NCBI GenBank assembly: GCA_900551925.1
Contig: URXR01000001.1
Coordinates: 1-41,432, forward strand
Source of the DNA: an uncultured Mycoplasmatota bacterium
Lineage (GTDB): Bacteria > Bacillota_I > Bacilli_A > RF39 > UBA660
Direction: 5' to 3'
DNA: 41,432 nucleotides
Part shown: in pieces, positions 1 to 41,432 of the stretch
Layout of the letters: each line of letters begins with the position of its first letter
How positions within the stretch are numbered: the stretch's first letter is position 1
Notes under the pieces: model-generated
Database searches by the model: none
What the model saw: the letters and a program-made list of their open reading frames with translations, nothing else
What the model was told of the DNA's origin: nothing
Made by a program: the position numbers and the translations under genes

Positions 1-16
1 TGTAGAACTTTTTCAT
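1..16 (-). CDS. 5' end of an unidentified CDS running off the left edge (MKKFY...)
   Basis: ATG at 14-16 on the minus strand, with AAAGGAGGA about 7 nt upstream. Only 5 codons are visible. Confidence 0.3.
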
Positions 17-76
17 TCTTCATTCCTCCTTTACTATACTCTTGTATAATTAGGAGGCAATTCCTTAAAAATTTTT

Positions 77-110
77 AAAAAAGAAAAAATAAACAAGAAT
101 TCACTTGTTT
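77..110 (-). terminator. Rho-independent terminator of leuS
   Basis: Hairpin aaacaag/cttgttt (91-97 / 104-110) overlaps the leuS stop and is followed on the minus strand by a long T-run. Confidence 0.7.
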
Positions 111-2499
111 ATTTGGCTACAATATTTACTATTTTCCCTTTTATAACTATTACTTTTAAGATTTCTTTGTTTTCAAGATGTCTTTTGACATTTTCTTGAG
201 CTAAGGCTTTTTCTTTAATTTCTTCTTCTATTTCTTCATTTCCTACAGTTATTTCACCACGAACTTTACCATTTACTTGAACTGCTATTGTTTTGGTAGT
301 GGTAATTATTTTAGATTCATCATATTCTGGCCACTTTTCAAAGGCTATTGTGTTATTATGACCCATTTGTTCCCAAAGTTCTTCGGTGATGTGAGGACAA
401 ATTGGATTAAGTAATTTTAAGAAATTAAGAGCATAGTTTTTAGGGAATACTTCTTCTTTATAAACGGCATTGATAAAGATCATCATACTACTTATAGCAG
501 TATTAAAGTTAAGAGTTTCAAAATCTTGAGTAACTTTTTTGACAGTTTCATGATAAACTTTTTCAAGATTTTTATTTTCTTCATCTTTAATTTTATTTTC
601 ACTGGTATATAATCTATATACTCTATCTAAGAATTTTCTAGCCCCTTCTACTCCATTATTGCTCCATGGTTTATCGGCTTCTAGAGGACCCATAAACATT
701 TCATATAATCTTAGAGTATCAGCACCATATTTTTTTACTATATCATTAGGATTTATTACATATTCAGGAAATCTTTTGCCCATTTTTTGACCATTTGAGC
801 CTAAAATCATTCCTTGGTGAACTAATTTTTTAAATGGTTCTTTTACTGGTACTAGACCTTTGTCGTATAAATAATTATTCCACATTCTAGAGTATAGAAG
901 GTGTCCAACAGCATGTTCTGGTCCTCCAACATATAAATCTACTGGCATCCAATGTTTTAATAGTTCATAATTAGCAAACTCTTTGTCATTATGAGCATCA
1001 ATATATCTTAAGAAATACCAAGATGAACCAGCAGAACCAGGCATAGTTGAAGTTTCTCTTACTCCTTTTTTACCATTTATAACAACATTTTTCCACTCTA
1101 TAGCATTATCTAAAGGAGCTTTACCATTTTTACCTTTATAATCTTTCATCTCTGGTAATACTAATGGTAAATCTTTTTCTTCTAAGGCCATTTCTGTTCC
1201 ATCTTCAAAGAAAACGATAGGAACTGGTTCTCCCCAGTATCTTTGACGCGCAAAGATCCATTCGCGAAGACGATAATTTATTTTTTTCTTACCGTAACCT
1301 TTTTCTTCTAACCAAGATATAATTTTGGCAATGGATTCTTCTTTATTAAGTCCATCTAAGAAAGATGAATTAATATGGACTCCATCTCCAGTATAAGCTT
1401 CAAAAGAAATATTTCCGCCTTCAATTACAGGGATTATATCTAAGTTAAATTTTTTAGCAAATTCATAGTCTCTTTCGTCATGCGCTGGTACAGCCATAAT
1501 AGCGCCAGTCCCATAGCTTGCTAAAACATAATCACTAATCCAAATTGGAATTCGTTCATTGTTTACCGGATTAATAGCGTAAGCTCCGGTAAATACTCCG
1601 GTTTTTTCTTTATTAAGTTCGGTTCTTTCTAAATCACTTTTAGAAGCACATATTTTTTTATATTTTTCTACTTCTTCTTTTTGAGAAGTAGTAGTTATTT
1701 CATCTACTAGATTATGCTCTGGTGCTAAAACACAGTAAGTTGCTCCAAATAAAGTATCTGGACGAGTTGTGAAAACTGTAAAACTTTTATTTTCGTTTTC
1801 TACTTCAAAAATAACTTCAGCTCCAATACTTTTACCAATCCAGTTTCTTTGGATTTCTTTAGTAGATTCAGGCCAATCTATTTCTTCTAGACCTTCAAGT
1901 AATCTTTCAGCATAGGCTGGCATATCGATAACCCATTGCTTCATGTTTTTACGAACTACAGGGTATCCTCCACGTTCACTTTTGCCATCAATTACTTCAT
2001 CATTGGCTAGAACTGTTCCTAATTCTTCGCACCAATTGACAGGCATATCGATAACTTTAGCTAGATGATCTTTATATAACTCAATAAATATCCACTGAGT
2101 CCATTTATAATATTTAGGATCACTGGTAGATATTTCTTTGCTCCAGTCAAAGTCAAAACCTAACATTTTTAACTGTTTAGTAAAGGTTTCAATATTTTTT
2201 TGAGTAAAACCATCAGGATGATTTCCAGTTTTTACAGCATATTGTTCAGCAGGAAGTCCGAAAGAATCAAATCCCATAGGATGAAGAACATTATATCCTT
2301 GCATTCTTTTCATACGAGATATTATATCAGTTGCCGTATAACCTTCAGGATGTCCAGCATGAAGTCCTACTCCACTTGGATAAGGAAACATATCTAAAGC
2401 ATAAAACTTTGGTTTACTAAAATCCCATACATCGGTTTTAAATGTTTCATTCTCTTCCCAATATTTTTGCCATTTTTTTTCTATTTGTTCATGATTCAT
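109..2499 (-). CDS. leuS: Leucyl-tRNA synthetase
   Basis: 796 aa. Class I aaRS HIGH-type motif (HAGHPEGY) and KMSKS-type motif (KMGKRF). Full-length LeuS-like sequence, including the editing-domain region. Confidence 0.97.
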
Positions 2500-2857
2500 T
2501 TAATGTCATTCCTTTCTTTTCTAAGACTTTTCCTACTAATCTATAGCTTAAAAATAGCACTATAAGAATAGCAGGAATTGCTACGATAAATTTTAAAATC
2601 ATACTATTTACAATATTAGTGATAACTAAAACGAGGCCAATATCTATAGCATTGGTTACAGCGACTATTTTCATCAGTTTTTTATAACTTATTTTTTTTA
2701 CATCAACACGTTGAGTTTGAATAAATAATTTTAAATCAACAGGGATATTGTTTTTAGTATATTTTTTTATTTTACGAAGTTCAATAAATTTATAGTACAG
2801 GAGAACTAATACTACCGCGATTAAAAATTGTATTAAAGAAAATAATATCATACTCAT
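2489..2857 (-). CDS. Small integral membrane protein, unknown function
   Basis: Three predicted hydrophobic helices. The start at M7 has GGAGGAG 5 nt upstream. The 3' end overlaps the leuS start by 11 nt, so the two are probably co-transcribed. Confidence 0.6.
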
Positions 2858-2988
2858 ATAAACTCCTCCAAACATGATAATTCTTTTATATTATAATAAA
2901 TTTATGAAAAATAGTAAATATCTAGATGAAAAATACTTAAACTTTATAAAAAAAATATAAACTTTAAATAGTCTATATTTTTAATTTA

Positions 2989-3627
2989 TTAATCAATTTT
3001 TCTAGTTTTTACAGAATTTTTTTCTTTAGTAAGAGGAGCTTTTAAAGAATAGATATACTTATCATATTTATAACTACATATTCCTCCTAGGTAATCAAAT
3101 TCTTCTTTAGCTTCCTCTTTTTCTTTTTCTTCTAAAATAAAGCCATCTTCTTCACATAAACCTCTTAATACTACTGGTGATACTAATAAATAATTTTGAG
3201 GAAGGGCTTCTGTTAAATAACCTTTAAAATATAATTTATTTTTTTTAGCTTCAAGAATATTTTTTGATTCAGTAAAAAATAAAACTACATCCTCTGGCAA
3301 AAACTCTTGATATTCCCTACTTATCGCAGGCATTTTTTTATAATTTATGGAAGTTGATGTAGCATCCATACTGCTTATTGTCATCATCATATGTTCTTTA
3401 TTTTCTAGATTATTATAATCATAATAAGTAAAAGTAGTTTCTGGATCTTTACTTTCATAAGTAATGCTATCTTTTAAATTGTTATATAAAAGTTCATAAA
3501 CAAATTTAGTTGATTCTACTAATTTAGTAGTAACTTCTTTTTTACTAGCTTTATATTTTCTTTCTTGTTTATTTGAATTTTTTAATTCTTCATTTAATTT
3601 CTTTAATTCTTCTAATTTTGTTTTCAT
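2989..3627 (-). CDS. Hypothetical protein (N-terminal coiled-coil)
   Basis: Intact ORF. The internal ATG at 3627 is preceded by AAGGAGGAG. The longer ORF-track start has no RBS. No family recognised. Confidence 0.55.
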   Translation of the reverse strand: MKTKLEELKKLNEELKNSNKQERKYKASKKEVTTKLVESTKFVYELLYNNLKDSITYESKDPETTFTYYDYNNLENKEHMMMTISSMDATSTSINYKKMPAISREYQEFLPEDVVLFFTESKNILEAKKNKLYFKGYLTEALPQNYLLVSPVVLRGLCEEDGFILEEKEKEEAKEEFDYLGGICSYKYDKYIYSLKAPLTKEKNSVKTRKID

Positions 3628-3732
3628 AAACTCCTCCTTGTGTTTAATTATTATAAACCTATTTATAATTTGTAGCAAGCTTAAATTGACTAAAAATAGT
3701 CTTATAGTTATAATATTTTTGGATGTGATTTA

Positions 3733-5199
3733 ATGTTTAAATACGGAAATTTTAATAAAAGATATCATACTTTAGATTATTATTATAAAAATAAATATAA
3801 TTGTAAAGTATTTAAAGTCAGCTTAAATTTAGGACTTAGTTGTCCTAATATTGATGGAGCCAAAGGTTATGGAGGATGTATTTATTGTAAAAGCGGTAGT
3901 CAAGCTTTTGGAAGTGATAAGAATAAATCTTTAAAAAGGCAATTTGAAGATGGTAAGAAAATTCTTCATAAGAAATGGAAAAATGCTAAATATATTGCTT
4001 ATTTTCAAAATAATACTAATACTTATGGTGATATAGATTATTTAAAAAAATCATTTTATGAAGTTCTAGAGTATGATAATGTCGTAGGAATTAATATTGC
4101 TACTAGATGTGATGCTATTAGTGAGGAGTGCTTTGATTTACTTTGTGATTTAAATAAAAAAACTGATTTAACGGTGGAACTTGGTCTTCAAACTATTCAT
4201 GAAAAGACTTCTAAACTTATTAATAGAGGTCATACTTTAGAAGAGTTTAATACTATGTATAAAAAACTTAAAAAAGCTAAAATTAAAGTAGTTGTACATA
4301 TTATAAATGGTCTTCCTTTTGAAACTAAGGAGATGATGATAGAGACTGCTTGTTATTTAAATAAGTTAAAAGTAGATGGGGTTAAAATTCATATGTTACA
4401 GGTTTTAAAAGGTACTAAACTGGAAAAATTATATGAAAAAGAAAGGTTTCATATCTTATCTAAAGAGGAATATATTGATATTGTTACTTTTCAATTAGAA
4501 AATTTAAATGAGGATATCGTTATTCATAGAATAACTGGAGATCCTCTTCCTGAAGACTTAGTGGCACCTTTATGGACTTTGGATAAGTTTAAGGTTTTAA
4601 ATGATATCGATAAAGAGCTTAAAAAAAGAAGAACTTATCAAGGCTTTAATTTAAGTATTTTAAATAGAGCTAGATTACTATTTTCAATAAATTTAAAGAA
4701 AAATGATTTAGTTATTGATGCTACTTTAGGTAATGGTAAGGATAGTTTATATTTGTTATCTTTAATTAAAGAGGGATTTTTATTTGGATTTGATATTTCT
4801 AAAGAAGCTATTTTAAATAGTGATAATTTATTAAAGGATGAGTTTAAAAATTATAAATTATATAATATAAGTCATGATAAAATGGATGAGGTTTTAAAAG
4901 ATTATGAAAATAAAATAAGTTTAGTGGTTTTTAATTTAGGATATTTGCCTCATAGTAAAAATATTAGTATGACTAATTATAAAACTACAATTAAAGCAAT
5001 TGAAGCTGCTATTAAGCTTTTAAATAAGAAAGGACATATTGTTGTTACTATTTATCCAGGACACTTTGAAGGATTAAAAGAAAGTTTAGAGATAAAAAAG
5101 ATGTTAAAAACTAATAATTATATATATAAAGAATATCATAATACTTTAAAAGAGACTGCCCCTTATGTTATAGATATAAAAAAATCTAGATTAGATTAG
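3733..5199 (+). CDS. Fusion protein: TIGR01212/YtqA-type radical SAM enzyme (N-terminal) + YtqB-type class I SAM methyltransferase (C-terminal)
   Basis: The N-terminal half is YtqA/TIGR01212-like, with its Cys residues split between CPNIDG and GGCIYC and TIM-barrel-like radical SAM core motifs. The C-terminal ~190 aa has the VIDATLGNGKDS SAM-binding motif and the FNLGYLP motif typical of the YtqB 'putative rRNA methylase' family. Confidence 0.8.
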   Translation: MFKYGNFNKRYHTLDYYYKNKYNCKVFKVSLNLGLSCPNIDGAKGYGGCIYCKSGSQAFGSDKNKSLKRQFEDGKKILHKKWKNAKYIAYFQNNTNTYGDIDYLKKSFYEVLEYDNVVGINIATRCDAISEECFDLLCDLNKKTDLTVELGLQTIHEKTSKLINRGHTLEEFNTMYKKLKKAKIKVVVHIINGLPFETKEMMIETACYLNKLKVDGVKIHMLQVLKGTKLEKLYEKERFHILSKEEYIDIVTFQLENLNEDIVIHRITGDPLPEDLVAPLWTLDKFKVLNDIDKELKKRRTYQGFNLSILNRARLLFSINLKKNDLVIDATLGNGKDSLYLLSLIKEGFLFGFDISKEAILNSDNLLKDEFKNYKLYNISHDKMDEVLKDYENKISLVVFNLGYLPHSKNISMTNYKTTIKAIEAAIKLLNKKGHIVVTIYPGHFEGLKESLEIKKMLKTNNYIYKEYHNTLKETAPYVIDIKKSRLD

Positions 5200-5210
5200 T
5201 CTAGATTTTT

Positions 5211-5606
5211 TTAAATGTCTTTTAGAATATTAATTATAAAACTAATTATTATTAGTACTATGATTAGATAATAATATTTAACGAAAAAGTTTAAATATTT
5301 TTCTAGATAGGTGCTTTTTTTGATTAAATCTATTAAAAATAAAACTAAAGCACTTAGAAAAAATAAAAAGATAGGGATTGTTAAAATATTATAGTTTATA
5401 GCGCCAATTATATCACCGTGGAAAAGACTTCTAAAACCTCTGGTTAGTCCACAGGCAGGACAAGGAATAGAAAAGATGGTTTTGAAAAGACATGATATAT
5501 CAAAAACAAATACTACTAGTATTCCGAATACAAGTAGTATTGTCATAATTAATAAAATTAATTTGTAGTTATTAGTCAACCAATCTATTTCCTTCAGCAT
5601 CAACAT
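5211..5606 (-). CDS. DUF2752-family membrane protein
   Basis: CPACGLTRG motif followed by multiple TM helices. Overlaps the upstream TM2 gene. Confidence 0.75.
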   Translation of the reverse strand: MLMLKEIDWLTNNYKLILLIMTILLVFGILVVFVFDISCLFKTIFSIPCPACGLTRGFRSLFHGDIIGAINYNILTIPIFLFFLSALVLFLIDLIKKSTYLEKYLNFFVKYYYLIIVLIIISFIINILKDI

Positions 5607-5934
5607 TGATAGTGCCAGTTAAAATTAAGATTCCTTCGATTAGACCCCAAATAGCTGAAGCAAATGATAGTATACCGCAAGATAAAACTGTTATTAATAG
5701 TTGCGCTACAGCTTTGCCGGTATAACCTAAATAAAAATTGTGAACTCCGAAACAGCCTAAGAAAATTCCTAAAAGACCAGCGGCTATTTTAGATTTAGGT
5801 TGGCCGCTTCCTACTATTTCGCCTTCTACTTTTTCGGTTTTAGTTTTTGTTTCATTTATTTTTTTGCCACAATTACCACAAAATTCAGCACCTTTTTCTA
5901 ACTCTTTACCACAATTTGAACAATATTTTGCCAT
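5572..5934 (-). CDS. Zinc-ribbon + TM2-domain membrane protein
   Basis: CSNCG...CGNCG zinc ribbon, then a TM2 signature (GIFLGCFGVHNFYLGYTGKAVAQLL). The start at MAKYC has GAGAGGAG upstream. The longer ORF-track start has no RBS. Confidence 0.8.
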   Translation of the reverse strand: MAKYCSNCGKELEKGAEFCGNCGKKINETKTKTEKVEGEIVGSGQPKSKIAAGLLGIFLGCFGVHNFYLGYTGKAVAQLLITVLSCGILSFASAIWGLIEGILILTGTINVDAEGNRLVD

Positions 5935-5987
5935 ATGATCACTCCTCTCATAAATAATAGCATAATTTAGAAGATTTAGCAATAATC

Positions 5988-7235
5988 CTATTTAATAATT
6001 TCTAGGATAATATCATTTTGTTTCTTTTTAAAAAGGGAAATATTAAAAGCATCATAAACGTCACCTTCAGCTACTTTATTGTTGCCATATAATTTAGCTA
6101 AAATATCGCCTTCTTTAATATCATCTCCTGGTTCTACCTTTAAAATTATTCCAGCATTATAGTCAATCTCATCATCTTTAGCTTTTCTTCCGGCGCCAAG
6201 GTTCATAGAAATTGTTCCTATTTTTCTGCTATCTATTTCATTTAAATAACCATATCTTTTAGCTAAAATATATTCACAATCAGGAAGATTTATTTCTAAA
6301 TTTCCTCCTTGATGATAAACAAATTCGCAAAATTTATCATAAGCTTTGCCATTTGTTATTGCATCTTCTACTTGAGCCAAAGCTTCTTCTTTAGAATAAC
6401 CTTTACTCATGGAAAGCATAAGAGCTGCCATTTCTTTACAAAGATAAGTTAAATTATTTTGTTTATTGTTTTTTAAAATATCTATTACTTCTAAGACTTC
6501 TATAGAGTTACCAATATTTGTTCCTAAAGGATTGTCCATTTCCGTTAGCATACAGACAACTTCACGATTATATTTTTTTCCTATTTTTATCATTAAATTA
6601 GCTAAGGCTCTAGCATCATTTATATTATCCACTAAAGCTCCTTTTCCTACTTTGACATCAAGTAAGATTTTACTCGCACCACTAGCTATTTTTTTACTCA
6701 TAATACTGATCGCTATTAGAGGTACTGATTTAGTTGTACCAGTTACATCTCTTAAAGCATAAACTTTTTTATCAAGAGGACATAAATTATCAGTTTGAGA
6801 GGAAATAACCATGCCAACATCTTCTAAACAGGTGTAAAATTCTTCTTTAGTTAAATCAGTTTTTACGCCAATACTATTTAATTTATCAATTGTTCCTCCG
6901 GTATATCCTAAGGCTTTACCACTCATTTTAGCTATTTTTACACCAAGACTTGCTAAAATAGGTAAAACTATTAAAGTAGTTTTATCTCCTACCCCTCCGG
7001 TTGAATGTTTATCAATAAAATCAGGATTTTCTTCTAAAACATCACCACTTTTAATAAAAATATCTACTAAAGAAAAAACTTCATTTTCTGATAGACCATA
7101 TTTACAAATAGTTTTTAGAACTTTAGTCATTTCTTCATCAGTTACTTTATTTTCTAGATAACCTTTAAATAAGTGTTCTAATTCTTCATAAGAAAGTTCA
7201 TTTTTTTCTTTTAGTTTTTCTATTAAAAAATTCAT
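5988..7235 (-). CDS. pdp: Pyrimidine-nucleoside (thymidine) phosphorylase
   Basis: HSTGGVGDKTTL signature, glycosyl-transferase family 3 core and C-terminal alpha/beta domain. Confidence 0.93.
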   Translation of the reverse strand: MNFLIEKLKEKNELSYEELEHLFKGYLENKVTDEEMTKVLKTICKYGLSENEVFSLVDIFIKSGDVLEENPDFIDKHSTGGVGDKTTLIVLPILASLGVKIAKMSGKALGYTGGTIDKLNSIGVKTDLTKEEFYTCLEDVGMVISSQTDNLCPLDKKVYALRDVTGTTKSVPLIAISIMSKKIASGASKILLDVKVGKGALVDNINDARALANLMIKIGKKYNREVVCMLTEMDNPLGTNIGNSIEVLEVIDILKNNKQNNLTYLCKEMAALMLSMSKGYSKEEALAQVEDAITNGKAYDKFCEFVYHQGGNLEINLPDCEYILAKRYGYLNEIDSRKIGTISMNLGAGRKAKDDEIDYNAGIILKVEPGDDIKEGDILAKLYGNNKVAEGDVYDAFNISLFKKKQNDIILEIIK

Positions 7236-7316
7236 ATTTTCACCTACTATCTAGTATATATATTACTATTATATACTGATATTTATTTTAAAACAATAAA
7301 AACTAAAATATTTTTG

Positions 7317-7356
7317 TAATCAAAAATAGCTAAATAATTGGCTTAGTTAGCTATTT
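7317..7356 (-). terminator. Rho-independent terminator of the glycine-rich protein gene
   Basis: 10-bp stem aaatagctaa/ttagctattt (7324-7333 / 7347-7356) overlaps the stop codon. A T-run follows on the minus strand. Confidence 0.7.
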
Positions 7357-9524
7357 AAGTTAAATTTTTCGATATCATAATTATAATTATGAAGTAGCTC
7401 TTCTTCTGTTAAAGCTCTATTGTAAACACGGATTGAATATATTTCTCCTTGAAAATAGTAAGCGCTTTCTGAACCTCCTATATATATTCTATTTTGAGTT
7501 ATTTTTGGACTAAAATCCGCTGTTAATTCTTTGTATAAAGTTGCATTACTATAAGCTTTTAAATTTCTTTCTTTCAACACACTACTTACTAATTGTACTT
7601 TATTTAATTCTTCATCCAATATAGGTTTAGTTATATGTGAGGAATTAGTACTATCTGATATAGTATACGTAAAACCTCCGTCACCTATATCTGTTGATAA
7701 ATATCTTTCAGTCCATCTTCCATGATTTACTGTATTAAATATTATTTGATAAGTTCCTGTATTTCTTTTGGGTGTTACTAATATTTCTAGTGTATATTCA
7801 TCTGTTATATTATAAGTAGCATTAGTTCTATATGCATAATCATTTACTCCATCAAAGGATAAGTAATTAGAGTACCAGGTTGACCCACTTACTGTTACAT
7901 TATTATTATTACCACTTAAATCTTTCCAAGTTGATGAAGAATAAGCATGAGTAGCTCCGGTGTTAGCATAACCATCAAGCCAAAGAATTAAATTATCTTG
8001 GATATAACCATTATAGGTATCGGTATAAGCATTTATTCTGTGTCCATTACTTGTTTCTATACTTGCTTCATTTATTACTTCAGTCCATGAATTATTATCG
8101 CTACTTACTGAAGTTACATTATCATAATAGCTTCTTTGATCCCAAAAATGATTCCACACTGCTACTTCATCTAAATCATAGGTATCTCCTAAATCTACTG
8201 TTATACATTGGTTATTAGTTTGTGCTGAGGCTTGAGCAAAATGATAATCATCATTGGTGATATCTCCATCTGTTATTCTAGAATATGGTCTAGAACTCAT
8301 TTCGGGAGTTGTTCCTGTTACTGTTTTTCCTTTAGCTATGTTTACCCCATCTTTTATGGCTTGTAATTCTATCCAAAGATTATTATCATTAGCACTGCTA
8401 TAATTAATACAATTTTTTATGTACCTTACATTGTTTAATTTTTCTGTTTTCTTCTTTGGTTTATCATAGACATAAGTTATTTTAGCATAACCATTTCCTT
8501 CATTTTGTCCTGCTATCATTTTTCCTCCAATAAAGTATTTACCTGAATAATGAAGTGTTTGATTGGTGTGTTTTATTGTGGTACTTTCTTCCACACTATT
8601 TACTCCAGCATAACCACTTATATATGAGGAACCGCCGCCTCCTGGAGTTGATCCATTAGCCCCACCAGAACCTCCACTTCCGCCATAGTATCCTGAGCCT
8701 CCACCTCCACCACTACCGGCTATAGCAGTTGCTGCATTTGCTCCTCCGGAGCCACCTTTTCCAAAGGATCCTGCTGTTCCATTCGATTGAGCTGTATTCC
8801 ATTTTATTGGCTCTTCTCCACCACTTATTTGAGTACCAGGATTTCCTAAAGTACTTTGATATGTTGAAGATATTGGATCTCCTCCATATAATGCGCCACC
8901 ATGACCTTGCACACTAGACATCTCCCCTGCTCCTCCGGCTCCTCCTGCTGCTACCATTATTCTTGATATTAATGATGACATATTATCCCAATTTCCACTT
9001 ACTAATCTTACATCGGTTGCTCCTCCTCCGGTTGTTCCACACACTCCGCTTTTTGCAGGCTTAGCTATCCCTCCTCCATTAAATTCATATCCTGTATTTC
9101 TACAATTAGTATTTGCATTTGTCCCTTTACCTCCAACATAGAAATATAATTTTTCTCCTTGTTCCAAATGTATATAGCCACTTGTTTTTGCTCCAAATGA
9201 TTCATTACTAGTATCTGCCGGGGTACCTCCGCCAGCCATTTCTATATAATAATATCCGTCTTTTGGTACTTCGTATTCTTGTGAAGTTCCTGTATAGTTA
9301 AAAACAGTGGTTTTATTTATTAAAGTATCTACTACTACCTCTATGGTTTTTTCACCTTTTATTGTATCTGTAAATAAGGCATATGATGTTTTTGTCATAC
9401 TTACTCCAATAAATATGGCAATTAACATTATTCCAACGCAAAATAAAGATAGAAATACTTTATTTATTTCTTTTATATCTTTATTTAATTGTTTATAAAG
9501 ATACCCCCCCCCAAAGTCTCTCAT
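7347..9524 (-). CDS. Secreted multidomain protein: SipW/TasA-type signal peptide + glycine-rich domain + F5/8 type C (discoidin) domain + LamG/concanavalin-like domain
   Basis: Signal region ends ...SMTKTSYALFTDT (camelysin/TasA-type). Gly-rich motifs (YFYVGGKG, GGGATDVRL, VAAGGAGGAG, GSGGGGGSGYYGGSGGSGG). Discoidin-like ITDGD...CITVDLG...WNHFW. C-terminal LamG-like LSFDGVNDYA...YFQGEIYSIRVYNRALTEEE. Confidence 0.85.
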   Translation of the reverse strand: MRDFGGGYLYKQLNKDIKEINKVFLSLFCVGIMLIAIFIGVSMTKTSYALFTDTIKGEKTIEVVVDTLINKTTVFNYTGTSQEYEVPKDGYYYIEMAGGGTPADTSNESFGAKTSGYIHLEQGEKLYFYVGGKGTNANTNCRNTGYEFNGGGIAKPAKSGVCGTTGGGATDVRLVSGNWDNMSSLISRIMVAAGGAGGAGEMSSVQGHGGALYGGDPISSTYQSTLGNPGTQISGGEEPIKWNTAQSNGTAGSFGKGGSGGANAATAIAGSGGGGGSGYYGGSGGSGGANGSTPGGGGSSYISGYAGVNSVEESTTIKHTNQTLHYSGKYFIGGKMIAGQNEGNGYAKITYVYDKPKKKTEKLNNVRYIKNCINYSSANDNNLWIELQAIKDGVNIAKGKTVTGTTPEMSSRPYSRITDGDITNDDYHFAQASAQTNNQCITVDLGDTYDLDEVAVWNHFWDQRSYYDNVTSVSSDNNSWTEVINEASIETSNGHRINAYTDTYNGYIQDNLILWLDGYANTGATHAYSSSTWKDLSGNNNNVTVSGSTWYSNYLSFDGVNDYAYRTNATYNITDEYTLEILVTPKRNTGTYQIIFNTVNHGRWTERYLSTDIGDGGFTYTISDSTNSSHITKPILDEELNKVQLVSSVLKERNLKAYSNATLYKELTADFSPKITQNRIYIGGSESAYYFQGEIYSIRVYNRALTEEELLHNYNYDIEKFNLNS
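9504..9512 (-). repeat. G9 homopolymeric tract (C9 on the plus strand) in codons 5-7 of the glycine-rich protein gene
   Basis: Read directly: ATG AGA GAC TTT GGG GGG GGG TAT. It is the only long G/C run I saw in this AT-rich window. Confidence 0.95.
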
Positions 9525-9707
9525 TTTTTGTAGTTTGTTCCTTGTTTTTTATCATATTTCTCACTACTTTCTTTTAGTTTTTTATACATTTTTATTATAA
9601 CTTTTTACATGTAAAAATACAAGTTATTTTAATGCTTTTGATAAATTTTAAAAATTAAAAACTTTTAGATTTGATAAAATCATGATAAAATTATAATGGT
9701 GGTGTAA

Positions 9708-11207
9708 ATGATAGAAGATTTTGTTAAAAGTTTTAAGGAGACCTTTGTAGCAATTATACCAATATGTGCTATTGTAACAATCATTGCTATGTTATTTGGT
9801 TATGAAAGCAGTATTATTATATCTTTTGTAATAAGTTCTATTTTGTTAGTATTTGGTATTAGTTTGTTTACTTTTGGTGCGGATATTTCAATGATGTTAA
9901 TTGGAGAAAAATTAGGAGAAAAATTGATAAAAAGCAAGAAAATTATTTTTATTTTATTTGTTATTTTAGCAATAGGAATTGCAATTACGATAGCGGAACC
10001 TGATTTAAGAGTTTTAGCCCAGCAAATTCCTAGTATTCCTACTGATACTCTTATTTTAACGGTTAGTGTTGGAGTGGGAATAATGCTTATGATTGCGACA
10101 CTGAAAATATTATTTAAATTAGATTTAAGAACAATTCTTATTATTAGTTATGCTCTGGTATTTGGACTATTATTTTTTGTTCCTAGCGATTTTATACCTA
10201 TTGCTTTTGACTCTAGTGGGGTTACTACTGGTCCGGTAAGTGTTCCTTTTATATTAGCTTTAGGAATTGGCTTTACTTCTCTTAGGACTGATAGCAATGT
10301 TAAAAGCGATACTTTTGGTCTTATTGCTCTTTGTTCAGTGGGTCCTAAAATAATGGTACTTATTTTAGGGATGCTTTATGATACTTCTAGTACTTTTGAT
10401 ACTTCAATTTATGAAAACAATTTACCTTTAATTATGCAATATGCTGATGGTTTTTTGGAATGTTTTAAAAATGTTTTTGTTTCGATTAGTCCGATTATAT
10501 TACTGTTTATAATTTTTAAAATAGTTTCTAAGGATGCATTTAATAAGAAAAATACTAAAAAAGTAATAGTAGGTTTTATTGCAACTTTCTTAGGTCTTTG
10601 TTTATTTTTAACTGGAGTTGAAGTTGGGTTTATGAAAATGGGATTTTTAATGGGACAAGATTTTGTAAATTTAGATTATACGAAATTTTTAATTCCATTT
10701 GTTATGGTACTTGGTTTCTTAGTGGTATTTGCTGAACCTGCAGTTAAAATTCTTACTAATGAAGTTGAAGAAATAACTGAAGGTAGTGTAACGAGCAAAA
10801 TTATGATAATTACTATTTCTATTGGAGTTTCGCTTATGGTAGCACTTTCAATAATTAGAGTTTTAACGGGAATCTCAATTATTTATTTTCTAATTATTGG
10901 ATATGTTCTCGCTATTATACTGAGTTTTATTACTCCAAAAATGTTTACCGCGATTGCCTTTGATACGGGAGGATCAGTTACGGGACCACTTACTGCAACT
11001 TTTATGCTTCCTTTAGTAATTGGCGTATGTCTAGCCTATGGAGGAAATATTATGACTGATGCTTTTGGACTCATTGCTTTTGTGGCTATGTCCCCTCTTA
11101 TTACGGTTCAACTATTAGGAATAGTATTTAAGATTAAGACTAAACAAGAGATATATAAACATACTGATGAGACTGTTATTGATTATGATTGGAGGGAAGC
11201 TTTATGA
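9708..11207 (+). CDS. DUF1538-family polytopic membrane protein
   Basis: 499 aa with about 12 TM helices in two similar halves. Each half has the FDSSGVTTGP / FDTGGSVTGP motif. Followed by a P-II-like gene, which is typical for this family. Confidence 0.75.
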   Translation: MIEDFVKSFKETFVAIIPICAIVTIIAMLFGYESSIIISFVISSILLVFGISLFTFGADISMMLIGEKLGEKLIKSKKIIFILFVILAIGIAITIAEPDLRVLAQQIPSIPTDTLILTVSVGVGIMLMIATLKILFKLDLRTILIISYALVFGLLFFVPSDFIPIAFDSSGVTTGPVSVPFILALGIGFTSLRTDSNVKSDTFGLIALCSVGPKIMVLILGMLYDTSSTFDTSIYENNLPLIMQYADGFLECFKNVFVSISPIILLFIIFKIVSKDAFNKKNTKKVIVGFIATFLGLCLFLTGVEVGFMKMGFLMGQDFVNLDYTKFLIPFVMVLGFLVVFAEPAVKILTNEVEEITEGSVTSKIMIITISIGVSLMVALSIIRVLTGISIIYFLIIGYVLAIILSFITPKMFTAIAFDTGGSVTGPLTATFMLPLVIGVCLAYGGNIMTDAFGLIAFVAMSPLITVQLLGIVFKIKTKQEIYKHTDETVIDYDWREAL

Positions 11208-11887
11208 TTGAATTACTTTGTTTAATATCTAATTTTAATGATGAGAAATCTATTAAACCATTGTATGATAAGTATAATTTACCTTATAATTTTGCTATTT
11301 ATGGTAAAGGTACTGCTTCTTCTTCACTTCTTGAATATTTTGGTCTTGAAGAAATAAGAAAATATATTTATTTATCGCTTATAAATACTTTAGATAAGAA
11401 AAATATTTTAAATGATTTAGAAACTAATTTAAAATTAAATGAACCAGGTAAAGGAATTTGTTTTACTATTCCCCTATCAAGTTCAACAAAACATATTTTA
11501 AATAAAGTAAATAATAAGGAGGAGAATATGGAAAAAGATGAAAATAAAATTATGGAAAAATCTAAAGGTAAGAAAAACTATCATTTGATTGTTACTATTA
11601 TTACGGAAGGCTATTCTGATAAAGTTATGAATACTGCTAAAAAAGCTGGTGCTAGTGGTGGAACTTTAATTAGAGGAAGAAGTTTATTTCAAACGAGTTC
11701 TAAAAGACAGTTTTTAGGTTTTTCTATAGAACCGGAAAAGGATGTTGTTCTAATTGTAGCCAATGATAAAATCAAAAAACCAGTGATGGAGGCAATTGTT
11801 AAAGAAACTGGTTTAAAAACTAAAGCTGGTGCTATAGTATTTGCTCTTCCTATCAGTGAAGCTATTGGTTTATATGAAGAAGAGTAA
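11204..11887 (+). CDS. P-II-like (GlnB superfamily) signal-transduction protein, two-domain form
   Basis: ATGA start/stop overlap with the DUF1538 gene, with GGAGGGAAG upstream. The C-terminal domain is P-II-like (IVTIITEGYSDKVMNTAKKAGASGGTLIRGRS). Confidence 0.65.
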   Translation: MIELLCLISNFNDEKSIKPLYDKYNLPYNFAIYGKGTASSSLLEYFGLEEIRKYIYLSLINTLDKKNILNDLETNLKLNEPGKGICFTIPLSSSTKHILNKVNNKEENMEKDENKIMEKSKGKKNYHLIVTIITEGYSDKVMNTAKKAGASGGTLIRGRSLFQTSSKRQFLGFSIEPEKDVVLIVANDKIKKPVMEAIVKETGLKTKAGAIVFALPISEAIGLYEEE

Positions 11888-11944
11888 AATTTACAAATAT
11901 AGTTTAATATGATATAATAGGAAAGAATTTAAAGGAGTATATTT

Positions 11945-12649
11945 ATGTCTGAAGCAGAAAAATTATGTTTAAAAAACTTTTTAGATTACGGTTTTACATT
12001 ACCGGAACAAGAAGATTTTACAAAAATAGTTCGTCCTATTATTAGTCATCCAGAGTTTGAGAAAAGATGTACTGATAATTTTCCTCATCACGGCAATACT
12101 ACTTTAGGAGAACATATACTAAAAGATGCTATGATTACTTATAGACTTGCAAACATTTATAAAAGTAAACATCCTAATATGGATATTAGTACTGAAACTG
12201 CGGTTGTAATTCCCCTTTTCCATGATTTATATACTAATCCTTGGCAAAATGTTGATAATGATAATCCTTTATATGAAAAACATGGTTTTATGCATCCAAT
12301 TGAGGCTGTCATTAATGCTTATGATTGGTATCCGGAATATTTTAAGGATAAAGAAGTTAGTAAAAAGATTATTGATGGAGTATTACATCATATGTATCCA
12401 TTTCCTGTTAGAAAAATTAATGACGAAATAGAGATTAATGAAAAGAAAATAACTGATTTTAAATTTTATGATGTTTTAGTACACTCAACTAAAAGTAAAA
12501 GAGAAAATTTATGTTTTAAAAAAGCTACTTTTATTGAAGGCAAGTTGGTTTCTAAAGCTGATAAATTAGTTACTGTTAAGGAGATTAAAAATATTAGTTC
12601 TTTAGTAGCACTTGTTACTGCTAAGAATAAAAGTATTATTAAATACTAA
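11945..12649 (+). CDS. HD-domain phosphohydrolase
   Basis: H...HD motif pattern (HHGNTTLGEH, LFHDLY, HHMYPF). Good RBS (AAAGGAG). Confidence 0.7.
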   Translation: MSEAEKLCLKNFLDYGFTLPEQEDFTKIVRPIISHPEFEKRCTDNFPHHGNTTLGEHILKDAMITYRLANIYKSKHPNMDISTETAVVIPLFHDLYTNPWQNVDNDNPLYEKHGFMHPIEAVINAYDWYPEYFKDKEVSKKIIDGVLHHMYPFPVRKINDEIEINEKKITDFKFYDVLVHSTKSKRENLCFKKATFIEGKLVSKADKLVTVKEIKNISSLVALVTAKNKSIIKY

Positions 12650-12680
12650 AAAATGAATGATTTTTTTCATTCATTTTTAT
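12648..12680. terminator. Bidirectional terminator between convergent genes
   Basis: 9-bp stem aatgaatga/tcattcatt with a T6 loop, flanked by an A-run and a T-run. Confidence 0.7.
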
Positions 12681-12685
12681 TTTTA

Positions 12686-13312
12686 CTAAGTAATTTTTGT
12701 CTTTTCAATAATTCTAGTCATGACAAGGCCATATTTTTCTAGAGCTGTTTCGTGTTCATTTACTAAGAAGTCTTCGAATTTGATTTCCTTTGGCTCTTTT
12801 ATTATTTTATTGTTTTCTGGTTTTATTATTTCTCCTTTAATTGAGCCAGTTTCTTTTTCAAATAATTCTAGAGCTTCTCTAGAATTTACTTTTACTAGAC
12901 CGTCTACTTCATTTAAATCAAAATTAAATTTATTATAGTCATCGTCAAATTCATACATATAGACATTAGCAAGGGCTCTATCTTTAAAAATCGAACCATC
13001 TTTTTTTACTTTATCCATTTTAAAAGGAATTATTTCAATACATTTAGCTTTATTATAATCTATTTCTATTCCTAATTCTTCTTTTATTTCTCGGCCAAAA
13101 GCTTCTTTTATGGATTCTCCTGCTAGAACATGTCCACTGGCAGAAGTATATAAGGTCTTTTCTTCGTGTCTTATTTGGAAAAAAGCATTACCTTCTCTAT
13201 CATAAAGCCAGCAATGAATAGTATTATGCCATAAGCCATGTTCGTGAACATAATTTCTGTCTTTTTTTCCTAAATAGTTGCCATCTTTATCATAAGTATC
13301 TAAATATTCCAC
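12686..13312 (-). CDS. NUDIX hydrolase
   Basis: Nudix box GHVLAGESIKEAFGREIKEELGI. GTG start with AAGGAGG 8 nt upstream. Confidence 0.85.
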   Translation of the reverse strand: MEYLDTYDKDGNYLGKKDRNYVHEHGLWHNTIHCWLYDREGNAFFQIRHEEKTLYTSASGHVLAGESIKEAFGREIKEELGIEIDYNKAKCIEIIPFKMDKVKKDGSIFKDRALANVYMYEFDDDYNKFNFDLNEVDGLVKVNSREALELFEKETGSIKGEIIKPENNKIIKEPKEIKFEDFLVNEHETALEKYGLVMTRIIEKTKIT

Positions 13313-13374
13313 TTTTTCTACCTCCTTATTTATTATAACATATTTAAATAATAAACAAATATTTTATTAATATA

Positions 13375-13416
13375 TTGACAACTGTTACATACTGTTATAT
13401 TATAGTTATAACAGTT
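13375..13416 (+). promoter_or_regulatory. Sigma-A-type promoter with overlapping repeat operator for the GntR/ABC operon
   Basis: TTGACA (13375-13380), 17 nt, then TATTAT (13398-13403). ACTGTTA occurs twice directly (13381-13387, 13391-13397) and inverted as TAACAGT (13409-13415). Confidence 0.6.
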
Positions 13417-13427
13417 AAGGAGGTTTT

Positions 13428-13805
13428 ATGGAAATTATTATTAGTAATAGTAGTACTATAGCTATTTATGAGCAAGTAAAACACTCTATTACTGAGCAAA
13501 TACTGGATAATACTTTGAAAGAAAATGAAATGCTTCCTTCGATAAGAGGTTTAGCTAAAGATTTAAATATTAGTATTATGACGGTAAAAAAAGCTTATGA
13601 TGAACTGGAAAAGGAACATTATATTACTACTATTCATGGTAAAGGAAGTTTTGTGGCTGCTAAAAATTTAGAACTTTTAAAAGAACAAAAGATGAAGGAA
13701 TTAGAACAGCATTTAGTGGAGGCTATTAAAATTAGTAAAAAATATAATATTGATAAACAAGAATTAGTGGAACTGTTTAATTATATTTATGAGGAGGAAT
13801 TATAA
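13428..13805 (+). CDS. GntR-family (YtrA-subfamily) transcriptional repressor
   Basis: 125 aa. Winged HTH (LPSIRGLAKDLNISIMTVKKAYDELEKEHYI) with a short C-terminal helical tail. Heads an ABC operon. Confidence 0.88.
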   Translation: MEIIISNSSTIAIYEQVKHSITEQILDNTLKENEMLPSIRGLAKDLNISIMTVKKAYDELEKEHYITTIHGKGSFVAAKNLELLKEQKMKELEQHLVEAIKISKKYNIDKQELVELFNYIYEEEL

Positions 13806-14665
13806 TGGATAATATTATAGAGATTAAAAATTTAACTAAGGAGTATCCAGGATTTAAATTAGATAACATTTCATTTAATATTCCTAAAGGTTCGATTATG
13901 GGACTTATCGGGGAAAATGGTGCTGGTAAAACTACTACTATTAAACTTATTTTAAATATTATTTCTAAGGATAAAGGAAAAATAAAAATATTTGATAAAG
14001 ATAATATTTTAAAGGAAATAGAAGTAAAAGAAGATATTGGAGTTGTTTTAGATGATAGCTTTTTATCTTTATATTTAAGTGTTACTGATATAAACAACAT
14101 TATGAAAAATTTTTATAATAATTGGGACTCTGATTTATATTTTTCATATCTAAAACAATTTGATTTAGAGAATAAAAAAATTATTAAAGACTTTTCTAGT
14201 GGAATGAAAATGAAACTTAAAATAGCTATTGCCCTAGCCCATCATCCTAAATTATTAATTTTAGATGAACCAACAAGTGGATTAGATCCGATTTTTAGAA
14301 ATGAACTTTTAAATATTTTTAGAGATTTTGTAAGTGATGATGAACATAGTATTTTGTTTTCAACTCATATTACTTCTGATTTAGAACATGTAGCAGATTA
14401 TATAACATTTATTCATCAAGGAAAAATTATTTTTTCTTTAGATAAAGATGTACTTACTGATGAATTTGGTTTAGTGAAATGTAATTCTAAAGATTTTTCA
14501 AGATTTGATAAGGAGGACTATATTAAATATCAAAAACTAAATTATCACTATAGGGTGTTAGTTAAAGATAGAAAGAGTTTTAAAGCTAAATATGATATTA
14601 AAACTATTGATAAACCTTCTTTAGAAGATATAATGTTAACTTTTATTAAGGGGGATAGAAAATGA
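13805..14665 (+). CDS. ABC transporter ATP-binding protein
   Basis: Walker A GENGAGKTT, signature SSGMKMK, Walker B LLILDEPTSGLD. Confidence 0.93.
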   Translation: MDNIIEIKNLTKEYPGFKLDNISFNIPKGSIMGLIGENGAGKTTTIKLILNIISKDKGKIKIFDKDNILKEIEVKEDIGVVLDDSFLSLYLSVTDINNIMKNFYNNWDSDLYFSYLKQFDLENKKIIKDFSSGMKMKLKIAIALAHHPKLLILDEPTSGLDPIFRNELLNIFRDFVSDDEHSILFSTHITSDLEHVADYITFIHQGKIIFSLDKDVLTDEFGLVKCNSKDFSRFDKEDYIKYQKLNYHYRVLVKDRKSFKAKYDIKTIDKPSLEDIMLTFIKGDRK

Positions 14666-15333
14666 ATAAGATAAAGGGTTTAATTATTAAAGACTTACTT
14701 AATTTAAGTAAATATAAATTCAGTATTATTGTGATTTTCATAGTTTTTATTTTATGTTTTATTAAAGAGCCAATGATAATTCCTATTATGGTTTTAGCAA
14801 TGATTGGTATGATTGGGATGTCTACTTTTAATTATGATGAGACATCTAATTCTAATAATTATTTACTTAGTTTACCTACTTCTAAGAAGCAAATAGTTTT
14901 AGCTAAATATATTTTTCTAATTGGACTAATTGTTTTAGGAGCATTACTATCATTTATAATTATTTATCTAGCTAGTTATATTTTAGTTCATTTTAATTAT
15001 GTAGAGGAAGTAATTAATTATAAAGATTTAATTAATCCTATTTTATGTGGAGGTTTTTCTATATTATTAGTGATTGCTATTCAAATACCTAGTGTCTATA
15101 AATGGGGTGCAGAAAAAGGACGCATTCAGATGTTTATTTTAATTATTATAGTTATTGGACTTGTGTTAGGACTATTTTATCTTGTTACTAAAAATAATAT
15201 AAATGTAAATTATAGTGATATTAAAAACTTTATTATTACTTGGGGTCCGTATTTACTTGGTTTATTTTTAATTGTTATTTATTTTATTTCTTATAAGCTT
15301 TCTTTAAAAATTTATTTAAATAAAGAAAATTAA
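14662..15333 (+). CDS. ABC-2 type transporter permease
   Basis: Six hydrophobic helices. 4-nt overlap with the ATPase gene. Confidence 0.75.
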   Translation: MNKIKGLIIKDLLNLSKYKFSIIVIFIVFILCFIKEPMIIPIMVLAMIGMIGMSTFNYDETSNSNNYLLSLPTSKKQIVLAKYIFLIGLIVLGALLSFIIIYLASYILVHFNYVEEVINYKDLINPILCGGFSILLVIAIQIPSVYKWGAEKGRIQMFILIIIVIGLVLGLFYLVTKNNINVNYSDIKNFIITWGPYLLGLFLIVIYFISYKLSLKIYLNKEN

Positions 15334-15390
15334 GATACTATTTACATATTATTTTTAGAGGTGTATACTTACCTATAAGGAGGAATGATT

Positions 15391-15636
15391 ATGAAATGTC
15401 CAGTTTGTAAAGATGTAACTTTACTTATGTCTGAGAAGCAAGGAATTGAAATTGATTATTGTCCAGAGTGCCGAGGAATTTGGCTTGATAGAGGGGAACT
15501 TGAAAAGTTATTAGAACGTCAAGATAATAAACATGATAGTTATGATGATAAAAGAAATTATCATGATGATAAAACTTCTAAAAAGAGAAAGAAAGAATCT
15601 TTTATTGGAGAAATATTTGAAATCTTTGGAGAATAA
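15391..15636 (+). CDS. TFIIB-type zinc-ribbon protein (zf-TFIIB family)
   Basis: CPVC...CPECRGIWLDRGELEKL signature. The ATG at 15391 has correct spacing to AAGGAGG. Confidence 0.75.
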   Translation: MKCPVCKDVTLLMSEKQGIEIDYCPECRGIWLDRGELEKLLERQDNKHDSYDDKRNYHDDKTSKKRKKESFIGEIFEIFGE

Positions 15637-15648
15637 TAGTTGTAAATT

Positions 15649-15682
15649 AAAAAATTCTAAGTGTTGAGCTTAGAATTTTTTT
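15649..15682. terminator. Bidirectional terminator
   Basis: Stem aattctaag/cttagaatt flanked by an A-run and a T-run, between convergent genes. Confidence 0.7.
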
Positions 15683-16388
15683 AGTTATCTACTCCTACTT
15701 TTTTATAGACTAAATTAAACATAATAATACTTACTATAAACCAAACTGCTATTACTAATAAAGGCATATCAATATTAGAAAAGGTGGCAGTATGAGAGGA
15801 AATATCATGAAAAATTGTCATCATAGCATCAGTTGGTAAGAAACTAGAAATTTTGGATACTATTTGGTTATCGGTCATAGCTATGAAAAGTGGAGCCATA
15901 AAAATTATCATAAATGGCATGGAAAGTAAACCGGCGGACATTTGATTTTTAGATAAAAGTCCTACTACTGCACCAAAGAAGATTACTGCTAAGGCAACGA
16001 AAAGTCCTACTAGTTGATAAGCTAAAAATTCATTCATAGGTAGATTTACTAATAAATAGATTACTATATTATCCACTACTACGAAAAGTAAGCAAATTAA
16101 AGCTTTGGCGATTAAGATTTCGGTTGCTTTAACGTTATTTAACATTAAAGTTCTTAGAGTGTTTTTTTCTTTTTCTTCTGCTATAATAGTACCCATTAAG
16201 GCTACTGGTACCATAGCAATATTTAAAAGGACACATAAGGAAAAAGTAAATTCATTAGTTAGAGTATCCAAGTTTGAATATATTAAGGCAAAGGCTATAG
16301 GAAGTATCACATAGATAAAGACATTAAGATTTTTAGTTAAGTCTTCTATTCCTAGTTTAAATAAGGTCCAGATTTTAGATATACTCAT
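15681..16388 (-). CDS. ABC-2 type transporter permease
   Basis: Six TM helices. 4-nt overlap with the upstream ATPase gene. Confidence 0.75.
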   Translation of the reverse strand: MSISKIWTLFKLGIEDLTKNLNVFIYVILPIAFALIYSNLDTLTNEFTFSLCVLLNIAMVPVALMGTIIAEEKEKNTLRTLMLNNVKATEILIAKALICLLFVVVDNIVIYLLVNLPMNEFLAYQLVGLFVALAVIFFGAVVGLLSKNQMSAGLLSMPFMIIFMAPLFIAMTDNQIVSKISSFLPTDAMMTIFHDISSHTATFSNIDMPLLVIAVWFIVSIIMFNLVYKKVGVDN

Positions 16389-17194
16389 TTTAATTCCCTC
16401 CCTGTTAAACTTAAAAATATTTCGGCCAGATTTGGTTCTTCGGAATGAATTGATTTTATTGTTTTATCTTGGTTTTTTTCTAAAGCTTTGATTAGTTTTT
16501 CAGTACTTTTTGGTACAACTAGTTCTTTATCATCAGAAAATTTGATAATTATACTATTTTTAGAATATTTTTGTTTTAAAGCGGAAGGTGTATCTAGCTC
16601 TACTATCTCTCCTTTATTTAGGAAAGCTACCCTATCACACATTTTGTCAGCTTCTTCCATATTATGAGTAGTTAAAAAGATAGTTGCACCATTTTTTCTA
16701 AGGTCAAATAATAATTTGTGGATTTCTTCTACAGTTGCCGGGTCTAATGCGGCAGTTGGTTCATCTAAGAATAATAATTTAGGGTTATGAATAACAGCAC
16801 AAGCTAGAAGAAGTCGTTGTTTCATTCCTTTAGATAGATTTTTTACTTTTTGATCTTTACTATCCCATAATTTTACTTTTTTTAAGATTCTTTCTACTTC
16901 TTTGGTATCAGTTTTAGATAGTTCAGCGAAAAAACTTAAGTTACGATAGACTGTTAAACGTTCGTAAACGCCACTTGTGTCACTTAGAATACCTATTTCT
17001 TCTTTGTTTACTGATACTTTACTAGTGCCAGAAGTTGGTACTAACTGATTAGTTAGTATTTTGATAGTAGTGGTCTTCCCGGCTCCAGAGGGTCCTAGAA
17101 AACCAAATATTTCCCCTTCTTTAACATTAAAACTTATATTATTTAAGATTTTCTTTTTACCAAAAGACATATTTAAATTTTCTACTTTTATCAT
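16385..17194 (-). CDS. ABC transporter ATP-binding protein
   Basis: Walker A GPSGAGKTT, signature LSKGMKQR, Walker B LLFLDEPTAALD. Confidence 0.93.
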   Translation of the reverse strand: MIKVENLNMSFGKKKILNNISFNVKEGEIFGFLGPSGAGKTTTIKILTNQLVPTSGTSKVSVNKEEIGILSDTSGVYERLTVYRNLSFFAELSKTDTKEVERILKKVKLWDSKDQKVKNLSKGMKQRLLLACAVIHNPKLLFLDEPTAALDPATVEEIHKLLFDLRKNGATIFLTTHNMEEADKMCDRVAFLNKGEIVELDTPSALKQKYSKNSIIIKFSDDKELVVPKSTEKLIKALEKNQDKTIKSIHSEEPNLAEIFLSLTGRELK

Positions 17195-17327
17195 ATAATT
17201 ACTCCTTGCTTTCTTTTTACATATTAATTATAAAATGAGATATTCTAATTGTAAAGATTTTTTGGAGTTTGGGATTATTTATAGTATAATTTAGATATAG
17301 AAAATAGTTTTAAAAGGAGAATTAAAT

Positions 17328-17846
17328 ATGAAAGAATTAACAGATACTATTTTAATGCAAAGTATGGGACAAATTCATGCTCTTGCAATAATTTTTCCAG
17401 TAATATTACTTTTACTTGCACTAGTTATAATAATTATTCAGTACACTTCTAAAAAGAAATCTGCTAAGAATAATCAGAATGAGGTTACAAGAAATTTTAA
17501 AGGATATGGATATATAATTGCTATGGTAATTATTGTACTTTTAATAGGAGGATTATTTTTTAGTGTTTTTAATCTTTCTAAAACAGGAAAAGATAGTGAT
17601 TGGTATGTTACTATTGATTCTATAACAAGAAAATATGAAACTAAAGAAGTAAATGATCCTGGTACTAGAACAACTTATTATTATGTAGAAGTAAATGGTA
17701 GTGATGATGTTCATGTAACAAAATATGATTATGATAGTTTAGAGGAAAATGAATCTGTTTATGTTTTAAGACGTGAAGATGGTACGGCAGAAAAAGTTTA
17801 TTCAGTAAATGATTATCAATATACTGGTGAGAGATTAAGTGATTAG
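17328..17846 (+). CDS. Membrane protein, unknown function
   Basis: Two TM helices followed by a soluble C-terminal domain. RBS AAAGGAGAA. Confidence 0.6.
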   Translation: MKELTDTILMQSMGQIHALAIIFPVILLLLALVIIIIQYTSKKKSAKNNQNEVTRNFKGYGYIIAMVIIVLLIGGLFFSVFNLSKTGKDSDWYVTIDSITRKYETKEVNDPGTRTTYYYVEVNGSDDVHVTKYDYDSLEENESVYVLRREDGTAEKVYSVNDYQYTGERLSD

Positions 17847-17976
17847 AAATTTTAGATAGTTTATAAATAGATATAATTATTTAAGCTTTAGTATTAATTT
17901 GGTAAACTCAACTTCTGATTCGTGTAATATTTTGCTAATTTAGTGTATAGTTAAATCAGGAAGGAGCGAAAACTAT

Positions 17977-18594
17977 ATGGATCAAATTAAAATTGGAAAA
18001 TTTATAAGCTTAAAAAGAAAAGAAAAAAGGCTAACTCAACAAGAATTAGCGGAAAAATTAAATGTAACTGATAGAGCTATCTCGAAATGGGAAAATGGAA
18101 AATGCTTACCAGATATAGGAACAATTCCAGAATTATGCAAATGTCTTGGTTTTACTGTTAATGATTTATTTAGTGGTAAGATTGTTGATAGGAAAGATAA
18201 TGAAAAAAAGCTAGAAGAAAATTTACTGGAAATGGTTAGAGTAAAGGAAAAACAAGATAAAGAATTATTATCATTAGAAATATTTATTGGTATATTTGTT
18301 TCTGTTATAATGCTAGCTTGTGTTTTTACGGCATCTTTCATTAATATGCCTTATTGGTTAAGAATACTGCTAATTATTTTAGGTTTTATTCCATTTATCA
18401 TTGGTATTTCTTATGCAATAAGAATAGAACAAATCGCGGGTTATTATGAATGTGATAATTGCCATTATAAATACGTACCAACTTATAAAAGTGTGCTATT
18501 GGCTATGCATTCTGGTAGAACAAGATATATGAGATGTCCTAAATGTGAGAAAAAGACTTGGCATAGAAAAATAATAAGCAACTTTTACAAATAA
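17977..18594 (+). CDS. XRE-family HTH regulator with two TM helices and a C-terminal zinc ribbon
   Basis: HTH LTQQELAEKLNVTDRAISKWENGK, a hydrophobic segment, then CDNC...CPKC. Confidence 0.8.
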   Translation: MDQIKIGKFISLKRKEKRLTQQELAEKLNVTDRAISKWENGKCLPDIGTIPELCKCLGFTVNDLFSGKIVDRKDNEKKLEENLLEMVRVKEKQDKELLSLEIFIGIFVSVIMLACVFTASFINMPYWLRILLIILGFIPFIIGISYAIRIEQIAGYYECDNCHYKYVPTYKSVLLAMHSGRTRYMRCPKCEKKTWHRKIISNFYK

Positions 18595-18784
18595 ATTTTA
18601 AATGACTATATTTTAGATTATGTTATAATTCCAGGAATGGATAATTATGGCAGTTATAGAGTAAAGTGCAAATTAATAAGTAAAGCTTGGAAAAAGTTTA
18701 ATAAGAAAGTAACGAAGGATAAATTGTAAAATTTGCAATAGCAATAAAATTATGCTACTATATAACAATCGAAAGGAGTATGCA

Positions 18785-19771
18785 ATGAAACCAATAAGTA
18801 TTAGCAAAACATTAAATTTTGGAAAAGGTAGTATAGAAGTAAAATACAATGGTATAACTGCAAATGATAATGTTGACTTAGATAAAATAGAAACATTATT
18901 AGATAATTTTATAAATAATCATAGACACAATAATATGATAGAAAATGTCTCAATCATAAGAACAATATTAAAGGACTGTGAAGAAAAACTATTAGTTATT
19001 TTTTATCAGGATGAAAAAGGCTCAGAACTTGTTAAATATGATAATTTAAATTTAATATTATATGAAAAAAGTAAAAGAGAAGAAAATAATGATTATTATG
19101 ATAAATATAAGATTAAATATGAGCCAACTAGTGGTATAAAATTAGATTATAACAGTCATGAAACTGATATCACAAATTATCCAGATATTGAATTGATATC
19201 TAAAGAAATAACTGAAATAATAAAACAAATTTATTATTTAAAAAATACTAAAGCAGTTATGTTAGATATAAACGATAAAGAATTAATTGAAATATATAAA
19301 TTATTTTATAATGAAAATCCTAATTTTAGTAGCAAAGGTATAAATATAAAAGTTCAAGCAATGATGTCTATTTTAGCAAAGTTTGGTATTTCTCTATATG
19401 AGGATTATGGTTTTATTCTATTGGGAAAAGTAAAAATGCCTATATCATTAAATTTAGAACAAAGAGTCAATAAATTATATCCTTTAGGAGAAATAAGCAG
19501 TACTGAAGATAGTATAAAATTGGCTGATGAACCTAAAAAAATAATTAAGATTGTTGGAGAATGTATAAGAGAAGCAATTTCTAATGAACAAAGCCAAAAT
19601 GAAGCATTAATAACAATTAGTAAGGTTATTCACGCAGGAAGATATTGCCTTTCTTCTAATAGTGATATTAAGGAATTATCTGAATTTACTGAGCGTAATA
19701 CTGATGAGGTTGAATCAAGTATAAAACTAGTGAAACGTATTGAAAACAGAATTAATAAGCAAGTAAAATAA
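18785..19771 (+). CDS. Hypothetical protein
   Basis: Intact ORF. The start at MKPISI has AAAGGAG 7 nt upstream, whereas the ORF-track start 33 nt further upstream has none. No confident family assignment. Confidence 0.55.
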   Translation: MKPISISKTLNFGKGSIEVKYNGITANDNVDLDKIETLLDNFINNHRHNNMIENVSIIRTILKDCEEKLLVIFYQDEKGSELVKYDNLNLILYEKSKREENNDYYDKYKIKYEPTSGIKLDYNSHETDITNYPDIELISKEITEIIKQIYYLKNTKAVMLDINDKELIEIYKLFYNENPNFSSKGINIKVQAMMSILAKFGISLYEDYGFILLGKVKMPISLNLEQRVNKLYPLGEISSTEDSIKLADEPKKIIKIVGECIREAISNEQSQNEALITISKVIHAGRYCLSSNSDIKELSEFTERNTDEVESSIKLVKRIENRINKQVK

Positions 19772-19774
19772 ATT

Positions 19775-19825
19775 GAAAAAGATGGTTATTAGCATTAGCA
19801 CTCATAATCATCTTTTTCTTTTAAT
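19775..19825 (+). terminator. Rho-independent terminator
   Basis: 10-bp perfect outer stem gaaaaagatg/catctttttc (19775-19784 / 19809-19818), followed by a T-run. Confidence 0.65.
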
Positions 19826-20010
19826 ATATAATCTCTATAACTATTGATAAATTTAGAAAGTTTCATCAATTTTTTTAAATCTTCAGCATCTAATACCCTA
19901 TGATCGTATAAATCACGAGTAAATTGAATACATTTATCTTTTGATACAATTTCCAAGCTGATACGTGGTAGTTTATAAACAAAAAAACTAATCCATTTCT
20001 GAATTAGTTA

Positions 20011-20035
20011 TTTATCAAAACTCGAAAAGTTCGAG
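20011..20035 (-). terminator. Probable original terminator of tRNA-Gly, now displaced by the island
   Basis: Hairpin ctcgaa-aag-ttcgag (20021-20035) followed by TTTTGAT on the minus strand. It lies 11 nt downstream of the orphan copy of the tRNA 3' end. Confidence 0.55.
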
Positions 20036-20046
20036 CACATTTTATT

Positions 20047-20055
20047 ATGGAGCGA
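20047..20055. repeat. Left copy of the 9-bp direct repeat ATGGAGCGA (attL core; orphan copy of the tRNA-Gly 3' end)
   Basis: Identical to 29291-29299, which covers the last 8 nt (TCGCTCCA, minus strand) of the tRNA-Gly gene plus one base. Confidence 0.7.
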
Positions 20056-20143
20056 TTGATAAGAGGGTTTTAAACCTTTTATCAAAAAAATATCCCTCAC
20101 TCGTTAAATAGATTATAGCACATACATTGAAATAATACACTAA

Positions 20144-21688
20144 TTAATTATGAATTGATAGTGATTCTATAAAATTTGAAGTCACTTTTGCTAAATTTTC
20201 AAAATCATAATCTGAACTAATTGGTGGTATATGAACAAAGATCATTTTAATATCTGAAGAAATTTCCTGAATATATTTCATACCTTCATAGTATATATTA
20301 TTGCATAAATAGTTACCAGCATCATTAGATAACGAAAAAACTATCTTATTTGATGAAAGATATGATGTAAATTTTTTATAAGGAAATTTAGTTGTAATTT
20401 TATTATTATTTTTATTTCCAATCAATTCTATGTAAATATGATCACTATTAGGCTTTTGTCCAAATGCTATAATGTATTTGTAATTATTCTTATTTATTTT
20501 ATTTTTTAGTTCATTTACACTTGTGGAAAAACTATTCGTTAATTCCAGTTTATCAAGATTATTTGCACGAATTTGATGAAGTAGCATAGAAGATGAATTA
20601 TTTTTGCCTTTAAAGGAAGTTATTAAAATATTCGGATATATTCCTCTTAACTTGTTTTCTTTATTTTCAATTTTGATTTGTACTTTACTAGATTCAACTA
20701 TTATTTTATCTAAAAACTTATTCATAATTGAACATGTTGTCCATACATCAAGATTTGAATAAGTTAAAAAGAAATATGTAGAAATATGTACCAAAGATAT
20801 TGAAACATTTTGCATTGGTATAGATAATCCATAATTTGAGGGACCAACTAGTTTTAGCTTTTCTAAGTTTGGTATTACTCCTAATGATTCTTCATTGGCT
20901 TTATGATTACCATGTATATAGGCAGAAGATAGTTTATAATGTCCATATAACTTGTCCATATCAACTCTATCCTTTATTTCTTGAAAGGTAACTCTTTTTT
21001 TATTAAATATATCATTTGCCCAGCCATAATCTCCTTTAACATAGTCTTGTCCATATTTATCAATCATTAAATCATAGTTGTATTTTAAATTTTCAAAAGA
21101 TGCATCAGTATGATTTTGATGTCCTCTTTCTCTTGAAAATTTTTCATCTAAGTATTCCTGAATATGGTAATAATTTAAATATTTTTCACATAATTCTTGA
21201 TTATTTTCATCATATAGTAATTTACCAATTACTGATAATTCATAAAGTGTTCTCCAACGACTAAAAGCTCCATCAGGATAACCATTTTTAATTAATGTTA
21301 AACATTCTCTAGATATTAGTAATGCTCTAGCTTGAATATTTTGTAATGCATTAAACAATAAATTATTATTTTTATAAGCGTCTTCATAAAAAGTTTCAAC
21401 AAAAGAAGATGTACAACTAGTTATTAGTTCTATTAGTGCTTCAAAATAGTCAATTGGCTTTTTCCAAGTTTTATAAAGTCTATTAGTAAAATATCTATTT
21501 TCCTTTCTCACAGATTCTAGTTCTCGTCCTTTATCACTATCAAATCCCTTATAAAGAATATCTGAACCACTTTTAATAGAATGTTGCATTAGCTCAATAA
21601 GATAATCAGGATTTTTCTCAACTTTCTTTTCTATTATATCTTTATTATCTTCTATTAATTTCAATAACGCTTTATGATACTCATTCAT
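20144..21688 (-). CDS. Fusion protein: all-alpha DUF5677-like N-terminal region + pyroglutamyl-peptidase-I (C15)-like C-terminal domain
   Basis: The C-terminal ~165 aa aligns by eye to pyrrolidone-carboxyl peptidase: IIAFGQ...YIELIGN (Glu421), SNDAGNYLCNNIYYEGM (Cys462), MIFVHIPP (His486). The N-terminal region has ARALLISRECLTLIKNGYPDGAFSRWRTLYELSVIGKLL, which resembles DUF5677. RBS AGAGAGG. Starts 18 nt after the HNH gene. Confidence 0.7.
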   Translation of the reverse strand: MNEYHKALLKLIEDNKDIIEKKVEKNPDYLIELMQHSIKSGSDILYKGFDSDKGRELESVRKENRYFTNRLYKTWKKPIDYFEALIELITSCTSSFVETFYEDAYKNNNLLFNALQNIQARALLISRECLTLIKNGYPDGAFSRWRTLYELSVIGKLLYDENNQELCEKYLNYYHIQEYLDEKFSRERGHQNHTDASFENLKYNYDLMIDKYGQDYVKGDYGWANDIFNKKRVTFQEIKDRVDMDKLYGHYKLSSAYIHGNHKANEESLGVIPNLEKLKLVGPSNYGLSIPMQNVSISLVHISTYFFLTYSNLDVWTTCSIMNKFLDKIIVESSKVQIKIENKENKLRGIYPNILITSFKGKNNSSSMLLHQIRANNLDKLELTNSFSTSVNELKNKINKNNYKYIIAFGQKPNSDHIYIELIGNKNNNKITTKFPYKKFTSYLSSNKIVFSLSNDAGNYLCNNIYYEGMKYIQEISSDIKMIFVHIPPISSDYDFENLAKVTSNFIESLSIHN

Positions 21689-21706
21689 AAAATACCTCTC
21701 TTTTGT

Positions 21707-22618
21707 CTATAATTTTATTTTGTTAATTTCTTGAATCATCTTACTATCATAGGTTACTAGCTCGTTTTCATTTTTCAGATATTTTATATTTAGTCCTATA
21801 AAGTTGAATAATTTTTTTTCTGTTTCTCGAATATTTGTAACCGATACATTAAACTTTTTTGCAGTATCTTGAAGTGTATGTGTTTTTATTTGTTTGTTGT
21901 AACCAAATCGATATTTGATTTTTTCAATTTCTGTTTTGTTAAAATTATTATTTAAATATTGAGAAATAAAATTATCTAACTCAAAAGATAGTTTGTAAAC
22001 TATTTTTGCAGTTTCTTCTTGTTGTTTATTTAAATGCAATTTAGAGAAAATGTTTTTAAGAGTTAAATCATTTTCTTTTTCTTTTCTGATATTATTTATA
22101 ACAAAAATTGAAACAATAATATCATAAAGCATTTCCTGAGTTAAATCTATTAATCCGTTTGCTAATTCATTAAAGTCTATAACTAATAATTCAGATTCAA
22201 AATTATTCCCACGCTTTAAATTGCATTCAGGACATAATATCCTAATATTATTTTCATCAGAGCTTCCACCTTTTGACCAAGGAATTATATGATCAAAATG
22301 AATATCTTTATCCAGAACACTTTTAGAACATAATTGACATATATTATTATCTCTTCTACTTACTTTTAATTGAACTTCTCTTGGAATAATTCTTGAAATA
22401 TTTCTGAGCTCTTTTGTTTCAGTAAATGGTTCTGCTACTTTGAATACAGGACAAATGTGTCCAAAGATTCTACATATCTTTTCTTTATTATCTTCTTCTT
22501 GTGGCATATATTCAACCAAAGAACCATAAGGGCAATATTTAATTTCCCAGCAAGGTTTACATACTGCTTTTATTCTTCGATTCCAATCAATATTTTTAGC
22601 CCAATTTTTAACTTCCAT
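21707..22618 (-). CDS. HNH endonuclease with an N-terminal Cys/His cluster and a C-terminal sigma-70 region-4-like HTH
   Basis: CKPCWEIKYCPYG...CRIFGHICPVF cluster. HNH core CQLCSK...HFDHIIPWSKGGSSDENNIRILCPECNLKRGN. C-terminal IKYRFGYNKQIKTHTLQDTAKKFNVSVTNIRETEKKLF resembles sigma-70 region 4. Confidence 0.8.
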   Translation of the reverse strand: MEVKNWAKNIDWNRRIKAVCKPCWEIKYCPYGSLVEYMPQEEDNKEKICRIFGHICPVFKVAEPFTETKELRNISRIIPREVQLKVSRRDNNICQLCSKSVLDKDIHFDHIIPWSKGGSSDENNIRILCPECNLKRGNNFESELLVIDFNELANGLIDLTQEMLYDIIVSIFVINNIRKEKENDLTLKNIFSKLHLNKQQEETAKIVYKLSFELDNFISQYLNNNFNKTEIEKIKYRFGYNKQIKTHTLQDTAKKFNVSVTNIRETEKKLFNFIGLNIKYLKNENELVTYDSKMIQEINKIKL

Positions 22619-22734
22619 AAGTATACCACTTCCTTTTATAATTATATCATACTTTCTTTAGTAATCTAGATAGGTATATAGCAATTTTTCTTTAAATATA
22701 GTACAATTTTATTAGCAAGTATTTTGGAGGTATT

Positions 22735-23406
22735 ATGGAAAATTTATTGAAAGAATTAATTAATAGTGTAAATAATTTAAATAGTTTTTCTTGGAACGAT
22801 TTTATTAATATACTCGCCTTAATAGGATCGTGGATAACAATAGTTTTTCTTCTTATTGAAAGGCGTGAGCATAATAGACCTTATTTACAAATTACATTTG
22901 AATTGGTTCGCTCAAGTTTAGCCTGTATTGTATTAACAAATACAGGAAATGTCCCTTTAACAATTAGAAATCTAAAGTTTGATGAAGAATTTATAAAACA
23001 ACTGCCAGAAACGGAGCAAAAGTTATTAAGAAAGCAAAAAAATGATATTAGAATATTTCCTGGTAAAAAATGGATAATTTGTTTAGGCGTAACAACATCT
23101 GATATCTTAAATAATTTTGAAAAAAAGAATTTAGAGATTTCTTATTCTTATTCAAAAATCAATAAAAATAAAATATATCAAGATAGTAGTAATATTGATT
23201 TTGAACAATATTCTGGGTTTCTAGTATATGTTTCTGAAATTGATGAATTAAAGCAGGTAAATGATAAAATTGAAAAACATACAAAAGAAATAAACAAAGA
23301 AATTAAAAAGGTTAGTGCGTCACTGGTTCAATATCAAAATTTAGAAAGTAAGTTTATAAATAGTATCATAGAACAGCATGATAAAAGTGAAGAAGGAGAG
23401 ATTTAA
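22735..23406 (+). CDS. Hypothetical membrane-anchored protein (N-terminal TM helix, C-terminal coiled-coil)
   Basis: RBS TGGAGG. Hydrophobic segment ILALIGSWITIVFLLI. No recognised family. Confidence 0.55.
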   Translation: MENLLKELINSVNNLNSFSWNDFINILALIGSWITIVFLLIERREHNRPYLQITFELVRSSLACIVLTNTGNVPLTIRNLKFDEEFIKQLPETEQKLLRKQKNDIRIFPGKKWIICLGVTTSDILNNFEKKNLEISYSYSKINKNKIYQDSSNIDFEQYSGFLVYVSEIDELKQVNDKIEKHTKEINKEIKKVSASLVQYQNLESKFINSIIEQHDKSEEGEI

Positions 23407-23408
23407 AA

Positions 23409-23963
23409 ATGAAAAATAATTATTTATTAGTCCATGGAAGTTTTGGAAGTCCATTTTCTAATTGGATTCCGTATCTAAGAAAAGAAATAGAAAATAAAAA
23501 ATTAGAAGTTTACACTCCAGACTTTCCAACAGGAGTTGGTTATCAAAACTATGAAAATTGGTCTAGGTTGTTAAAGACTTATGTTGAAGCAAATATTATA
23601 AATGAAAATACAATTATATTTGCTCATTCAATAGCACCTATCTTTATTTGTAAATTTCTAGTTGAAAATAAGATTAAAGTTAAAAGACTAGTTTTTGTCT
23701 GTGGTTTTAATAATTATCTTGGAATAGATAAAGATTATGATGCAGTTAATGAAAGTATGTATTTTGATAATCTTACAGATGTTAAGAATTGTTGTGATGA
23801 CATTGTATGTTTTTACTCTGATAATGATCCTTATGTAAAATATGAAGCTGAAAAAGATTTTGCTGATGCTATAACTGAAAATCAGATTATGATTTCAGGC
23901 GGTGGTCATCTAAATTCTGAAAGTGGATATACAGAGTTTCCTGAATTATTAAAATATTTATAA
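23409..23963 (+). CDS. RBBP9/YdeN-family alpha/beta serine hydrolase
   Basis: LVHGSFGSPFSNW start, nucleophile elbow FAHSIAP, SDNDPYV (Asp), GGGHLN (His). Starts 2 nt after the upstream stop, with GAAGGAGAG as RBS. Confidence 0.75.
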   Translation: MKNNYLLVHGSFGSPFSNWIPYLRKEIENKKLEVYTPDFPTGVGYQNYENWSRLLKTYVEANIINENTIIFAHSIAPIFICKFLVENKIKVKRLVFVCGFNNYLGIDKDYDAVNESMYFDNLTDVKNCCDDIVCFYSDNDPYVKYEAEKDFADAITENQIMISGGGHLNSESGYTEFPELLKYL

Positions 23964-24040
23964 CTATCACACGCTAATTGATTATGTCAATTTGCAAGTG
24001 TGTTTCTAAATTGTCAGAATTTAGTTTCTAATGGCTACGA

Positions 24041-25276
24041 CTATTTAAAAATATCGTAGTCTTTTTCTATTGATTTAGTTTGATTATCTGTAATGATTTG
24101 GATGTTAGTATCTTTTGTTATATCTTTAATATCTATCAAATCATAAATTTTATTGTCATAACAATCTTTCAATATATCAATTATTTCTTCTTTTTGATTA
24201 TTGTTTTTTGATAACAATAATTCTCTAAAAAATGATTTGAGTTTTTGAAAAATCTCGTATATAAAATTTCTTAAATTACTATATAATTCTTTTAGATTTA
24301 TATAATCTTGTTGCGAGTAATTGTGGTCAATATCTAAATTTTTATACTTGGTTTCTAATTGACTATAGGTAGTAATATACTTAGATATATTATTATAAAG
24401 CGCTTCGTTTCTTATTTGCTTTTTTACATTCTCACTATACATATCAAAATAATCTAACAAGATATTATATTCTTCTCCATCAAGAATTACTTTAGCAGAA
24501 TTAAATTTTCTTTTAGCATTTGATAGTATTCTTTTAATCTCGTTTGATGCTTTTTGAAACTCTTTTTGTTCTCTAAAAGCAACTCTATCAACATACTTAG
24601 TAAAACTTTTGAATTGCTTTGTTTCGATATTTTTAATACCAGTATTCTTTTCACCACGTTCTAATTTAAAACCATTATTAATTAATCTTTCATAATATTT
24701 ATCTTGTAATTTGCTTAAATGTGTTTTGTCTTTAATATATACTCTTTTAGAAATAGAGTATATTTCTTTATTACATCTTTTATCAAACTTTTTAACAAGT
24801 GGAATTACTACTAAATGAATATGAGGTGTTTTTTCATCAAGGTGCAAAGTAGCATGAATAATTTGTTCTTTCTTATAACCTAAATCTTCTATGACAAAAT
24901 TTATACTTTCGGTTGCCCATTTCATCATATCTTCGTGATTCATATTTTTAAAGAACTCTGCATCGCTAGTAAAAATCATTTCATCAGCAACAACACCTTT
25001 AGAATTATTTACAAACTCATAAAATGATTTTTTTCTATCAGATCTGATTATTTTCATTCTATCATTAAATTCTTTTTGATAATCTTTTGTAATTTCATAA
25101 AATTTATTTATATACTTCTTATTACAACGAATTAGTTCAATATTATTTTTAGAATCTTCGATTCTAATATCTGGATTAGATTTATAATAATCTTTTGTTC
25201 GTTGATTATGAGAACCAATTTGTGATAAATCATTTAAAGTTTTAATACCTTTACTTCTAAATATAGCATAACTCAA
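24041..25276 (-). CDS. mob: Plasmid recombination / mobilization relaxase (Pre/MobV family)
   Basis: N-terminus MSYAIFRSKGIKT...GSHNQR and HxH-type motif HATLHLDEKTPHIHLVVIPL. TTG start with AAAGGAGAA upstream. Confidence 0.9.
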   Translation of the reverse strand: MSYAIFRSKGIKTLNDLSQIGSHNQRTKDYYKSNPDIRIEDSKNNIELIRCNKKYINKFYEITKDYQKEFNDRMKIIRSDRKKSFYEFVNNSKGVVADEMIFTSDAEFFKNMNHEDMMKWATESINFVIEDLGYKKEQIIHATLHLDEKTPHIHLVVIPLVKKFDKRCNKEIYSISKRVYIKDKTHLSKLQDKYYERLINNGFKLERGEKNTGIKNIETKQFKSFTKYVDRVAFREQKEFQKASNEIKRILSNAKRKFNSAKVILDGEEYNILLDYFDMYSENVKKQIRNEALYNNISKYITTYSQLETKYKNLDIDHNYSQQDYINLKELYSNLRNFIYEIFQKLKSFFRELLLSKNNNQKEEIIDILKDCYDNKIYDLIDIKDITKDTNIQIITDNQTKSIEKDYDIFK

Positions 25277-25473
25277 CTTTATTCTCCTTTCTTATTTTGT
25301 TTATTTGTTTCTAAAATTCTTTTAATTTGTTTTTGATATTTTTTATCATTCTTTAATATTTCTAATAGAAAATAATTAGTTACTTGTTCAGCATTTCTTT
25401 CAAAATAATCAAGAATTTGTGATAATACTACTTCAAAAAAGTAGTTAATAAAAATCTTCTCCTTCCTTTTTAG

Positions 25474-25500
25474 TCAATAAAAAAGAGCAATTTCTTGCTC
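25474..25500 (-). terminator. Rho-independent terminator after the kinase fusion gene
   Basis: Hairpin gagcaa-tttc-ttgctc (25485-25500), followed on the minus strand by TTTTTTATT. Confidence 0.65.
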
Positions 25501-25513
25501 AATTTATTAATAT

Positions 25514-26980
25514 TTACTTTATTTTATTATTATGTTCTTTAAGATAAACAGCATCAAATTGATTTACATATTGATTAAATTCTTTAAATGATAAACCAGT
25601 AGGTATATTAGGAATTTCAGTTAAGACTCTAATATCATTATGTTCTTCAAAACCACTTGTAATTTTTTTAATTGCATCATTTATACTGCCATATTTATGG
25701 ATTCCTCTTTTAGGTATATTAGAATGTTCAAAATGATACCAATTATCATTATAGTTAAACAATACAAAGCAGTGCATTCTTACTTCTTTATCAAAATTTT
25801 CTTCAGTTTCATAGCCTCTATGACAATAAAGTTTATTTTCTAAACCTATTTTATCAAAAAAGTATTTAATTAATTTTGCTTGTTCTATACAAGTGCCAAG
25901 ACCTGTTTCTAATATTTCTTCAATAGACATTGTTTTATAATTTTCTCTAAAACCTTTTAAATTATTTAAATGTTTTAAACCATATTTATCAACCCAACCA
26001 TATTCAATATTTATATTCATAAAATCCATTAGTTGAGCATCATTTTCTATATTTTCAAAATTTAACTCATCCTTTAGACTTACAATTTTAGCAGCTGATA
26101 TAACATCGTTTTTTAATTCTTTTGAATTTTGATAATTAATAAGCTGTCTTAAATAATAAATCATGTCATAAATAGCTAGTCTTTGTGGTAAAAATTCTAC
26201 ATTTACTAACTCTGGATAATATTTTTCAATATATAATTTGATATTAGTATAATCACTTGAATTTGTGTATTGTTCTGTTTCTTCACTTGCAAATTTCCAA
26301 GGTTTTCTAATCATTCTATATAGAATATCCAACTCAAAATCTTTTGGAGCATACATTGATCTTTCAAAATCTATAATTTTTATTTTTCCATCTTTATAAA
26401 ATATATTATCAAAATGTAAATCATTATGAACCAAAACTAATTCTTCTTTTTTTAAATATTTTGAAAATTTAGAAAAAGCATATTCTATTAATTTTTGCTC
26501 TTGTTCTGTAAAAACATTTAGTGTTTTTGCTTTAGAATATAGTTCCGTAAATTGATTTTGTAAATAATTATTCCAATCAAAATTTTGTCCTTTAGATTTG
26601 TTTGAATGAATACTTTTCATTGCCTCACATAGCTGTTTAATGATATTTTCTCTTTCATAATCAGAAAAAGTATGCCAAACATTATATAAAGAAACTCCAT
26701 CTATTTTTTCAATTATTTCATAACAATAAGCTACATCTTTTTTGCTAATATCAGAAATATATAGTTTTGGGAAAAGATTATTTCCTGTGTTTTCTTTATA
26801 GAAATTAATTTCGTTTTTAAAATTATTTTCATTATCCTCATTAGTACAAATTTTAATAATATATAAATCATTTACTACAAATATAGTATTAGTGAATCCA
26901 ACATTAATTTTTTTTATTTGAGGATTATCGCCAAATAATTGTGAATTTTGCTTTATAATAGTACTGATTGTTTCTTGCAT
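25514..26980 (-). CDS. Fusion protein: APH/choline-kinase-type phosphotransferase + C-terminal transglutaminase-like (papain-fold) domain
   Basis: Kinase catalytic loop LVHNDLHFDNIFY and IIDFERS. C-terminal GLGTCIEQAKLIKYFF (Cys), RMHCFVLFNY (His) and WYHFEHS (acidic) match the transglutaminase-like Cys-His-Asp/Glu pattern. Confidence 0.7.
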   Translation of the reverse strand: MQETISTIIKQNSQLFGDNPQIKKINVGFTNTIFVVNDLYIIKICTNEDNENNFKNEINFYKENTGNNLFPKLYISDISKKDVAYCYEIIEKIDGVSLYNVWHTFSDYERENIIKQLCEAMKSIHSNKSKGQNFDWNNYLQNQFTELYSKAKTLNVFTEQEQKLIEYAFSKFSKYLKKEELVLVHNDLHFDNIFYKDGKIKIIDFERSMYAPKDFELDILYRMIRKPWKFASEETEQYTNSSDYTNIKLYIEKYYPELVNVEFLPQRLAIYDMIYYLRQLINYQNSKELKNDVISAAKIVSLKDELNFENIENDAQLMDFMNINIEYGWVDKYGLKHLNNLKGFRENYKTMSIEEILETGLGTCIEQAKLIKYFFDKIGLENKLYCHRGYETEENFDKEVRMHCFVLFNYNDNWYHFEHSNIPKRGIHKYGSINDAIKKITSGFEEHNDIRVLTEIPNIPTGLSFKEFNQYVNQFDAVYLKEHNNKIK

Positions 26981-27014
26981 TATTACACCTCACTTTAATC
27001 TTATTTTACCATAT

Positions 27015-28748
27015 CTAAGTATTTATTTGAAGCAAAGTATACTTATCTTTATCGAATTTACTTTGCTTTTTATTAGGAATAATTTGTAGAACAGAATTGC
27101 TAGATAAATTATTAATGTCAAGTTTCTCTTTATTAATGGTTATAGAATTTATTTTATAATATTTACTTAGTGATGAAATATATTTATTAATATCTTCTTT
27201 TGTTTTTTCATTAGATAGTATAATATCTTTTTCATTAATATTAACTACCATATCAAAACAATCGTTTCTAAACATATAACCAATGTTTTCAATTTCTTTT
27301 TTATTGATATTAATCTTTTTGATGACGACTTCGTCTTTTACTTTTTCTATTTCAATGGAATCAATATATTTCTTAATTAATTCTGATTTTTGTTCTTTGC
27401 TAAGTTTGTTCCACAGTCCATTTTTTCTGACATAATAAGATTTATACTTTAATTTTTCTAATTGAAATAGATTAGTATAAAGTTTTAGTTCTTCTTTATT
27501 ATTAATATTTATGTTCGCTTGTTTTAAATTATTTAGTTTAATTTCAGTTTCTTCAATCTGCCTTTTAATACTAATTTCTTCATCTTTAAATTCATCTAAT
27601 TCAATAACACTATCAACATAGGCTTTTTTGATTCTTTTTAGCTTGTTATTTAATTCTTTTACTATTTTGTTATATCTTTCTATTTCAACAGTAATATCTT
27701 CGTTAAAAAATGATTTAAAGTTATTATCTATAAGCAAGTAATAATCTAACATATCATTTAAAAATAGCATTAAAGGTTCTTCAATTTTCTTTTCATTAAT
27801 TCTAGTATTACAACAATTACATCTATAGTAGATTTGAGTAGGTTTATTTTTAGGAGTAGTAGAAGAGCCACCCATGATTTTATTACATTTAGAACAAATT
27901 ATCTTTTGCATATATACATAGGTGTGTTTTCTAGTATAGTTTTTTAAATTCTTTTCCTTTTGTTTTTGGACTAGTTTAAAATCCTCTTTATTAATAATAG
28001 CAGGGCATACATCTTCAAGTAATATTGTTTCTTCATCTTTAATTCTTTTTCGGTGTTGATAATCTCCTGCATAAATATAATTAGAAAGCATTCTGTCAAT
28101 TGTTGTTGTTCGCCAATGTCTATTAAGAGCATTTTTATTATTCAATTCTTTTGTAATAGCACAAACTGATAAACCATTAAGATAGGATTTAAATATGTCC
28201 TTTACGACTTCACTTTCAACATCATCAATCACTAATTCTTTATTAACTTTTCTATATCCAATAGGTGCTTTACCACTAAAATGTCCTTTTTTCGCTGCAC
28301 CAGTTAAACCAAATTTTGTTCTTTCACTAGTTCTTTCAATTTCTAATTGGGCAAGTATTGTAGTCATTCTAATAAAGAATTTTCCTGTTGCAGTATCAGT
28401 ATTAATTTCTTCTGATACACTTTCTAAACTGGTATCTGTTTCTTCAATTAATTTACAAATGCTTTCTAAGTCTTGGATAGAACGAGTAAGCCTATCTAGT
28501 TTATAGACAATGATTTTATTTATTTTGCCACTTTTTAAATCGTTAATCATTTCTTGAAACTTAGGTCTATCCATACTTTTAGCAGAAACACCTTCTTCAC
28601 GATAAATCTTATAAATTGTGTAGCCTTTAAAGTCACATAGTTTTTTCATACTTTCTTCTTGCTCATCTAAACTATGTCCATACCTTGATTGATCTTCTGT
28701 CGAAACACGAGGATAAAGTCCAACCATAAAGTTCTTCTTTTCGTTCAT
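27015..28748 (-). CDS. Large serine recombinase (resolvase domain + recombinase domain + zinc ribbon + coiled-coil)
   Basis: YPRVSTEDQS catalytic serine motif, KLDRLTRS, Cys cluster CSKC...CNCC, long Lys/Glu-rich coiled-coil tail. The start at MNEKK (28748) has AAAGGAGAA upstream. The ORF-track TTG extension to 28817 is probably spurious. Confidence 0.92.
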   Translation of the reverse strand: MNEKKNFMVGLYPRVSTEDQSRYGHSLDEQEESMKKLCDFKGYTIYKIYREEGVSAKSMDRPKFQEMINDLKSGKINKIIVYKLDRLTRSIQDLESICKLIEETDTSLESVSEEINTDTATGKFFIRMTTILAQLEIERTSERTKFGLTGAAKKGHFSGKAPIGYRKVNKELVIDDVESEVVKDIFKSYLNGLSVCAITKELNNKNALNRHWRTTTIDRMLSNYIYAGDYQHRKRIKDEETILLEDVCPAIINKEDFKLVQKQKEKNLKNYTRKHTYVYMQKIICSKCNKIMGGSSTTPKNKPTQIYYRCNCCNTRINEKKIEEPLMLFLNDMLDYYLLIDNNFKSFFNEDITVEIERYNKIVKELNNKLKRIKKAYVDSVIELDEFKDEEISIKRQIEETEIKLNNLKQANININNKEELKLYTNLFQLEKLKYKSYYVRKNGLWNKLSKEQKSELIKKYIDSIEIEKVKDEVVIKKININKKEIENIGYMFRNDCFDMVVNINEKDIILSNEKTKEDINKYISSLSKYYKINSITINKEKLDINNLSSNSVLQIIPNKKQSKFDKDKYTLLQINT

Positions 28749-28900
28749 TTTTTCTTCTCCTTTCTTTTTGAACGACAAAAAAACAAGAGAGAATTTCCCT
28801 TGTGTAAAGAACTCCAAAATATTTAAAATATACGGTTATATATAATTTCCGTATATTACCATTTTATCACATTTTTATAGGAACGTAAATGGCAAAAGAG

Positions 28901-29188
28901 TTATGAAATCATTTGTAAAACTAATGTTTCTAGTCTTTTTATAGTAATAGTATCTAAGCTATCTTTTATATAAATATTATTATCATTATTAAATACAAGT
29001 AGAATTAAACAAGATAGATTATTACTAATAATAATTTTATGTGGTTCATGAATAGAAAGGTTAGTTTTATTAAAATGAATATTTTTACCATTTATAAATT
29101 CTAAATGTAGTTTTGATATTTTAGGTATCTTGGTAATCTTTTCTTTGACACATAAAGGAAATTCTAATTGTTCTATGGTTATTTTCAT
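28901..29188 (-). CDS. Small hypothetical protein at the island edge
   Basis: 95 aa with AAAGGAGG 9 nt upstream of the ATG. Same orientation as the recombinase and just upstream of it. Confidence 0.55.
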   Translation of the reverse strand: MKITIEQLEFPLCVKEKITKIPKISKLHLEFINGKNIHFNKTNLSIHEPHKIIISNNLSCLILLVFNNDNNIYIKDSLDTITIKRLETLVLQMIS

Positions 29189-29213
29189 TTAAGTAAACCT
29201 CCTTTCCAACATG

Positions 29214-29250
29214 AAAAAATCCCATATCAACGAGCGATATAGGATATTTT
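29214..29250. terminator. Bidirectional hairpin insulating the island from tRNA read-through
   Basis: 10-bp stem atcccatatc/gatataggat (one G:T pair) with a 7-nt loop, flanked by A6 and T5. Confidence 0.55.
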
Positions 29251-29253
29251 TAT

Positions 29254-29280
29254 AAAATAAAACTCACACGAGGTGTGAGT
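29254..29280 (-). terminator. Island-encoded replacement terminator for tRNA-Gly
   Basis: 8-bp stem actcacac/gtgtgagt with a 3-nt loop (29262-29280), followed on the minus strand by TTTATTTT. Lies 11 nt after the tRNA end. Confidence 0.65.
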
Positions 29281-29290
29281 AATTCTCTCA

Positions 29291-29299
29291 ATGGAGCGA
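29291..29299. repeat. Right copy of the 9-bp direct repeat ATGGAGCGA (attR core, inside the tRNA-Gly 3' end)
   Basis: Identical to 20047-20055. Confidence 0.7.
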
Positions 29300-29366
29300 A
29301 CGACGGGAATCGAACCCGCATCCTAGCCTTGGCAAGGCCATATTCTAACCATTAAACTACATTCGC
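29292..29366 (-). tRNA. tRNA-Gly (anticodon GCC), CCA encoded
   Basis: Minus strand reads GCGAATGTAGTTTAATGGTTAGAATATGGCCTTGCCAAGGCTAGGATGCGGGTTCGATTCCCGTCGTTCGCTCCA. It folds as a cloverleaf with a 7-bp acceptor stem, anticodon loop TTGCCAA, T-loop GGTTCGATTCC and discriminator U. Confidence 0.93.
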
Positions 29367-29429
29367 AGAAATAAATATATTAATAATTTATCATTTTTTA
29401 TGATAAAAATCAATATATTTACTTATTTT

Positions 29430-30491
29430 TTATTCTAATTCTTCTACTCTTTCTTTATCTAATTCTACTCTACTAATAGAATCAAATCTTTTAGTTATTT
29501 TTTCAGTAGTAGTATGAATATCATTTACATCTTTACTTACTGTTTCAATACTTCTAGATAATTTATCCCATCTTTCTTTATATCTTCTAAATTCAGTTCC
29601 TAGTTTATTTAATTCTTCATGAATAATACTGGTATATTTATCTCGTTCAATATTTTTTAAAATCATTTGAATTACTGTTAAAGTTGATATTAAAGTAGTT
29701 GGTGAGGTTATCCATACTCTTTTTTTATAAGCATATTCAATTATATCTTGATGATAAGCATTAAGTTCAGCAAAGATTGCTTCAGCTGGGAGGAACATAA
29801 TAGCTTGGTCACTAGTTTCTCCAGGAATAATATATTTACTGCTTATAGCGTCAATATGTTTTTTAACATCCGCTTTAAATAATTTTTCATACCTTTCTCT
29901 TTCTATATTTGTTAAGTTTTTATCTACCATATTTTGATAGTTTTCTAAAGGAAATTTAGAATCTATTGCAATAGTGCCAAGTGGCTGTGGAGCAAAAAGT
30001 ATTGAATCTGCTATAGCATGATTAGATAATGTATATTGCATTCTATAAATGTTATCATTCTTTTCGCCAAAGATTGAAGTTAAGATGTGTTTTAAATTAA
30101 CTTCGCCAAAAATTCCTCTAGTTTTTTTATCAGTTAAAATACCTTGTAAAGAGATAATATCTTTTGATAATAAATCAATCTTTTTTTGAGCTTCATCTAT
30201 TTTAGATAATCTTTCTAAGACATTTACAAAAGTTTTATTAGCTTTTTCAAAATTTTGATCTAATCTTTCATTTACTTTTTCATTCATAAGAAGTAGTCTT
30301 TTTTCTTGTTTTTCGGAAAGATCATTAAAATCTTTGTTTAAACTACTTTTTAAATCACTTAAATCTTTGGTAATACTTACTTCTAGTCTTCCTAACCTAT
30401 CAGTAATATTGGCTTCATTAATATTTTTAAATAAACTAATTACTACTAAAATTAAAATTACTACTAATAATCCTATAATTATATACTCCAT
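29430..30491 (-). CDS. rmuC: DNA recombination protein RmuC
   Basis: N-terminal TM helix, long coiled-coil and a C-terminal RmuC nuclease-like region (DSILFAPQPLGTIAIDSKFPLENY, IMFLPAEAIF). Confidence 0.88.
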   Translation of the reverse strand: MEYIIIGLLVVILILVVISLFKNINEANITDRLGRLEVSITKDLSDLKSSLNKDFNDLSEKQEKRLLLMNEKVNERLDQNFEKANKTFVNVLERLSKIDEAQKKIDLLSKDIISLQGILTDKKTRGIFGEVNLKHILTSIFGEKNDNIYRMQYTLSNHAIADSILFAPQPLGTIAIDSKFPLENYQNMVDKNLTNIERERYEKLFKADVKKHIDAISSKYIIPGETSDQAIMFLPAEAIFAELNAYHQDIIEYAYKKRVWITSPTTLISTLTVIQMILKNIERDKYTSIIHEELNKLGTEFRRYKERWDKLSRSIETVSKDVNDIHTTTEKITKRFDSISRVELDKERVEELE

Positions 30492-31073
30492 TTACTTCTC
30501 CACCTTTACTAATTTTTCAATTATTTTACTAATTATATAAGCTCCAAGGACTAGAACTCCTACTTTTATAAAGTTTATTGGGTCTTTTAGACTATCAACA
30601 AAGGAAACAGCGATGTAACCATAGAATAATAACATAGCAGGCTTTCCTATTAGAAGAGCTATTAGATATTTACGCAGAGGAATATTACAAAGTCCAGCAG
30701 CTATATTAAGGGCAAACGCCGGAGTTACGGGAAGTGCTATTAAAACTACTAAAATATTAAAATCTATTTCAGTAAGTTTTTTCATCCATCTAGTGATAGT
30801 CTCTTGATTTTTCTTAGAAAACCAATTAAGGAAACGGTCTTTTATTACGTATCTAAATAAGCAAAATGATAACATACAACCACATAACGTTGCTATATAA
30901 GAAATTAAAAAACCAAAAATGTTTCCAAAGGAAAGCATATTTAAACCAACGATTACTCCAAGTGGTAAGACTGGTATTATTGATTCTAATATCACTAAGA
31001 AAAAGCCTCCCATGAAGCCAAAGGAAACCATATAACTAACAACTTGATCAATTAAAAGTGATATTTTTTCCAT
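30492..31073 (-). CDS. TVP38/TMEM64 (DedA/SNARE-associated) family membrane protein
   Basis: Five or six TM helices, with the typical FLISYIATLCGCMLSFCLFRY...R motif region. Abuts rmuC. Confidence 0.75.
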   Translation of the reverse strand: MEKISLLIDQVVSYMVSFGFMGGFFLVILESIIPVLPLGVIVGLNMLSFGNIFGFLISYIATLCGCMLSFCLFRYVIKDRFLNWFSKKNQETITRWMKKLTEIDFNILVVLIALPVTPAFALNIAAGLCNIPLRKYLIALLIGKPAMLLFYGYIAVSFVDSLKDPINFIKVGVLVLGAYIISKIIEKLVKVEK

Positions 31074-31134
31074 AATACTCTCCTTAATACTATGTTTTTA
31101 TTATAACACTTTTCCTTTAAATTTAGTATAGCAT

Positions 31135-32025
31135 TTATAAATTTTCAAAAAATGTGACAAGTCCTAAACTAGAATCTATTTTTCCAGTTTTTATTTTGAT
31201 ATCGATATCTCCTAGATTTTTAAGAATTTTTAATACTTCTTTTTCCGATATTAGATTAGTTTGTTCTTTTAATTTACTAAATCTATAAGGATGAAATTTA
31301 TATTCTTTAATTATTTCATCATCTTTATATTTTTTTATTTTAAGCATTATTTGATAAAGAAGCCTATAATGATTGGCTAAAGTATAAATAATTTTGTCAT
31401 CGGTTTCTTTTTCTAATAATAGTTCTTGATATATTTGATACATCTTTTCTTTATCATGATTGTTGATGCTATCTATTAGATTAAAAATAGTTGAGTCATA
31501 ACTTTTTTTTACTAATTTTTCGATGTCTTCTTTTGTTATTTTTTTATCATTTGTTTTATATATTTTTAATTTTTCTAGTTCATTTTCTATTCTTGATATG
31601 TCGTTATTACAATAATTAATAAGCATGTTGATATCTAGATAAGACATAGTATAATTCTCTAAATTTTCTTTAATATAATTGGTTACATCATATTTAAATA
31701 GTTCTTTGTAAGTAGTTTTTTCTTTTAAAATTTTAGTAAGTTTTTTTCTATTATCTAGTTCTTTATTATTAGTTAATATTAAAATATTATCACTTTCATG
31801 TTCTAAGTATTTAATAAGATCTTCAGGAGTAGTTATTTTATCAATATTATTTACAATAACTATTTTTTGACCAAATAAACTAATGGTATTTAAGTCTTCT
31901 AATACCTGGGTAAGAGTATTTTCTTCTAAGTCATAAGTTATAATATTTTCTTTATTTTTATCTTTTAAAATTTTAGATATTTCTGTTTCTATATAATCTT
32001 TATTTCCAATAAATGTGTATGTCAT
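31135..32025 (-). CDS. holA: DNA polymerase III delta subunit
   Basis: 296 aa. N-terminal clamp-loader-like fold region (LFGQKIVIVNN). C-terminal helical domain is HolA-like (STIFNLIDSINNHDKEKMYQIYQELL...DIDIKIKTGK). Confidence 0.75.
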   Translation of the reverse strand: MTYTFIGNKDYIETEISKILKDKNKENIITYDLEENTLTQVLEDLNTISLFGQKIVIVNNIDKITTPEDLIKYLEHESDNILILTNNKELDNRKKLTKILKEKTTYKELFKYDVTNYIKENLENYTMSYLDINMLINYCNNDISRIENELEKLKIYKTNDKKITKEDIEKLVKKSYDSTIFNLIDSINNHDKEKMYQIYQELLLEKETDDKIIYTLANHYRLLYQIMLKIKKYKDDEIIKEYKFHPYRFSKLKEQTNLISEKEVLKILKNLGDIDIKIKTGKIDSSLGLVTFFENL

Positions 32026-32072
32026 AATAAAAAACTCCTAACAAAGATAGTATAACATAAATCAAAAAAAAG

Positions 32073-32762
32073 CTAAACTTTTATGATATTTTTTAGCTTT
32101 TTTATAACTTTTTTCTCTATTCTAGAAATGTAAGACTGGCTAATATTTAGTTTTTTAGCTACTTCTTTTTGGGTTAGTTCATCTTTACCATTTAAACCAT
32201 ATCTTAAGTACATTATTTCTTTATCTCTTTTGTCTAATTTTTCTAGTTCTTCTTTTAATAATTTTTTATTATAAGCTTCTTCTAGTGGTTTAGTAACAAT
32301 ATCTTTTTCAGTTCCTAAAATGTCTTCTAGATGTAGTTCATTGCCATCACTATCAAAACTTAGTGATTCTTCAAAAGAGATGTCTGCTTTAGTTTTTTTG
32401 TTTTTTCTTAGATACATTAATATTTCATTATCAATACATCTAGAGCAATATGTAGCTAGTTTAATATTTTTACCTCTTTTGTATGTATTTATTCCTTTGA
32501 TTAACCCAATCGAACCAATACTTACTAAGTCTTCTAGATCTACTTTAGTGTTTTCATAACGTTTGGCTAAGAAAACTACTAATCTTAGATTGTGTTCTAT
32601 TAGTTTATCTTTAGCTTTAATGTTACCATTTTCTTTTAATTCTAAAAGTTTATCTTCTTCTTCTTTAGAAAGTGGTGGGGGCAGAATATCGGTTGCTCCG
32701 ACAAAAAAGATATTATTTTTTCTTATTAGTTTTTTTATTAGTTTTAATAGTTTTTGTTTCAT
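32073..32762 (-). CDS. sigE: Sporulation sigma factor, pro-sigma-E
   Basis: Pro-sequence followed by ILPPPLSKEEEDKLL, IEHNLRLVVFLAKRYENT, LATYCSRCIDNEILMYLRKNKK and a region 4 HTH. Lies immediately downstream of spoIIGA. Confidence 0.9.
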   Translation of the reverse strand: MKQKLLKLIKKLIRKNNIFFVGATDILPPPLSKEEEDKLLELKENGNIKAKDKLIEHNLRLVVFLAKRYENTKVDLEDLVSIGSIGLIKGINTYKRGKNIKLATYCSRCIDNEILMYLRKNKKTKADISFEESLSFDSDGNELHLEDILGTEKDIVTKPLEEAYNKKLLKEELEKLDKRDKEIMYLRYGLNGKDELTQKEVAKKLNISQSYISRIEKKVIKKLKNIIKV

Positions 32763-33543
32763 TATTTTCCTCCCATAAGTTTGTATTTAAAATTATATCA
32801 GCACTATGTAAGTGGAATTTGTCATTTGAAAGGGCTAAATAGATATTTTCAAAAAAACCTTTTTCTTCAATAAATATCTTATCTAATTTTATACATTTCA
32901 TTACTCCGGTACTATTTAATGTTGTGAAAGGAATATAGTAGATATTTTTATCAGTTAAATCTAGTTTGATATTTTTATTTAAAATTAGAACTGGTTTTTT
33001 AAAGTATAAAAGATCGTTTCCGGTATCTAAAAATCCGGTTAAATTTAGTTTTTGGTTATCAATAAAAAGGGTTGTTTTATATTTTTTATTATTTTCTCTT
33101 TTGGTTTTTCTTAGGTATTTAGAATAAATTATGGTAGAGATAAATCCAATAACTATAAGGAGCATAAGATTAAGGCTTTTTCCATTAGTAAAGAAAATCA
33201 TACCAACGTTTGAGTACCCTACTTCGATATTTATTAGATATAAAACTCCTCCCATTAATACTGATAATATGATTAAATAGATAAAATTATTCAGGGTATA
33301 TTTTAAATCTTTATAGGAAAAAGTAATAAGAAGCATTATAATAGCTAGAAGCATTTTTAGAATAAAAAATAAAAGTGAAGAAATATCGAAAAGAAGTATA
33401 AAAAAGGAAAGACTTCCAAATAATGCTCCTAGAAAAAGTCTAATTTTCGAGATATTTCTTTTTAAGACTATGGAAAGGGCTAAAAGAAGAATAAAGTCAT
33501 ATAAAAAATTAATAAGAAAAACATAGTCTAAATATATTTTCAA
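32713..33543 (-). CDS. spoIIGA: Sigma-E processing peptidase SpoIIGA
   Basis: Five N-terminal TM helices and the aspartic protease motif GFLDTGNDL. TTG start with a GGTGA RBS. Confidence 0.88.
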   Translation of the reverse strand: MKIYLDYVFLINFLYDFILLLALSIVLKRNISKIRLFLGALFGSLSFFILLFDISSLLFFILKMLLAIIMLLITFSYKDLKYTLNNFIYLIILSVLMGGVLYLINIEVGYSNVGMIFFTNGKSLNLMLLIVIGFISTIIYSKYLRKTKRENNKKYKTTLFIDNQKLNLTGFLDTGNDLLYFKKPVLILNKNIKLDLTDKNIYYIPFTTLNSTGVMKCIKLDKIFIEEKGFFENIYLALSNDKFHLHSADIILNTNLWEENNETKTIKTNKKTNKKK

Positions 33544-33609
33544 AGTTATTCACCATATTAAGTATAATTTTTATATATTTAAAACTATGTCTTTTTTTGT
33601 TCTTATTAA

Positions 33610-34959
33610 TTATTTATTTTCAAAACTTTTTACTATTTTTTTAAATAGAGTTCCCCTATCTTCACATTGTTTAAATTGGTCCCAAGAAGCACTTCCAGGA
33701 GAAAGTAAGATAACATCTCCAGTAGAGCTTATTTCATAAGCTTTTTCGGTAGCTTTATCAATGTAATCATAAATATAAGTTGGTACATTGATGGACTTTC
33801 CAAAATCTCTTACTCTTTCACGGCACTCGCCCATTCCTATTACGGCTTTAATATTTTTAGAATATGGTTTTAAATCTTCAAATTTTTGACCTCTTTCTAA
33901 GCCTCCGAGTAAAATTATAGTTGGTTCAGTAAAACTAGCTAAGGCTATTTGAGTACATTTAATATTAGTGGCTTCAGTATCATTATAGAAAATTCTGCCA
34001 TTTATATTGCCGACGAATTCTAAACGGTGTTCTACTCCGGTAAATTCTTTTAAGACTTTGACAATACTTTTAGTAGAGCAATTAAATTCTTTTACTCCCA
34101 TAACTGCTGCCATGATGTTTTCGTAATTATGAACTCCTCGTAGTTTTATATCTTTTAGATCTATTATTTCTTCATCATAGTAATAAATTTTATTATTGTC
34201 TATATAAGCTCCATTGATTTTTTCTTTTGATGAAAAATATTTTTTAGTACTTTGGGCATTTTTTACAGCACTAAGAAGTTCTTTATTTTCTTTATTTAAA
34301 ATAGCAACATCATCTTTAGTTTGATTTTTTATAAGTTTACTTTTAACATATTTATAATGCTCATAAGTTTTCATAAAATCAATGTGGGCTTCAGTAATAT
34401 TAGTCATTATGGCAACATCAGGATTAAATTTATCTAAGTTTTCTAGTTGCTGACAAGAAGTTTCCATAACTATTATGGTATTAGGTTTTATATTATCTAC
34501 AAATGAGCAAAGTGGATAACCGATATTACCAGCAAGTATTACTTCTTTTTTGTCTTCTTTTAAAAAGTTATAGCAAAGAGTTGTTGTAGTTGTTTTACCA
34601 TTACTTCCTGTAATTGCTAATATTTTGATGTTTTTATCTTTAGGAAGACATAAATAAGCCATTTCTACTTCATTGATAACAGAAATACCTAGTTCTTTAG
34701 CTTTTAGAACATATTTATGGTCTATAGGTACTCCAGGATTTTTTATTAAATAATCTAAATCTTTAGTAATAAGATTATCAGGATGAGAGCCTAAGATTAC
34801 TTTTACTCCTAGGGACTTTAATTCTTCAAGAATTTCTTTATCTTCAGAGGTTTTTTTATCATTTATAGTGATAGAACATCCTCTTTTACTTAAGAACTTA
34901 GCAGCCGCGATGCCACTTCTAGCTAGTCCTAAAATTAAAACTTTTTTATTTTCAAACAT
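33610..34959 (-). CDS. murD: UDP-N-acetylmuramoyl-L-alanine--D-glutamate ligase
   Basis: N-terminal Rossmann GLARSGIAAAKFL, Mur ligase P-loop ITGSNGKTTTTTL, C-terminal domain GVEHRLE...LLSPGSASWDQF. Confidence 0.95.
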   Translation of the reverse strand: MFENKKVLILGLARSGIAAAKFLSKRGCSITINDKKTSEDKEILEELKSLGVKVILGSHPDNLITKDLDYLIKNPGVPIDHKYVLKAKELGISVINEVEMAYLCLPKDKNIKILAITGSNGKTTTTTLCYNFLKEDKKEVILAGNIGYPLCSFVDNIKPNTIIVMETSCQQLENLDKFNPDVAIMTNITEAHIDFMKTYEHYKYVKSKLIKNQTKDDVAILNKENKELLSAVKNAQSTKKYFSSKEKINGAYIDNNKIYYYDEEIIDLKDIKLRGVHNYENIMAAVMGVKEFNCSTKSIVKVLKEFTGVEHRLEFVGNINGRIFYNDTEATNIKCTQIALASFTEPTIILLGGLERGQKFEDLKPYSKNIKAVIGMGECRERVRDFGKSINVPTYIYDYIDKATEKAYEISSTGDVILLSPGSASWDQFKQCEDRGTLFKKIVKSFENK

Positions 34960-34990
34960 GTTTTTCCTCCTTTAGTACTTTTATTTAATT

Positions 34991-37045
34991 TTATTGTTTT
35001 GGTTTTTTAATATTGTCTTTTTCTTTTAAATTATGAACATTTACTACCTTTTTTCTTGCGCTTTTCCAGTTTCCTAGGCTATCTAGTTTCTTAATTCTAT
35101 CTTCTGATAGTTTTCCTTTTTTATATGTTCTTCTTTGATTAATAAGCCATTGCCCTCCGAGTTCTTTTTGGGTTGGAAACCTGTCATTTTCTTCTTTGAA
35201 CTTTTTTACTATTTCAAAATTTTCTTCCCATTGTTCATCTAATATCTCATCATAATTAGGATTCCAGTCTCCTAAGCTATCTAGTTTCTTAATTCTATCT
35301 TCTGATAGTTTTCCTTTTTGATAAGCTTGTCTTTGGGTATGTAGCCAGTTCCCTCCGGGTTCTTTTTGGGTTGGAAATCTACTTTTTTCTTCTTTAAATT
35401 TTTTCACTATTTCATAATTTTCATCCCATTTTGTATCATTAGGACTATGCCACTCTCCTAAGCTATCTAGTTTCTTAATTCTATCTTTTGATAGTTTGCC
35501 GTTTTTATATGCTTTTCTTTGATTGTTAAGCCATGGCCCTCCGGGTTCTTTTTGGGTTGGAAACCTTTTATTTTCTTTTTTAAACCTTTTCACTATTTCA
35601 TAATTTTCTTCCCACATGTCATCATGAGTTTTTCCTTGAGCGGGATTCCAGTCTCCTAAACCATCTAGTTTTTTAATTCTATCTTCTGATAGTTTTCCTT
35701 TTTTATATGCTGTTTTTTGAGTGTTAAGCCATTGTCCTCCTGATTCTTTTTGGGTTGGAAATCTACCTTTTTCTTCTTTAAATTTTTTCACTATTTCATA
35801 GTTTTCATCCCAGCCATAGGTTGCTTTTATATCTAGTTCTTCAATTAATTTTGTTATTTCTTTATAATCATCTATTATTTTGAAGGCTTTTACCTTTTGG
35901 TCTATTTCTTCTTTAGTTTTATTGTTCTTTTTCATTACTTTTATTACTGTTTCTCTTAATAGTTCTATATCTTTTAAACATTTTATGTTATTTACTATAT
36001 CAAATATTAAGGGCTTTTTATTCTTTCCGGTTGTTAAGCCTCTTCCAAGTTGTTGCATATATAATATTGGAGATGATGTTGGTCTTAACATTATTACTGC
36101 ATCTATATCTTCTACATGTACTCCTTCATTTAACATTCCTACTGAAAATAATAGTTTTAATTTGTCATTTTTTAAATAATGAAATCTATCTAAGATATAT
36201 TTATTCATTTCTTCATCTTCTTCTGAATGAATATAATTTATATCTAAATCTTTATTTATTTTATAAAACCAGTTTGGACATTCTTTTATCATTTCTTTTA
36301 AATGTTTTATGTCTTTTGTAAATACTAAACATTTACTATCTTTTTTCTTTAAGTATTTTTCAAATATTTCTGGTAAGTTTTCGGCTTGTTCTATTAATCT
36401 TCTGGCTTTTTTTAGTTCTTTTTCTAATTCTTTTTTCTCTTCTTTATCTTTTATTTTGGCTATTTTATTTTCTAAGTTTTCTAAGTCTTCTTTAAAGGAG
36501 TAAATGGCATTTATATATATTGGTGGGGATAAAATTCCCATAGCTATAGCATATGGTAAGGTTATATGAGATGCTACATTACCATCGAATAGTTCTTCGG
36601 ACATATCTCTTTTGCTATCTAAATATCTTACTGGAGTTGCTGATAAACCTAAAACATTGGCTGTTTTATTATTTTTTAGTAGTTCTTTTACTCCTTCGCC
36701 CCATTTAGGTGCTCCTGCTCTATGGAATTCATCTAGTACTATTAAATCATAATTTTTATTAGGGTCATTCATTAGTTTTCTATAAGTTATTATTTCTAGA
36801 TTGGGAAAATCTTTTTCTAGAGTCATATTATTTTCTCTTATAGTTTTTTCTATTTGAGATATTATTGAAAGAGAAGAAGTAACTAATAAACTTTTTTTAT
36901 TTTTATTTTCATTTAACCATTTTAAAGCTATATAACTTTTTCCAGTTCCAGTGGGATGAATTATACAACATTTTTCTCTTTCTTTTATCATGTTTTTCAT
37001 TTTGTCATAAGCTTTTTGATTATGTTCGTATAGATTTATTTCCAT
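34991..37045 (-). CDS. Superfamily-2 DEAD/DEAH-type helicase with four C-terminal helicase-associated (HA) domain repeats
   Basis: Motif I HPTGTGKS, motif II LDEFH, motif III SAT, motif VI QQLGRGLT. The C-terminus has four copies of W(D/E)ENYEIVKKFKEE..RFPTQKE.GG.WL..Q+.AYKKGKLSEDRIKKLDSLG.W. Confidence 0.88.
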   Translation of the reverse strand: MEINLYEHNQKAYDKMKNMIKEREKCCIIHPTGTGKSYIALKWLNENKNKKSLLVTSSLSIISQIEKTIRENNMTLEKDFPNLEIITYRKLMNDPNKNYDLIVLDEFHRAGAPKWGEGVKELLKNNKTANVLGLSATPVRYLDSKRDMSEELFDGNVASHITLPYAIAMGILSPPIYINAIYSFKEDLENLENKIAKIKDKEEKKELEKELKKARRLIEQAENLPEIFEKYLKKKDSKCLVFTKDIKHLKEMIKECPNWFYKINKDLDINYIHSEEDEEMNKYILDRFHYLKNDKLKLLFSVGMLNEGVHVEDIDAVIMLRPTSSPILYMQQLGRGLTTGKNKKPLIFDIVNNIKCLKDIELLRETVIKVMKKNNKTKEEIDQKVKAFKIIDDYKEITKLIEELDIKATYGWDENYEIVKKFKEEKGRFPTQKESGGQWLNTQKTAYKKGKLSEDRIKKLDGLGDWNPAQGKTHDDMWEENYEIVKRFKKENKRFPTQKEPGGPWLNNQRKAYKNGKLSKDRIKKLDSLGEWHSPNDTKWDENYEIVKKFKEEKSRFPTQKEPGGNWLHTQRQAYQKGKLSEDRIKKLDSLGDWNPNYDEILDEQWEENFEIVKKFKEENDRFPTQKELGGQWLINQRRTYKKGKLSEDRIKKLDSLGNWKSARKKVVNVHNLKEKDNIKKPKQ
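35023..35821 (-). repeat. Four tandem coding repeats of roughly 190 bp (HA-domain modules)
   Basis: Near-identical stretches of about 45 nt (ctaagctatctagtttcttaattctatcttctgatagttttcc) recur near 35074, 35271, 35458 and 35653. Confidence 0.85.
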
Positions 37046-37108
37046 TTCTTTACTCCTTATTTCACTTTTATTATAGCATAAATAACAAAAAAAGTAATGA
37101 CCTAGTCA

Positions 37109-37786
37109 TTAACTTCTTTTTCTTACTAATTTATAGATATCATCATGAATTGCTAAAGGCGTTTTCATAGCATTTTCTTTATTACAGCTTATAATATTCC
37201 AATTTAAATAATTGGCGACGAATAAAGCATTTTCATAGACTTTCTTTTGAAACGCTAAGTCTTTTTCATGGATGTCTCCTTCGATAGCTTCGCCTTCTTC
37301 TTCTTTTCGTTTTTTTCTTAAACTATTTACTAAATCTAAAGGCGCGGTTAGAAAAATAACATTATCTGGTTTAGCGATATTTAATTTTTCATATTCAAAA
37401 TCTATTACGTAATCAATGAATTTCTTCTTTTCTTCGATGTCTTCGATTAATGCTGACTGGTAAATTAAACTTGAAGTTGTATAGCGATCTAAAAGAATAG
37501 TGTTTCCCTCTTCATATTCTTGTTTTAACTTTGTTTCCCAGGTAATAGCACGGTCTATAGCATATAAACTATTTACAAAATATGGAGATAAATCTTTAGG
37601 ACTACCAAGATTACCTTTTAAGTATTCTTCAACTGGTTTTCCTTGATAGGTATTATAAGATGGAAAATGATGACTTATAATCTTTTCTCCTTCTTTTTCT
37701 AATCTTTCTTTTAAGAGATTGTACTGAGTAGTTTTACCTATTCCATCACAAGCTCCTTCGATTACAATTAGTTTTCCTTTTTTCAT
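37109..37786 (-). CDS. tmk: Thymidylate (dTMP) kinase
   Basis: P-loop IVIEGACDGIGKTTQ, HFPSY...YL motif, DRYTTSSLIYQSA. Confidence 0.8.
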   Translation of the reverse strand: MKKGKLIVIEGACDGIGKTTQYNLLKERLEKEGEKIISHHFPSYNTYQGKPVEEYLKGNLGSPKDLSPYFVNSLYAIDRAITWETKLKQEYEEGNTILLDRYTTSSLIYQSALIEDIEEKKKFIDYVIDFEYEKLNIAKPDNVIFLTAPLDLVNSLRKKRKEEEGEAIEGDIHEKDLAFQKKVYENALFVANYLNWNIISCNKENAMKTPLAIHDDIYKLVRKRS

Positions 37787-37795
37787 AATTAATCC

Positions 37796-38998
37796 TTATA
37801 TTTTCCTTGTTAAAGTTTTTCCTTCTTTAAAATTACAATCAGAAGGGCATTTAAAATCAGGAAAAGTACAACGAGCGCCTTTAGTATATTTTTTAATATC
37901 ATCTTTTAAATAATGATTTTTTTCTTCTAGAGCTTCTTTGTATTCCATTAAAGTGTCTCTAGTTTGTCTCATTATTTCTAATTGAGCGGCACTACATAAT
38001 CTTTCTTTACATTTTAAAATGAAATCTTCATAATTACCTCTTTCAGAGATAAGAACTTTTTCTCCTTGAGGATTAATATTTTGAACACTTTGCATATCTT
38101 TTAACCATTCTTTTACTAATTTTTCATCATCTTCAATGATTGGAGGAACAAAATATTCTTTATCCTCAAGCATTTCTAATTCATAAGAAATAGTACGATG
38201 ACGTTGAGCCTGAGCATATTCTGCAAAAGATCCTTTGTAAAGAGTTGAATAAACATCTCCAAAATGAGTTTCTCTGTTATGAGCATTTTTATTAAATAAG
38301 GAAAGTCCTCTTTCTTTTTCATTTTGTAATAGTCTATCCTCTAAAATATTTAGTCTATTTAATTCACTTACAAATTCTTTCATTGCTTCTTTTAATTTCC
38401 TAGTGAATTCATCTTTGGATGGAGTTTCTTCAATATATTTCATCATCCAAGAAGCTATATAATTTATTTGTCTAAAAGATGTAGTGTACACCATTTGAGT
38501 TGGCATGAATACTGTTACAAAATAACGAGCATTTTCTTGAGCTAATTTAGTTATTTTAGTGTCATTAAAAACATTTCCATAACTATCTTTAATTTTAATT
38601 TTTAAGATTTCTAACCATTTGTTGTATAATTCTTCTTCAGCTTTAGTGAGTTTTGAATCATCTTCTACAATAACTGGAGTATATCTTGCTGATTTTTCAG
38701 AAGTTGTATATTGCTTTTCATTGTTAATAATCATGGCTAAAATTTTAGGAACATTTTGAAGATTTAAACTTATGTTATTGTGATCATAAACACTATGATG
38801 ACCATTATTTAAAGTCAAATTAACTCGTCTTTCGGTTTTTTCTAATGATTCATCTTTAATATGATTAAATCCTTCTTTATCATAACAAACTCCTGCTACT
38901 TGTCCACTAAAAATAATAGAGTTATCTTGATTATAAGTACCATCTTCATTCAAAAAAATAGTATTAGGTAAAATATCAATTCTTATTTTCTTTTTCAT
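37796..38998 (-). CDS. ThyX-like (Thy1 family) protein with an internal duplication
   Basis: Module 1: NGHHSVYDH...TTSEKSARY...ENARYFV. It is ThyX-like but has NEK in place of RHR. Module 2: AQAQRHRTISYE...SAAQLEIMRQTR, with RHR and AQxEI retained. 400 aa, about twice the size of the canonical ThyX (Thermotoga maritima) I compared it with. Confidence 0.65.
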   Translation of the reverse strand: MKKKIRIDILPNTIFLNEDGTYNQDNSIIFSGQVAGVCYDKEGFNHIKDESLEKTERRVNLTLNNGHHSVYDHNNISLNLQNVPKILAMIINNEKQYTTSEKSARYTPVIVEDDSKLTKAEEELYNKWLEILKIKIKDSYGNVFNDTKITKLAQENARYFVTVFMPTQMVYTTSFRQINYIASWMMKYIEETPSKDEFTRKLKEAMKEFVSELNRLNILEDRLLQNEKERGLSLFNKNAHNRETHFGDVYSTLYKGSFAEYAQAQRHRTISYELEMLEDKEYFVPPIIEDDEKLVKEWLKDMQSVQNINPQGEKVLISERGNYEDFILKCKERLCSAAQLEIMRQTRDTLMEYKEALEEKNHYLKDDIKKYTKGARCTFPDFKCPSDCNFKEGKTLTRKI

Positions 38999-39102
38999 AT
39001 ACTTCTCCTTTGTCTTTATTTTCCCTAGTATTCTTTTCTTTTAATAATTGTATCATAGATGGTAAGAAAAATGCAATATAACAAATATTTAAAAAATTTA
39101 TC

Positions 39103-40290
39103 TTATTTTTTTAGCTTTAAGTAGCTTAAACATTCAACATGTTTTGTTCTTGGAAACATATTAAAAATATCTATTTTTTGTAGTTCATAATTATTAAGAC
39201 TTTCTATATCTCTTTTTAAGGTACTAGGATTACAGGAAACATAAATTATTTTTTTAGATTTCATTTTATTTAAATTTTTGATAACTTCCTTACTTAAACC
39301 ACTTCGAGGAGGGTCCACTACTACTACATCAAAATATTCTTTTATAATACTTGCATCACCATTTATTATTTTATAATTTTTAATATTGTTTATTTCTATC
39401 ATTTTCTTACCACACGAAACTGATTTTTTGTTTACTTCTACTCCGGTGATATGGTTACAAACATCACTACAAAAAATACCAATACTACCGGTACCACAAT
39501 ATAAGTCTAATAATTTATCTGTTTCTTTTACATATTGTTTTATTTTGTTATACAAGGCTTTCATACAATCATTATTAATTTGAAAGAAAGAATCTTCATT
39601 AATTAAGTATTTCTTGCTATCAATAATTATACTTATATATTCCTTTCCATAAACTAAGTTATTGTTTATAAAAATTGAACTTAGATTTGAATAATTTGTT
39701 AAAACGTTAAGATCTTTGTTAGTTATTGTTCCAATTATTTTTAAAAGTAATTTTTTATTAGTTCCTTCTTTTATTACAAGTTCTTTAACATTAGATAGAT
39801 CTATTTGTTTTAAGATTTCTATAAAGTTATTTATTTCTTCTTGGACTAGTAAACAATTAGAAATGTTTATCAAGGAGTTACTTTTTTCTTCATAGAAACC
39901 TAGTTTTCTATTTTCTACATGAAGAGTAACTTTATTCCGATAATTAAAGGGGTTAAAATAAGTGTAAGATAGTGGAACACCTTGAAAAAGCTTTTGAATA
40001 TAGTTCTTTTTTAACTCGTTTTCTCTGGTATAAGAAATGTGCAAAAGATTACATCCACCACATTTATAATAATAAGGACATATAACTTTGGTATTAGAAT
40101 TAGCATGCTTAAGATAAGAAATTACTTCTCCAATAGCATATTTCTTTTTTACTTTAGTAATTTTTACCTTTACAAAATCTCCTTTGATGGTAAAGGGGAC
40201 AAAAACTGGAAAATTTTTTATTTTTAAAATACCATTTCCATTTAAATTATCATCAATTATTTTACCTTCATATATATCATTTTCTTTCAT
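39103..40290 (-). CDS. TRAM-domain RNA (uracil-5-)-methyltransferase, RlmD/RlmCD/TrmA family
   Basis: N-terminal TRAM domain, Fe-S Cys cluster CPYYYKCGGCNLLH, SAM motif LLDLYCGTGSIG, DPPRSG, catalytic YVSCNPSTL. The start at M6 has AAGGAG 6 nt upstream. Confidence 0.88.
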   Translation of the reverse strand: MKENDIYEGKIIDDNLNGNGILKIKNFPVFVPFTIKGDFVKVKITKVKKKYAIGEVISYLKHANSNTKVICPYYYKCGGCNLLHISYTRENELKKNYIQKLFQGVPLSYTYFNPFNYRNKVTLHVENRKLGFYEEKSNSLINISNCLLVQEEINNFIEILKQIDLSNVKELVIKEGTNKKLLLKIIGTITNKDLNVLTNYSNLSSIFINNNLVYGKEYISIIIDSKKYLINEDSFFQINNDCMKALYNKIKQYVKETDKLLDLYCGTGSIGIFCSDVCNHITGVEVNKKSVSCGKKMIEINNIKNYKIINGDASIIKEYFDVVVVDPPRSGLSKEVIKNLNKMKSKKIIYVSCNPSTLKRDIESLNNYELQKIDIFNMFPRTKHVECLSYLKLKK

Positions 40291-40323
40291 AAAATACTCC
40301 TTCATTAATAAAAAAAGAAGCTT

Positions 40324-40602
40324 TTATTTTTCATAAACGCTTACTTGTTTTTTATCTCTTCCTAATCTTTCATACTTAATTATACCATCTACTTTAGCAT
40401 ATAAAGTATGGTCATTTCCGATTCCAACTCCTGCTCCAGGATAAATTCTAGTTCCTCTTTGACGATAGATAATTGAACCAGCTTTAGCAAACTCACCATC
40501 TGCTACTTTAGCTCCTAATCTTCTTCCTCGAGAGTCTCTACCATTTGAAGTAGAACCTCCTCCTTTTTTATGAGCAAATAATTGGATATTTAATTTCATC
40601 AT
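40324..40602 (-). CDS. rpmA: 50S ribosomal protein L27 with a cleavable N-terminal extension
   Basis: [24 protein letters not shown]... matches L27 plus the Firmicute propeptide. Confidence 0.97.
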
Positions 40603-40613
40603 AATATTTCCTC

Positions 40614-40910
40614 CTATAAAAATTTAATGTTTTTGGGATAATCATTTTCTAACTCTTTTAATAAATCAAGCATATTGATAAGTAATGTATTTACAATATC
40701 ATTTTCTTTTCGTATTTCAATTAGAAAAATACTTTCATCATAGAAAATTGCTTCTTTATCTAGTTTTTCTATAGCATTAACAGTAGTAGTTACAATACTA
40801 CTTACGGCAGCACAAACGATATCTTTTCCGTATTTATCATATTTAGCATGACCTGTGATAGTTATTTTTTTTAATTTAGAATTATCTTTTATTACTTCTA
40901 TTTTAATCAT
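40614..40910 (-). CDS. prp: Ribosomal-processing cysteine protease Prp
   Basis: ITGHA...[11 protein letters not shown] His/Cys dyad motifs. Located between rplU and rpmA. Confidence 0.9.
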
Positions 40911-40915
40911 AATAA

Positions 40916-41218
40916 TTATCCATTAATTTTAGTAATTTCTACTTTTGTATATGGTTGACGATGTCCTTGTGCTTTACGAGTACTTTTCTTTTTGTTAACG
41001 TATTTAAAAATTCTAATTTTTTTATTTTTACCATGTTTTAGAACTTTACCTGTAACTTTAGCGTCTTTTACTAAAGGATTACCAATATTTCCATCAACCA
41101 TTAGTACTTCATCGAAAACAACATTTTTTCCTTCTTCGGCATTTAGTTTTTCAACATAAATAATTTGTCCTTCTTCTACTAAATATTGTTTTCCTCCGGT
41201 TTTAATAATAGCTTTCAT
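40916..41218 (-). CDS. rplU: 50S ribosomal protein L21
   Basis: [25 protein letters not shown]...[12 protein letters not shown] is canonical L21. Confidence 0.97.
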
Positions 41219-41315
41219 ACATACCTCCTTTTAAATACTTAAGACTCACTTTTAAGGTGCCTAAAGTTTAGGACTTTTACCTTTTCAATGTGGTTTAAAG
41301 CTGAGGCCTTAAACA
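41219..41315 (-). ncRNA. Probable ribosomal protein L21 leader (structured 5' UTR of rplU-prp-rpmA)
   Basis: About 95 nt of UTR between the predicted promoter and rplU, with stems such as cctaaa/tttagg and gtttaa/ttaaac. Firmicutes have a known L21 leader at this position. Not verified against a covariance model. Confidence 0.4.
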
Positions 41316-41321
41316 TATAAG

Positions 41322-41350
41322 ATTTTATCATAAGTTTACCTAGAAGTCAA
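41322..41350 (-). promoter_or_regulatory. Sigma-A-type promoter of the rplU operon
   Basis: Minus strand reads TTGACT (41345-41350), 17 nt, then TAAAAT (41322-41327). Confidence 0.6.
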
Positions 41351-41432
41351 TATTTACTTAGGTTATTCTTCTAAGAGTATGATTATTTTATGATAATGTC
41401 TTAAGTAATAACTTGGGAAAATGTCCCGGGTA

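Follow-up and report, generated by a model that had tools for sequence, protein, structure and literature searches.

The locus considered here raises the question of whether a run of nine guanines, placed just behind the start codon of a gene for a predicted surface protein, serves as a switch for that gene. An earlier note on this DNA had proposed such a role, with slipped-strand mispairing as the cause of switching. Our analysis of the window (the whole stretch of 41,432 nucleotides) and of related loci from metagenomes makes it likely that the G9 tract is a contingency locus, a hypermutable homopolymer through which translation of the gene is switched by phase variation. The proposal draws support from haplotypes that differ at the tract only, from conservation of the tract among paralogs and from its anomalous codons.

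The guanine tract and the encoded protein

The tract occupies positions 9504..9512, where the forward strand reads CCCCCCCCC (C9), which is G9 on the coding (minus) strand. It forms codons 5-7 (GGG GGG GGG) of an open reading frame of 725 amino acids at 7347..9524 on the minus strand, whose translation opens with MRDFGGGYLYK. The GC content of the window is 26.4%, and its base frequencies predict ~0.001 G or C runs of nine or more in 41 kb. A run-length table of the whole window gives, outside the tract, C runs of at most 4 and G runs of at most 5, and together with the sequence it bears out the earlier description of a G9 within a 725-residue gene, in an AT-rich stretch with no other G/C run above about five. 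At nine nucleotides here and G8-G12 in relatives, the tract has the length of at least about 8 nt of G or C that is typical of contingency loci. It lies inside the frame, where changes other than multiples of three truncate the product. From the ATG at 9522..9524 (minus strand) the frame is kept with G6, G9 and G12, and computed translations for G7, G8, G10 and G11 give peptides of 9-13 residues (MRDFGGGVSL* for G10 and MRDFGGGIFINN* for G8). The frameshift products named in the earlier note are thus correct for ribosomes initiating at ATG 9524. Its wider claim, that gain or loss of one nucleotide terminates translation, stands for this ATG but need not hold for the locus as a whole, since an upstream ATG at 9555 comes into frame with G8, and likewise would rescue G11.

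The protein begins with a short leader rich in K, N and R, followed by a hydrophobic signal or anchor segment, an ALK/LTK-type glycine-rich domain, a discoidin-like domain and a LamG/ConA-like lectin domain. The hydrophobic core (residues 23-42, VFLSLFCVGIMLIAIFIGVS; 9399..9458, minus strand) is conserved in homologs, and the tract is upstream of it. After the core comes the conserved motif SYALFTD (residues 47-53; 9366..9386, minus strand), in which S47, Y48, A49 and F51 are invariant in the homolog alignment. This motif, which we take to resemble the cleavage motifs of the SipW/TasA type, is probably the signal-peptide cleavage region; an NCBIfam search with the protein and its signal peptide returned no family at E<=1. 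The glycine-rich domain (residues 88-351; 8472..9263, minus strand) matches Pfam PF12810 (ALK_LTK_GRD) with E=8.7e-35 and 121.3 bits, against a cutoff of 24.5, over profile positions 6-242 of 243. The two domains behind it (7365..8276, minus strand), putatively carbohydrate-binding, are recognized through weak Pfam matches: F5_F8_type_C_2 at residues 417-499 for the discoidin-like domain, and a sialidase N-terminal lectin-like domain at the C terminus, where the LamG/ConA-like domain spans residues about 540-720. Homologs carry precomputed annotations of PF22633 and PF13385 (Laminin_G_3). An AlphaFold2 model from a 15-sequence alignment has a mean pLDDT of 50.6, with values below 50 across the glycine-rich domain; at the two C-terminal domains it is mostly beta-strand, with block-mean pLDDT mostly 50-92. 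A phmmer search of the protein against the PDB gave no match. More than 1000 homologs were found at E<=1e-10, for the most part in gut metagenomes.

The Pfam domains and the hydrophobic segment at residues 23-42 agree with the secreted glycine-rich/lectin-domain protein that had been proposed. The product would be secreted or surface-anchored, would combine two lectin-type domains with one of the ALK-like glycine-rich/TNF-like kind, and is probably an adhesin or a ligand-binding surface antigen. The organism uses the standard code, as ORFs are intact with table 11 and TGA is a stop. An Rfam scan of the window returned a tRNA and an L21 leader only.

Translation of the tract itself is argued by the residues that directly follow it. 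Among 15 homologs with 56-94% identity to the window protein, L13, K15, D16, E19, I20 and K22 do not vary, and these residues sit between the tract and the first internal methionine (M33). DNA differences downstream of the tract and before M33 fall mostly at third codon positions. The earlier note had left one way out of its reading, a real start further downstream that would place the tract in the 5' UTR. This candidate is rejected: the invariant residues 13-22 lie upstream of M33, and M33 is in the middle of the hydrophobic segment.

Start codons and the leader

The start codons available to the gene differ in how they are placed relative to the tract. A possible Shine-Dalgarno (SD) sequence for ATG 9524, AAGGA at 9539..9543 (minus strand), was read from the sequence; its spacing of 14 nt from the ATG is long. 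The upstream ATG (9553..9555, minus strand) occupies a conserved leader position and is in frame only with G8 or G11. Computed from this codon, G8 gives a 735-aa ORF starting MIKNKEQTTKNERLWGGYLYK, and G9 gives a 20-codon uORF that ends at 9493. The leader segment AGAAAGTAGTGAG, conserved by the paralogs, precedes ATG 9555. The conserved leader/RBS segment CTAAAAGAAAGTAGTGAGAAAT (9556..9577, minus strand), upstream of the same ATG, is common to paralogs and is found also in L008, L012, L018, L024, L027 and L032. The SD-associated start of three of these paralogs (L024, L027 and L032) is the homologue of ATG 9555. The ATG found at this conserved place in the leader is the sole SD-associated start of most paralogs, whose leaders for the most part offer an ATG in a single frame. 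At G10 the sole in-frame start codon is a TTG that overlaps the first G of the tract (9512..9514, minus strand) and is without evident SD. Gene callers start G10 alleles there (P0122, 722 aa, MGGGYLYK).

In the relative L018 the tract is short and interrupted (G6A) and is fixed in frame with the homologue of ATG 9524, which suggests that ATG 9524 is used as a start. As in a switch of the licA type, several starts are open to the tract, each at its own lengths: ATG 9524 with G9 or G12, ATG 9555 with G8 or G11, and TTG 9514 with G10. With ATGs in two frames and a TTG in the third, the window allele may be more than a binary switch. Its G9 state could be weakly ON rather than fully ON, because the SD of ATG 9524 is distant and the conserved ATG 9555 is out of frame at G9. 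A promoter scan of the intergenic region gave matches no commoner than in shuffled sequence, and we claim none.

Three relatives (L011, L014 and L032) differ in the sequence upstream of the gene, which is there the end of an IS3-like element. The element encodes OrfA (HTH_Tnp_1) and OrfB (HTH_21 and rve); its inverted repeats are imperfect, and AAG is probably its target duplication. An invertible promoter or shufflon was considered for this upstream change and rejected, as the foreign DNA is the IS3-like end. A search of the window for the element found it absent there.

Tract length and its conservation among relatives

Comparison with other metagenome assemblies from the human gut reveals G8, G9 and G10 at this locus; the sequences compared are all consensus sequences of metagenome assemblies, in which homopolymer length can be mis-called. 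Over 5169 bp, a contig from another gut metagenome (L008) has no mismatch to the window and a single gap, G10 against G9. L009 has G10 with 4 mismatches to the window, L010 has G8 and L011 has G9. L012 has TT followed by G10, and its one mismatch to the window in 5178 bp is a T>G adjoining the tract. L008 derives from ERZ918182 (run ERR911958), L009 from ERZ26781147 and L012 from ERZ28658396. A second, paralogous locus repeats the pattern: G10 in L048-L051 and G12 in L052/L053, with 3345 bp free of mismatches and one 2-nt gap. The tract is thus not invariant, the outcome on which the proposal of a contingency locus depended, and its length varies between close relatives with conserved flanks.

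The consequence for the frame can be read from each leader. The SD-associated ATG is in frame in the window, L011, L012, L027, L002 and L052/L053; it is out of frame in L008, L009, L010, L024, L043, L025, L029, L001a, L022, L046/L047 and L048-L051. Most of the out-of-frame alleles (L043 left out) keep an intact downstream ORF of more than 700 codons. Of the 24 tracts about 14 are G10, which makes this the commonest length, and most leaders are out of frame with it. This prevalence could mean that OFF is favoured, or that expression takes another route, for example RNA-level slippage or non-canonical starts.

The tract is a family-wide feature. In L001, L002, L014, L015, L022, L024, L025, L027, L029, L032 and L043 the coding strand carries G9-G12 at the corresponding place in the leader, and these relatives have about 50-65% protein identity. 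Within 288 kb of fetched related loci, every G/C run of at least 7 nt (24 in total) is a leader tract. Among glycine codons, GGG accounts for 4.3% in the other 32 ORFs and for 6.6% in the remainder of the gene; the tract is kept against both codon and composition bias. Peptides of three, four or five glycines elsewhere in the protein (GGG, GGGG and GGGGG) use mixed codons, and relatives with a decayed tract retain GG, GGR or nothing. We rejected the tract as a by-product of a glycine-rich protein, because the codon GGG is rare and the other glycine runs are of mixed codons; on this sequence evidence the tract is not a protein-level requirement. As a control, protein clusters at 90% identity were compared by N-terminal length class on long contigs. 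Tract-bearing clusters have several classes (722/714/680, 864/782, 852/848/820 and 725/683 aa); relatives without a tract show almost no variation (859 in 13, 867 in 14 and 872 in 12 cases). A scan of genome contigs returned relatives at <=55% identity only, in MAGs labelled 'uncultured Bacilli bacterium' (Hadza) and in one 'Lachnospiraceae' bin, which we suspect to be mis-binned. A literature search on the protein family or on poly-G switching in these taxa found nothing specific, and this multicopy surface-protein family of uncultured gut Bacilli appears to be undescribed.

Could the tract have one constant true length, with G8, G9, G10 and G12 as homopolymer errors of sequencing or assembly? 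The data consist throughout of metagenome assemblies from short reads, poly-G runs are known to cause trouble, and a number of contigs are broken at the tract or close to it, L015 beginning exactly at its G10. Such an artefact is nevertheless hardly credible, as the same lengths recur across independent samples and different assemblers: G10 is present both in L008, assembled with MEGAHIT, and in L009, a NODE_… contig of SPAdes style; G9 is present in the window and L011; and of the two alleles of the second locus, G10 (P0125) occurs on 13 contigs and G12 (P0126) on 8. The 2-nt difference between G10 and G12 is, moreover, unlikely as a consensus error, and the T>G of L012 is a substitution rather than an indel. 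Real variation might still amount to neutral decay at a mutational hot spot, whereby the frameshifts of a redundant family mark future pseudogenes in place of a selected, reversible switch. Decay would fit with the high copy number per genome (sample ERZ824488 has about 10 copies, ERZ857965 at least 6), with consensus states that are mostly out of frame and with the IS insertions in leaders. We consider it very unlikely, however, since out-of-frame alleles keep their ORFs of more than 700 codons free of stops despite 26-30% GC, and identical haplotypes are found in both states. Paralogs whose identity has fallen to about 50% have also retained the unstable tract at its site, while other G runs are absent and GGG codons avoided; this combination indicates selection for the tract itself.

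Slippage at the RNA level, by stutter of RNA polymerase or shift of the ribosome, could act instead of DNA switching or besides it. Every allele would then give mixed-frame messages, and the tract would set a constant low expression with no heritable ON and OFF. Long homopolymers do provoke transcriptional slippage in bacteria, and the predominance of out-of-frame G10 across many loci with intact downstream ORFs is what such slippage would accommodate. The known bacterial cases, however, concern A/T runs mostly, and in-frame G9 and G12 coexist with out-of-frame alleles, as DNA switching predicts. Tract length also differs heritably between otherwise identical genomes, so that change at the DNA level certainly occurs. 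RNA slippage is in our judgment an unlikely explanation, although it and DNA switching are not mutually exclusive.

The proposed switch and known systems

In the DNA switching that we propose, slipped-strand mispairing at replication would add or remove guanines. Situated behind the start codon and ahead of the signal peptide's hydrophobic core, the tract would decide by its length whether ribosomes from a leader ATG read the ORF of 700 codons or stop within about 10 codons. ATG 9524 would serve at G9 or G12 and the conserved ATG 9555 at G8 or G11; G10 would leave only the SD-less TTG in frame, with expression OFF or very low. The gene is one member of a multicopy family in uncultured low-GC gut Bacilli. 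Because many members have a leader poly-G of their own, a cell population could display many combinations of these proteins. What we infer is that switching within a lineage is reversible and of high frequency, and likewise which start codons serve, how the amount of protein responds to switching and what the protein does. More tentatively, the observations taken jointly may describe a large undescribed contingency system of ALK-like/lectin paralogs, each independently gated by poly-G, with the IS3-like element as a possible second layer. The element may insert into the conserved leader at a single specific site, which lies about 15 nt upstream of the tract, and may bring its own SD and ATG, with a frame that exits through the IS end into the gene. 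If so, the IS would swap promoter and leader while the phase stays set by the poly-G.

Phase variation through homopolymers is well established in pathogens (Neisseria, Haemophilus, Campylobacter and Mycoplasma), but hardly documented in uncultured commensal lineages of the human gut. Here an apparent family of contingency genes is visible from public metagenomes alone. The shared leader poly-G and the haplotypes that differ only at the tract imply that the surface of these small-genome Bacilli varies stochastically, with IgA, phage or changes of niche as the presumed source of pressure. There is a practical side as well. Gene callers mis-annotate starts at the tract or at an internal methionine (680, 722 and 714 aa for one gene) and assemblies break at tract sites, so pan-genome and strain analyses of these taxa would be distorted unless the switch is recognized.

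By analogy, the mechanism would be of the classical contingency-locus type represented by pilC, opa, licA and the poly-G loci of Campylobacter. Switches of Mycoplasma/Mollicutes (M. hominis Vaa and M. fermentans P78) also use homopolymers near the 5' coding end with ON/OFF frameshifts, in surface-protein families of low-GC, Bacilli-related organisms with small genomes. Their tracts, however, are poly-A or promoter spacers, their lipoproteins are unrelated to the window family, and the window organism differs from them in its use of the standard code. The Neisseria pilC tract, like that of the window, sits in the region coding for the signal peptide. The poly-G switch of pilC1/pilC2 (Jonsson et al. 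1991, cited through PMC5953494) resembles the window locus in that a run of G within the gene (G9-20), close to the 5' end, shifts the frame of a surface, adhesion-related protein between ON and OFF. It belongs to a Gram-negative pathogen with two copies; neither the sequence nor the fold of PilC is related to that of the ALK-GRD/lectin protein, and the window allele differs by start codons in more than one frame. Neisseria opa is closer in copy number. Its multicopy surface adhesins (up to 12 copies) each have their own repeat in the signal-peptide coding region and switch independently, which gives the combinatorial surface display that we propose for the window family. The opa repeat, however, is a pentanucleotide (CTCTT/CTTCT) and its products are outer-membrane beta-barrels of a different phylum, whereas the window family has a homopolymer. 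In licA (lic1) of Haemophilus influenzae, a CAAT repeat follows starts in two of three frames and the repeat number picks the start (PMC2212159). The window locus shares the placement of a repeat between several initiation codons and the ORF (ATG 9555 for G8/G11 and ATG 9524 for G9/G12); licA differs in its tetranucleotide repeat and its product, a cytoplasmic choline kinase, and its use of alternative starts is experimental where that of the window is deduced. Campylobacter jejuni has phase-variable poly-G/C contingency loci (PMC8437040). These are rare poly-G/C tracts of about 8-13 nt in an AT-rich genome, concentrated in surface-structure genes that switch ON and OFF. They fall mostly in glycosyltransferase and modification genes and at varied positions, whereas the tract described here is held at one conserved leader position throughout a single paralogous family of a commensal of Gram-positive lineage.

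The tract and the starts that lead into it

The plus strand reads CCCCCCCCC at window positions 9504-9512, that is, G9 on the minus strand. The earlier note had read this run as codons 5-7 (GGG GGG GGG) of a surface-protein gene, and the sequence and the translation of the 725-aa ORF (7347-9524, minus strand; N terminus MRDFGGGYLYKQLNKDIKEINKVFLSLFCVGIMLIAIFIGVSMTKTSYALFTDT) bear this out. Its description of a sole long G/C run in AT-rich DNA also holds: the window has 26.4% GC, its run-length table contains, besides the tract, no C run above 4 and no G run above 5, and the number of G/C runs of 9 or more expected in 41 kb, calculated from the window base frequencies, is about 0.001.

Pfam places an ALK/LTK-type glycine-rich domain at residues 88-351 of the protein (E=8.7e-35), with weak matches to a discoidin-like domain and a sialidase N-terminal lectin-like domain. 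The motif SYALFTD (9366-9386, residues 47-53), 3' of the hydrophobic core, shows strong conservation, S47, Y48, A49 and F51 being invariant; the region is presumably like the cleavage regions of TasA/SipW-type signal peptides, and the NCBIfam search gave no match for the motif. The surrounding genes are ordinary chromosomal ones (LeuRS, pyrimidine-nucleoside phosphorylase, DUF1538, a GntR regulator and an ABC transporter). Rfam finds in the window one tRNA (29295-29366, minus strand) and a ribosomal protein L21 leader (41232-41306, minus strand; 36 bits, exactly the gathering score); the L21 leader fits a Firmicutes/Bacilli origin.

When the tract is edited in silico and translation begins at ATG 9524, the full ORF is obtained with G6, G9 and G12, while G10 yields MRDFGGGVSL and G8 yields MRDFGGGIFINN, each followed by a stop. 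A second ATG of the leader (9553-9555, minus strand; ATG 9555) is preceded by the segment CTAAAAGAAAGTAGTGAGAAAT, which is conserved in the paralogs L024, L027 and L032, where the ATG at that position is the start associated with a Shine-Dalgarno (SD) element. At G9, ATG 9555 heads a 20-codon uORF; G8 or G11 brings it into frame with the long ORF (735 aa, N terminus MIKNKEQTTKNERLWGGYLYK). The claim that one nucleotide more or less terminates translation thus stands for ribosomes starting at ATG 9524 (G8, G10), but need not hold at G8, where ATG 9555 would open 735 aa. ATG 9524 reads into the ORF at G9 or G12, and its only SD-like element is AAGGA, 14 nt upstream; the frame of L018, whose short interrupted tract is fixed in frame with the homolog of this ATG, argues for its use as a start. 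At G10 the sole in-frame start is the TTG overlapping the tract. Most paralog leaders have one ATG frame, ON at G9 or G12.

Tract length at two loci and across the family

The 90%-identity cluster of the window protein has members of 725, 722, 683 and 727 aa, and we fetched their contigs and compared the DNA. L008 (ERZ918182, human gut) carries G10 and differs from the window by 0 mismatches and 1 gap, the added G, in 5169 bp; L009 (ERZ26781147) is also G10, with 4 mismatches. L012 (ERZ28658396) has TT+G10 through 1 substitution in 5178 bp, a T>G adjoining the tract that keeps the frame (F4L). L011 (ERZ28595337) has G9, with 19 mismatches and 1 gap over 3.7 kb aligned, 5' of which the leader is replaced by insertion sequence (IS) DNA, and L010 (ERZ27307911) has G8, out of frame, with another leader than the window. 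These differences make the tract and the base touching it the most changeable positions of the locus. The earlier note had proposed comparing tract length among related strains; at the window locus G8, G9 and G10 occur, and the tract is not invariant. A second locus, a paralog adjoining a PrsW-protease gene in a related organism, varies likewise: L048-L051 (G10) versus L052/L053 (G12) show 0 mismatches and one 2-nt gap across 3345 bp, and the G10 allele (P0125) appears in 13 contig records, the G12 allele (P0126) in 8.

More than 1000 proteins are homologous to the window protein at E<=1e-10; the matches listed are unnamed entries taken from public assemblies of metagenomes and genomes, and the closest genome records come from Hadza gut samples, as MAGs under the label 'uncultured Bacilli bacterium'. 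Many homologs have poly-G at the equivalent leader position, every time on the coding strand: G9 in L014 and L027; G10 in L015, L022, L024, L025, L032, L043 and L001; G11 in L029; G12 in L002. Interrupted or decayed tracts, in frame, are found in L018 (G6A), L001b (G6CG3) and L001c (AGCGGTGGGG), and the relatives L017, L019 and L005 have no leader poly-G. All 24 G/C runs of at least 7 nt in 288 kb of fetched loci are leader tracts. The tract is a feature of the family, not of the window gene alone, and the family is multicopy, with about 10 members in sample ERZ824488 (most at similar coverage, ~6x) and at least 6 in ERZ857965. The Hadza-gut Bacilli MAG L001 has three paralogs in tandem (3320-11278), one G10 and out of frame, one G6CG3 and one decayed (AGCGGTGGGG), both in frame; hypermutable and 'locked' versions therefore lie side by side.

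The window, L011, L012, L027, L002 and L052/53 have the SD-associated leader ATG in frame; in L008, L009, L010, L024, L043, L025, L029, L001a, L022, L046/47 and L048-51 it is out of frame. Downstream of the tract, most out-of-frame alleles still keep the ORF open over more than 700 codons. As a control, protein lengths were compared between 90%-identity clusters. Tract-bearing clusters (representatives P0057, P0021, P0053, P0007, P0092) have lengths of 722/723/714/680, 864/865/782, 852/853/848/845/820 and 725/726/736/683 aa, and on long contigs their N termini fall into three classes: some have the full leader and GGG, some begin at the tract (MGGG/LGGG), and some begin at an internal Met. Since the tract-less clusters (P0026, P0069, P0037, P0039, P0065) are nearly uniform (859 aa x13, 952 x10, 717 x8, 867 x14, 872 x12), the N-terminal scatter is tied to the tract. 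Gene callers place the starts of family genes inconsistently.

In one subfamily the leader DNA is open in two frames (L001:3280-3370, L025:2930-3010; P0057, P0092, P0021, P0113, P0066): MKKEQNQDSKHSF-GGG and MKK(N/Y)KIK(I/T)ANIRS-GGG are one DNA in adjacent frames, and the frame holding the ATG differs between alleles. Start-codon relocation seems to have compensated past frameshifts here, and a short A6-7 run directly 3' of the ATG may contribute.

An IS3-like element in the leader

In L032 the leader ORF contains an IS3-like element (L032:691-2105; junctions at ~690 and ~2105), 15 nt 5' of the poly-G. The element encodes OrfA (HTH_Tnp_1) and OrfB (HTH_21 and rve), carries imperfect inverted repeats of about 40 bp and has probably duplicated AAG at its target; the window does not contain it. 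The same IS end occurs at the homologous position in L014:1-15, a second paralog from the same sample, and in L011:1-53, the ortholog of the window gene from another sample, a recurrence suggestive of insertion at a specific site or of spread by gene conversion. The terminal region (L032:2040-2126; L014:1-30) has an SD-like AAAGGAAG and an ATG, and the ORF from this pair crosses the IS end outward and enters the surface-protein gene (MKRNKEKVTNETPSENCPKNILTS|KKNRLGGGYFYK...). G9 and G12 keep this ORF in frame; accordingly, L014 has it open, and the G10 of L032 shifts it. Because it runs into the gene, and the N terminus of P0091 is the same IS-derived leader, the effect of the IS may be to replace the promoter and leader, not just to inactivate the gene.

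For many metagenome contigs one end coincides with the 5' end of a family gene (L013-L016, L021-L023, L026, L030, L033), and L015 begins exactly at its G10 tract (L015:1-10); the breaks fit assembly failure from tract heterogeneity, repeated conserved leader/signal-peptide sequence or multicopy IS.

A contingency-locus reading and its rivals

GGG makes up 4.3% of glycine codons in the window's other 32 ORFs and 6.6% of the remaining 91 in the surface-protein gene, where the peptides GGG, GGGG and GGGGG use mixed GGA/GGT/GGC codons. At the tract position, tract-less relatives encode GG or GGR or lack glycine altogether, and leader peptides 5' of the tract are unconserved in sequence, only K/N/R-rich. 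The codon pattern points to a DNA-level device, not a protein-level requirement. The tract is translated. In 15 aligned homologs (56-94% identical to the window protein) L13, K15, D16, E19, I20 and K22 are invariant, paralog differences in the post-tract stretch are largely at third codon positions (for example TAT/TAC, CTT/TTT), and the first internal Met, M33, falls within the hydrophobic core; for these reasons a true start further downstream, with the tract in the 5' UTR, is ruled out.

Slippage at the RNA level could account for the predominance of G10, the commonest consensus length, but the demonstrated DNA polymorphism remains. Assembly error is unlikely, as the lengths recur among samples and assemblers and one difference is of 2 nt. 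Neutral decay is likewise improbable: downstream ORFs are intact, both states are found on identical haplotypes, and the tract is kept across deep paralogs. We regard DNA-level phase variation at the tract as highly probable; within-lineage switching, start usage and protein function are the parts of the model that we infer. Slipped-strand mispairing would alter the poly-G length, and this length would decide in which frame ribosomes coming from the leader start codon(s) read the signal peptide and mature protein. Out-of-frame lengths would give peptides of ~10-20 aa and no secreted product, and, as many paralogs each own a tract, a population could present many surface-protein combinations. 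Ligand binding at the cell surface is the protein's probable role, by analogy with the ALK-like glycine-rich/TNF-like modules that are receptor-binding domains of phage tail-fibre adhesins (PMC9608196), and its putatively lectin-type C-terminal domains point the same way; the AF2 model was too poor to test this reading.

Our literature search turned up no paper that treats this protein family, nor any that deals with switching by homopolymers in these gut Bacilli. The arrangement is that of a classical contingency locus, as the earlier note had held, once its account of G8 is amended for the upstream ATG, and repeats enriched near N termini are a documented mark of phase variation (PMC3315296). 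Its closest known counterparts include the Neisseria gene pilC, which itself contains a tract of G9-20, and the opa family, which is multicopy and has its repeats in the region for the leader peptide (both PMC5953494), as well as the poly-G loci of Campylobacter jejuni (PMC8437040). The window-type allele, because it has initiation codons in more than one frame, resembles H. influenzae licA, where the same is found (PMC2212159).

Follow-up and report, generated by a model that had tools for sequence, protein, structure and literature searches.

The segment at 20047-29299 of the 41,432-nt stretch of DNA analysed here (the window) is very probably an integrative mobilizable element (IME) that its own large serine recombinase (LSR) put at the last bases of a tRNA-Gly(GCC) gene. 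The element is ~9.2 kb long, its host is an uncultured gut bacterium, and the insertion lies exactly at the CCA end of the glycine tRNA gene. A first-pass annotation of the sequence had proposed that it is an IME, and this is supported by empty sites, by other occupants at the same base, by ends shared among relatives and by gene content. The element and its flanks comprise:

19978-20046, minus strand: B' arm, the chromosomal flank, with the tRNA's original terminator at 20021-20035 and one more hairpin (terminator scan)
20047-20055: distal 9-bp core (attR), the element end; similarity to all related elements stops at 20047
20056-20122, minus strand: conserved distal end, with the P arm, a leader and an extended -10 box
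20144-23963: cargo slot (Pfam), which holds other genes in relatives
20144-21688, minus strand: DUF5677 and Peptidase_C15-like cargo gene (Pfam)
21707-22618, minus strand: HNH cargo gene (Pfam)
22735-23406, plus strand: cargo gene for a 223-aa protein
23409-23963, plus strand: YdeN-type serine hydrolase cargo gene (Ser_hydrolase, Pfam)
24041-25276, minus strand: MobV/Pre relaxase, 411 aa, TTG start (Pfam Mob_Pre, PF01076, 6e-27)
25279-25449, minus strand: conserved 56-codon ORF upstream of mob, with an ATT start in the window and ATG or ATC in relatives
25514-26980, minus strand: APH/protein-kinase-fold protein, 488 aa (Pfam), a variable gene that is present in relative G306 and missing from most relatives
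27015-28748, minus strand: LSR, 577 aa from its ATG (Pfam Resolvase 8e-37, Recombinase 4e-20)
28901-29188, minus strand: 95-aa gene, conserved across the clade on the att-site side of the recombinase
29219-29290, minus strand: P' arm, the proximal element arm, with the inner half-site TTGAGAGAATT and terminator hairpins 1 and 2
29291-29299: tRNA-proximal 9-bp core (attL in the orientation of the tRNA), TCGCTCCAT on the minus strand
29292-29366, minus strand: tRNA-Gly(GCC), the integration target, whose sequence including the encoded CCA is unaltered by the insertion

The tRNA was located with ARAGORN, and Rfam RF00005 agrees (64.8 bits). Within the 41.4 kb, ATGGAGCGA occurs in exactly two copies, at 20047-20055 and 29291-29299, with a chance expectation of 0.07, and two copies were seen in none of 100 shuffles. 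As first described, the right copy consists of the final 8 nt of the tRNA (TCGCTCCA, minus strand) and one further base. The different hairpins reported beside the two copies are both real and terminator-like, one (20021-20035) lying 11 nt from the left copy and the other (29280-29262) 10 nt from the right copy, with a further terminator hairpin at 29245-29219. An assembly chimera is excluded, since an independent ENA contig of 52.8 kb and Logan contigs from two runs show the same arrangement at 100% identity.

The check for empty sites that the first-pass annotation had suggested was carried out on related genomes, and the refuting outcome that it had named was not observed. In two congeneric sister species (G003 and G011), the tRNA is joined directly to the 19978-20046 flank with a single core copy, and this flank includes the 20021-20035 hairpin. 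The latter is therefore the tRNA terminator that preceded the insertion and the 29262-29280 hairpin was supplied by the element, as had been predicted. Conspecific strains with flanks 99.8-99.96% identical carry different elements, and similarity to the window ends at 29288 on one side and at 20058 on the other. In strain L226 this CCA is occupied by another LSR element, L229 has a different IME (identity to the window stops at 20058), and L227 has a third occupant, which replaces the acceptor 3' strand in the manner of tyrosine-integrase islands. One conspecific strain carries, at the same base, an IME with CBASS in its cargo slot between mob and the distal end, and some conspecific strains have the same element as the window.

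The gene content is as originally described: an LSR, a MobV/Pre relaxase and cargo. Pfam found no Rep, T4SS, coupling-protein, phage or tyrosine-recombinase domains in the element ORFs scanned, and the absence of Rep, T4SS and phage genes fits an IME. Mob_Pre is the only transfer gene among these ORFs, giving a relaxase with no mating-pore genes, and the element has its own integrase and att repeats at a specific site. MobV relaxases are recognised by the motifs HxxR and HxDE...PHxH, and the translated relaxase has both intact (HNQR and HLDEKTPHIH), which places it in this family. It is 44% identical to an annotated MobV of a Clostridium baratii plasmid and 41-44% identical to MobV proteins of small plasmids. 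The 56-codon ORF contains an inverted repeat (ACTACTT/AAGTAGT, 25427-25445) that is a candidate oriT, and an alignment of 41 sequences of this ORF has changes at third codon positions and one compensatory change in the repeat.

The longest ORF of the LSR begins at a TTG and reaches 28817. Its N-terminal resolvase-type domain (PF00239, 8e-37) spans residues 34-179 of this 600-aa ORF, with the catalytic serine located by sequence inspection within YPRVSTEDQ, and is accompanied by the recombinase domain (PF07508, 4e-20) with a zinc ribbon (CSKC...CNCC, residues 285-313). A Lys/Glu-rich heptad-like stretch after the zinc ribbon was judged by eye to be a predicted coiled coil, and the protein also has a C-terminal extension. 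The LSR has a full-length match to the phrog_95 integrases (6e-110, residues 22-574), and its best solved relative is the TP901-1 integrase, the N-terminal domain of which was matched at 8e-20. Since it is the sole recombinase in the element and 49 of its 68 relatives lie beside a tRNA or tmRNA 3' end, the LSR is strongly implicated as the integrase of the element. The 95-aa gene next to it keeps its position from 36% to 98% LSR identity. Its product has an AlphaFold pLDDT of 92.6, with no match in Pfam, PHROG or PADLOC and no PDB fold match with E<1, and we regard it as the leading candidate for an excision (directionality) or accessory factor.

Elements of the same family in other genera have the proximal end (360 bp), the recombinase and the Mob region in common with this one, as well as a distal end of 71 bp whose limit is exactly 20047. 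Their cargo differs; the distal 71 bp are 85-100% identical among elements with different cargo. G306 is 95.6% identical over 5.4 kb and 100% identical in the distal 71 bp, with cargo unlike that of the window, as is also the case in L229. On the other hand, the cargo proteins of L111 are 99-100% identical in amino acid sequence, and G357 has the same cargo at 88% nucleotide identity. L111 is at tRNA-Gly(TCC), and copies 95-100% identical occur in more than one genus and at both the GCC and the TCC gene for tRNA-Gly. More widely, we compared 68 LSR relatives of 36-98% identity from MAGs of gut Bacilli and Clostridia. In the 49 that are linked to a tRNA or tmRNA, its same-strand 3' end lies 480-1060 nt upstream and element DNA begins right after the CCA in every case. 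A 24-member clade of the tree (support 100/98) uses only tRNA-Gly wherever the tRNA is visible (15 of 24 loci).

Differences between attL and attR, together with junction polymorphisms in G306, G088, G154 and L111, map the crossover to within GCTCCA (29292-29297). The reconstructed attP reads as first reported, with inverted TCAAT/ATTGA arms, and is symmetric in sequence about CT (29295-29296), with a core of 6-9 bp; the central dinucleotide is most likely this CT, that is, C72 and the discriminator U73. The P' arm has 0 mismatches in relatives and was found in 59 metagenome contigs. Its hairpin 1 (29262-29280) now ends the tRNA transcript and its hairpin 2 (29219-29245) lies directly before the RBS of the 95-aa gene. 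At the other end, the P arm has a T-arm-like motif (GGTTTAAAACC, 20066-20076), followed by a leader (20086-20107) complementary to 29227-29250 at the proximal end (fold results and covariation) and by an outward-facing extended -10 box (TGTGCTATAAT, 20112-20122) kept at a fixed distance among relatives. The two element ends form a split promoter/leader complementary to a terminator arm. In 6 of 7 independent P-arm types, 11-13 nt separate the T-arm-like motif from the core, compared with 8 nt in the tRNAs. Such a displacement in the element arms agrees with the model of serine integrases in which the zinc-ribbon-domain motif is shifted (PMC3783163). Two observations weigh against this account: the shift is ~4 bp, where the A118 model has 5 bp, and the B' arms vary widely between hosts, which is unusual for serine integrases, since these normally read both attB half-sites.

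In the mechanism that we propose, one LSR dimer would bind attP (...GGTTTAAAACCCTCTTATCAAT CGCTCCA TTGAGAGAATTACTCAC...) and a second would bind an attB in which the tRNA T-arm, 3' acceptor strand and CCA form the conserved half and the downstream flank the poorly conserved half. Strand exchange would take place at a crossover of 2 bp within GCTCCA, most probably at C72-U73 (CT), leaving the tRNA unchanged with a new terminator from the element and the old terminator behind the distal repeat. After excision, the MobV relaxase would nick an oriT upstream of its own gene, and the excised circle would be transferred by a conjugative element resident in the same cell; exchangeable cargo is carried between mob and the distal end. 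Catalysis, excision and mobilisation are all steps that we infer from sequence, with indirect support for excision and mobilisation from near-identical copies in different genera.

Beyond this single element, it is possible, and we suggest it tentatively, that the LSR and the 95-aa protein form widespread two-gene modules in gut Bacilli and Clostridia which use tRNA/tmRNA features as attB, with targets set by the discriminator and expression switched by topology. The modules would then read the T-arm as the zinc-ribbon-domain motif, with a crossover core made up of C72, the discriminator base and the CCA. Whether the discriminator is U, A or C would determine the set of tRNAs open to each subclade; target ends are GCTCCA for Gly and Thr-CGT, CACCA for Leu, Thr-GGT and tmRNA, and GCCCCA for His. 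Only excision to a circle would join the distal outward promoter and leader to the 95-aa/LSR operon, which has no promoter of its own; the leader would then pair with one terminator arm, so that topology would switch the module. A clade of such two-gene modules is not described in the literature within reach of our search.

Three other explanations of the locus were weighed. An insertion made by the serine recombinase could since have lost the ability to excise or transfer in this lineage and be a fixed relic, which we regard as improbable. In its favor, the exact attP junction is absent from metagenome contigs, none of the contigs with element relatives is circular, and neither an excised circle nor a repaired attB from this species was seen in metagenome contigs; likewise, no empty site was found among the conspecific strains compared, and the small ORF upstream of mob is without the ATG that close relatives keep. 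However, all genes are intact, near-identical copies exist in different genera and at both tRNA-Gly genes, and the occupant of the site differs between conspecific strains, whereas decayed relatives look otherwise, with truncated LSRs as in L090.

It is less probable still that a small mobilizable plasmid or phage satellite has integrated here, merely using a serine recombinase, even though mobilizable plasmids of 4-9 kb carry the closest MobV relatives and one relative is in an IMG/VR "viral" contig (L143). That contig holds two LSR elements in tandem, neither the element nor its relatives have a Rep, capsid, terminase or packaging gene, and no relative was found as a free circle. Slightly less probable again is that another enzyme acting in trans, a tyrosine integrase elsewhere or a relaxase, made the repeat while the LSR serves for resolution or inversion. 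Tyrosine integrases classically target tRNA 3' ends (PMC4383910), and the replacement of the acceptor 3' strand by the L227 occupant is of their kind. Against this, the element is without a tyrosine recombinase, its core identity is only 6-9 bp, and the LSR and 95-aa module is fixed in position and orientation beside tRNA ends over 36-98% identity. In addition, the reconstructed attP is symmetric about a putative non-palindromic dinucleotide, and the P arms have the displaced T-arm motif expected of LSR sites.

Insertion at tRNA/tmRNA ends is usually credited to tyrosine integrases. The LSR studied here belongs to a large clade inserting at such gene ends that is apparently undescribed in the literature within reach of our search. 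Published accounts (PMC4383910; PMC5704250) bear out the earlier remark that tRNA ends are seldom the targets of serine recombinases, and precedents, though sparse, exist in the Dehalococcoides ssrA islands (PMC3146451) and one Paracoccus phage (PMC6536676). The Dehalococcoides islands are likewise integrative mobilizable islands of a serine recombinase (DsiB, CcrB-like) with a tDNA target (the tmRNA gene), tandem accumulation and adaptive cargo, and they have a 20-bp repeat, insertion in the T-loop, a dsiB gene that overlaps attL and faces the target, and a second small serine recombinase, DsiA, with a six-gene module (PMC3146451). Here a core of 6-9 bp lies at the CCA end, the LSR is ~0.5 kb from the tRNA and points away from it, its partner is a 95-aa protein that is not a recombinase, and many different tRNAs serve as targets. 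A DsiB-type ssrA island is ruled out by the 9-bp CCA-end core, the distance and orientation of the LSR and the lack of a second recombinase. Paracoccus phage vB_PamS_Pami6, a single published case with a serine recombinase and a predicted attB in tRNA-Met, was compared by description only and is a 39-kb alphaproteobacterial prophage with no clade-level pattern described (PMC6536676).

Tyrosine-integrase tRNA/tmRNA islands (Islander-type, NBU1, streptococcal IME_tRNA) share the target class, the preserved tRNA, tandem accretion and defence or other cargo. Their recombinase family is unrelated, they duplicate tens of bp of tRNA rather than a 6-9 bp core, and they cross over in the anticodon or T loops rather than at the discriminator/CCA; an island of this type is ruled out here, with no phage-integrase-family domain in any element ORF. 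The phage serine integrases (A118/LI, TP901-1, Bxb1, phiC31) have the same catalytic, recombinase, zinc ribbon and coiled-coil domains. The reconstructed attP is, like theirs, pseudo-palindromic around a dinucleotide that is probably non-palindromic, a distal motif is displaced between attP and attB, and as with them, a small directionality factor is probably needed. However, identity to the present LSR is <=33%, and they target protein-coding genes or intergenic DNA, whereas here the target is a tRNA end with an essentially unconserved B' half-site.

A comparable organisation is found in the clostridial IMEs of the Tn4451/Tn4453 family, whose TnpZ is a Mob/Pre family protein. They are also small (6-9 kb), with one LSR (TnpX), a relaxase with oriT, cargo, no T4SS or Rep, and short repeats flanking the integrated form (PMC5704250). 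TnpX selects its targets with little specificity, uses a 2-bp GA core and does not depend on a directionality factor (PMC5704250). In contrast, the present element is site-specific for the tRNA-Gly CCA end and pairs its LSR with a conserved 95-aa gene; this LSR is distant from TnpX, with a weak PDB match at 3e-5.

The reading offered by the first-pass annotation, an integrative mobilizable element (IME) occupying 20047-29299 in tRNA-Gly(GCC), is supported by its ends, by empty sites, by alternative occupants, by a family of related elements and by the association of the recombinase clade with tRNA ends. The direct repeat ATGGAGCGA occurs twice in the window (20047-20055 and 29291-29299) against an expectation of 0.07, and none of 100 shuffled sequences gave two copies. 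On the minus strand it reads TCGCTCCAT, which comprises the last four acceptor bases, the discriminator U and the encoded CCA of the tRNA plus one further base. ARAGORN found this tRNA (29292-29366, minus strand) as the only one in the window; Rfam concurred, so that the right copy lies over the tRNA end as first described, and the Rfam scan returned no other RNA family. A different terminator-like hairpin follows each copy on the minus strand, as had also been noted: 20021-20035 lies 11 nt past the left, or distal, copy and 29280-29262 (terminator 1) 10 nt past the right, or proximal, copy, with a further hairpin at 29245-29219 (terminator 2) on the proximal side. A domain scan agreed with the gene content originally proposed, a large serine recombinase (LSR), a MobV/Pre relaxase and cargo; among the genes between the repeats it detected no Rep, T4SS, phage or tyrosine-recombinase domain, which fits an IME. 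The original observation is borne out in full.

Genes between the two repeat copies, from the domain scan
20144-21688, minus strand, DUF5677 and Peptidase_C15-like
21707-22618, minus strand, HNH
22735-23406, plus strand, protein without family
23409-23963, plus strand, Ser_hydrolase
24041-25276, minus strand, Mob_Pre
25514-26980, minus strand, APH/kinase fold
27015-28817, minus strand, Resolvase and Recombinase (the LSR)
28901-29188, minus strand, protein without family (95 aa)

The window is the entire contig of a 1.08-Mb, 26% G+C MAG, and empty sites were sought by locating rmuC, which immediately precedes the tRNA, among 40 relatives and comparing the DNA. This comparison, suggested as a check in the first-pass annotation, found them in two congeneric species (G003 and G011), where sequence matching window 19978-20055 abuts the tRNA directly with a single core. 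The empty junction of G003 reads ...CTCGAAAAGTTCGAGCAGATTTCACT ATGGAGCGA ACGAGGAG... and the left junction of the window ...CTCGAAAAGTTCGAGCACATTTTATT ATGGAGCGA TTGATAAG... Because the flank is joined to the tRNA in both species, the hairpin at 20021-20035 was the tRNA terminator before insertion, as had been supposed. In four other congeners the contig ends less than ~250 bp from rmuC, at the tRNA, as expected of a strain-variable site. Conspecific contigs, fetched by exact protein identity, carry several occupants. Three of them, from two runs (ERR911958 in ENA and Logan assemblies, and ERR11473468), contain the identical element (100%). Another (L226) matches the window at 99.8% identity to 29288 and then enters a different element with a 641-aa LSR right after CCA, while L229 (ERZ28595337) matches at 99.96% over 7.3 kb to 20058 and then enters a different IME whose cargo is a CBASS system of cyclase, NucC nuclease and E2-like protein (L229:7355-9493). 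Defence genes seem to be exchanged through the cargo slot of these elements. The IME of L229 also carries a NUDIX gene and a 462-aa MobV. A third type of occupant, in L227 (ERZ1745037, 4583-5050), replaces the 3′ acceptor strand of the tRNA, giving CGTTGCTTGCTCCA in place of CGTCGTTCGCTCCA, which weakens acceptor pairing; a terminator and part of a gene, ending ...VLVHNMCK, come next. Since the crossover position differs, the recombinase may differ too. Together these comparisons show the ends of the element, the empty site and alternative occupants at the same chromosomal base.

Exact-protein look-ups in the same species gave occupied sites only and no empty one. Beyond the distal end lies window 12650-19978 (GntR, two pairs of ABC-transporter genes, a zinc-ribbon protein, a membrane protein of the XRE family and a 328-aa protein without family), to which nothing in the DNA of the congeners G011, G004 and G007 corresponds; these carry other genes between the tRNA flank and their homologue of window ~7250-12650. 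We considered whether the region from 12.6 to 20 kb is a second LSR island and rejected this, as it holds no recombinase, only GntR, ABC-transporter and HTH genes. A 53-aa ORF at 19795-19956 was likewise rejected as a relic of an older element's 95-aa-type gene (hhalign probability 0.3%).

The LSR has a YPRVSTEDQ motif, a zinc ribbon (CSKC...CNCC) and then a Lys/Glu-rich stretch, and is matched along its whole length by the phrog_95 integrase. Its identity to phage integrases is at most 33%, and its best solved relative is the catalytic domain of TP901-1 integrase. Homologues (E<=1e-30) occur in 243 of the 401 genomes of the order, and relatives come from uncultured Bacilli, 'Tenericutes' and Clostridia MAGs of human, mouse and ruminant guts. 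The clade associates with tRNA ends: 68 distinct loci had sufficient upstream sequence, and in 49 of them a tRNA or tmRNA on the same strand ends 480-1060 nt upstream of the LSR start, where chance would give ~1%, given the 30 tRNA/tmRNA genes detected in the 1.08-Mb genome. The targets are Gly(TCC) (21), Gly(GCC) (10), Leu(CAA) (4), Thr(CGT) (4), His (3), Leu(TAG) (3), Thr(GGT) (2) and tmRNA (2), and in every tRNA-associated case the element DNA begins right after CCA. In the tree, a 24-member clade (support 100/98) lies only at tRNA-Gly wherever a tRNA is visible (15 of the 24 loci); a His pair forms its sister group, Leu, Thr(GGT) and tmRNA occur together in another clade, and a Clostridia branch sits at Thr(CGT) and Leu(CAA). 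Truncated Clostridia copies, which are not part of the tree, lie at Gly(TCC) and Thr(GGT) as well. Within a subclade, targets agree in their end sequence rather than in tRNA identity, and in the window's genome GCTCCA ends are limited to the two tRNA-Gly genes. It is probably the LSR that catalyzes insertion.

Target end sequences
GCTCCA, Gly; in the Clostridia branch both Thr(CGT) and Thr(GGT)
CACCA, Leu, tmRNA and Thr(GGT) of the Bacilli clade
GCCCCA, His

According to reviews, serine-recombinase IMEs and ICEs insert inside genes, and it is tyrosine integrases that use tRNA 3′ ends (PMC5704250, PMC5357655, PMC4701971); reviews and island-finding tools alike assign tRNA and tmRNA genes to tyrosine integrases and regard serine recombinases as enzymes that disrupt protein-coding genes (PMC4383910, PMC5704250). 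In the largest LSR survey only protein-coding targets were analysed, and tRNA goes unmentioned (PMC10083194). The earlier remark that serine recombinases are rare at tRNA 3′ ends therefore agrees with the reviews, and precedents exist. These are the Dehalococcoides ssrA islands, which differ in having the CcrB-like DsiB, a 20-bp repeat, insertion in the T-loop and a different module (PMC3146451), and a Paracoccus prophage, a single case assigned to tRNA-Met (PMC6536676). Tn4451-type IMEs share the gene set of an LSR and a Mob/Pre protein but, unlike the window's element, have low target specificity (PMC5704250). A coherent LSR clade at the CCA ends of many tRNAs would alter how islands are found and delimited in uncultured gut Firmicutes, and would also account for contig breaks at tRNAs in their MAGs. 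It combines tandem arrays with hot-swapped cargo, including CBASS, at one chromosomal base. Serine integrases whose natural attB is short and lies in a gene that almost all genomes possess would be attractive tools for adding DNA to untamed bacteria, with no need for a landing pad.

The comparison with the window covered eleven larger loci: ten surround close LSR homologues, and the other is the tRNA site of G002. All but G002 share a ~360-bp proximal block (29299-28940, including the 95-aa gene), the LSR and the Mob region (25510-23957). The 71-bp distal end (20117-20047) is present in 8 of the 11 loci at 85-100% identity, and the match stops at 20047 except in two loci, where it runs on into similar flank. 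In G306, from another genus, an element at tRNA-Gly(TCC) shares 95.6% identity with the window along 5.4 kb and has the distal 71 bp unchanged (100%), with different, shorter cargo. The window's cargo recurs at 88% nucleotide identity in G357 and, as 99-100% identical proteins, at tRNA-Gly(TCC) in a human-gut contig (L111). The proximal arm P′, GCTCCATTGAGAGAATTACTCACAC, was found in 59 metagenome contigs and one IMG/VR contig. It follows tRNA-Gly in ~24 and tRNA-Thr(CGT) in one; in the remainder it follows the distal end of another element with its own, distantly related LSR, forming tandem arrays. Junctions resembling P-core-P′ (L090, L143 and others), which might be read as excised circles, are such arrays and were rejected; the exact attP pattern had no match in the metagenome contigs, and none of 60 contigs carrying the P′ arm had terminal overlaps as a circular form would. 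At least five other distal-end types are joined to GCTCCA in the tandem arrays of loci L084-L143 (e.g., L085, L104, L114 and L101), several with a promoter-like TTGAAA-N17-TATAAT followed by ~45 nt with a TTCGTAA-loop hairpin or a GTTCGNAA motif. The window's own genome also carries, right after CCA, TTG(A/G)(C/G)AAATCTGTTCGAAC..., a proximal arm belonging to a second family of LSR elements (C18:8647-9087, C7:28733-28860, C50:8151-8540), the genes so followed being tRNA-Gly(TCC), tRNA-Leu(CAA) and tmRNA. C18 keeps a homologue of the 95-aa gene without an LSR and is thus probably a decayed element.

The attL and attR sites of several elements differ just outside the common GCTCCA, and L111 gives the same picture as the three below.

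Attachment sites of three elements
G306, attL CCGCTCCAT, attR TCGCTCCAT
G088, attL TTGCTCCAT, attR CTGCTCCAT
G154, attL CTGCTCCAT, attR CTGCTCCAA

As the differences lie only outside GCTCCA, the exchange falls within it. Joining 29290 to 20056 over one core reconstructs attP as ...TAATTCTCTCAATGGAGCGATTGATAAGAGGG... The symmetry originally ascribed to this site is present and centred on CT (...TTATCAATCG CT CCATTGAGAG...), with 7 of the 10 inner positions matching, and we propose C72-U73 as the central dinucleotide. If the discriminator serves as crossover, retargeting would follow a simple rule that can be tested. The T-arm motif of tRNAs, GGTTCGAWTCC (GGTTCGATTCC in attB), ends 8 nt before GCTCCA. 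In the P arms of the window's family and five other element types, the best match to it (3-6 mismatches) ends 11-13 nt before the core. The displaced motif is seen in six of seven independent P-arm types, as GGTTTAAAACC with 3 mismatches in the window's family; a random 38-mer has a best match of 3 or fewer mismatches anywhere ~3% of the time. The structure of A118 integrase predicts that a distal motif for the zinc-ribbon domain is displaced between attP and attB, by 5 bp (PMC3783163) versus ~4 bp in the tRNA-end elements. The LSR may recognize the T-arm. The B′ arms (the chromosomal side) of 14 junctions have little in common beyond A/T richness and a nearby hairpin, and attB recognition seems to rest mainly on the tRNA half, which would explain tandem accretion beside the tRNA. 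In several of the L084-L143 distal ends these stretches resemble parts of a tRNA. We rejected the distal end as a tRNA mimic in the acceptor register, since by inspection the discriminator and CCA, and not the acceptor strand, would be the pairing partners of its 5′ strand.

The 95-aa gene lies between the att site and the LSR throughout the clade, including Clostridia members at 36-50% identity, and its conserved residues include K17, G34, N43, P49 and Y73. Its AlphaFold model is confident (pLDDT 92.6) and had no match in the PDB, and the protein found none in Pfam, PHROGs or PADLOC. Its fixed synteny makes it a candidate directionality or accessory factor. The operon of the 95-aa gene and the LSR lacks its own promoter, the RBS coming directly after terminator 2, and every element has an outward-facing -10 box at its distal end, a fixed ~64 nt from the core (TGTGCTATAAT, 20112-20122 in the window). 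A conserved distal leader (20086-20107) and the 5′ arm of terminator 2 (29227-29250) are complementary to each other, and the two (window 20086-20122 and 29219-29251) are joined only across attP. The transcript rebuilt across attP folds with z = -5.0, and RNAalifold on 11 elements keeps a 21-pair helix in which one pair changes in a compensatory way (G-C to A-U, in 3 sequences) and five further changes are wobble-only. Possibly, then, only the excised circle would join promoter and anti-terminator to the integrase operon, a topology switch acting as a split riboregulator; alternatively, the leader RNA could act in trans. The split riboregulator stays a hypothesis because the model leaves terminator 1 undisrupted and the sequences compared are close relatives.

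The genes of the element suggest that it may be mobilisable. The MobV protein shows the motifs HNQR and HLDEKTPHIH and shares 41-44% identity with small-plasmid MobV proteins. Upstream of mob lies a conserved 56-codon ORF (25279-25449) with an ATT start in the window, an in-frame ATG two codons upstream in close relatives and ATC in the diverged group; changes at third codon positions show it to be coding. Within it, the repeat ACTACTT/AAGTAGT (25427-25445) is the best oriT candidate. In the window's cargo, PADLOC gave only a weak HNH/REase_II match. Elsewhere in the window's genome (C19:14282-19042), a distant second LSR (28% identity) is found close to a homologue (42% identity) of the APH-type kinase carried by the element, a gene that may travel with serine-recombinase elements.

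Follow-up and report, generated by a model that had tools for sequence, protein, structure and literature searches.

The window analysed here is a 41,432-nt stretch, positions 1-41,432 of the forward strand of contig URXR01000001.1 (assembly GCA_900551925.1), from an uncultured Mycoplasmatota bacterium (RF39; UBA660). Two genes lie next to each other on its minus strand. Gene 1 (21707..22618; ORF list, Pfam HNH) encodes a 303-aa protein with a Cys5His cluster, an HNH nuclease domain and a sigma-r4-like helix-turn-helix (HTH), and gene 2 (20144..21688; ORF list, Pfam, AF2) encodes a 514-aa protein in which a helical DUF5677 domain is fused to a mini Peptidase_C15 domain. Both open reading frames, the 18-nt gap and its ribosome-binding site are present as claimed in a preliminary description of this DNA. 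The spacer (21689..21706, minus strand; ACAAAAGAGAGGTATTTT) contains a GAGAGG ribosome-binding site and leaves no room for a promoter. From the layout of the open reading frames, the promoter region of both genes is presumed to be the divergent intergenic region at 22619..22734; a promoter scan of this AT-rich DNA gave promoter-like matches not above shuffled expectation. Purifying selection acts on each gene (dN/dS 0.12-0.16 for gene 1 and 0.15-0.31 for gene 2).

A conserved block of 5.46 kb (20041..25510), recognized by blastn, comprises gene 2, gene 1, a 223-aa membrane protein, a Ser_hydrolase and a Mob_Pre relaxase (24041-25276); a terminator-like hairpin (20021..20035) lies immediately past gene 2, at its edge. 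Exactly this interval was matched in L021 (98.8%) and L010 (87.7%), and the block was found in three different flanking contexts, with flanks that are mutually unrelated. Further along lies a large serine recombinase with Resolvase and Recombinase domains (27015..28817, minus strand), adjoined by a tRNA-Gly (29292-29366). The recombinase and the Mob_Pre relaxase flank the cargo, as in a Tn4451-like IME, and the same backbone occurs in L001-L004; the carriage on a mobile element proposed earlier is thereby borne out. A search for attachment-site repeats between the two presumed element ends gave no match of at least 11 nt, and a near-identity search of plasmid DNA with this region gave none. 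Our best reading is that the block sits in a serine-recombinase (Tn4451-like) mobilisable element of a low-GC gut Bacilli bacterium. Such elements also bear APH, GNAT, beta-lactamase-like and Ser-hydrolase cargo.

The two domains of gene 2

Residues 1-344 of gene 2 (20657..21688, minus strand) form an all-alpha DUF5677 domain and a long linker helix, as indicated by Pfam PF18928, phrog_27456 and an AF2 model (pLDDT 92) in which the N-terminal region is entirely helical. The Pfam match spans residues 120-269 and profile positions 9-159 of 166 (E=1.5e-19; 71.1 bits against a cut-off of 27.1), and phrog_27456 matches at E=2e-34. A conserved polar pocket is made up of R121, E128, D139, W145-R146, E150, YGWA221-224 and H259. 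Two candidate relationships were dropped: a HEPN Rx6H motif at R186...H193, because neither residue is conserved in the wider DUF5677 alignment, and a kinship with DUF4238, for which hhalign returned a probability of 0.1% and no relation. No structural neighbour of DUF5677 appears among the PDB Foldseek matches listed for gene 2, since PCP and PNP matches to the C-terminal domain fill that list, and a BFVD fold search was uninformative for DUF5677, with no more than weak, amidase-like matches to the C-terminal domain. DUF5677 recurs in defence islands and in a prophage, and its enrichment beside serine recombinases has statistical support (PMC12632615).

Residues 352-514 (20147..20635, minus strand) form a PCP-fold cysteine hydrolase domain, identified by Pfam, phmmer and Foldseek, with the triad E421/C462/H486. 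Pfam Peptidase_C15 matches residues 433-492 (E=7e-11; 42.9 bits against 22.7). phmmer against the PDB aligned the triad with E81/C144/H168 of the Staphylococcus aureus PCP (3giu), and the 24-residue Cys-to-His spacing, earlier noted as that of classical PCP, is the same in both proteins. The codons of C462 (20303-20305) and H486 (20231-20233) fall where they had been placed. The suggested fold comparison of the AF2 model likewise upheld the C15 assignment: the top 34 PDB matches in Foldseek are all pyrrolidone-carboxyl peptidases with TM(target) of 0.61-0.69, the best being 3lac (E=2e-8; TM(target) 0.69). Among domain-bearing homologues, the Glu is kept in 46 of 46, the Cys in 45 and the His in 43. 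The triad of gene 2 is intact, and the domain is predicted to be catalytically competent.

A reading of gene 2 as no more than a housekeeping pyroglutamyl peptidase I, extended at its N terminus, would accord with the Pfam match, the aligned triad and the fold, but its scores of 54.7 bits against 199 (NF009676) and 33.2 against 201.75 (TIGR00504) miss the NCBIfam orthology cut-offs for Pcp, and the domain has about 163 residues rather than about 210. Where PCP has 35 residues from E81 to position 116, gene 2 has only 13 between E421 and K434, so that about 22 are absent, and the N-terminal motif 'TGFxPFGG...NPS', with its FxxF loop, is reduced to 'TSFKGKNNSS'. Gene 2 is, moreover, restricted to mobile elements, where its location varies. 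We therefore consider a housekeeping role most improbable, in agreement with the preliminary description. The substrate pocket of gene 2 appears remodelled, so its substrate is probably not the classical pGlu-peptides.

The gene 2 fusion family consists of about 50 clusters and is unnamed; a scan of IMG/VR viral contigs with its alignment found no relatives. Elsewhere the mini-C15 domain is mostly a stand-alone protein of 155-170 aa, or (at about 160 aa) is fused to NUDIX, CN_hydrolase (nitrilase-type), GNAT or MFS domains. In the loci examined, C15-only and DUF5677-only proteins were not adjacent in the manner of a split gene 2. Two apparent C15-only proteins, P0348 and P0350, were set aside as probably truncated gene calls because their starts coincide with a Met inside the fusion. 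The modules are nonetheless separable, since in the natural variant L011 the HNH gene and the C15 domain are kept and DUF5677 is lost through a 981-nt in-frame deletion.

Because mini-C15 occurs alone or with NUDIX, nitrilase-type and GNAT partners, a role in small-molecule chemistry or detoxification competes seriously with an immune one. Gene 2 would then be accessory cargo of the element, an amidase acting on small molecules or peptides in detoxification, in inactivating antibiotics or bacteriocins or in repairing metabolites, with DUF5677 in a substrate-binding or regulatory part. Mini-C15 is joined to, or lies beside, NUDIX, CN_hydrolase and GNAT and is found near Ham1, HD_3 and dCMP deaminase; one member follows a tsaE-tsaB-rimI operon in a chromosomal setting, and the same elements bear the APH, GNAT, beta-lactamase-like and Ser_hydrolase genes mentioned above. 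The single DUF5677 ORF tested in Enterococcus faecalis (n=1) also fell outside the five of nine candidates reported as protective, with six phages (PMC12632615). Against these points stands the company of DUF5677 relatives, which adjoin OLD-family, Schlafen, DUF4238, Abi_alpha and KAP genes and also lie within an SPbeta-type prophage. We regard a non-immune gene 2 as unlikely.

The three parts of gene 1

The N-terminal segment of gene 1 (residues 20-56; 22451..22561, minus strand) is a putative metal-cluster module, Zn or Fe-S, with the pattern C-x2-C-x5-C ... C-x4-H-x-C in the homologue alignment. None of its ligands C20, C23, C29, C49, H54 and C56 varies among 79 homologues; AF2 pLDDT is <50 over this segment. 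Neither a Pfam search nor a comparison of the family profile with the PDB returned a match to the module; the C-x2-C-x5-C ... C spacing is familiar from WhiB-type (Fe-S) proteins.

The HNH beta-beta-alpha-Me motif follows at residues 94-138 (22205..22339, minus strand; Pfam, homologue alignment), where PF01844 matches with E=4e-14 and 53 bits against a cut-off of 21.4. All three domain calls made earlier, HNH, DUF5677 and Peptidase_C15, thus lie above their Pfam cut-offs. The HNH core residues C94, C97, D109, H110, N124, C129, C132 and N133 are invariant in the same 79 homologues, which confirms both CxxC pairs as well as the N-terminal Cys/His cluster of the preliminary description. With a catalytic His, the Asn, a metal ligand and a CxxC...CxxC zinc site, gene 1 has the sequence hallmarks of a predicted HNH nuclease.

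The third part, at about residues 225-280 (21779..21946, minus strand; TIGR02393, profile against PDB, Foldseek), had been likened to sigma-70 region 4. The resemblance holds: the family profile finds region 4 of Clostridioides difficile SigA in the PDB (7l7b_F, E=1.2e-3), dozens of sigmaA chains align at the same site, and Foldseek superposes the tail on sigmaA domain 4 (4g6d_A) with TM 0.76, rmsd 1.7 A over 59 columns and probability 1.0, at E=0.12. Family membership does not hold, with 12.3 bits against 24.1 for Pfam Sigma70_r4 (PF04545; E=0.12) and 22.3 against 354 for TIGR02393 (E=8e-5). We consider the resemblance real but weak. The gene 1 family numbers >712 clusters; its tail is variable, whereas the catalytic core is invariant in the 79 homologues. 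The phage genome collection contains no full-length relative, its matches covering at most 56% and only the HNH region. The size and sharp conservation of this unnamed HNH family, together with its unmodelled metal-cluster module, make it a worthwhile biochemical target.

Co-occurrence and independent travel of the two genes

The HNH gene lies upstream of gene 2 in one of six sampled DUF5677-C15 lineages, namely the window's own (at least 95% identity), and the pair was seen only in near-identical copies of the 5.5-kb block, in which the HNH proteins are 93-100% and the gene 2 proteins 95-100% identical. Five gene 2 lineages of 41-82% identity are without the HNH gene. The closest (P0002, 82%) has a DUF4238 gene upstream across a 24-nt gap, DUF4238 being a validated single-gene defence against T7 (10.1101/2021.01.21.427644). 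In the others gene 2 follows a 65-aa ORF and has a WYL regulator on its other side (P0011, 75%), sits immediately behind a serine recombinase with a Schlafen-like gene nearby (P0021, 71%), has no upstream partner and is followed by HD_3, dCMP deaminase and DUF1749 genes (P0035, 54%), or stands by itself near integrase fragments (P0052, 41%).

The HNH gene gives the same picture, since none of its sampled lineages below 93% identity has gene 2 beside it. Homologues at 56-67% identity have other neighbours: those at 64-67% overlap by 22 nt a 401-aa Hypoth_Ymh/HEPN gene that matches PADLOC PD-Lambda-3_B (1.5e-12), and the homologue in L026 is followed by a PD-T4-6-like kinase (E=6e-30). The P0091 lineage has an ASCH gene at a distance of 200 nt, and many homologues at 36-47% have no co-oriented neighbour. 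Neighbours in related loci include SLFN_AlbA_2, Abi_alpha, YhcG, KAP NTPase, OLD-TOPRIM, WYL, AbiH, TIR and PIN. In the lineages sampled, the two genes do not co-occur across divergent branches, as a dedicated two-gene system should; they are not a conserved pair, and each travels separately among phage-defence-type genes.

The preliminary description had joined the two genes in a single system of sensor, protease and nuclease, in which DUF5677 would sense, C15 cleave and the HNH protein degrade DNA, and had named co-occurrence outside this genome as its test. In favour of such an operon are the layout with a ribosome-binding site, the intact catalytic motifs and carriage on a mobile element. 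PADLOC-DB v2.0.0 likewise contains no matching system, just as the preliminary description had recognized none: gene 2 reaches only PD-T4-2_B (E=0.013), and for gene 1 the matches are confined to HNH or REase_II models of a generic kind. The confinement of the pair to one nearly identical block, with the HNH gene in a single gene 2 lineage of the six and gene 2 in no sampled HNH lineage below 93%, nevertheless amounts in substance to an absence of co-occurrence, so the dedicated operon is largely refuted and we judge it very unlikely.

A looser association may be envisaged: modular cassettes in which the HNH-sigma4 protein recurs as first component, a regulator or executioner nuclease, the second gene is interchangeable, and the pair seen here would be a functional unit of two genes. 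In gut Bacilli the HNH gene precedes three unrelated defence-type genes, DUF5677-C15 here and HEPN/Ymh or a Ser/Thr kinase elsewhere, with an 18-nt gap, a 22-nt overlap and a 37-nt gap, and the sigma-r4-like HTH could autoregulate the operon. Such cassettes are harder to square with the gene 2 lineages without an HNH gene, with PADLOC's listing of PD-T4-6-type kinases as single-gene systems, and with the P0091 lineage and many distant homologues that have no tight downstream gene; distant HNH homologues also adjoin housekeeping genes, among them NrdD, FtsK and polyprenyl synthase. We think cassettes of this kind improbable.

Interpretation and relation to known systems

We favour, with a probability of roughly 0.55, the reading that the two are independent pieces of cargo, transcribed together at the far end of the 5.5-kb Mob_Pre block and not forming a dedicated system, gene 2 being a self-contained immune-type protein and gene 1 an autonomous nuclease. 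Judged from its domains, gene 2 plausibly encodes an Abi-like immune protein that works on its own, its effector being the PCP-fold cysteine hydrolase: the DUF5677 domain, with its conserved polar pocket, would sense or position a target and so control the C-terminal hydrolase, which would halt the invader by hydrolysing an amide bond in a molecule of either host or invader. Gene 1 would act as an autonomous metal-cluster HNH nuclease, with the variable sigma-r4-like tail providing DNA-site or RNAP-proximal targeting; lodged beside many different defence genes, it could be a nuclease of restriction-like function or a selfish gene of the homing type. For each gene separately, a role in conflict or defence appears plausible.

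Several observations weigh against this reading. The coupling is tight here, with 18 nt and no room for a promoter, and in sister lineages the HNH gene is tightly coupled to two other defence-type genes (22-nt overlap; 37-nt gap), so it could be a recurrent partner and not a mere bystander. Being mostly alone or joined to NUDIX, CN_hydrolase, GNAT or MFS, the mini-C15 domain looks metabolic rather than immune. These elements also bear other cargo (APH, GNAT, beta-lactamase-like, Ser-hydrolase), and a few gene 2 family members are without C462 or H486.

A more ambitious version, which we offer tentatively and think doubtful, is that the DUF5677-mini-PCP protein is a new single-gene immune protein of mobile elements in gut Bacillota, with the first clan-CF (C15) effector and a trigger-sensing or autoinhibitory DUF5677, the L011 variant being constitutively active or repurposed, and that, separately, the HNH family is a new class of metal-cluster nuclease, possibly Fe-S, guided by its sigma-r4-like tail to promoter-like DNA or RNA polymerase. 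In the literature searched, nothing relevant connected Peptidase_C15 or pyroglutamyl peptidase with phage defence, and there was no report of a clan-CF cysteine peptidase fold as a defence effector. If gene 2 is immune, a pyroglutamyl-peptidase-fold cysteine hydrolase would be a new effector chemistry in bacterial defence, and DUF5677, so far flagged statistically beside serine recombinases, would gain a first functional handle. The locus also illustrates that tight operonic spacing on small gut-Bacilli elements is no evidence of a system; cargo genes there are exchanged one at a time behind promoters that they share.

Compared with pyroglutamyl-peptidase I (MEROPS C15, PF01470; 3lac, 1aug, 3giu), gene 2 shares the alpha/beta fold (Foldseek E=2e-8, TM 0.69), the triad residue for residue with the same Cys-to-His spacing of 24, and the GQ and (F/Y)-x-C-N motifs. 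It differs in its smaller domain (about 163 aa against about 210), with about 22 residues deleted after the catalytic Glu, in its shortened N-terminal substrate loop and scores far below the NCBIfam orthologue cut-offs, and in its fusion to a 344-aa DUF5677 domain on mobile elements. With the orphan DUF5677 proteins from serine-recombinase-associated defence regions (RADS; PMC12632615) it has in common the domain and the habitat beside large serine recombinases, and with spr_109 of Bacillus phage SPR (phrog_27456) a DUF5677 domain at 28% identity; unlike typical DUF5677 proteins, which are single-domain and about 350 aa long, it bears a C-terminal hydrolase. Like Rst_DUF4238, the PD-T4-6 kinase and AbiH, which neighbour it in related elements, gene 2 is solitary and variable in position within elements or defence islands, although it has no homology to them and no PADLOC match, and like single-protein sensor-effector defence genes it combines a helical N-terminal domain with an enzymatic C-terminal one beside validated systems.

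Gene 1 shares the beta-beta-alpha-Me core and Zn-binding CxxC...CxxC with EcoKMcrA (6ghc), Gme HNH (4h9d) and the free-standing HNH homing endonucleases of phages, from all of which it is set apart by its unique invariant N-terminal Cys5His module. As in HNH nucleases with targeting domains, its C-terminal HTH varies between homologues, but in place of NUMOD or SRA-type domains its tail resembles sigma-70 region 4.

Two genes in a mobile block

ORF calling recovered two minus-strand genes with exactly the coordinates and lengths of the preliminary description: an HNH gene of 303 aa (21707..22618) and a gene of 514 aa (20144..21688) in which DUF5677 is fused to a Peptidase_C15 domain (C15; pyroglutamyl peptidase, PCP). 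The claimed 18-nt gap with a ribosome-binding site was also found, as the spacer, ACAAAAGAGAGGTATTTT, carries a GAGAGG Shine-Dalgarno sequence, and a terminator-like hairpin (20021-20035) lies directly past the fusion gene. Compared with close and distant homologues, both genes have dN/dS values of 0.12 to 0.31, which indicates purifying selection, and they are therefore real genes.

Carriage on a mobile element is borne out by a Mob_Pre relaxase (24041-25276), a large serine recombinase (27015-28817) and a tRNA-Gly (29292-29366) in the window, which comes from an uncultured gut bacterium of low GC content (~25%), one of the Bacilli or "Mollicutes". A conserved 5.46-kb block (20041-25510) holds the fusion gene, which is its terminal gene, the HNH gene, genes for a 223-aa membrane protein and a Ser_hydrolase, and Mob_Pre. 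Copies of this block are present in a human-gut contig (L021, 1116-6573; 98.8% identical to the window) and in a mouse-gut Bacilli MAG (L010, 2098-7574; 87.7%), with flanks that are unlike those of the window and unlike each other, so that the block sits in three unrelated contexts.

Cargo in the space between Mob_Pre and the recombinase differs among the three contexts. That of the window is an APH/kinase-like gene (25514-26980, minus strand, 488 aa), missing from the otherwise matching elements of L010 and L021, whose APH/protein-kinase-like product has a weak match to phrog_15084 and none in PADLOC. The 223-aa gene and, 2 nt downstream of it, the Ser_hydrolase (PF06821) gene (22735-23963, plus strand) form a pair that is divergent from the HNH gene and conserved with the block. 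The 223-aa protein has a membrane helix at its N terminus and matches no family; its gene is shortened to 99 aa in the MAG locus L011. Just beyond the block lies a 339-aa ORF (18752-19771, plus strand) with no match in Pfam, PADLOC or PHROGs. A 205-aa protein (17977-18594, plus strand) may be a membrane-anchored regulator: at its N terminus is an Xre-type HTH, which the PADLOC models RmrA and HTH_VI match through their own HTH part, two membrane helices are predicted, and a CxxC...CxxC ribbon lies at the C terminus.

Neighbors of the two families

The fusion family comprises about 50 clusters at 41 to 95% identity, from which six lineages were sampled. The window-type lineage (at least 95% identical) has the HNH gene upstream, within the same 5.5-kb block. 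The P0002 lineage (82%) has a DUF4238 gene upstream at a 24-nt gap, in a similar recombinase and Mob_Pre element; the P0011 lineage (75%) has a 65-aa ORF upstream and WYL regulator and Ham1 genes downstream; and the P0021 lineage (71%) has a serine recombinase upstream and a Schlafen-like gene near. The P0035 lineage (54%) has no gene upstream and HD_3, dCMP deaminase and DUF1749 genes downstream, and the P0052 lineage (41%) is solitary, with nothing upstream and integrase fragments near. In loci L005-L009 of the 54% lineage, the fusion gene heads a tightly spaced run (9547-11913) of HD_3 (5'-nucleotidase-like), a dCMP/dCTP deaminase-like gene (PADLOC dCTPase match, E=4e-7), a DUF1749 hydrolase and a 134-aa ORF. 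Nucleotide-metabolism neighbors recur, with Ham1 in locus L119 and NUDIX in locus L101.

The HNH family is far larger (>712 protein clusters and >514 metagenome loci), and its range extends beyond gut Bacilli to Bacteroidales and to sediments. Homologues at 64 to 67% identity overlap by 22 nt with a 401-aa Hypoth_Ymh/HEPN gene that matches PADLOC PD-Lambda-3_B (1.5e-12); in contig L026 a PD-T4-6-like Ser/Thr kinase (E=6e-30) follows the HNH gene; and a 56% homologue has ASCH at 200 nt, followed by a nitroreductase-like gene and APH. In the gut-Bacilli clade, tight coupling of the HNH gene to three different defence-type genes is what a reusable partner or regulator of varied second genes would show, although we consider this role unlikely. 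Homologues at 36 to 47% identity have mixed neighbors or no co-oriented one, and these neighbors include both defence-type (AbiH, TIR, PIN, type I R-M, Eco57I, Fic and PDC-S01) and housekeeping genes (NrdD, FtsK and polyprenyl synthase).

No constant partner is seen for either gene, and their pairing is a trait of one recently spread block. The key claim of the preliminary description, that the two genes form one system, does not hold, with the HNH gene upstream in one of six fusion lineages and HNH homologues found beside other neighbors.

The HNH protein

The HNH domain proposed for the smaller protein is supported by Pfam (aa 94-138, E=4e-14) and by an alignment of 79 homologues, in which conservation is extreme over residues 1-145 and the catalytic and CxxC residues (C94, C97, D109, H110, N124, C129, C132 and N133) are invariant. 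Also invariant are C20, C23, C29, C49, H54 and C56 of an N-terminal Cys/His module, C-x2-C-x5-C ... C-x4-H-x-C (aa 20-56, 22451-22561), which has no match in Pfam or PDB. The C-terminal half is variable except for an LKYRWGF...E...L...G signature. AlphaFold modelled the HNH core and a C-terminal helical domain well (pLDDT ~90) and the Cys-rich N terminus poorly (pLDDT < 50).

The proposed sigma-70 region 4 HTH stood as a resemblance, its sequence match being under threshold. The resemblance is further supported by the family profile, which matches dozens of sigmaA/RpoD chains in PDB at region 4 (best 7l7b_F, E=1.2e-3), and from a Foldseek superposition on sigmaA domain 4 (TM 0.76, rmsd 1.7 Å over 59 residues, but E=0.12). 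C-x2-C-x5-C is also the spacing in Fe-S proteins of the WhiB type, whose binding partner is sigma region 4; the HNH protein has WhiB-like cysteine spacing and a sigma-r4-like domain in one polypeptide, a tentative parallel. "CP" stands behind two cysteines of the module.

The HNH protein is likely an autonomous nuclease, with an N-terminal half whose catalytic and metal-binding residues do not vary and a sigma-r4-like HTH tail that diversifies, the pattern expected of a nuclease with an evolving targeting domain. It may act in defence, in the manner of a restriction nuclease, or may be selfish, a free-standing endonuclease of homing type that lodges between genes. A phage homing-gene origin is mildly disfavored, since the phage genome collection yielded no full-length relatives, the HNH core alone matching.

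The DUF5677-C15 protein and known systems

Both domains named in the preliminary description score above the Pfam gathering cut-offs (DUF5677, aa 120-269, E=1.5e-19; Peptidase_C15, aa 433-492, E=7e-11). NCBIfam pyroglutamyl-peptidase models match weakly, at 55 bits against a cut-off of 199 bits; the C-terminal part is a divergent C15 domain and not a Pcp orthologue. In the AlphaFold2 model (mean pLDDT 92, pTM 0.82; input 70 homologues), helices alone make up residues 1-347, and an alpha/beta domain spans 354-512. Pyrrolidone-carboxyl peptidases account for all of the best 34 Foldseek matches of the model in PDB (E down to 2e-8, TM ~0.68), and purine nucleoside phosphorylases and MTA nucleosidases come next (E ~3e-3). 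The triad was correctly placed: by phmmer against PDB, E421, C462 and H486 align with E81, C144 and H168 of S. aureus PCP, with a Cys-to-His spacing of 24 residues in both proteins, and homologues with the C15 domain retain E in 46/46, C in 45/46 and H in 43/46. The two differ after the catalytic Glu, with 35 residues in PCP and just 13 here.

For the DUF5677 part, no structural neighbors were listed in PDB or BFVD. Matches to it are phrog_27456 (E=2e-34) and, from the SPbeta-like Bacillus phage SPR, a hypothetical protein; its conserved polar positions are R121, E128, D139, W145, R146, E150, Y221-G-W-A and H259.

The two modules are separable, as seen from a deletion and from unequal divergence. 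In L011 (MAG MGBC114289, 5925-6488, corresponding to window 20147-21688), a 981-nt in-frame deletion has removed aa 18-344, all of DUF5677, leaving a 187-aa C15-only ORF behind an intact HNH gene. Against the P0002-lineage gene (L001, 8001-9557), dS is 0.30 in the DUF5677 part (87% aa identity) and 1.02 in the C15 part (72%), which suggests that recombination swaps modules between family members. In L011 the first 17 residues are joined to C15, the junction falling at a repeated short stretch, I-E-(D)-N-K, and the gene downstream encodes a KAP-NTPase.

The ~160-aa short form (mini-C15, or mini-PCP) is not restricted to the DUF5677 fusion, and 430 relatives of it came from an exhaustive search. 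The majority (including P0201-P0347) are stand-alone proteins of ~155-170 aa with the triad kept; a set of fusions (P0222, P0074, P0235, P0079, P0259 and P0230) joins it to NUDIX (two independent), nitrilase-type CN_hydrolase, GNAT, an MFS transporter and UPF0158. Canonical 210-aa PCPs score below its members, and mini-PCP is a widespread, unnamed family. One C15-only gene (58% identical), in related elements, has a NUDIX gene 16 nt downstream, and another sits behind a tsaE-tsaB-rimI operon.

The reading that we favor for the fusion protein is a single-protein Abi-like sensor-effector, in which DUF5677 would serve to sense a target or to position it and would also gate the C-terminal cysteine hydrolase. 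The gating and the immune role are inferred, and what is shown is the fold, the triad and a habitat that is consistently one of mobile elements and defence-island-like regions. Neighbors there include genes of the Schlafen-like, Abi_alpha, YhcG-nuclease, KAP-NTPase, WYL and OLD-TOPRIM types, as well as DUF4238, a gene with protective activity in E. coli against phage T7 (10.1101/2021.01.21.427644). A 2025 preprint reported DUF5677 to be significantly enriched beside serine recombinases; the single DUF5677 ORF that it tested in E. faecalis was not one of the five protective ORFs among nine candidates (PMC12632615). A serious rival is an amidase acting on small molecules or peptides, in detoxification or in the repair of metabolites, supported by the mostly stand-alone occurrence, varied fusions and neighbors of mini-C15 and by other genes carried on the same elements (APH, GNAT, beta-lactamase-like and Ser-hydrolase).

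The preliminary description recognized no named system in the pair, and PADLOC-DB v2 agrees, with generic HNH matches as the only ones to either product. NCBI names them "DUF5677 domain-containing protein" and "HNH endonuclease", and nothing in the searchable literature connects peptidases of the C15 family with defence against phages; the fusion architecture and the HNH family are therefore uncharacterized. The sequence observations of that description were confirmed and its interpretation is partly supported, but its equation of operon with system fails, and we do not class the pair as a new two-gene system. As a sensor-effector, the fusion protein would be an attractive candidate PCP-fold effector and a first handle on DUF5677, and the HNH protein opens a large unnamed family with a candidate metal cluster. 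Their general kind is already known, each being a single cargo gene of the sort carried by serine-recombinase elements and by defence islands.
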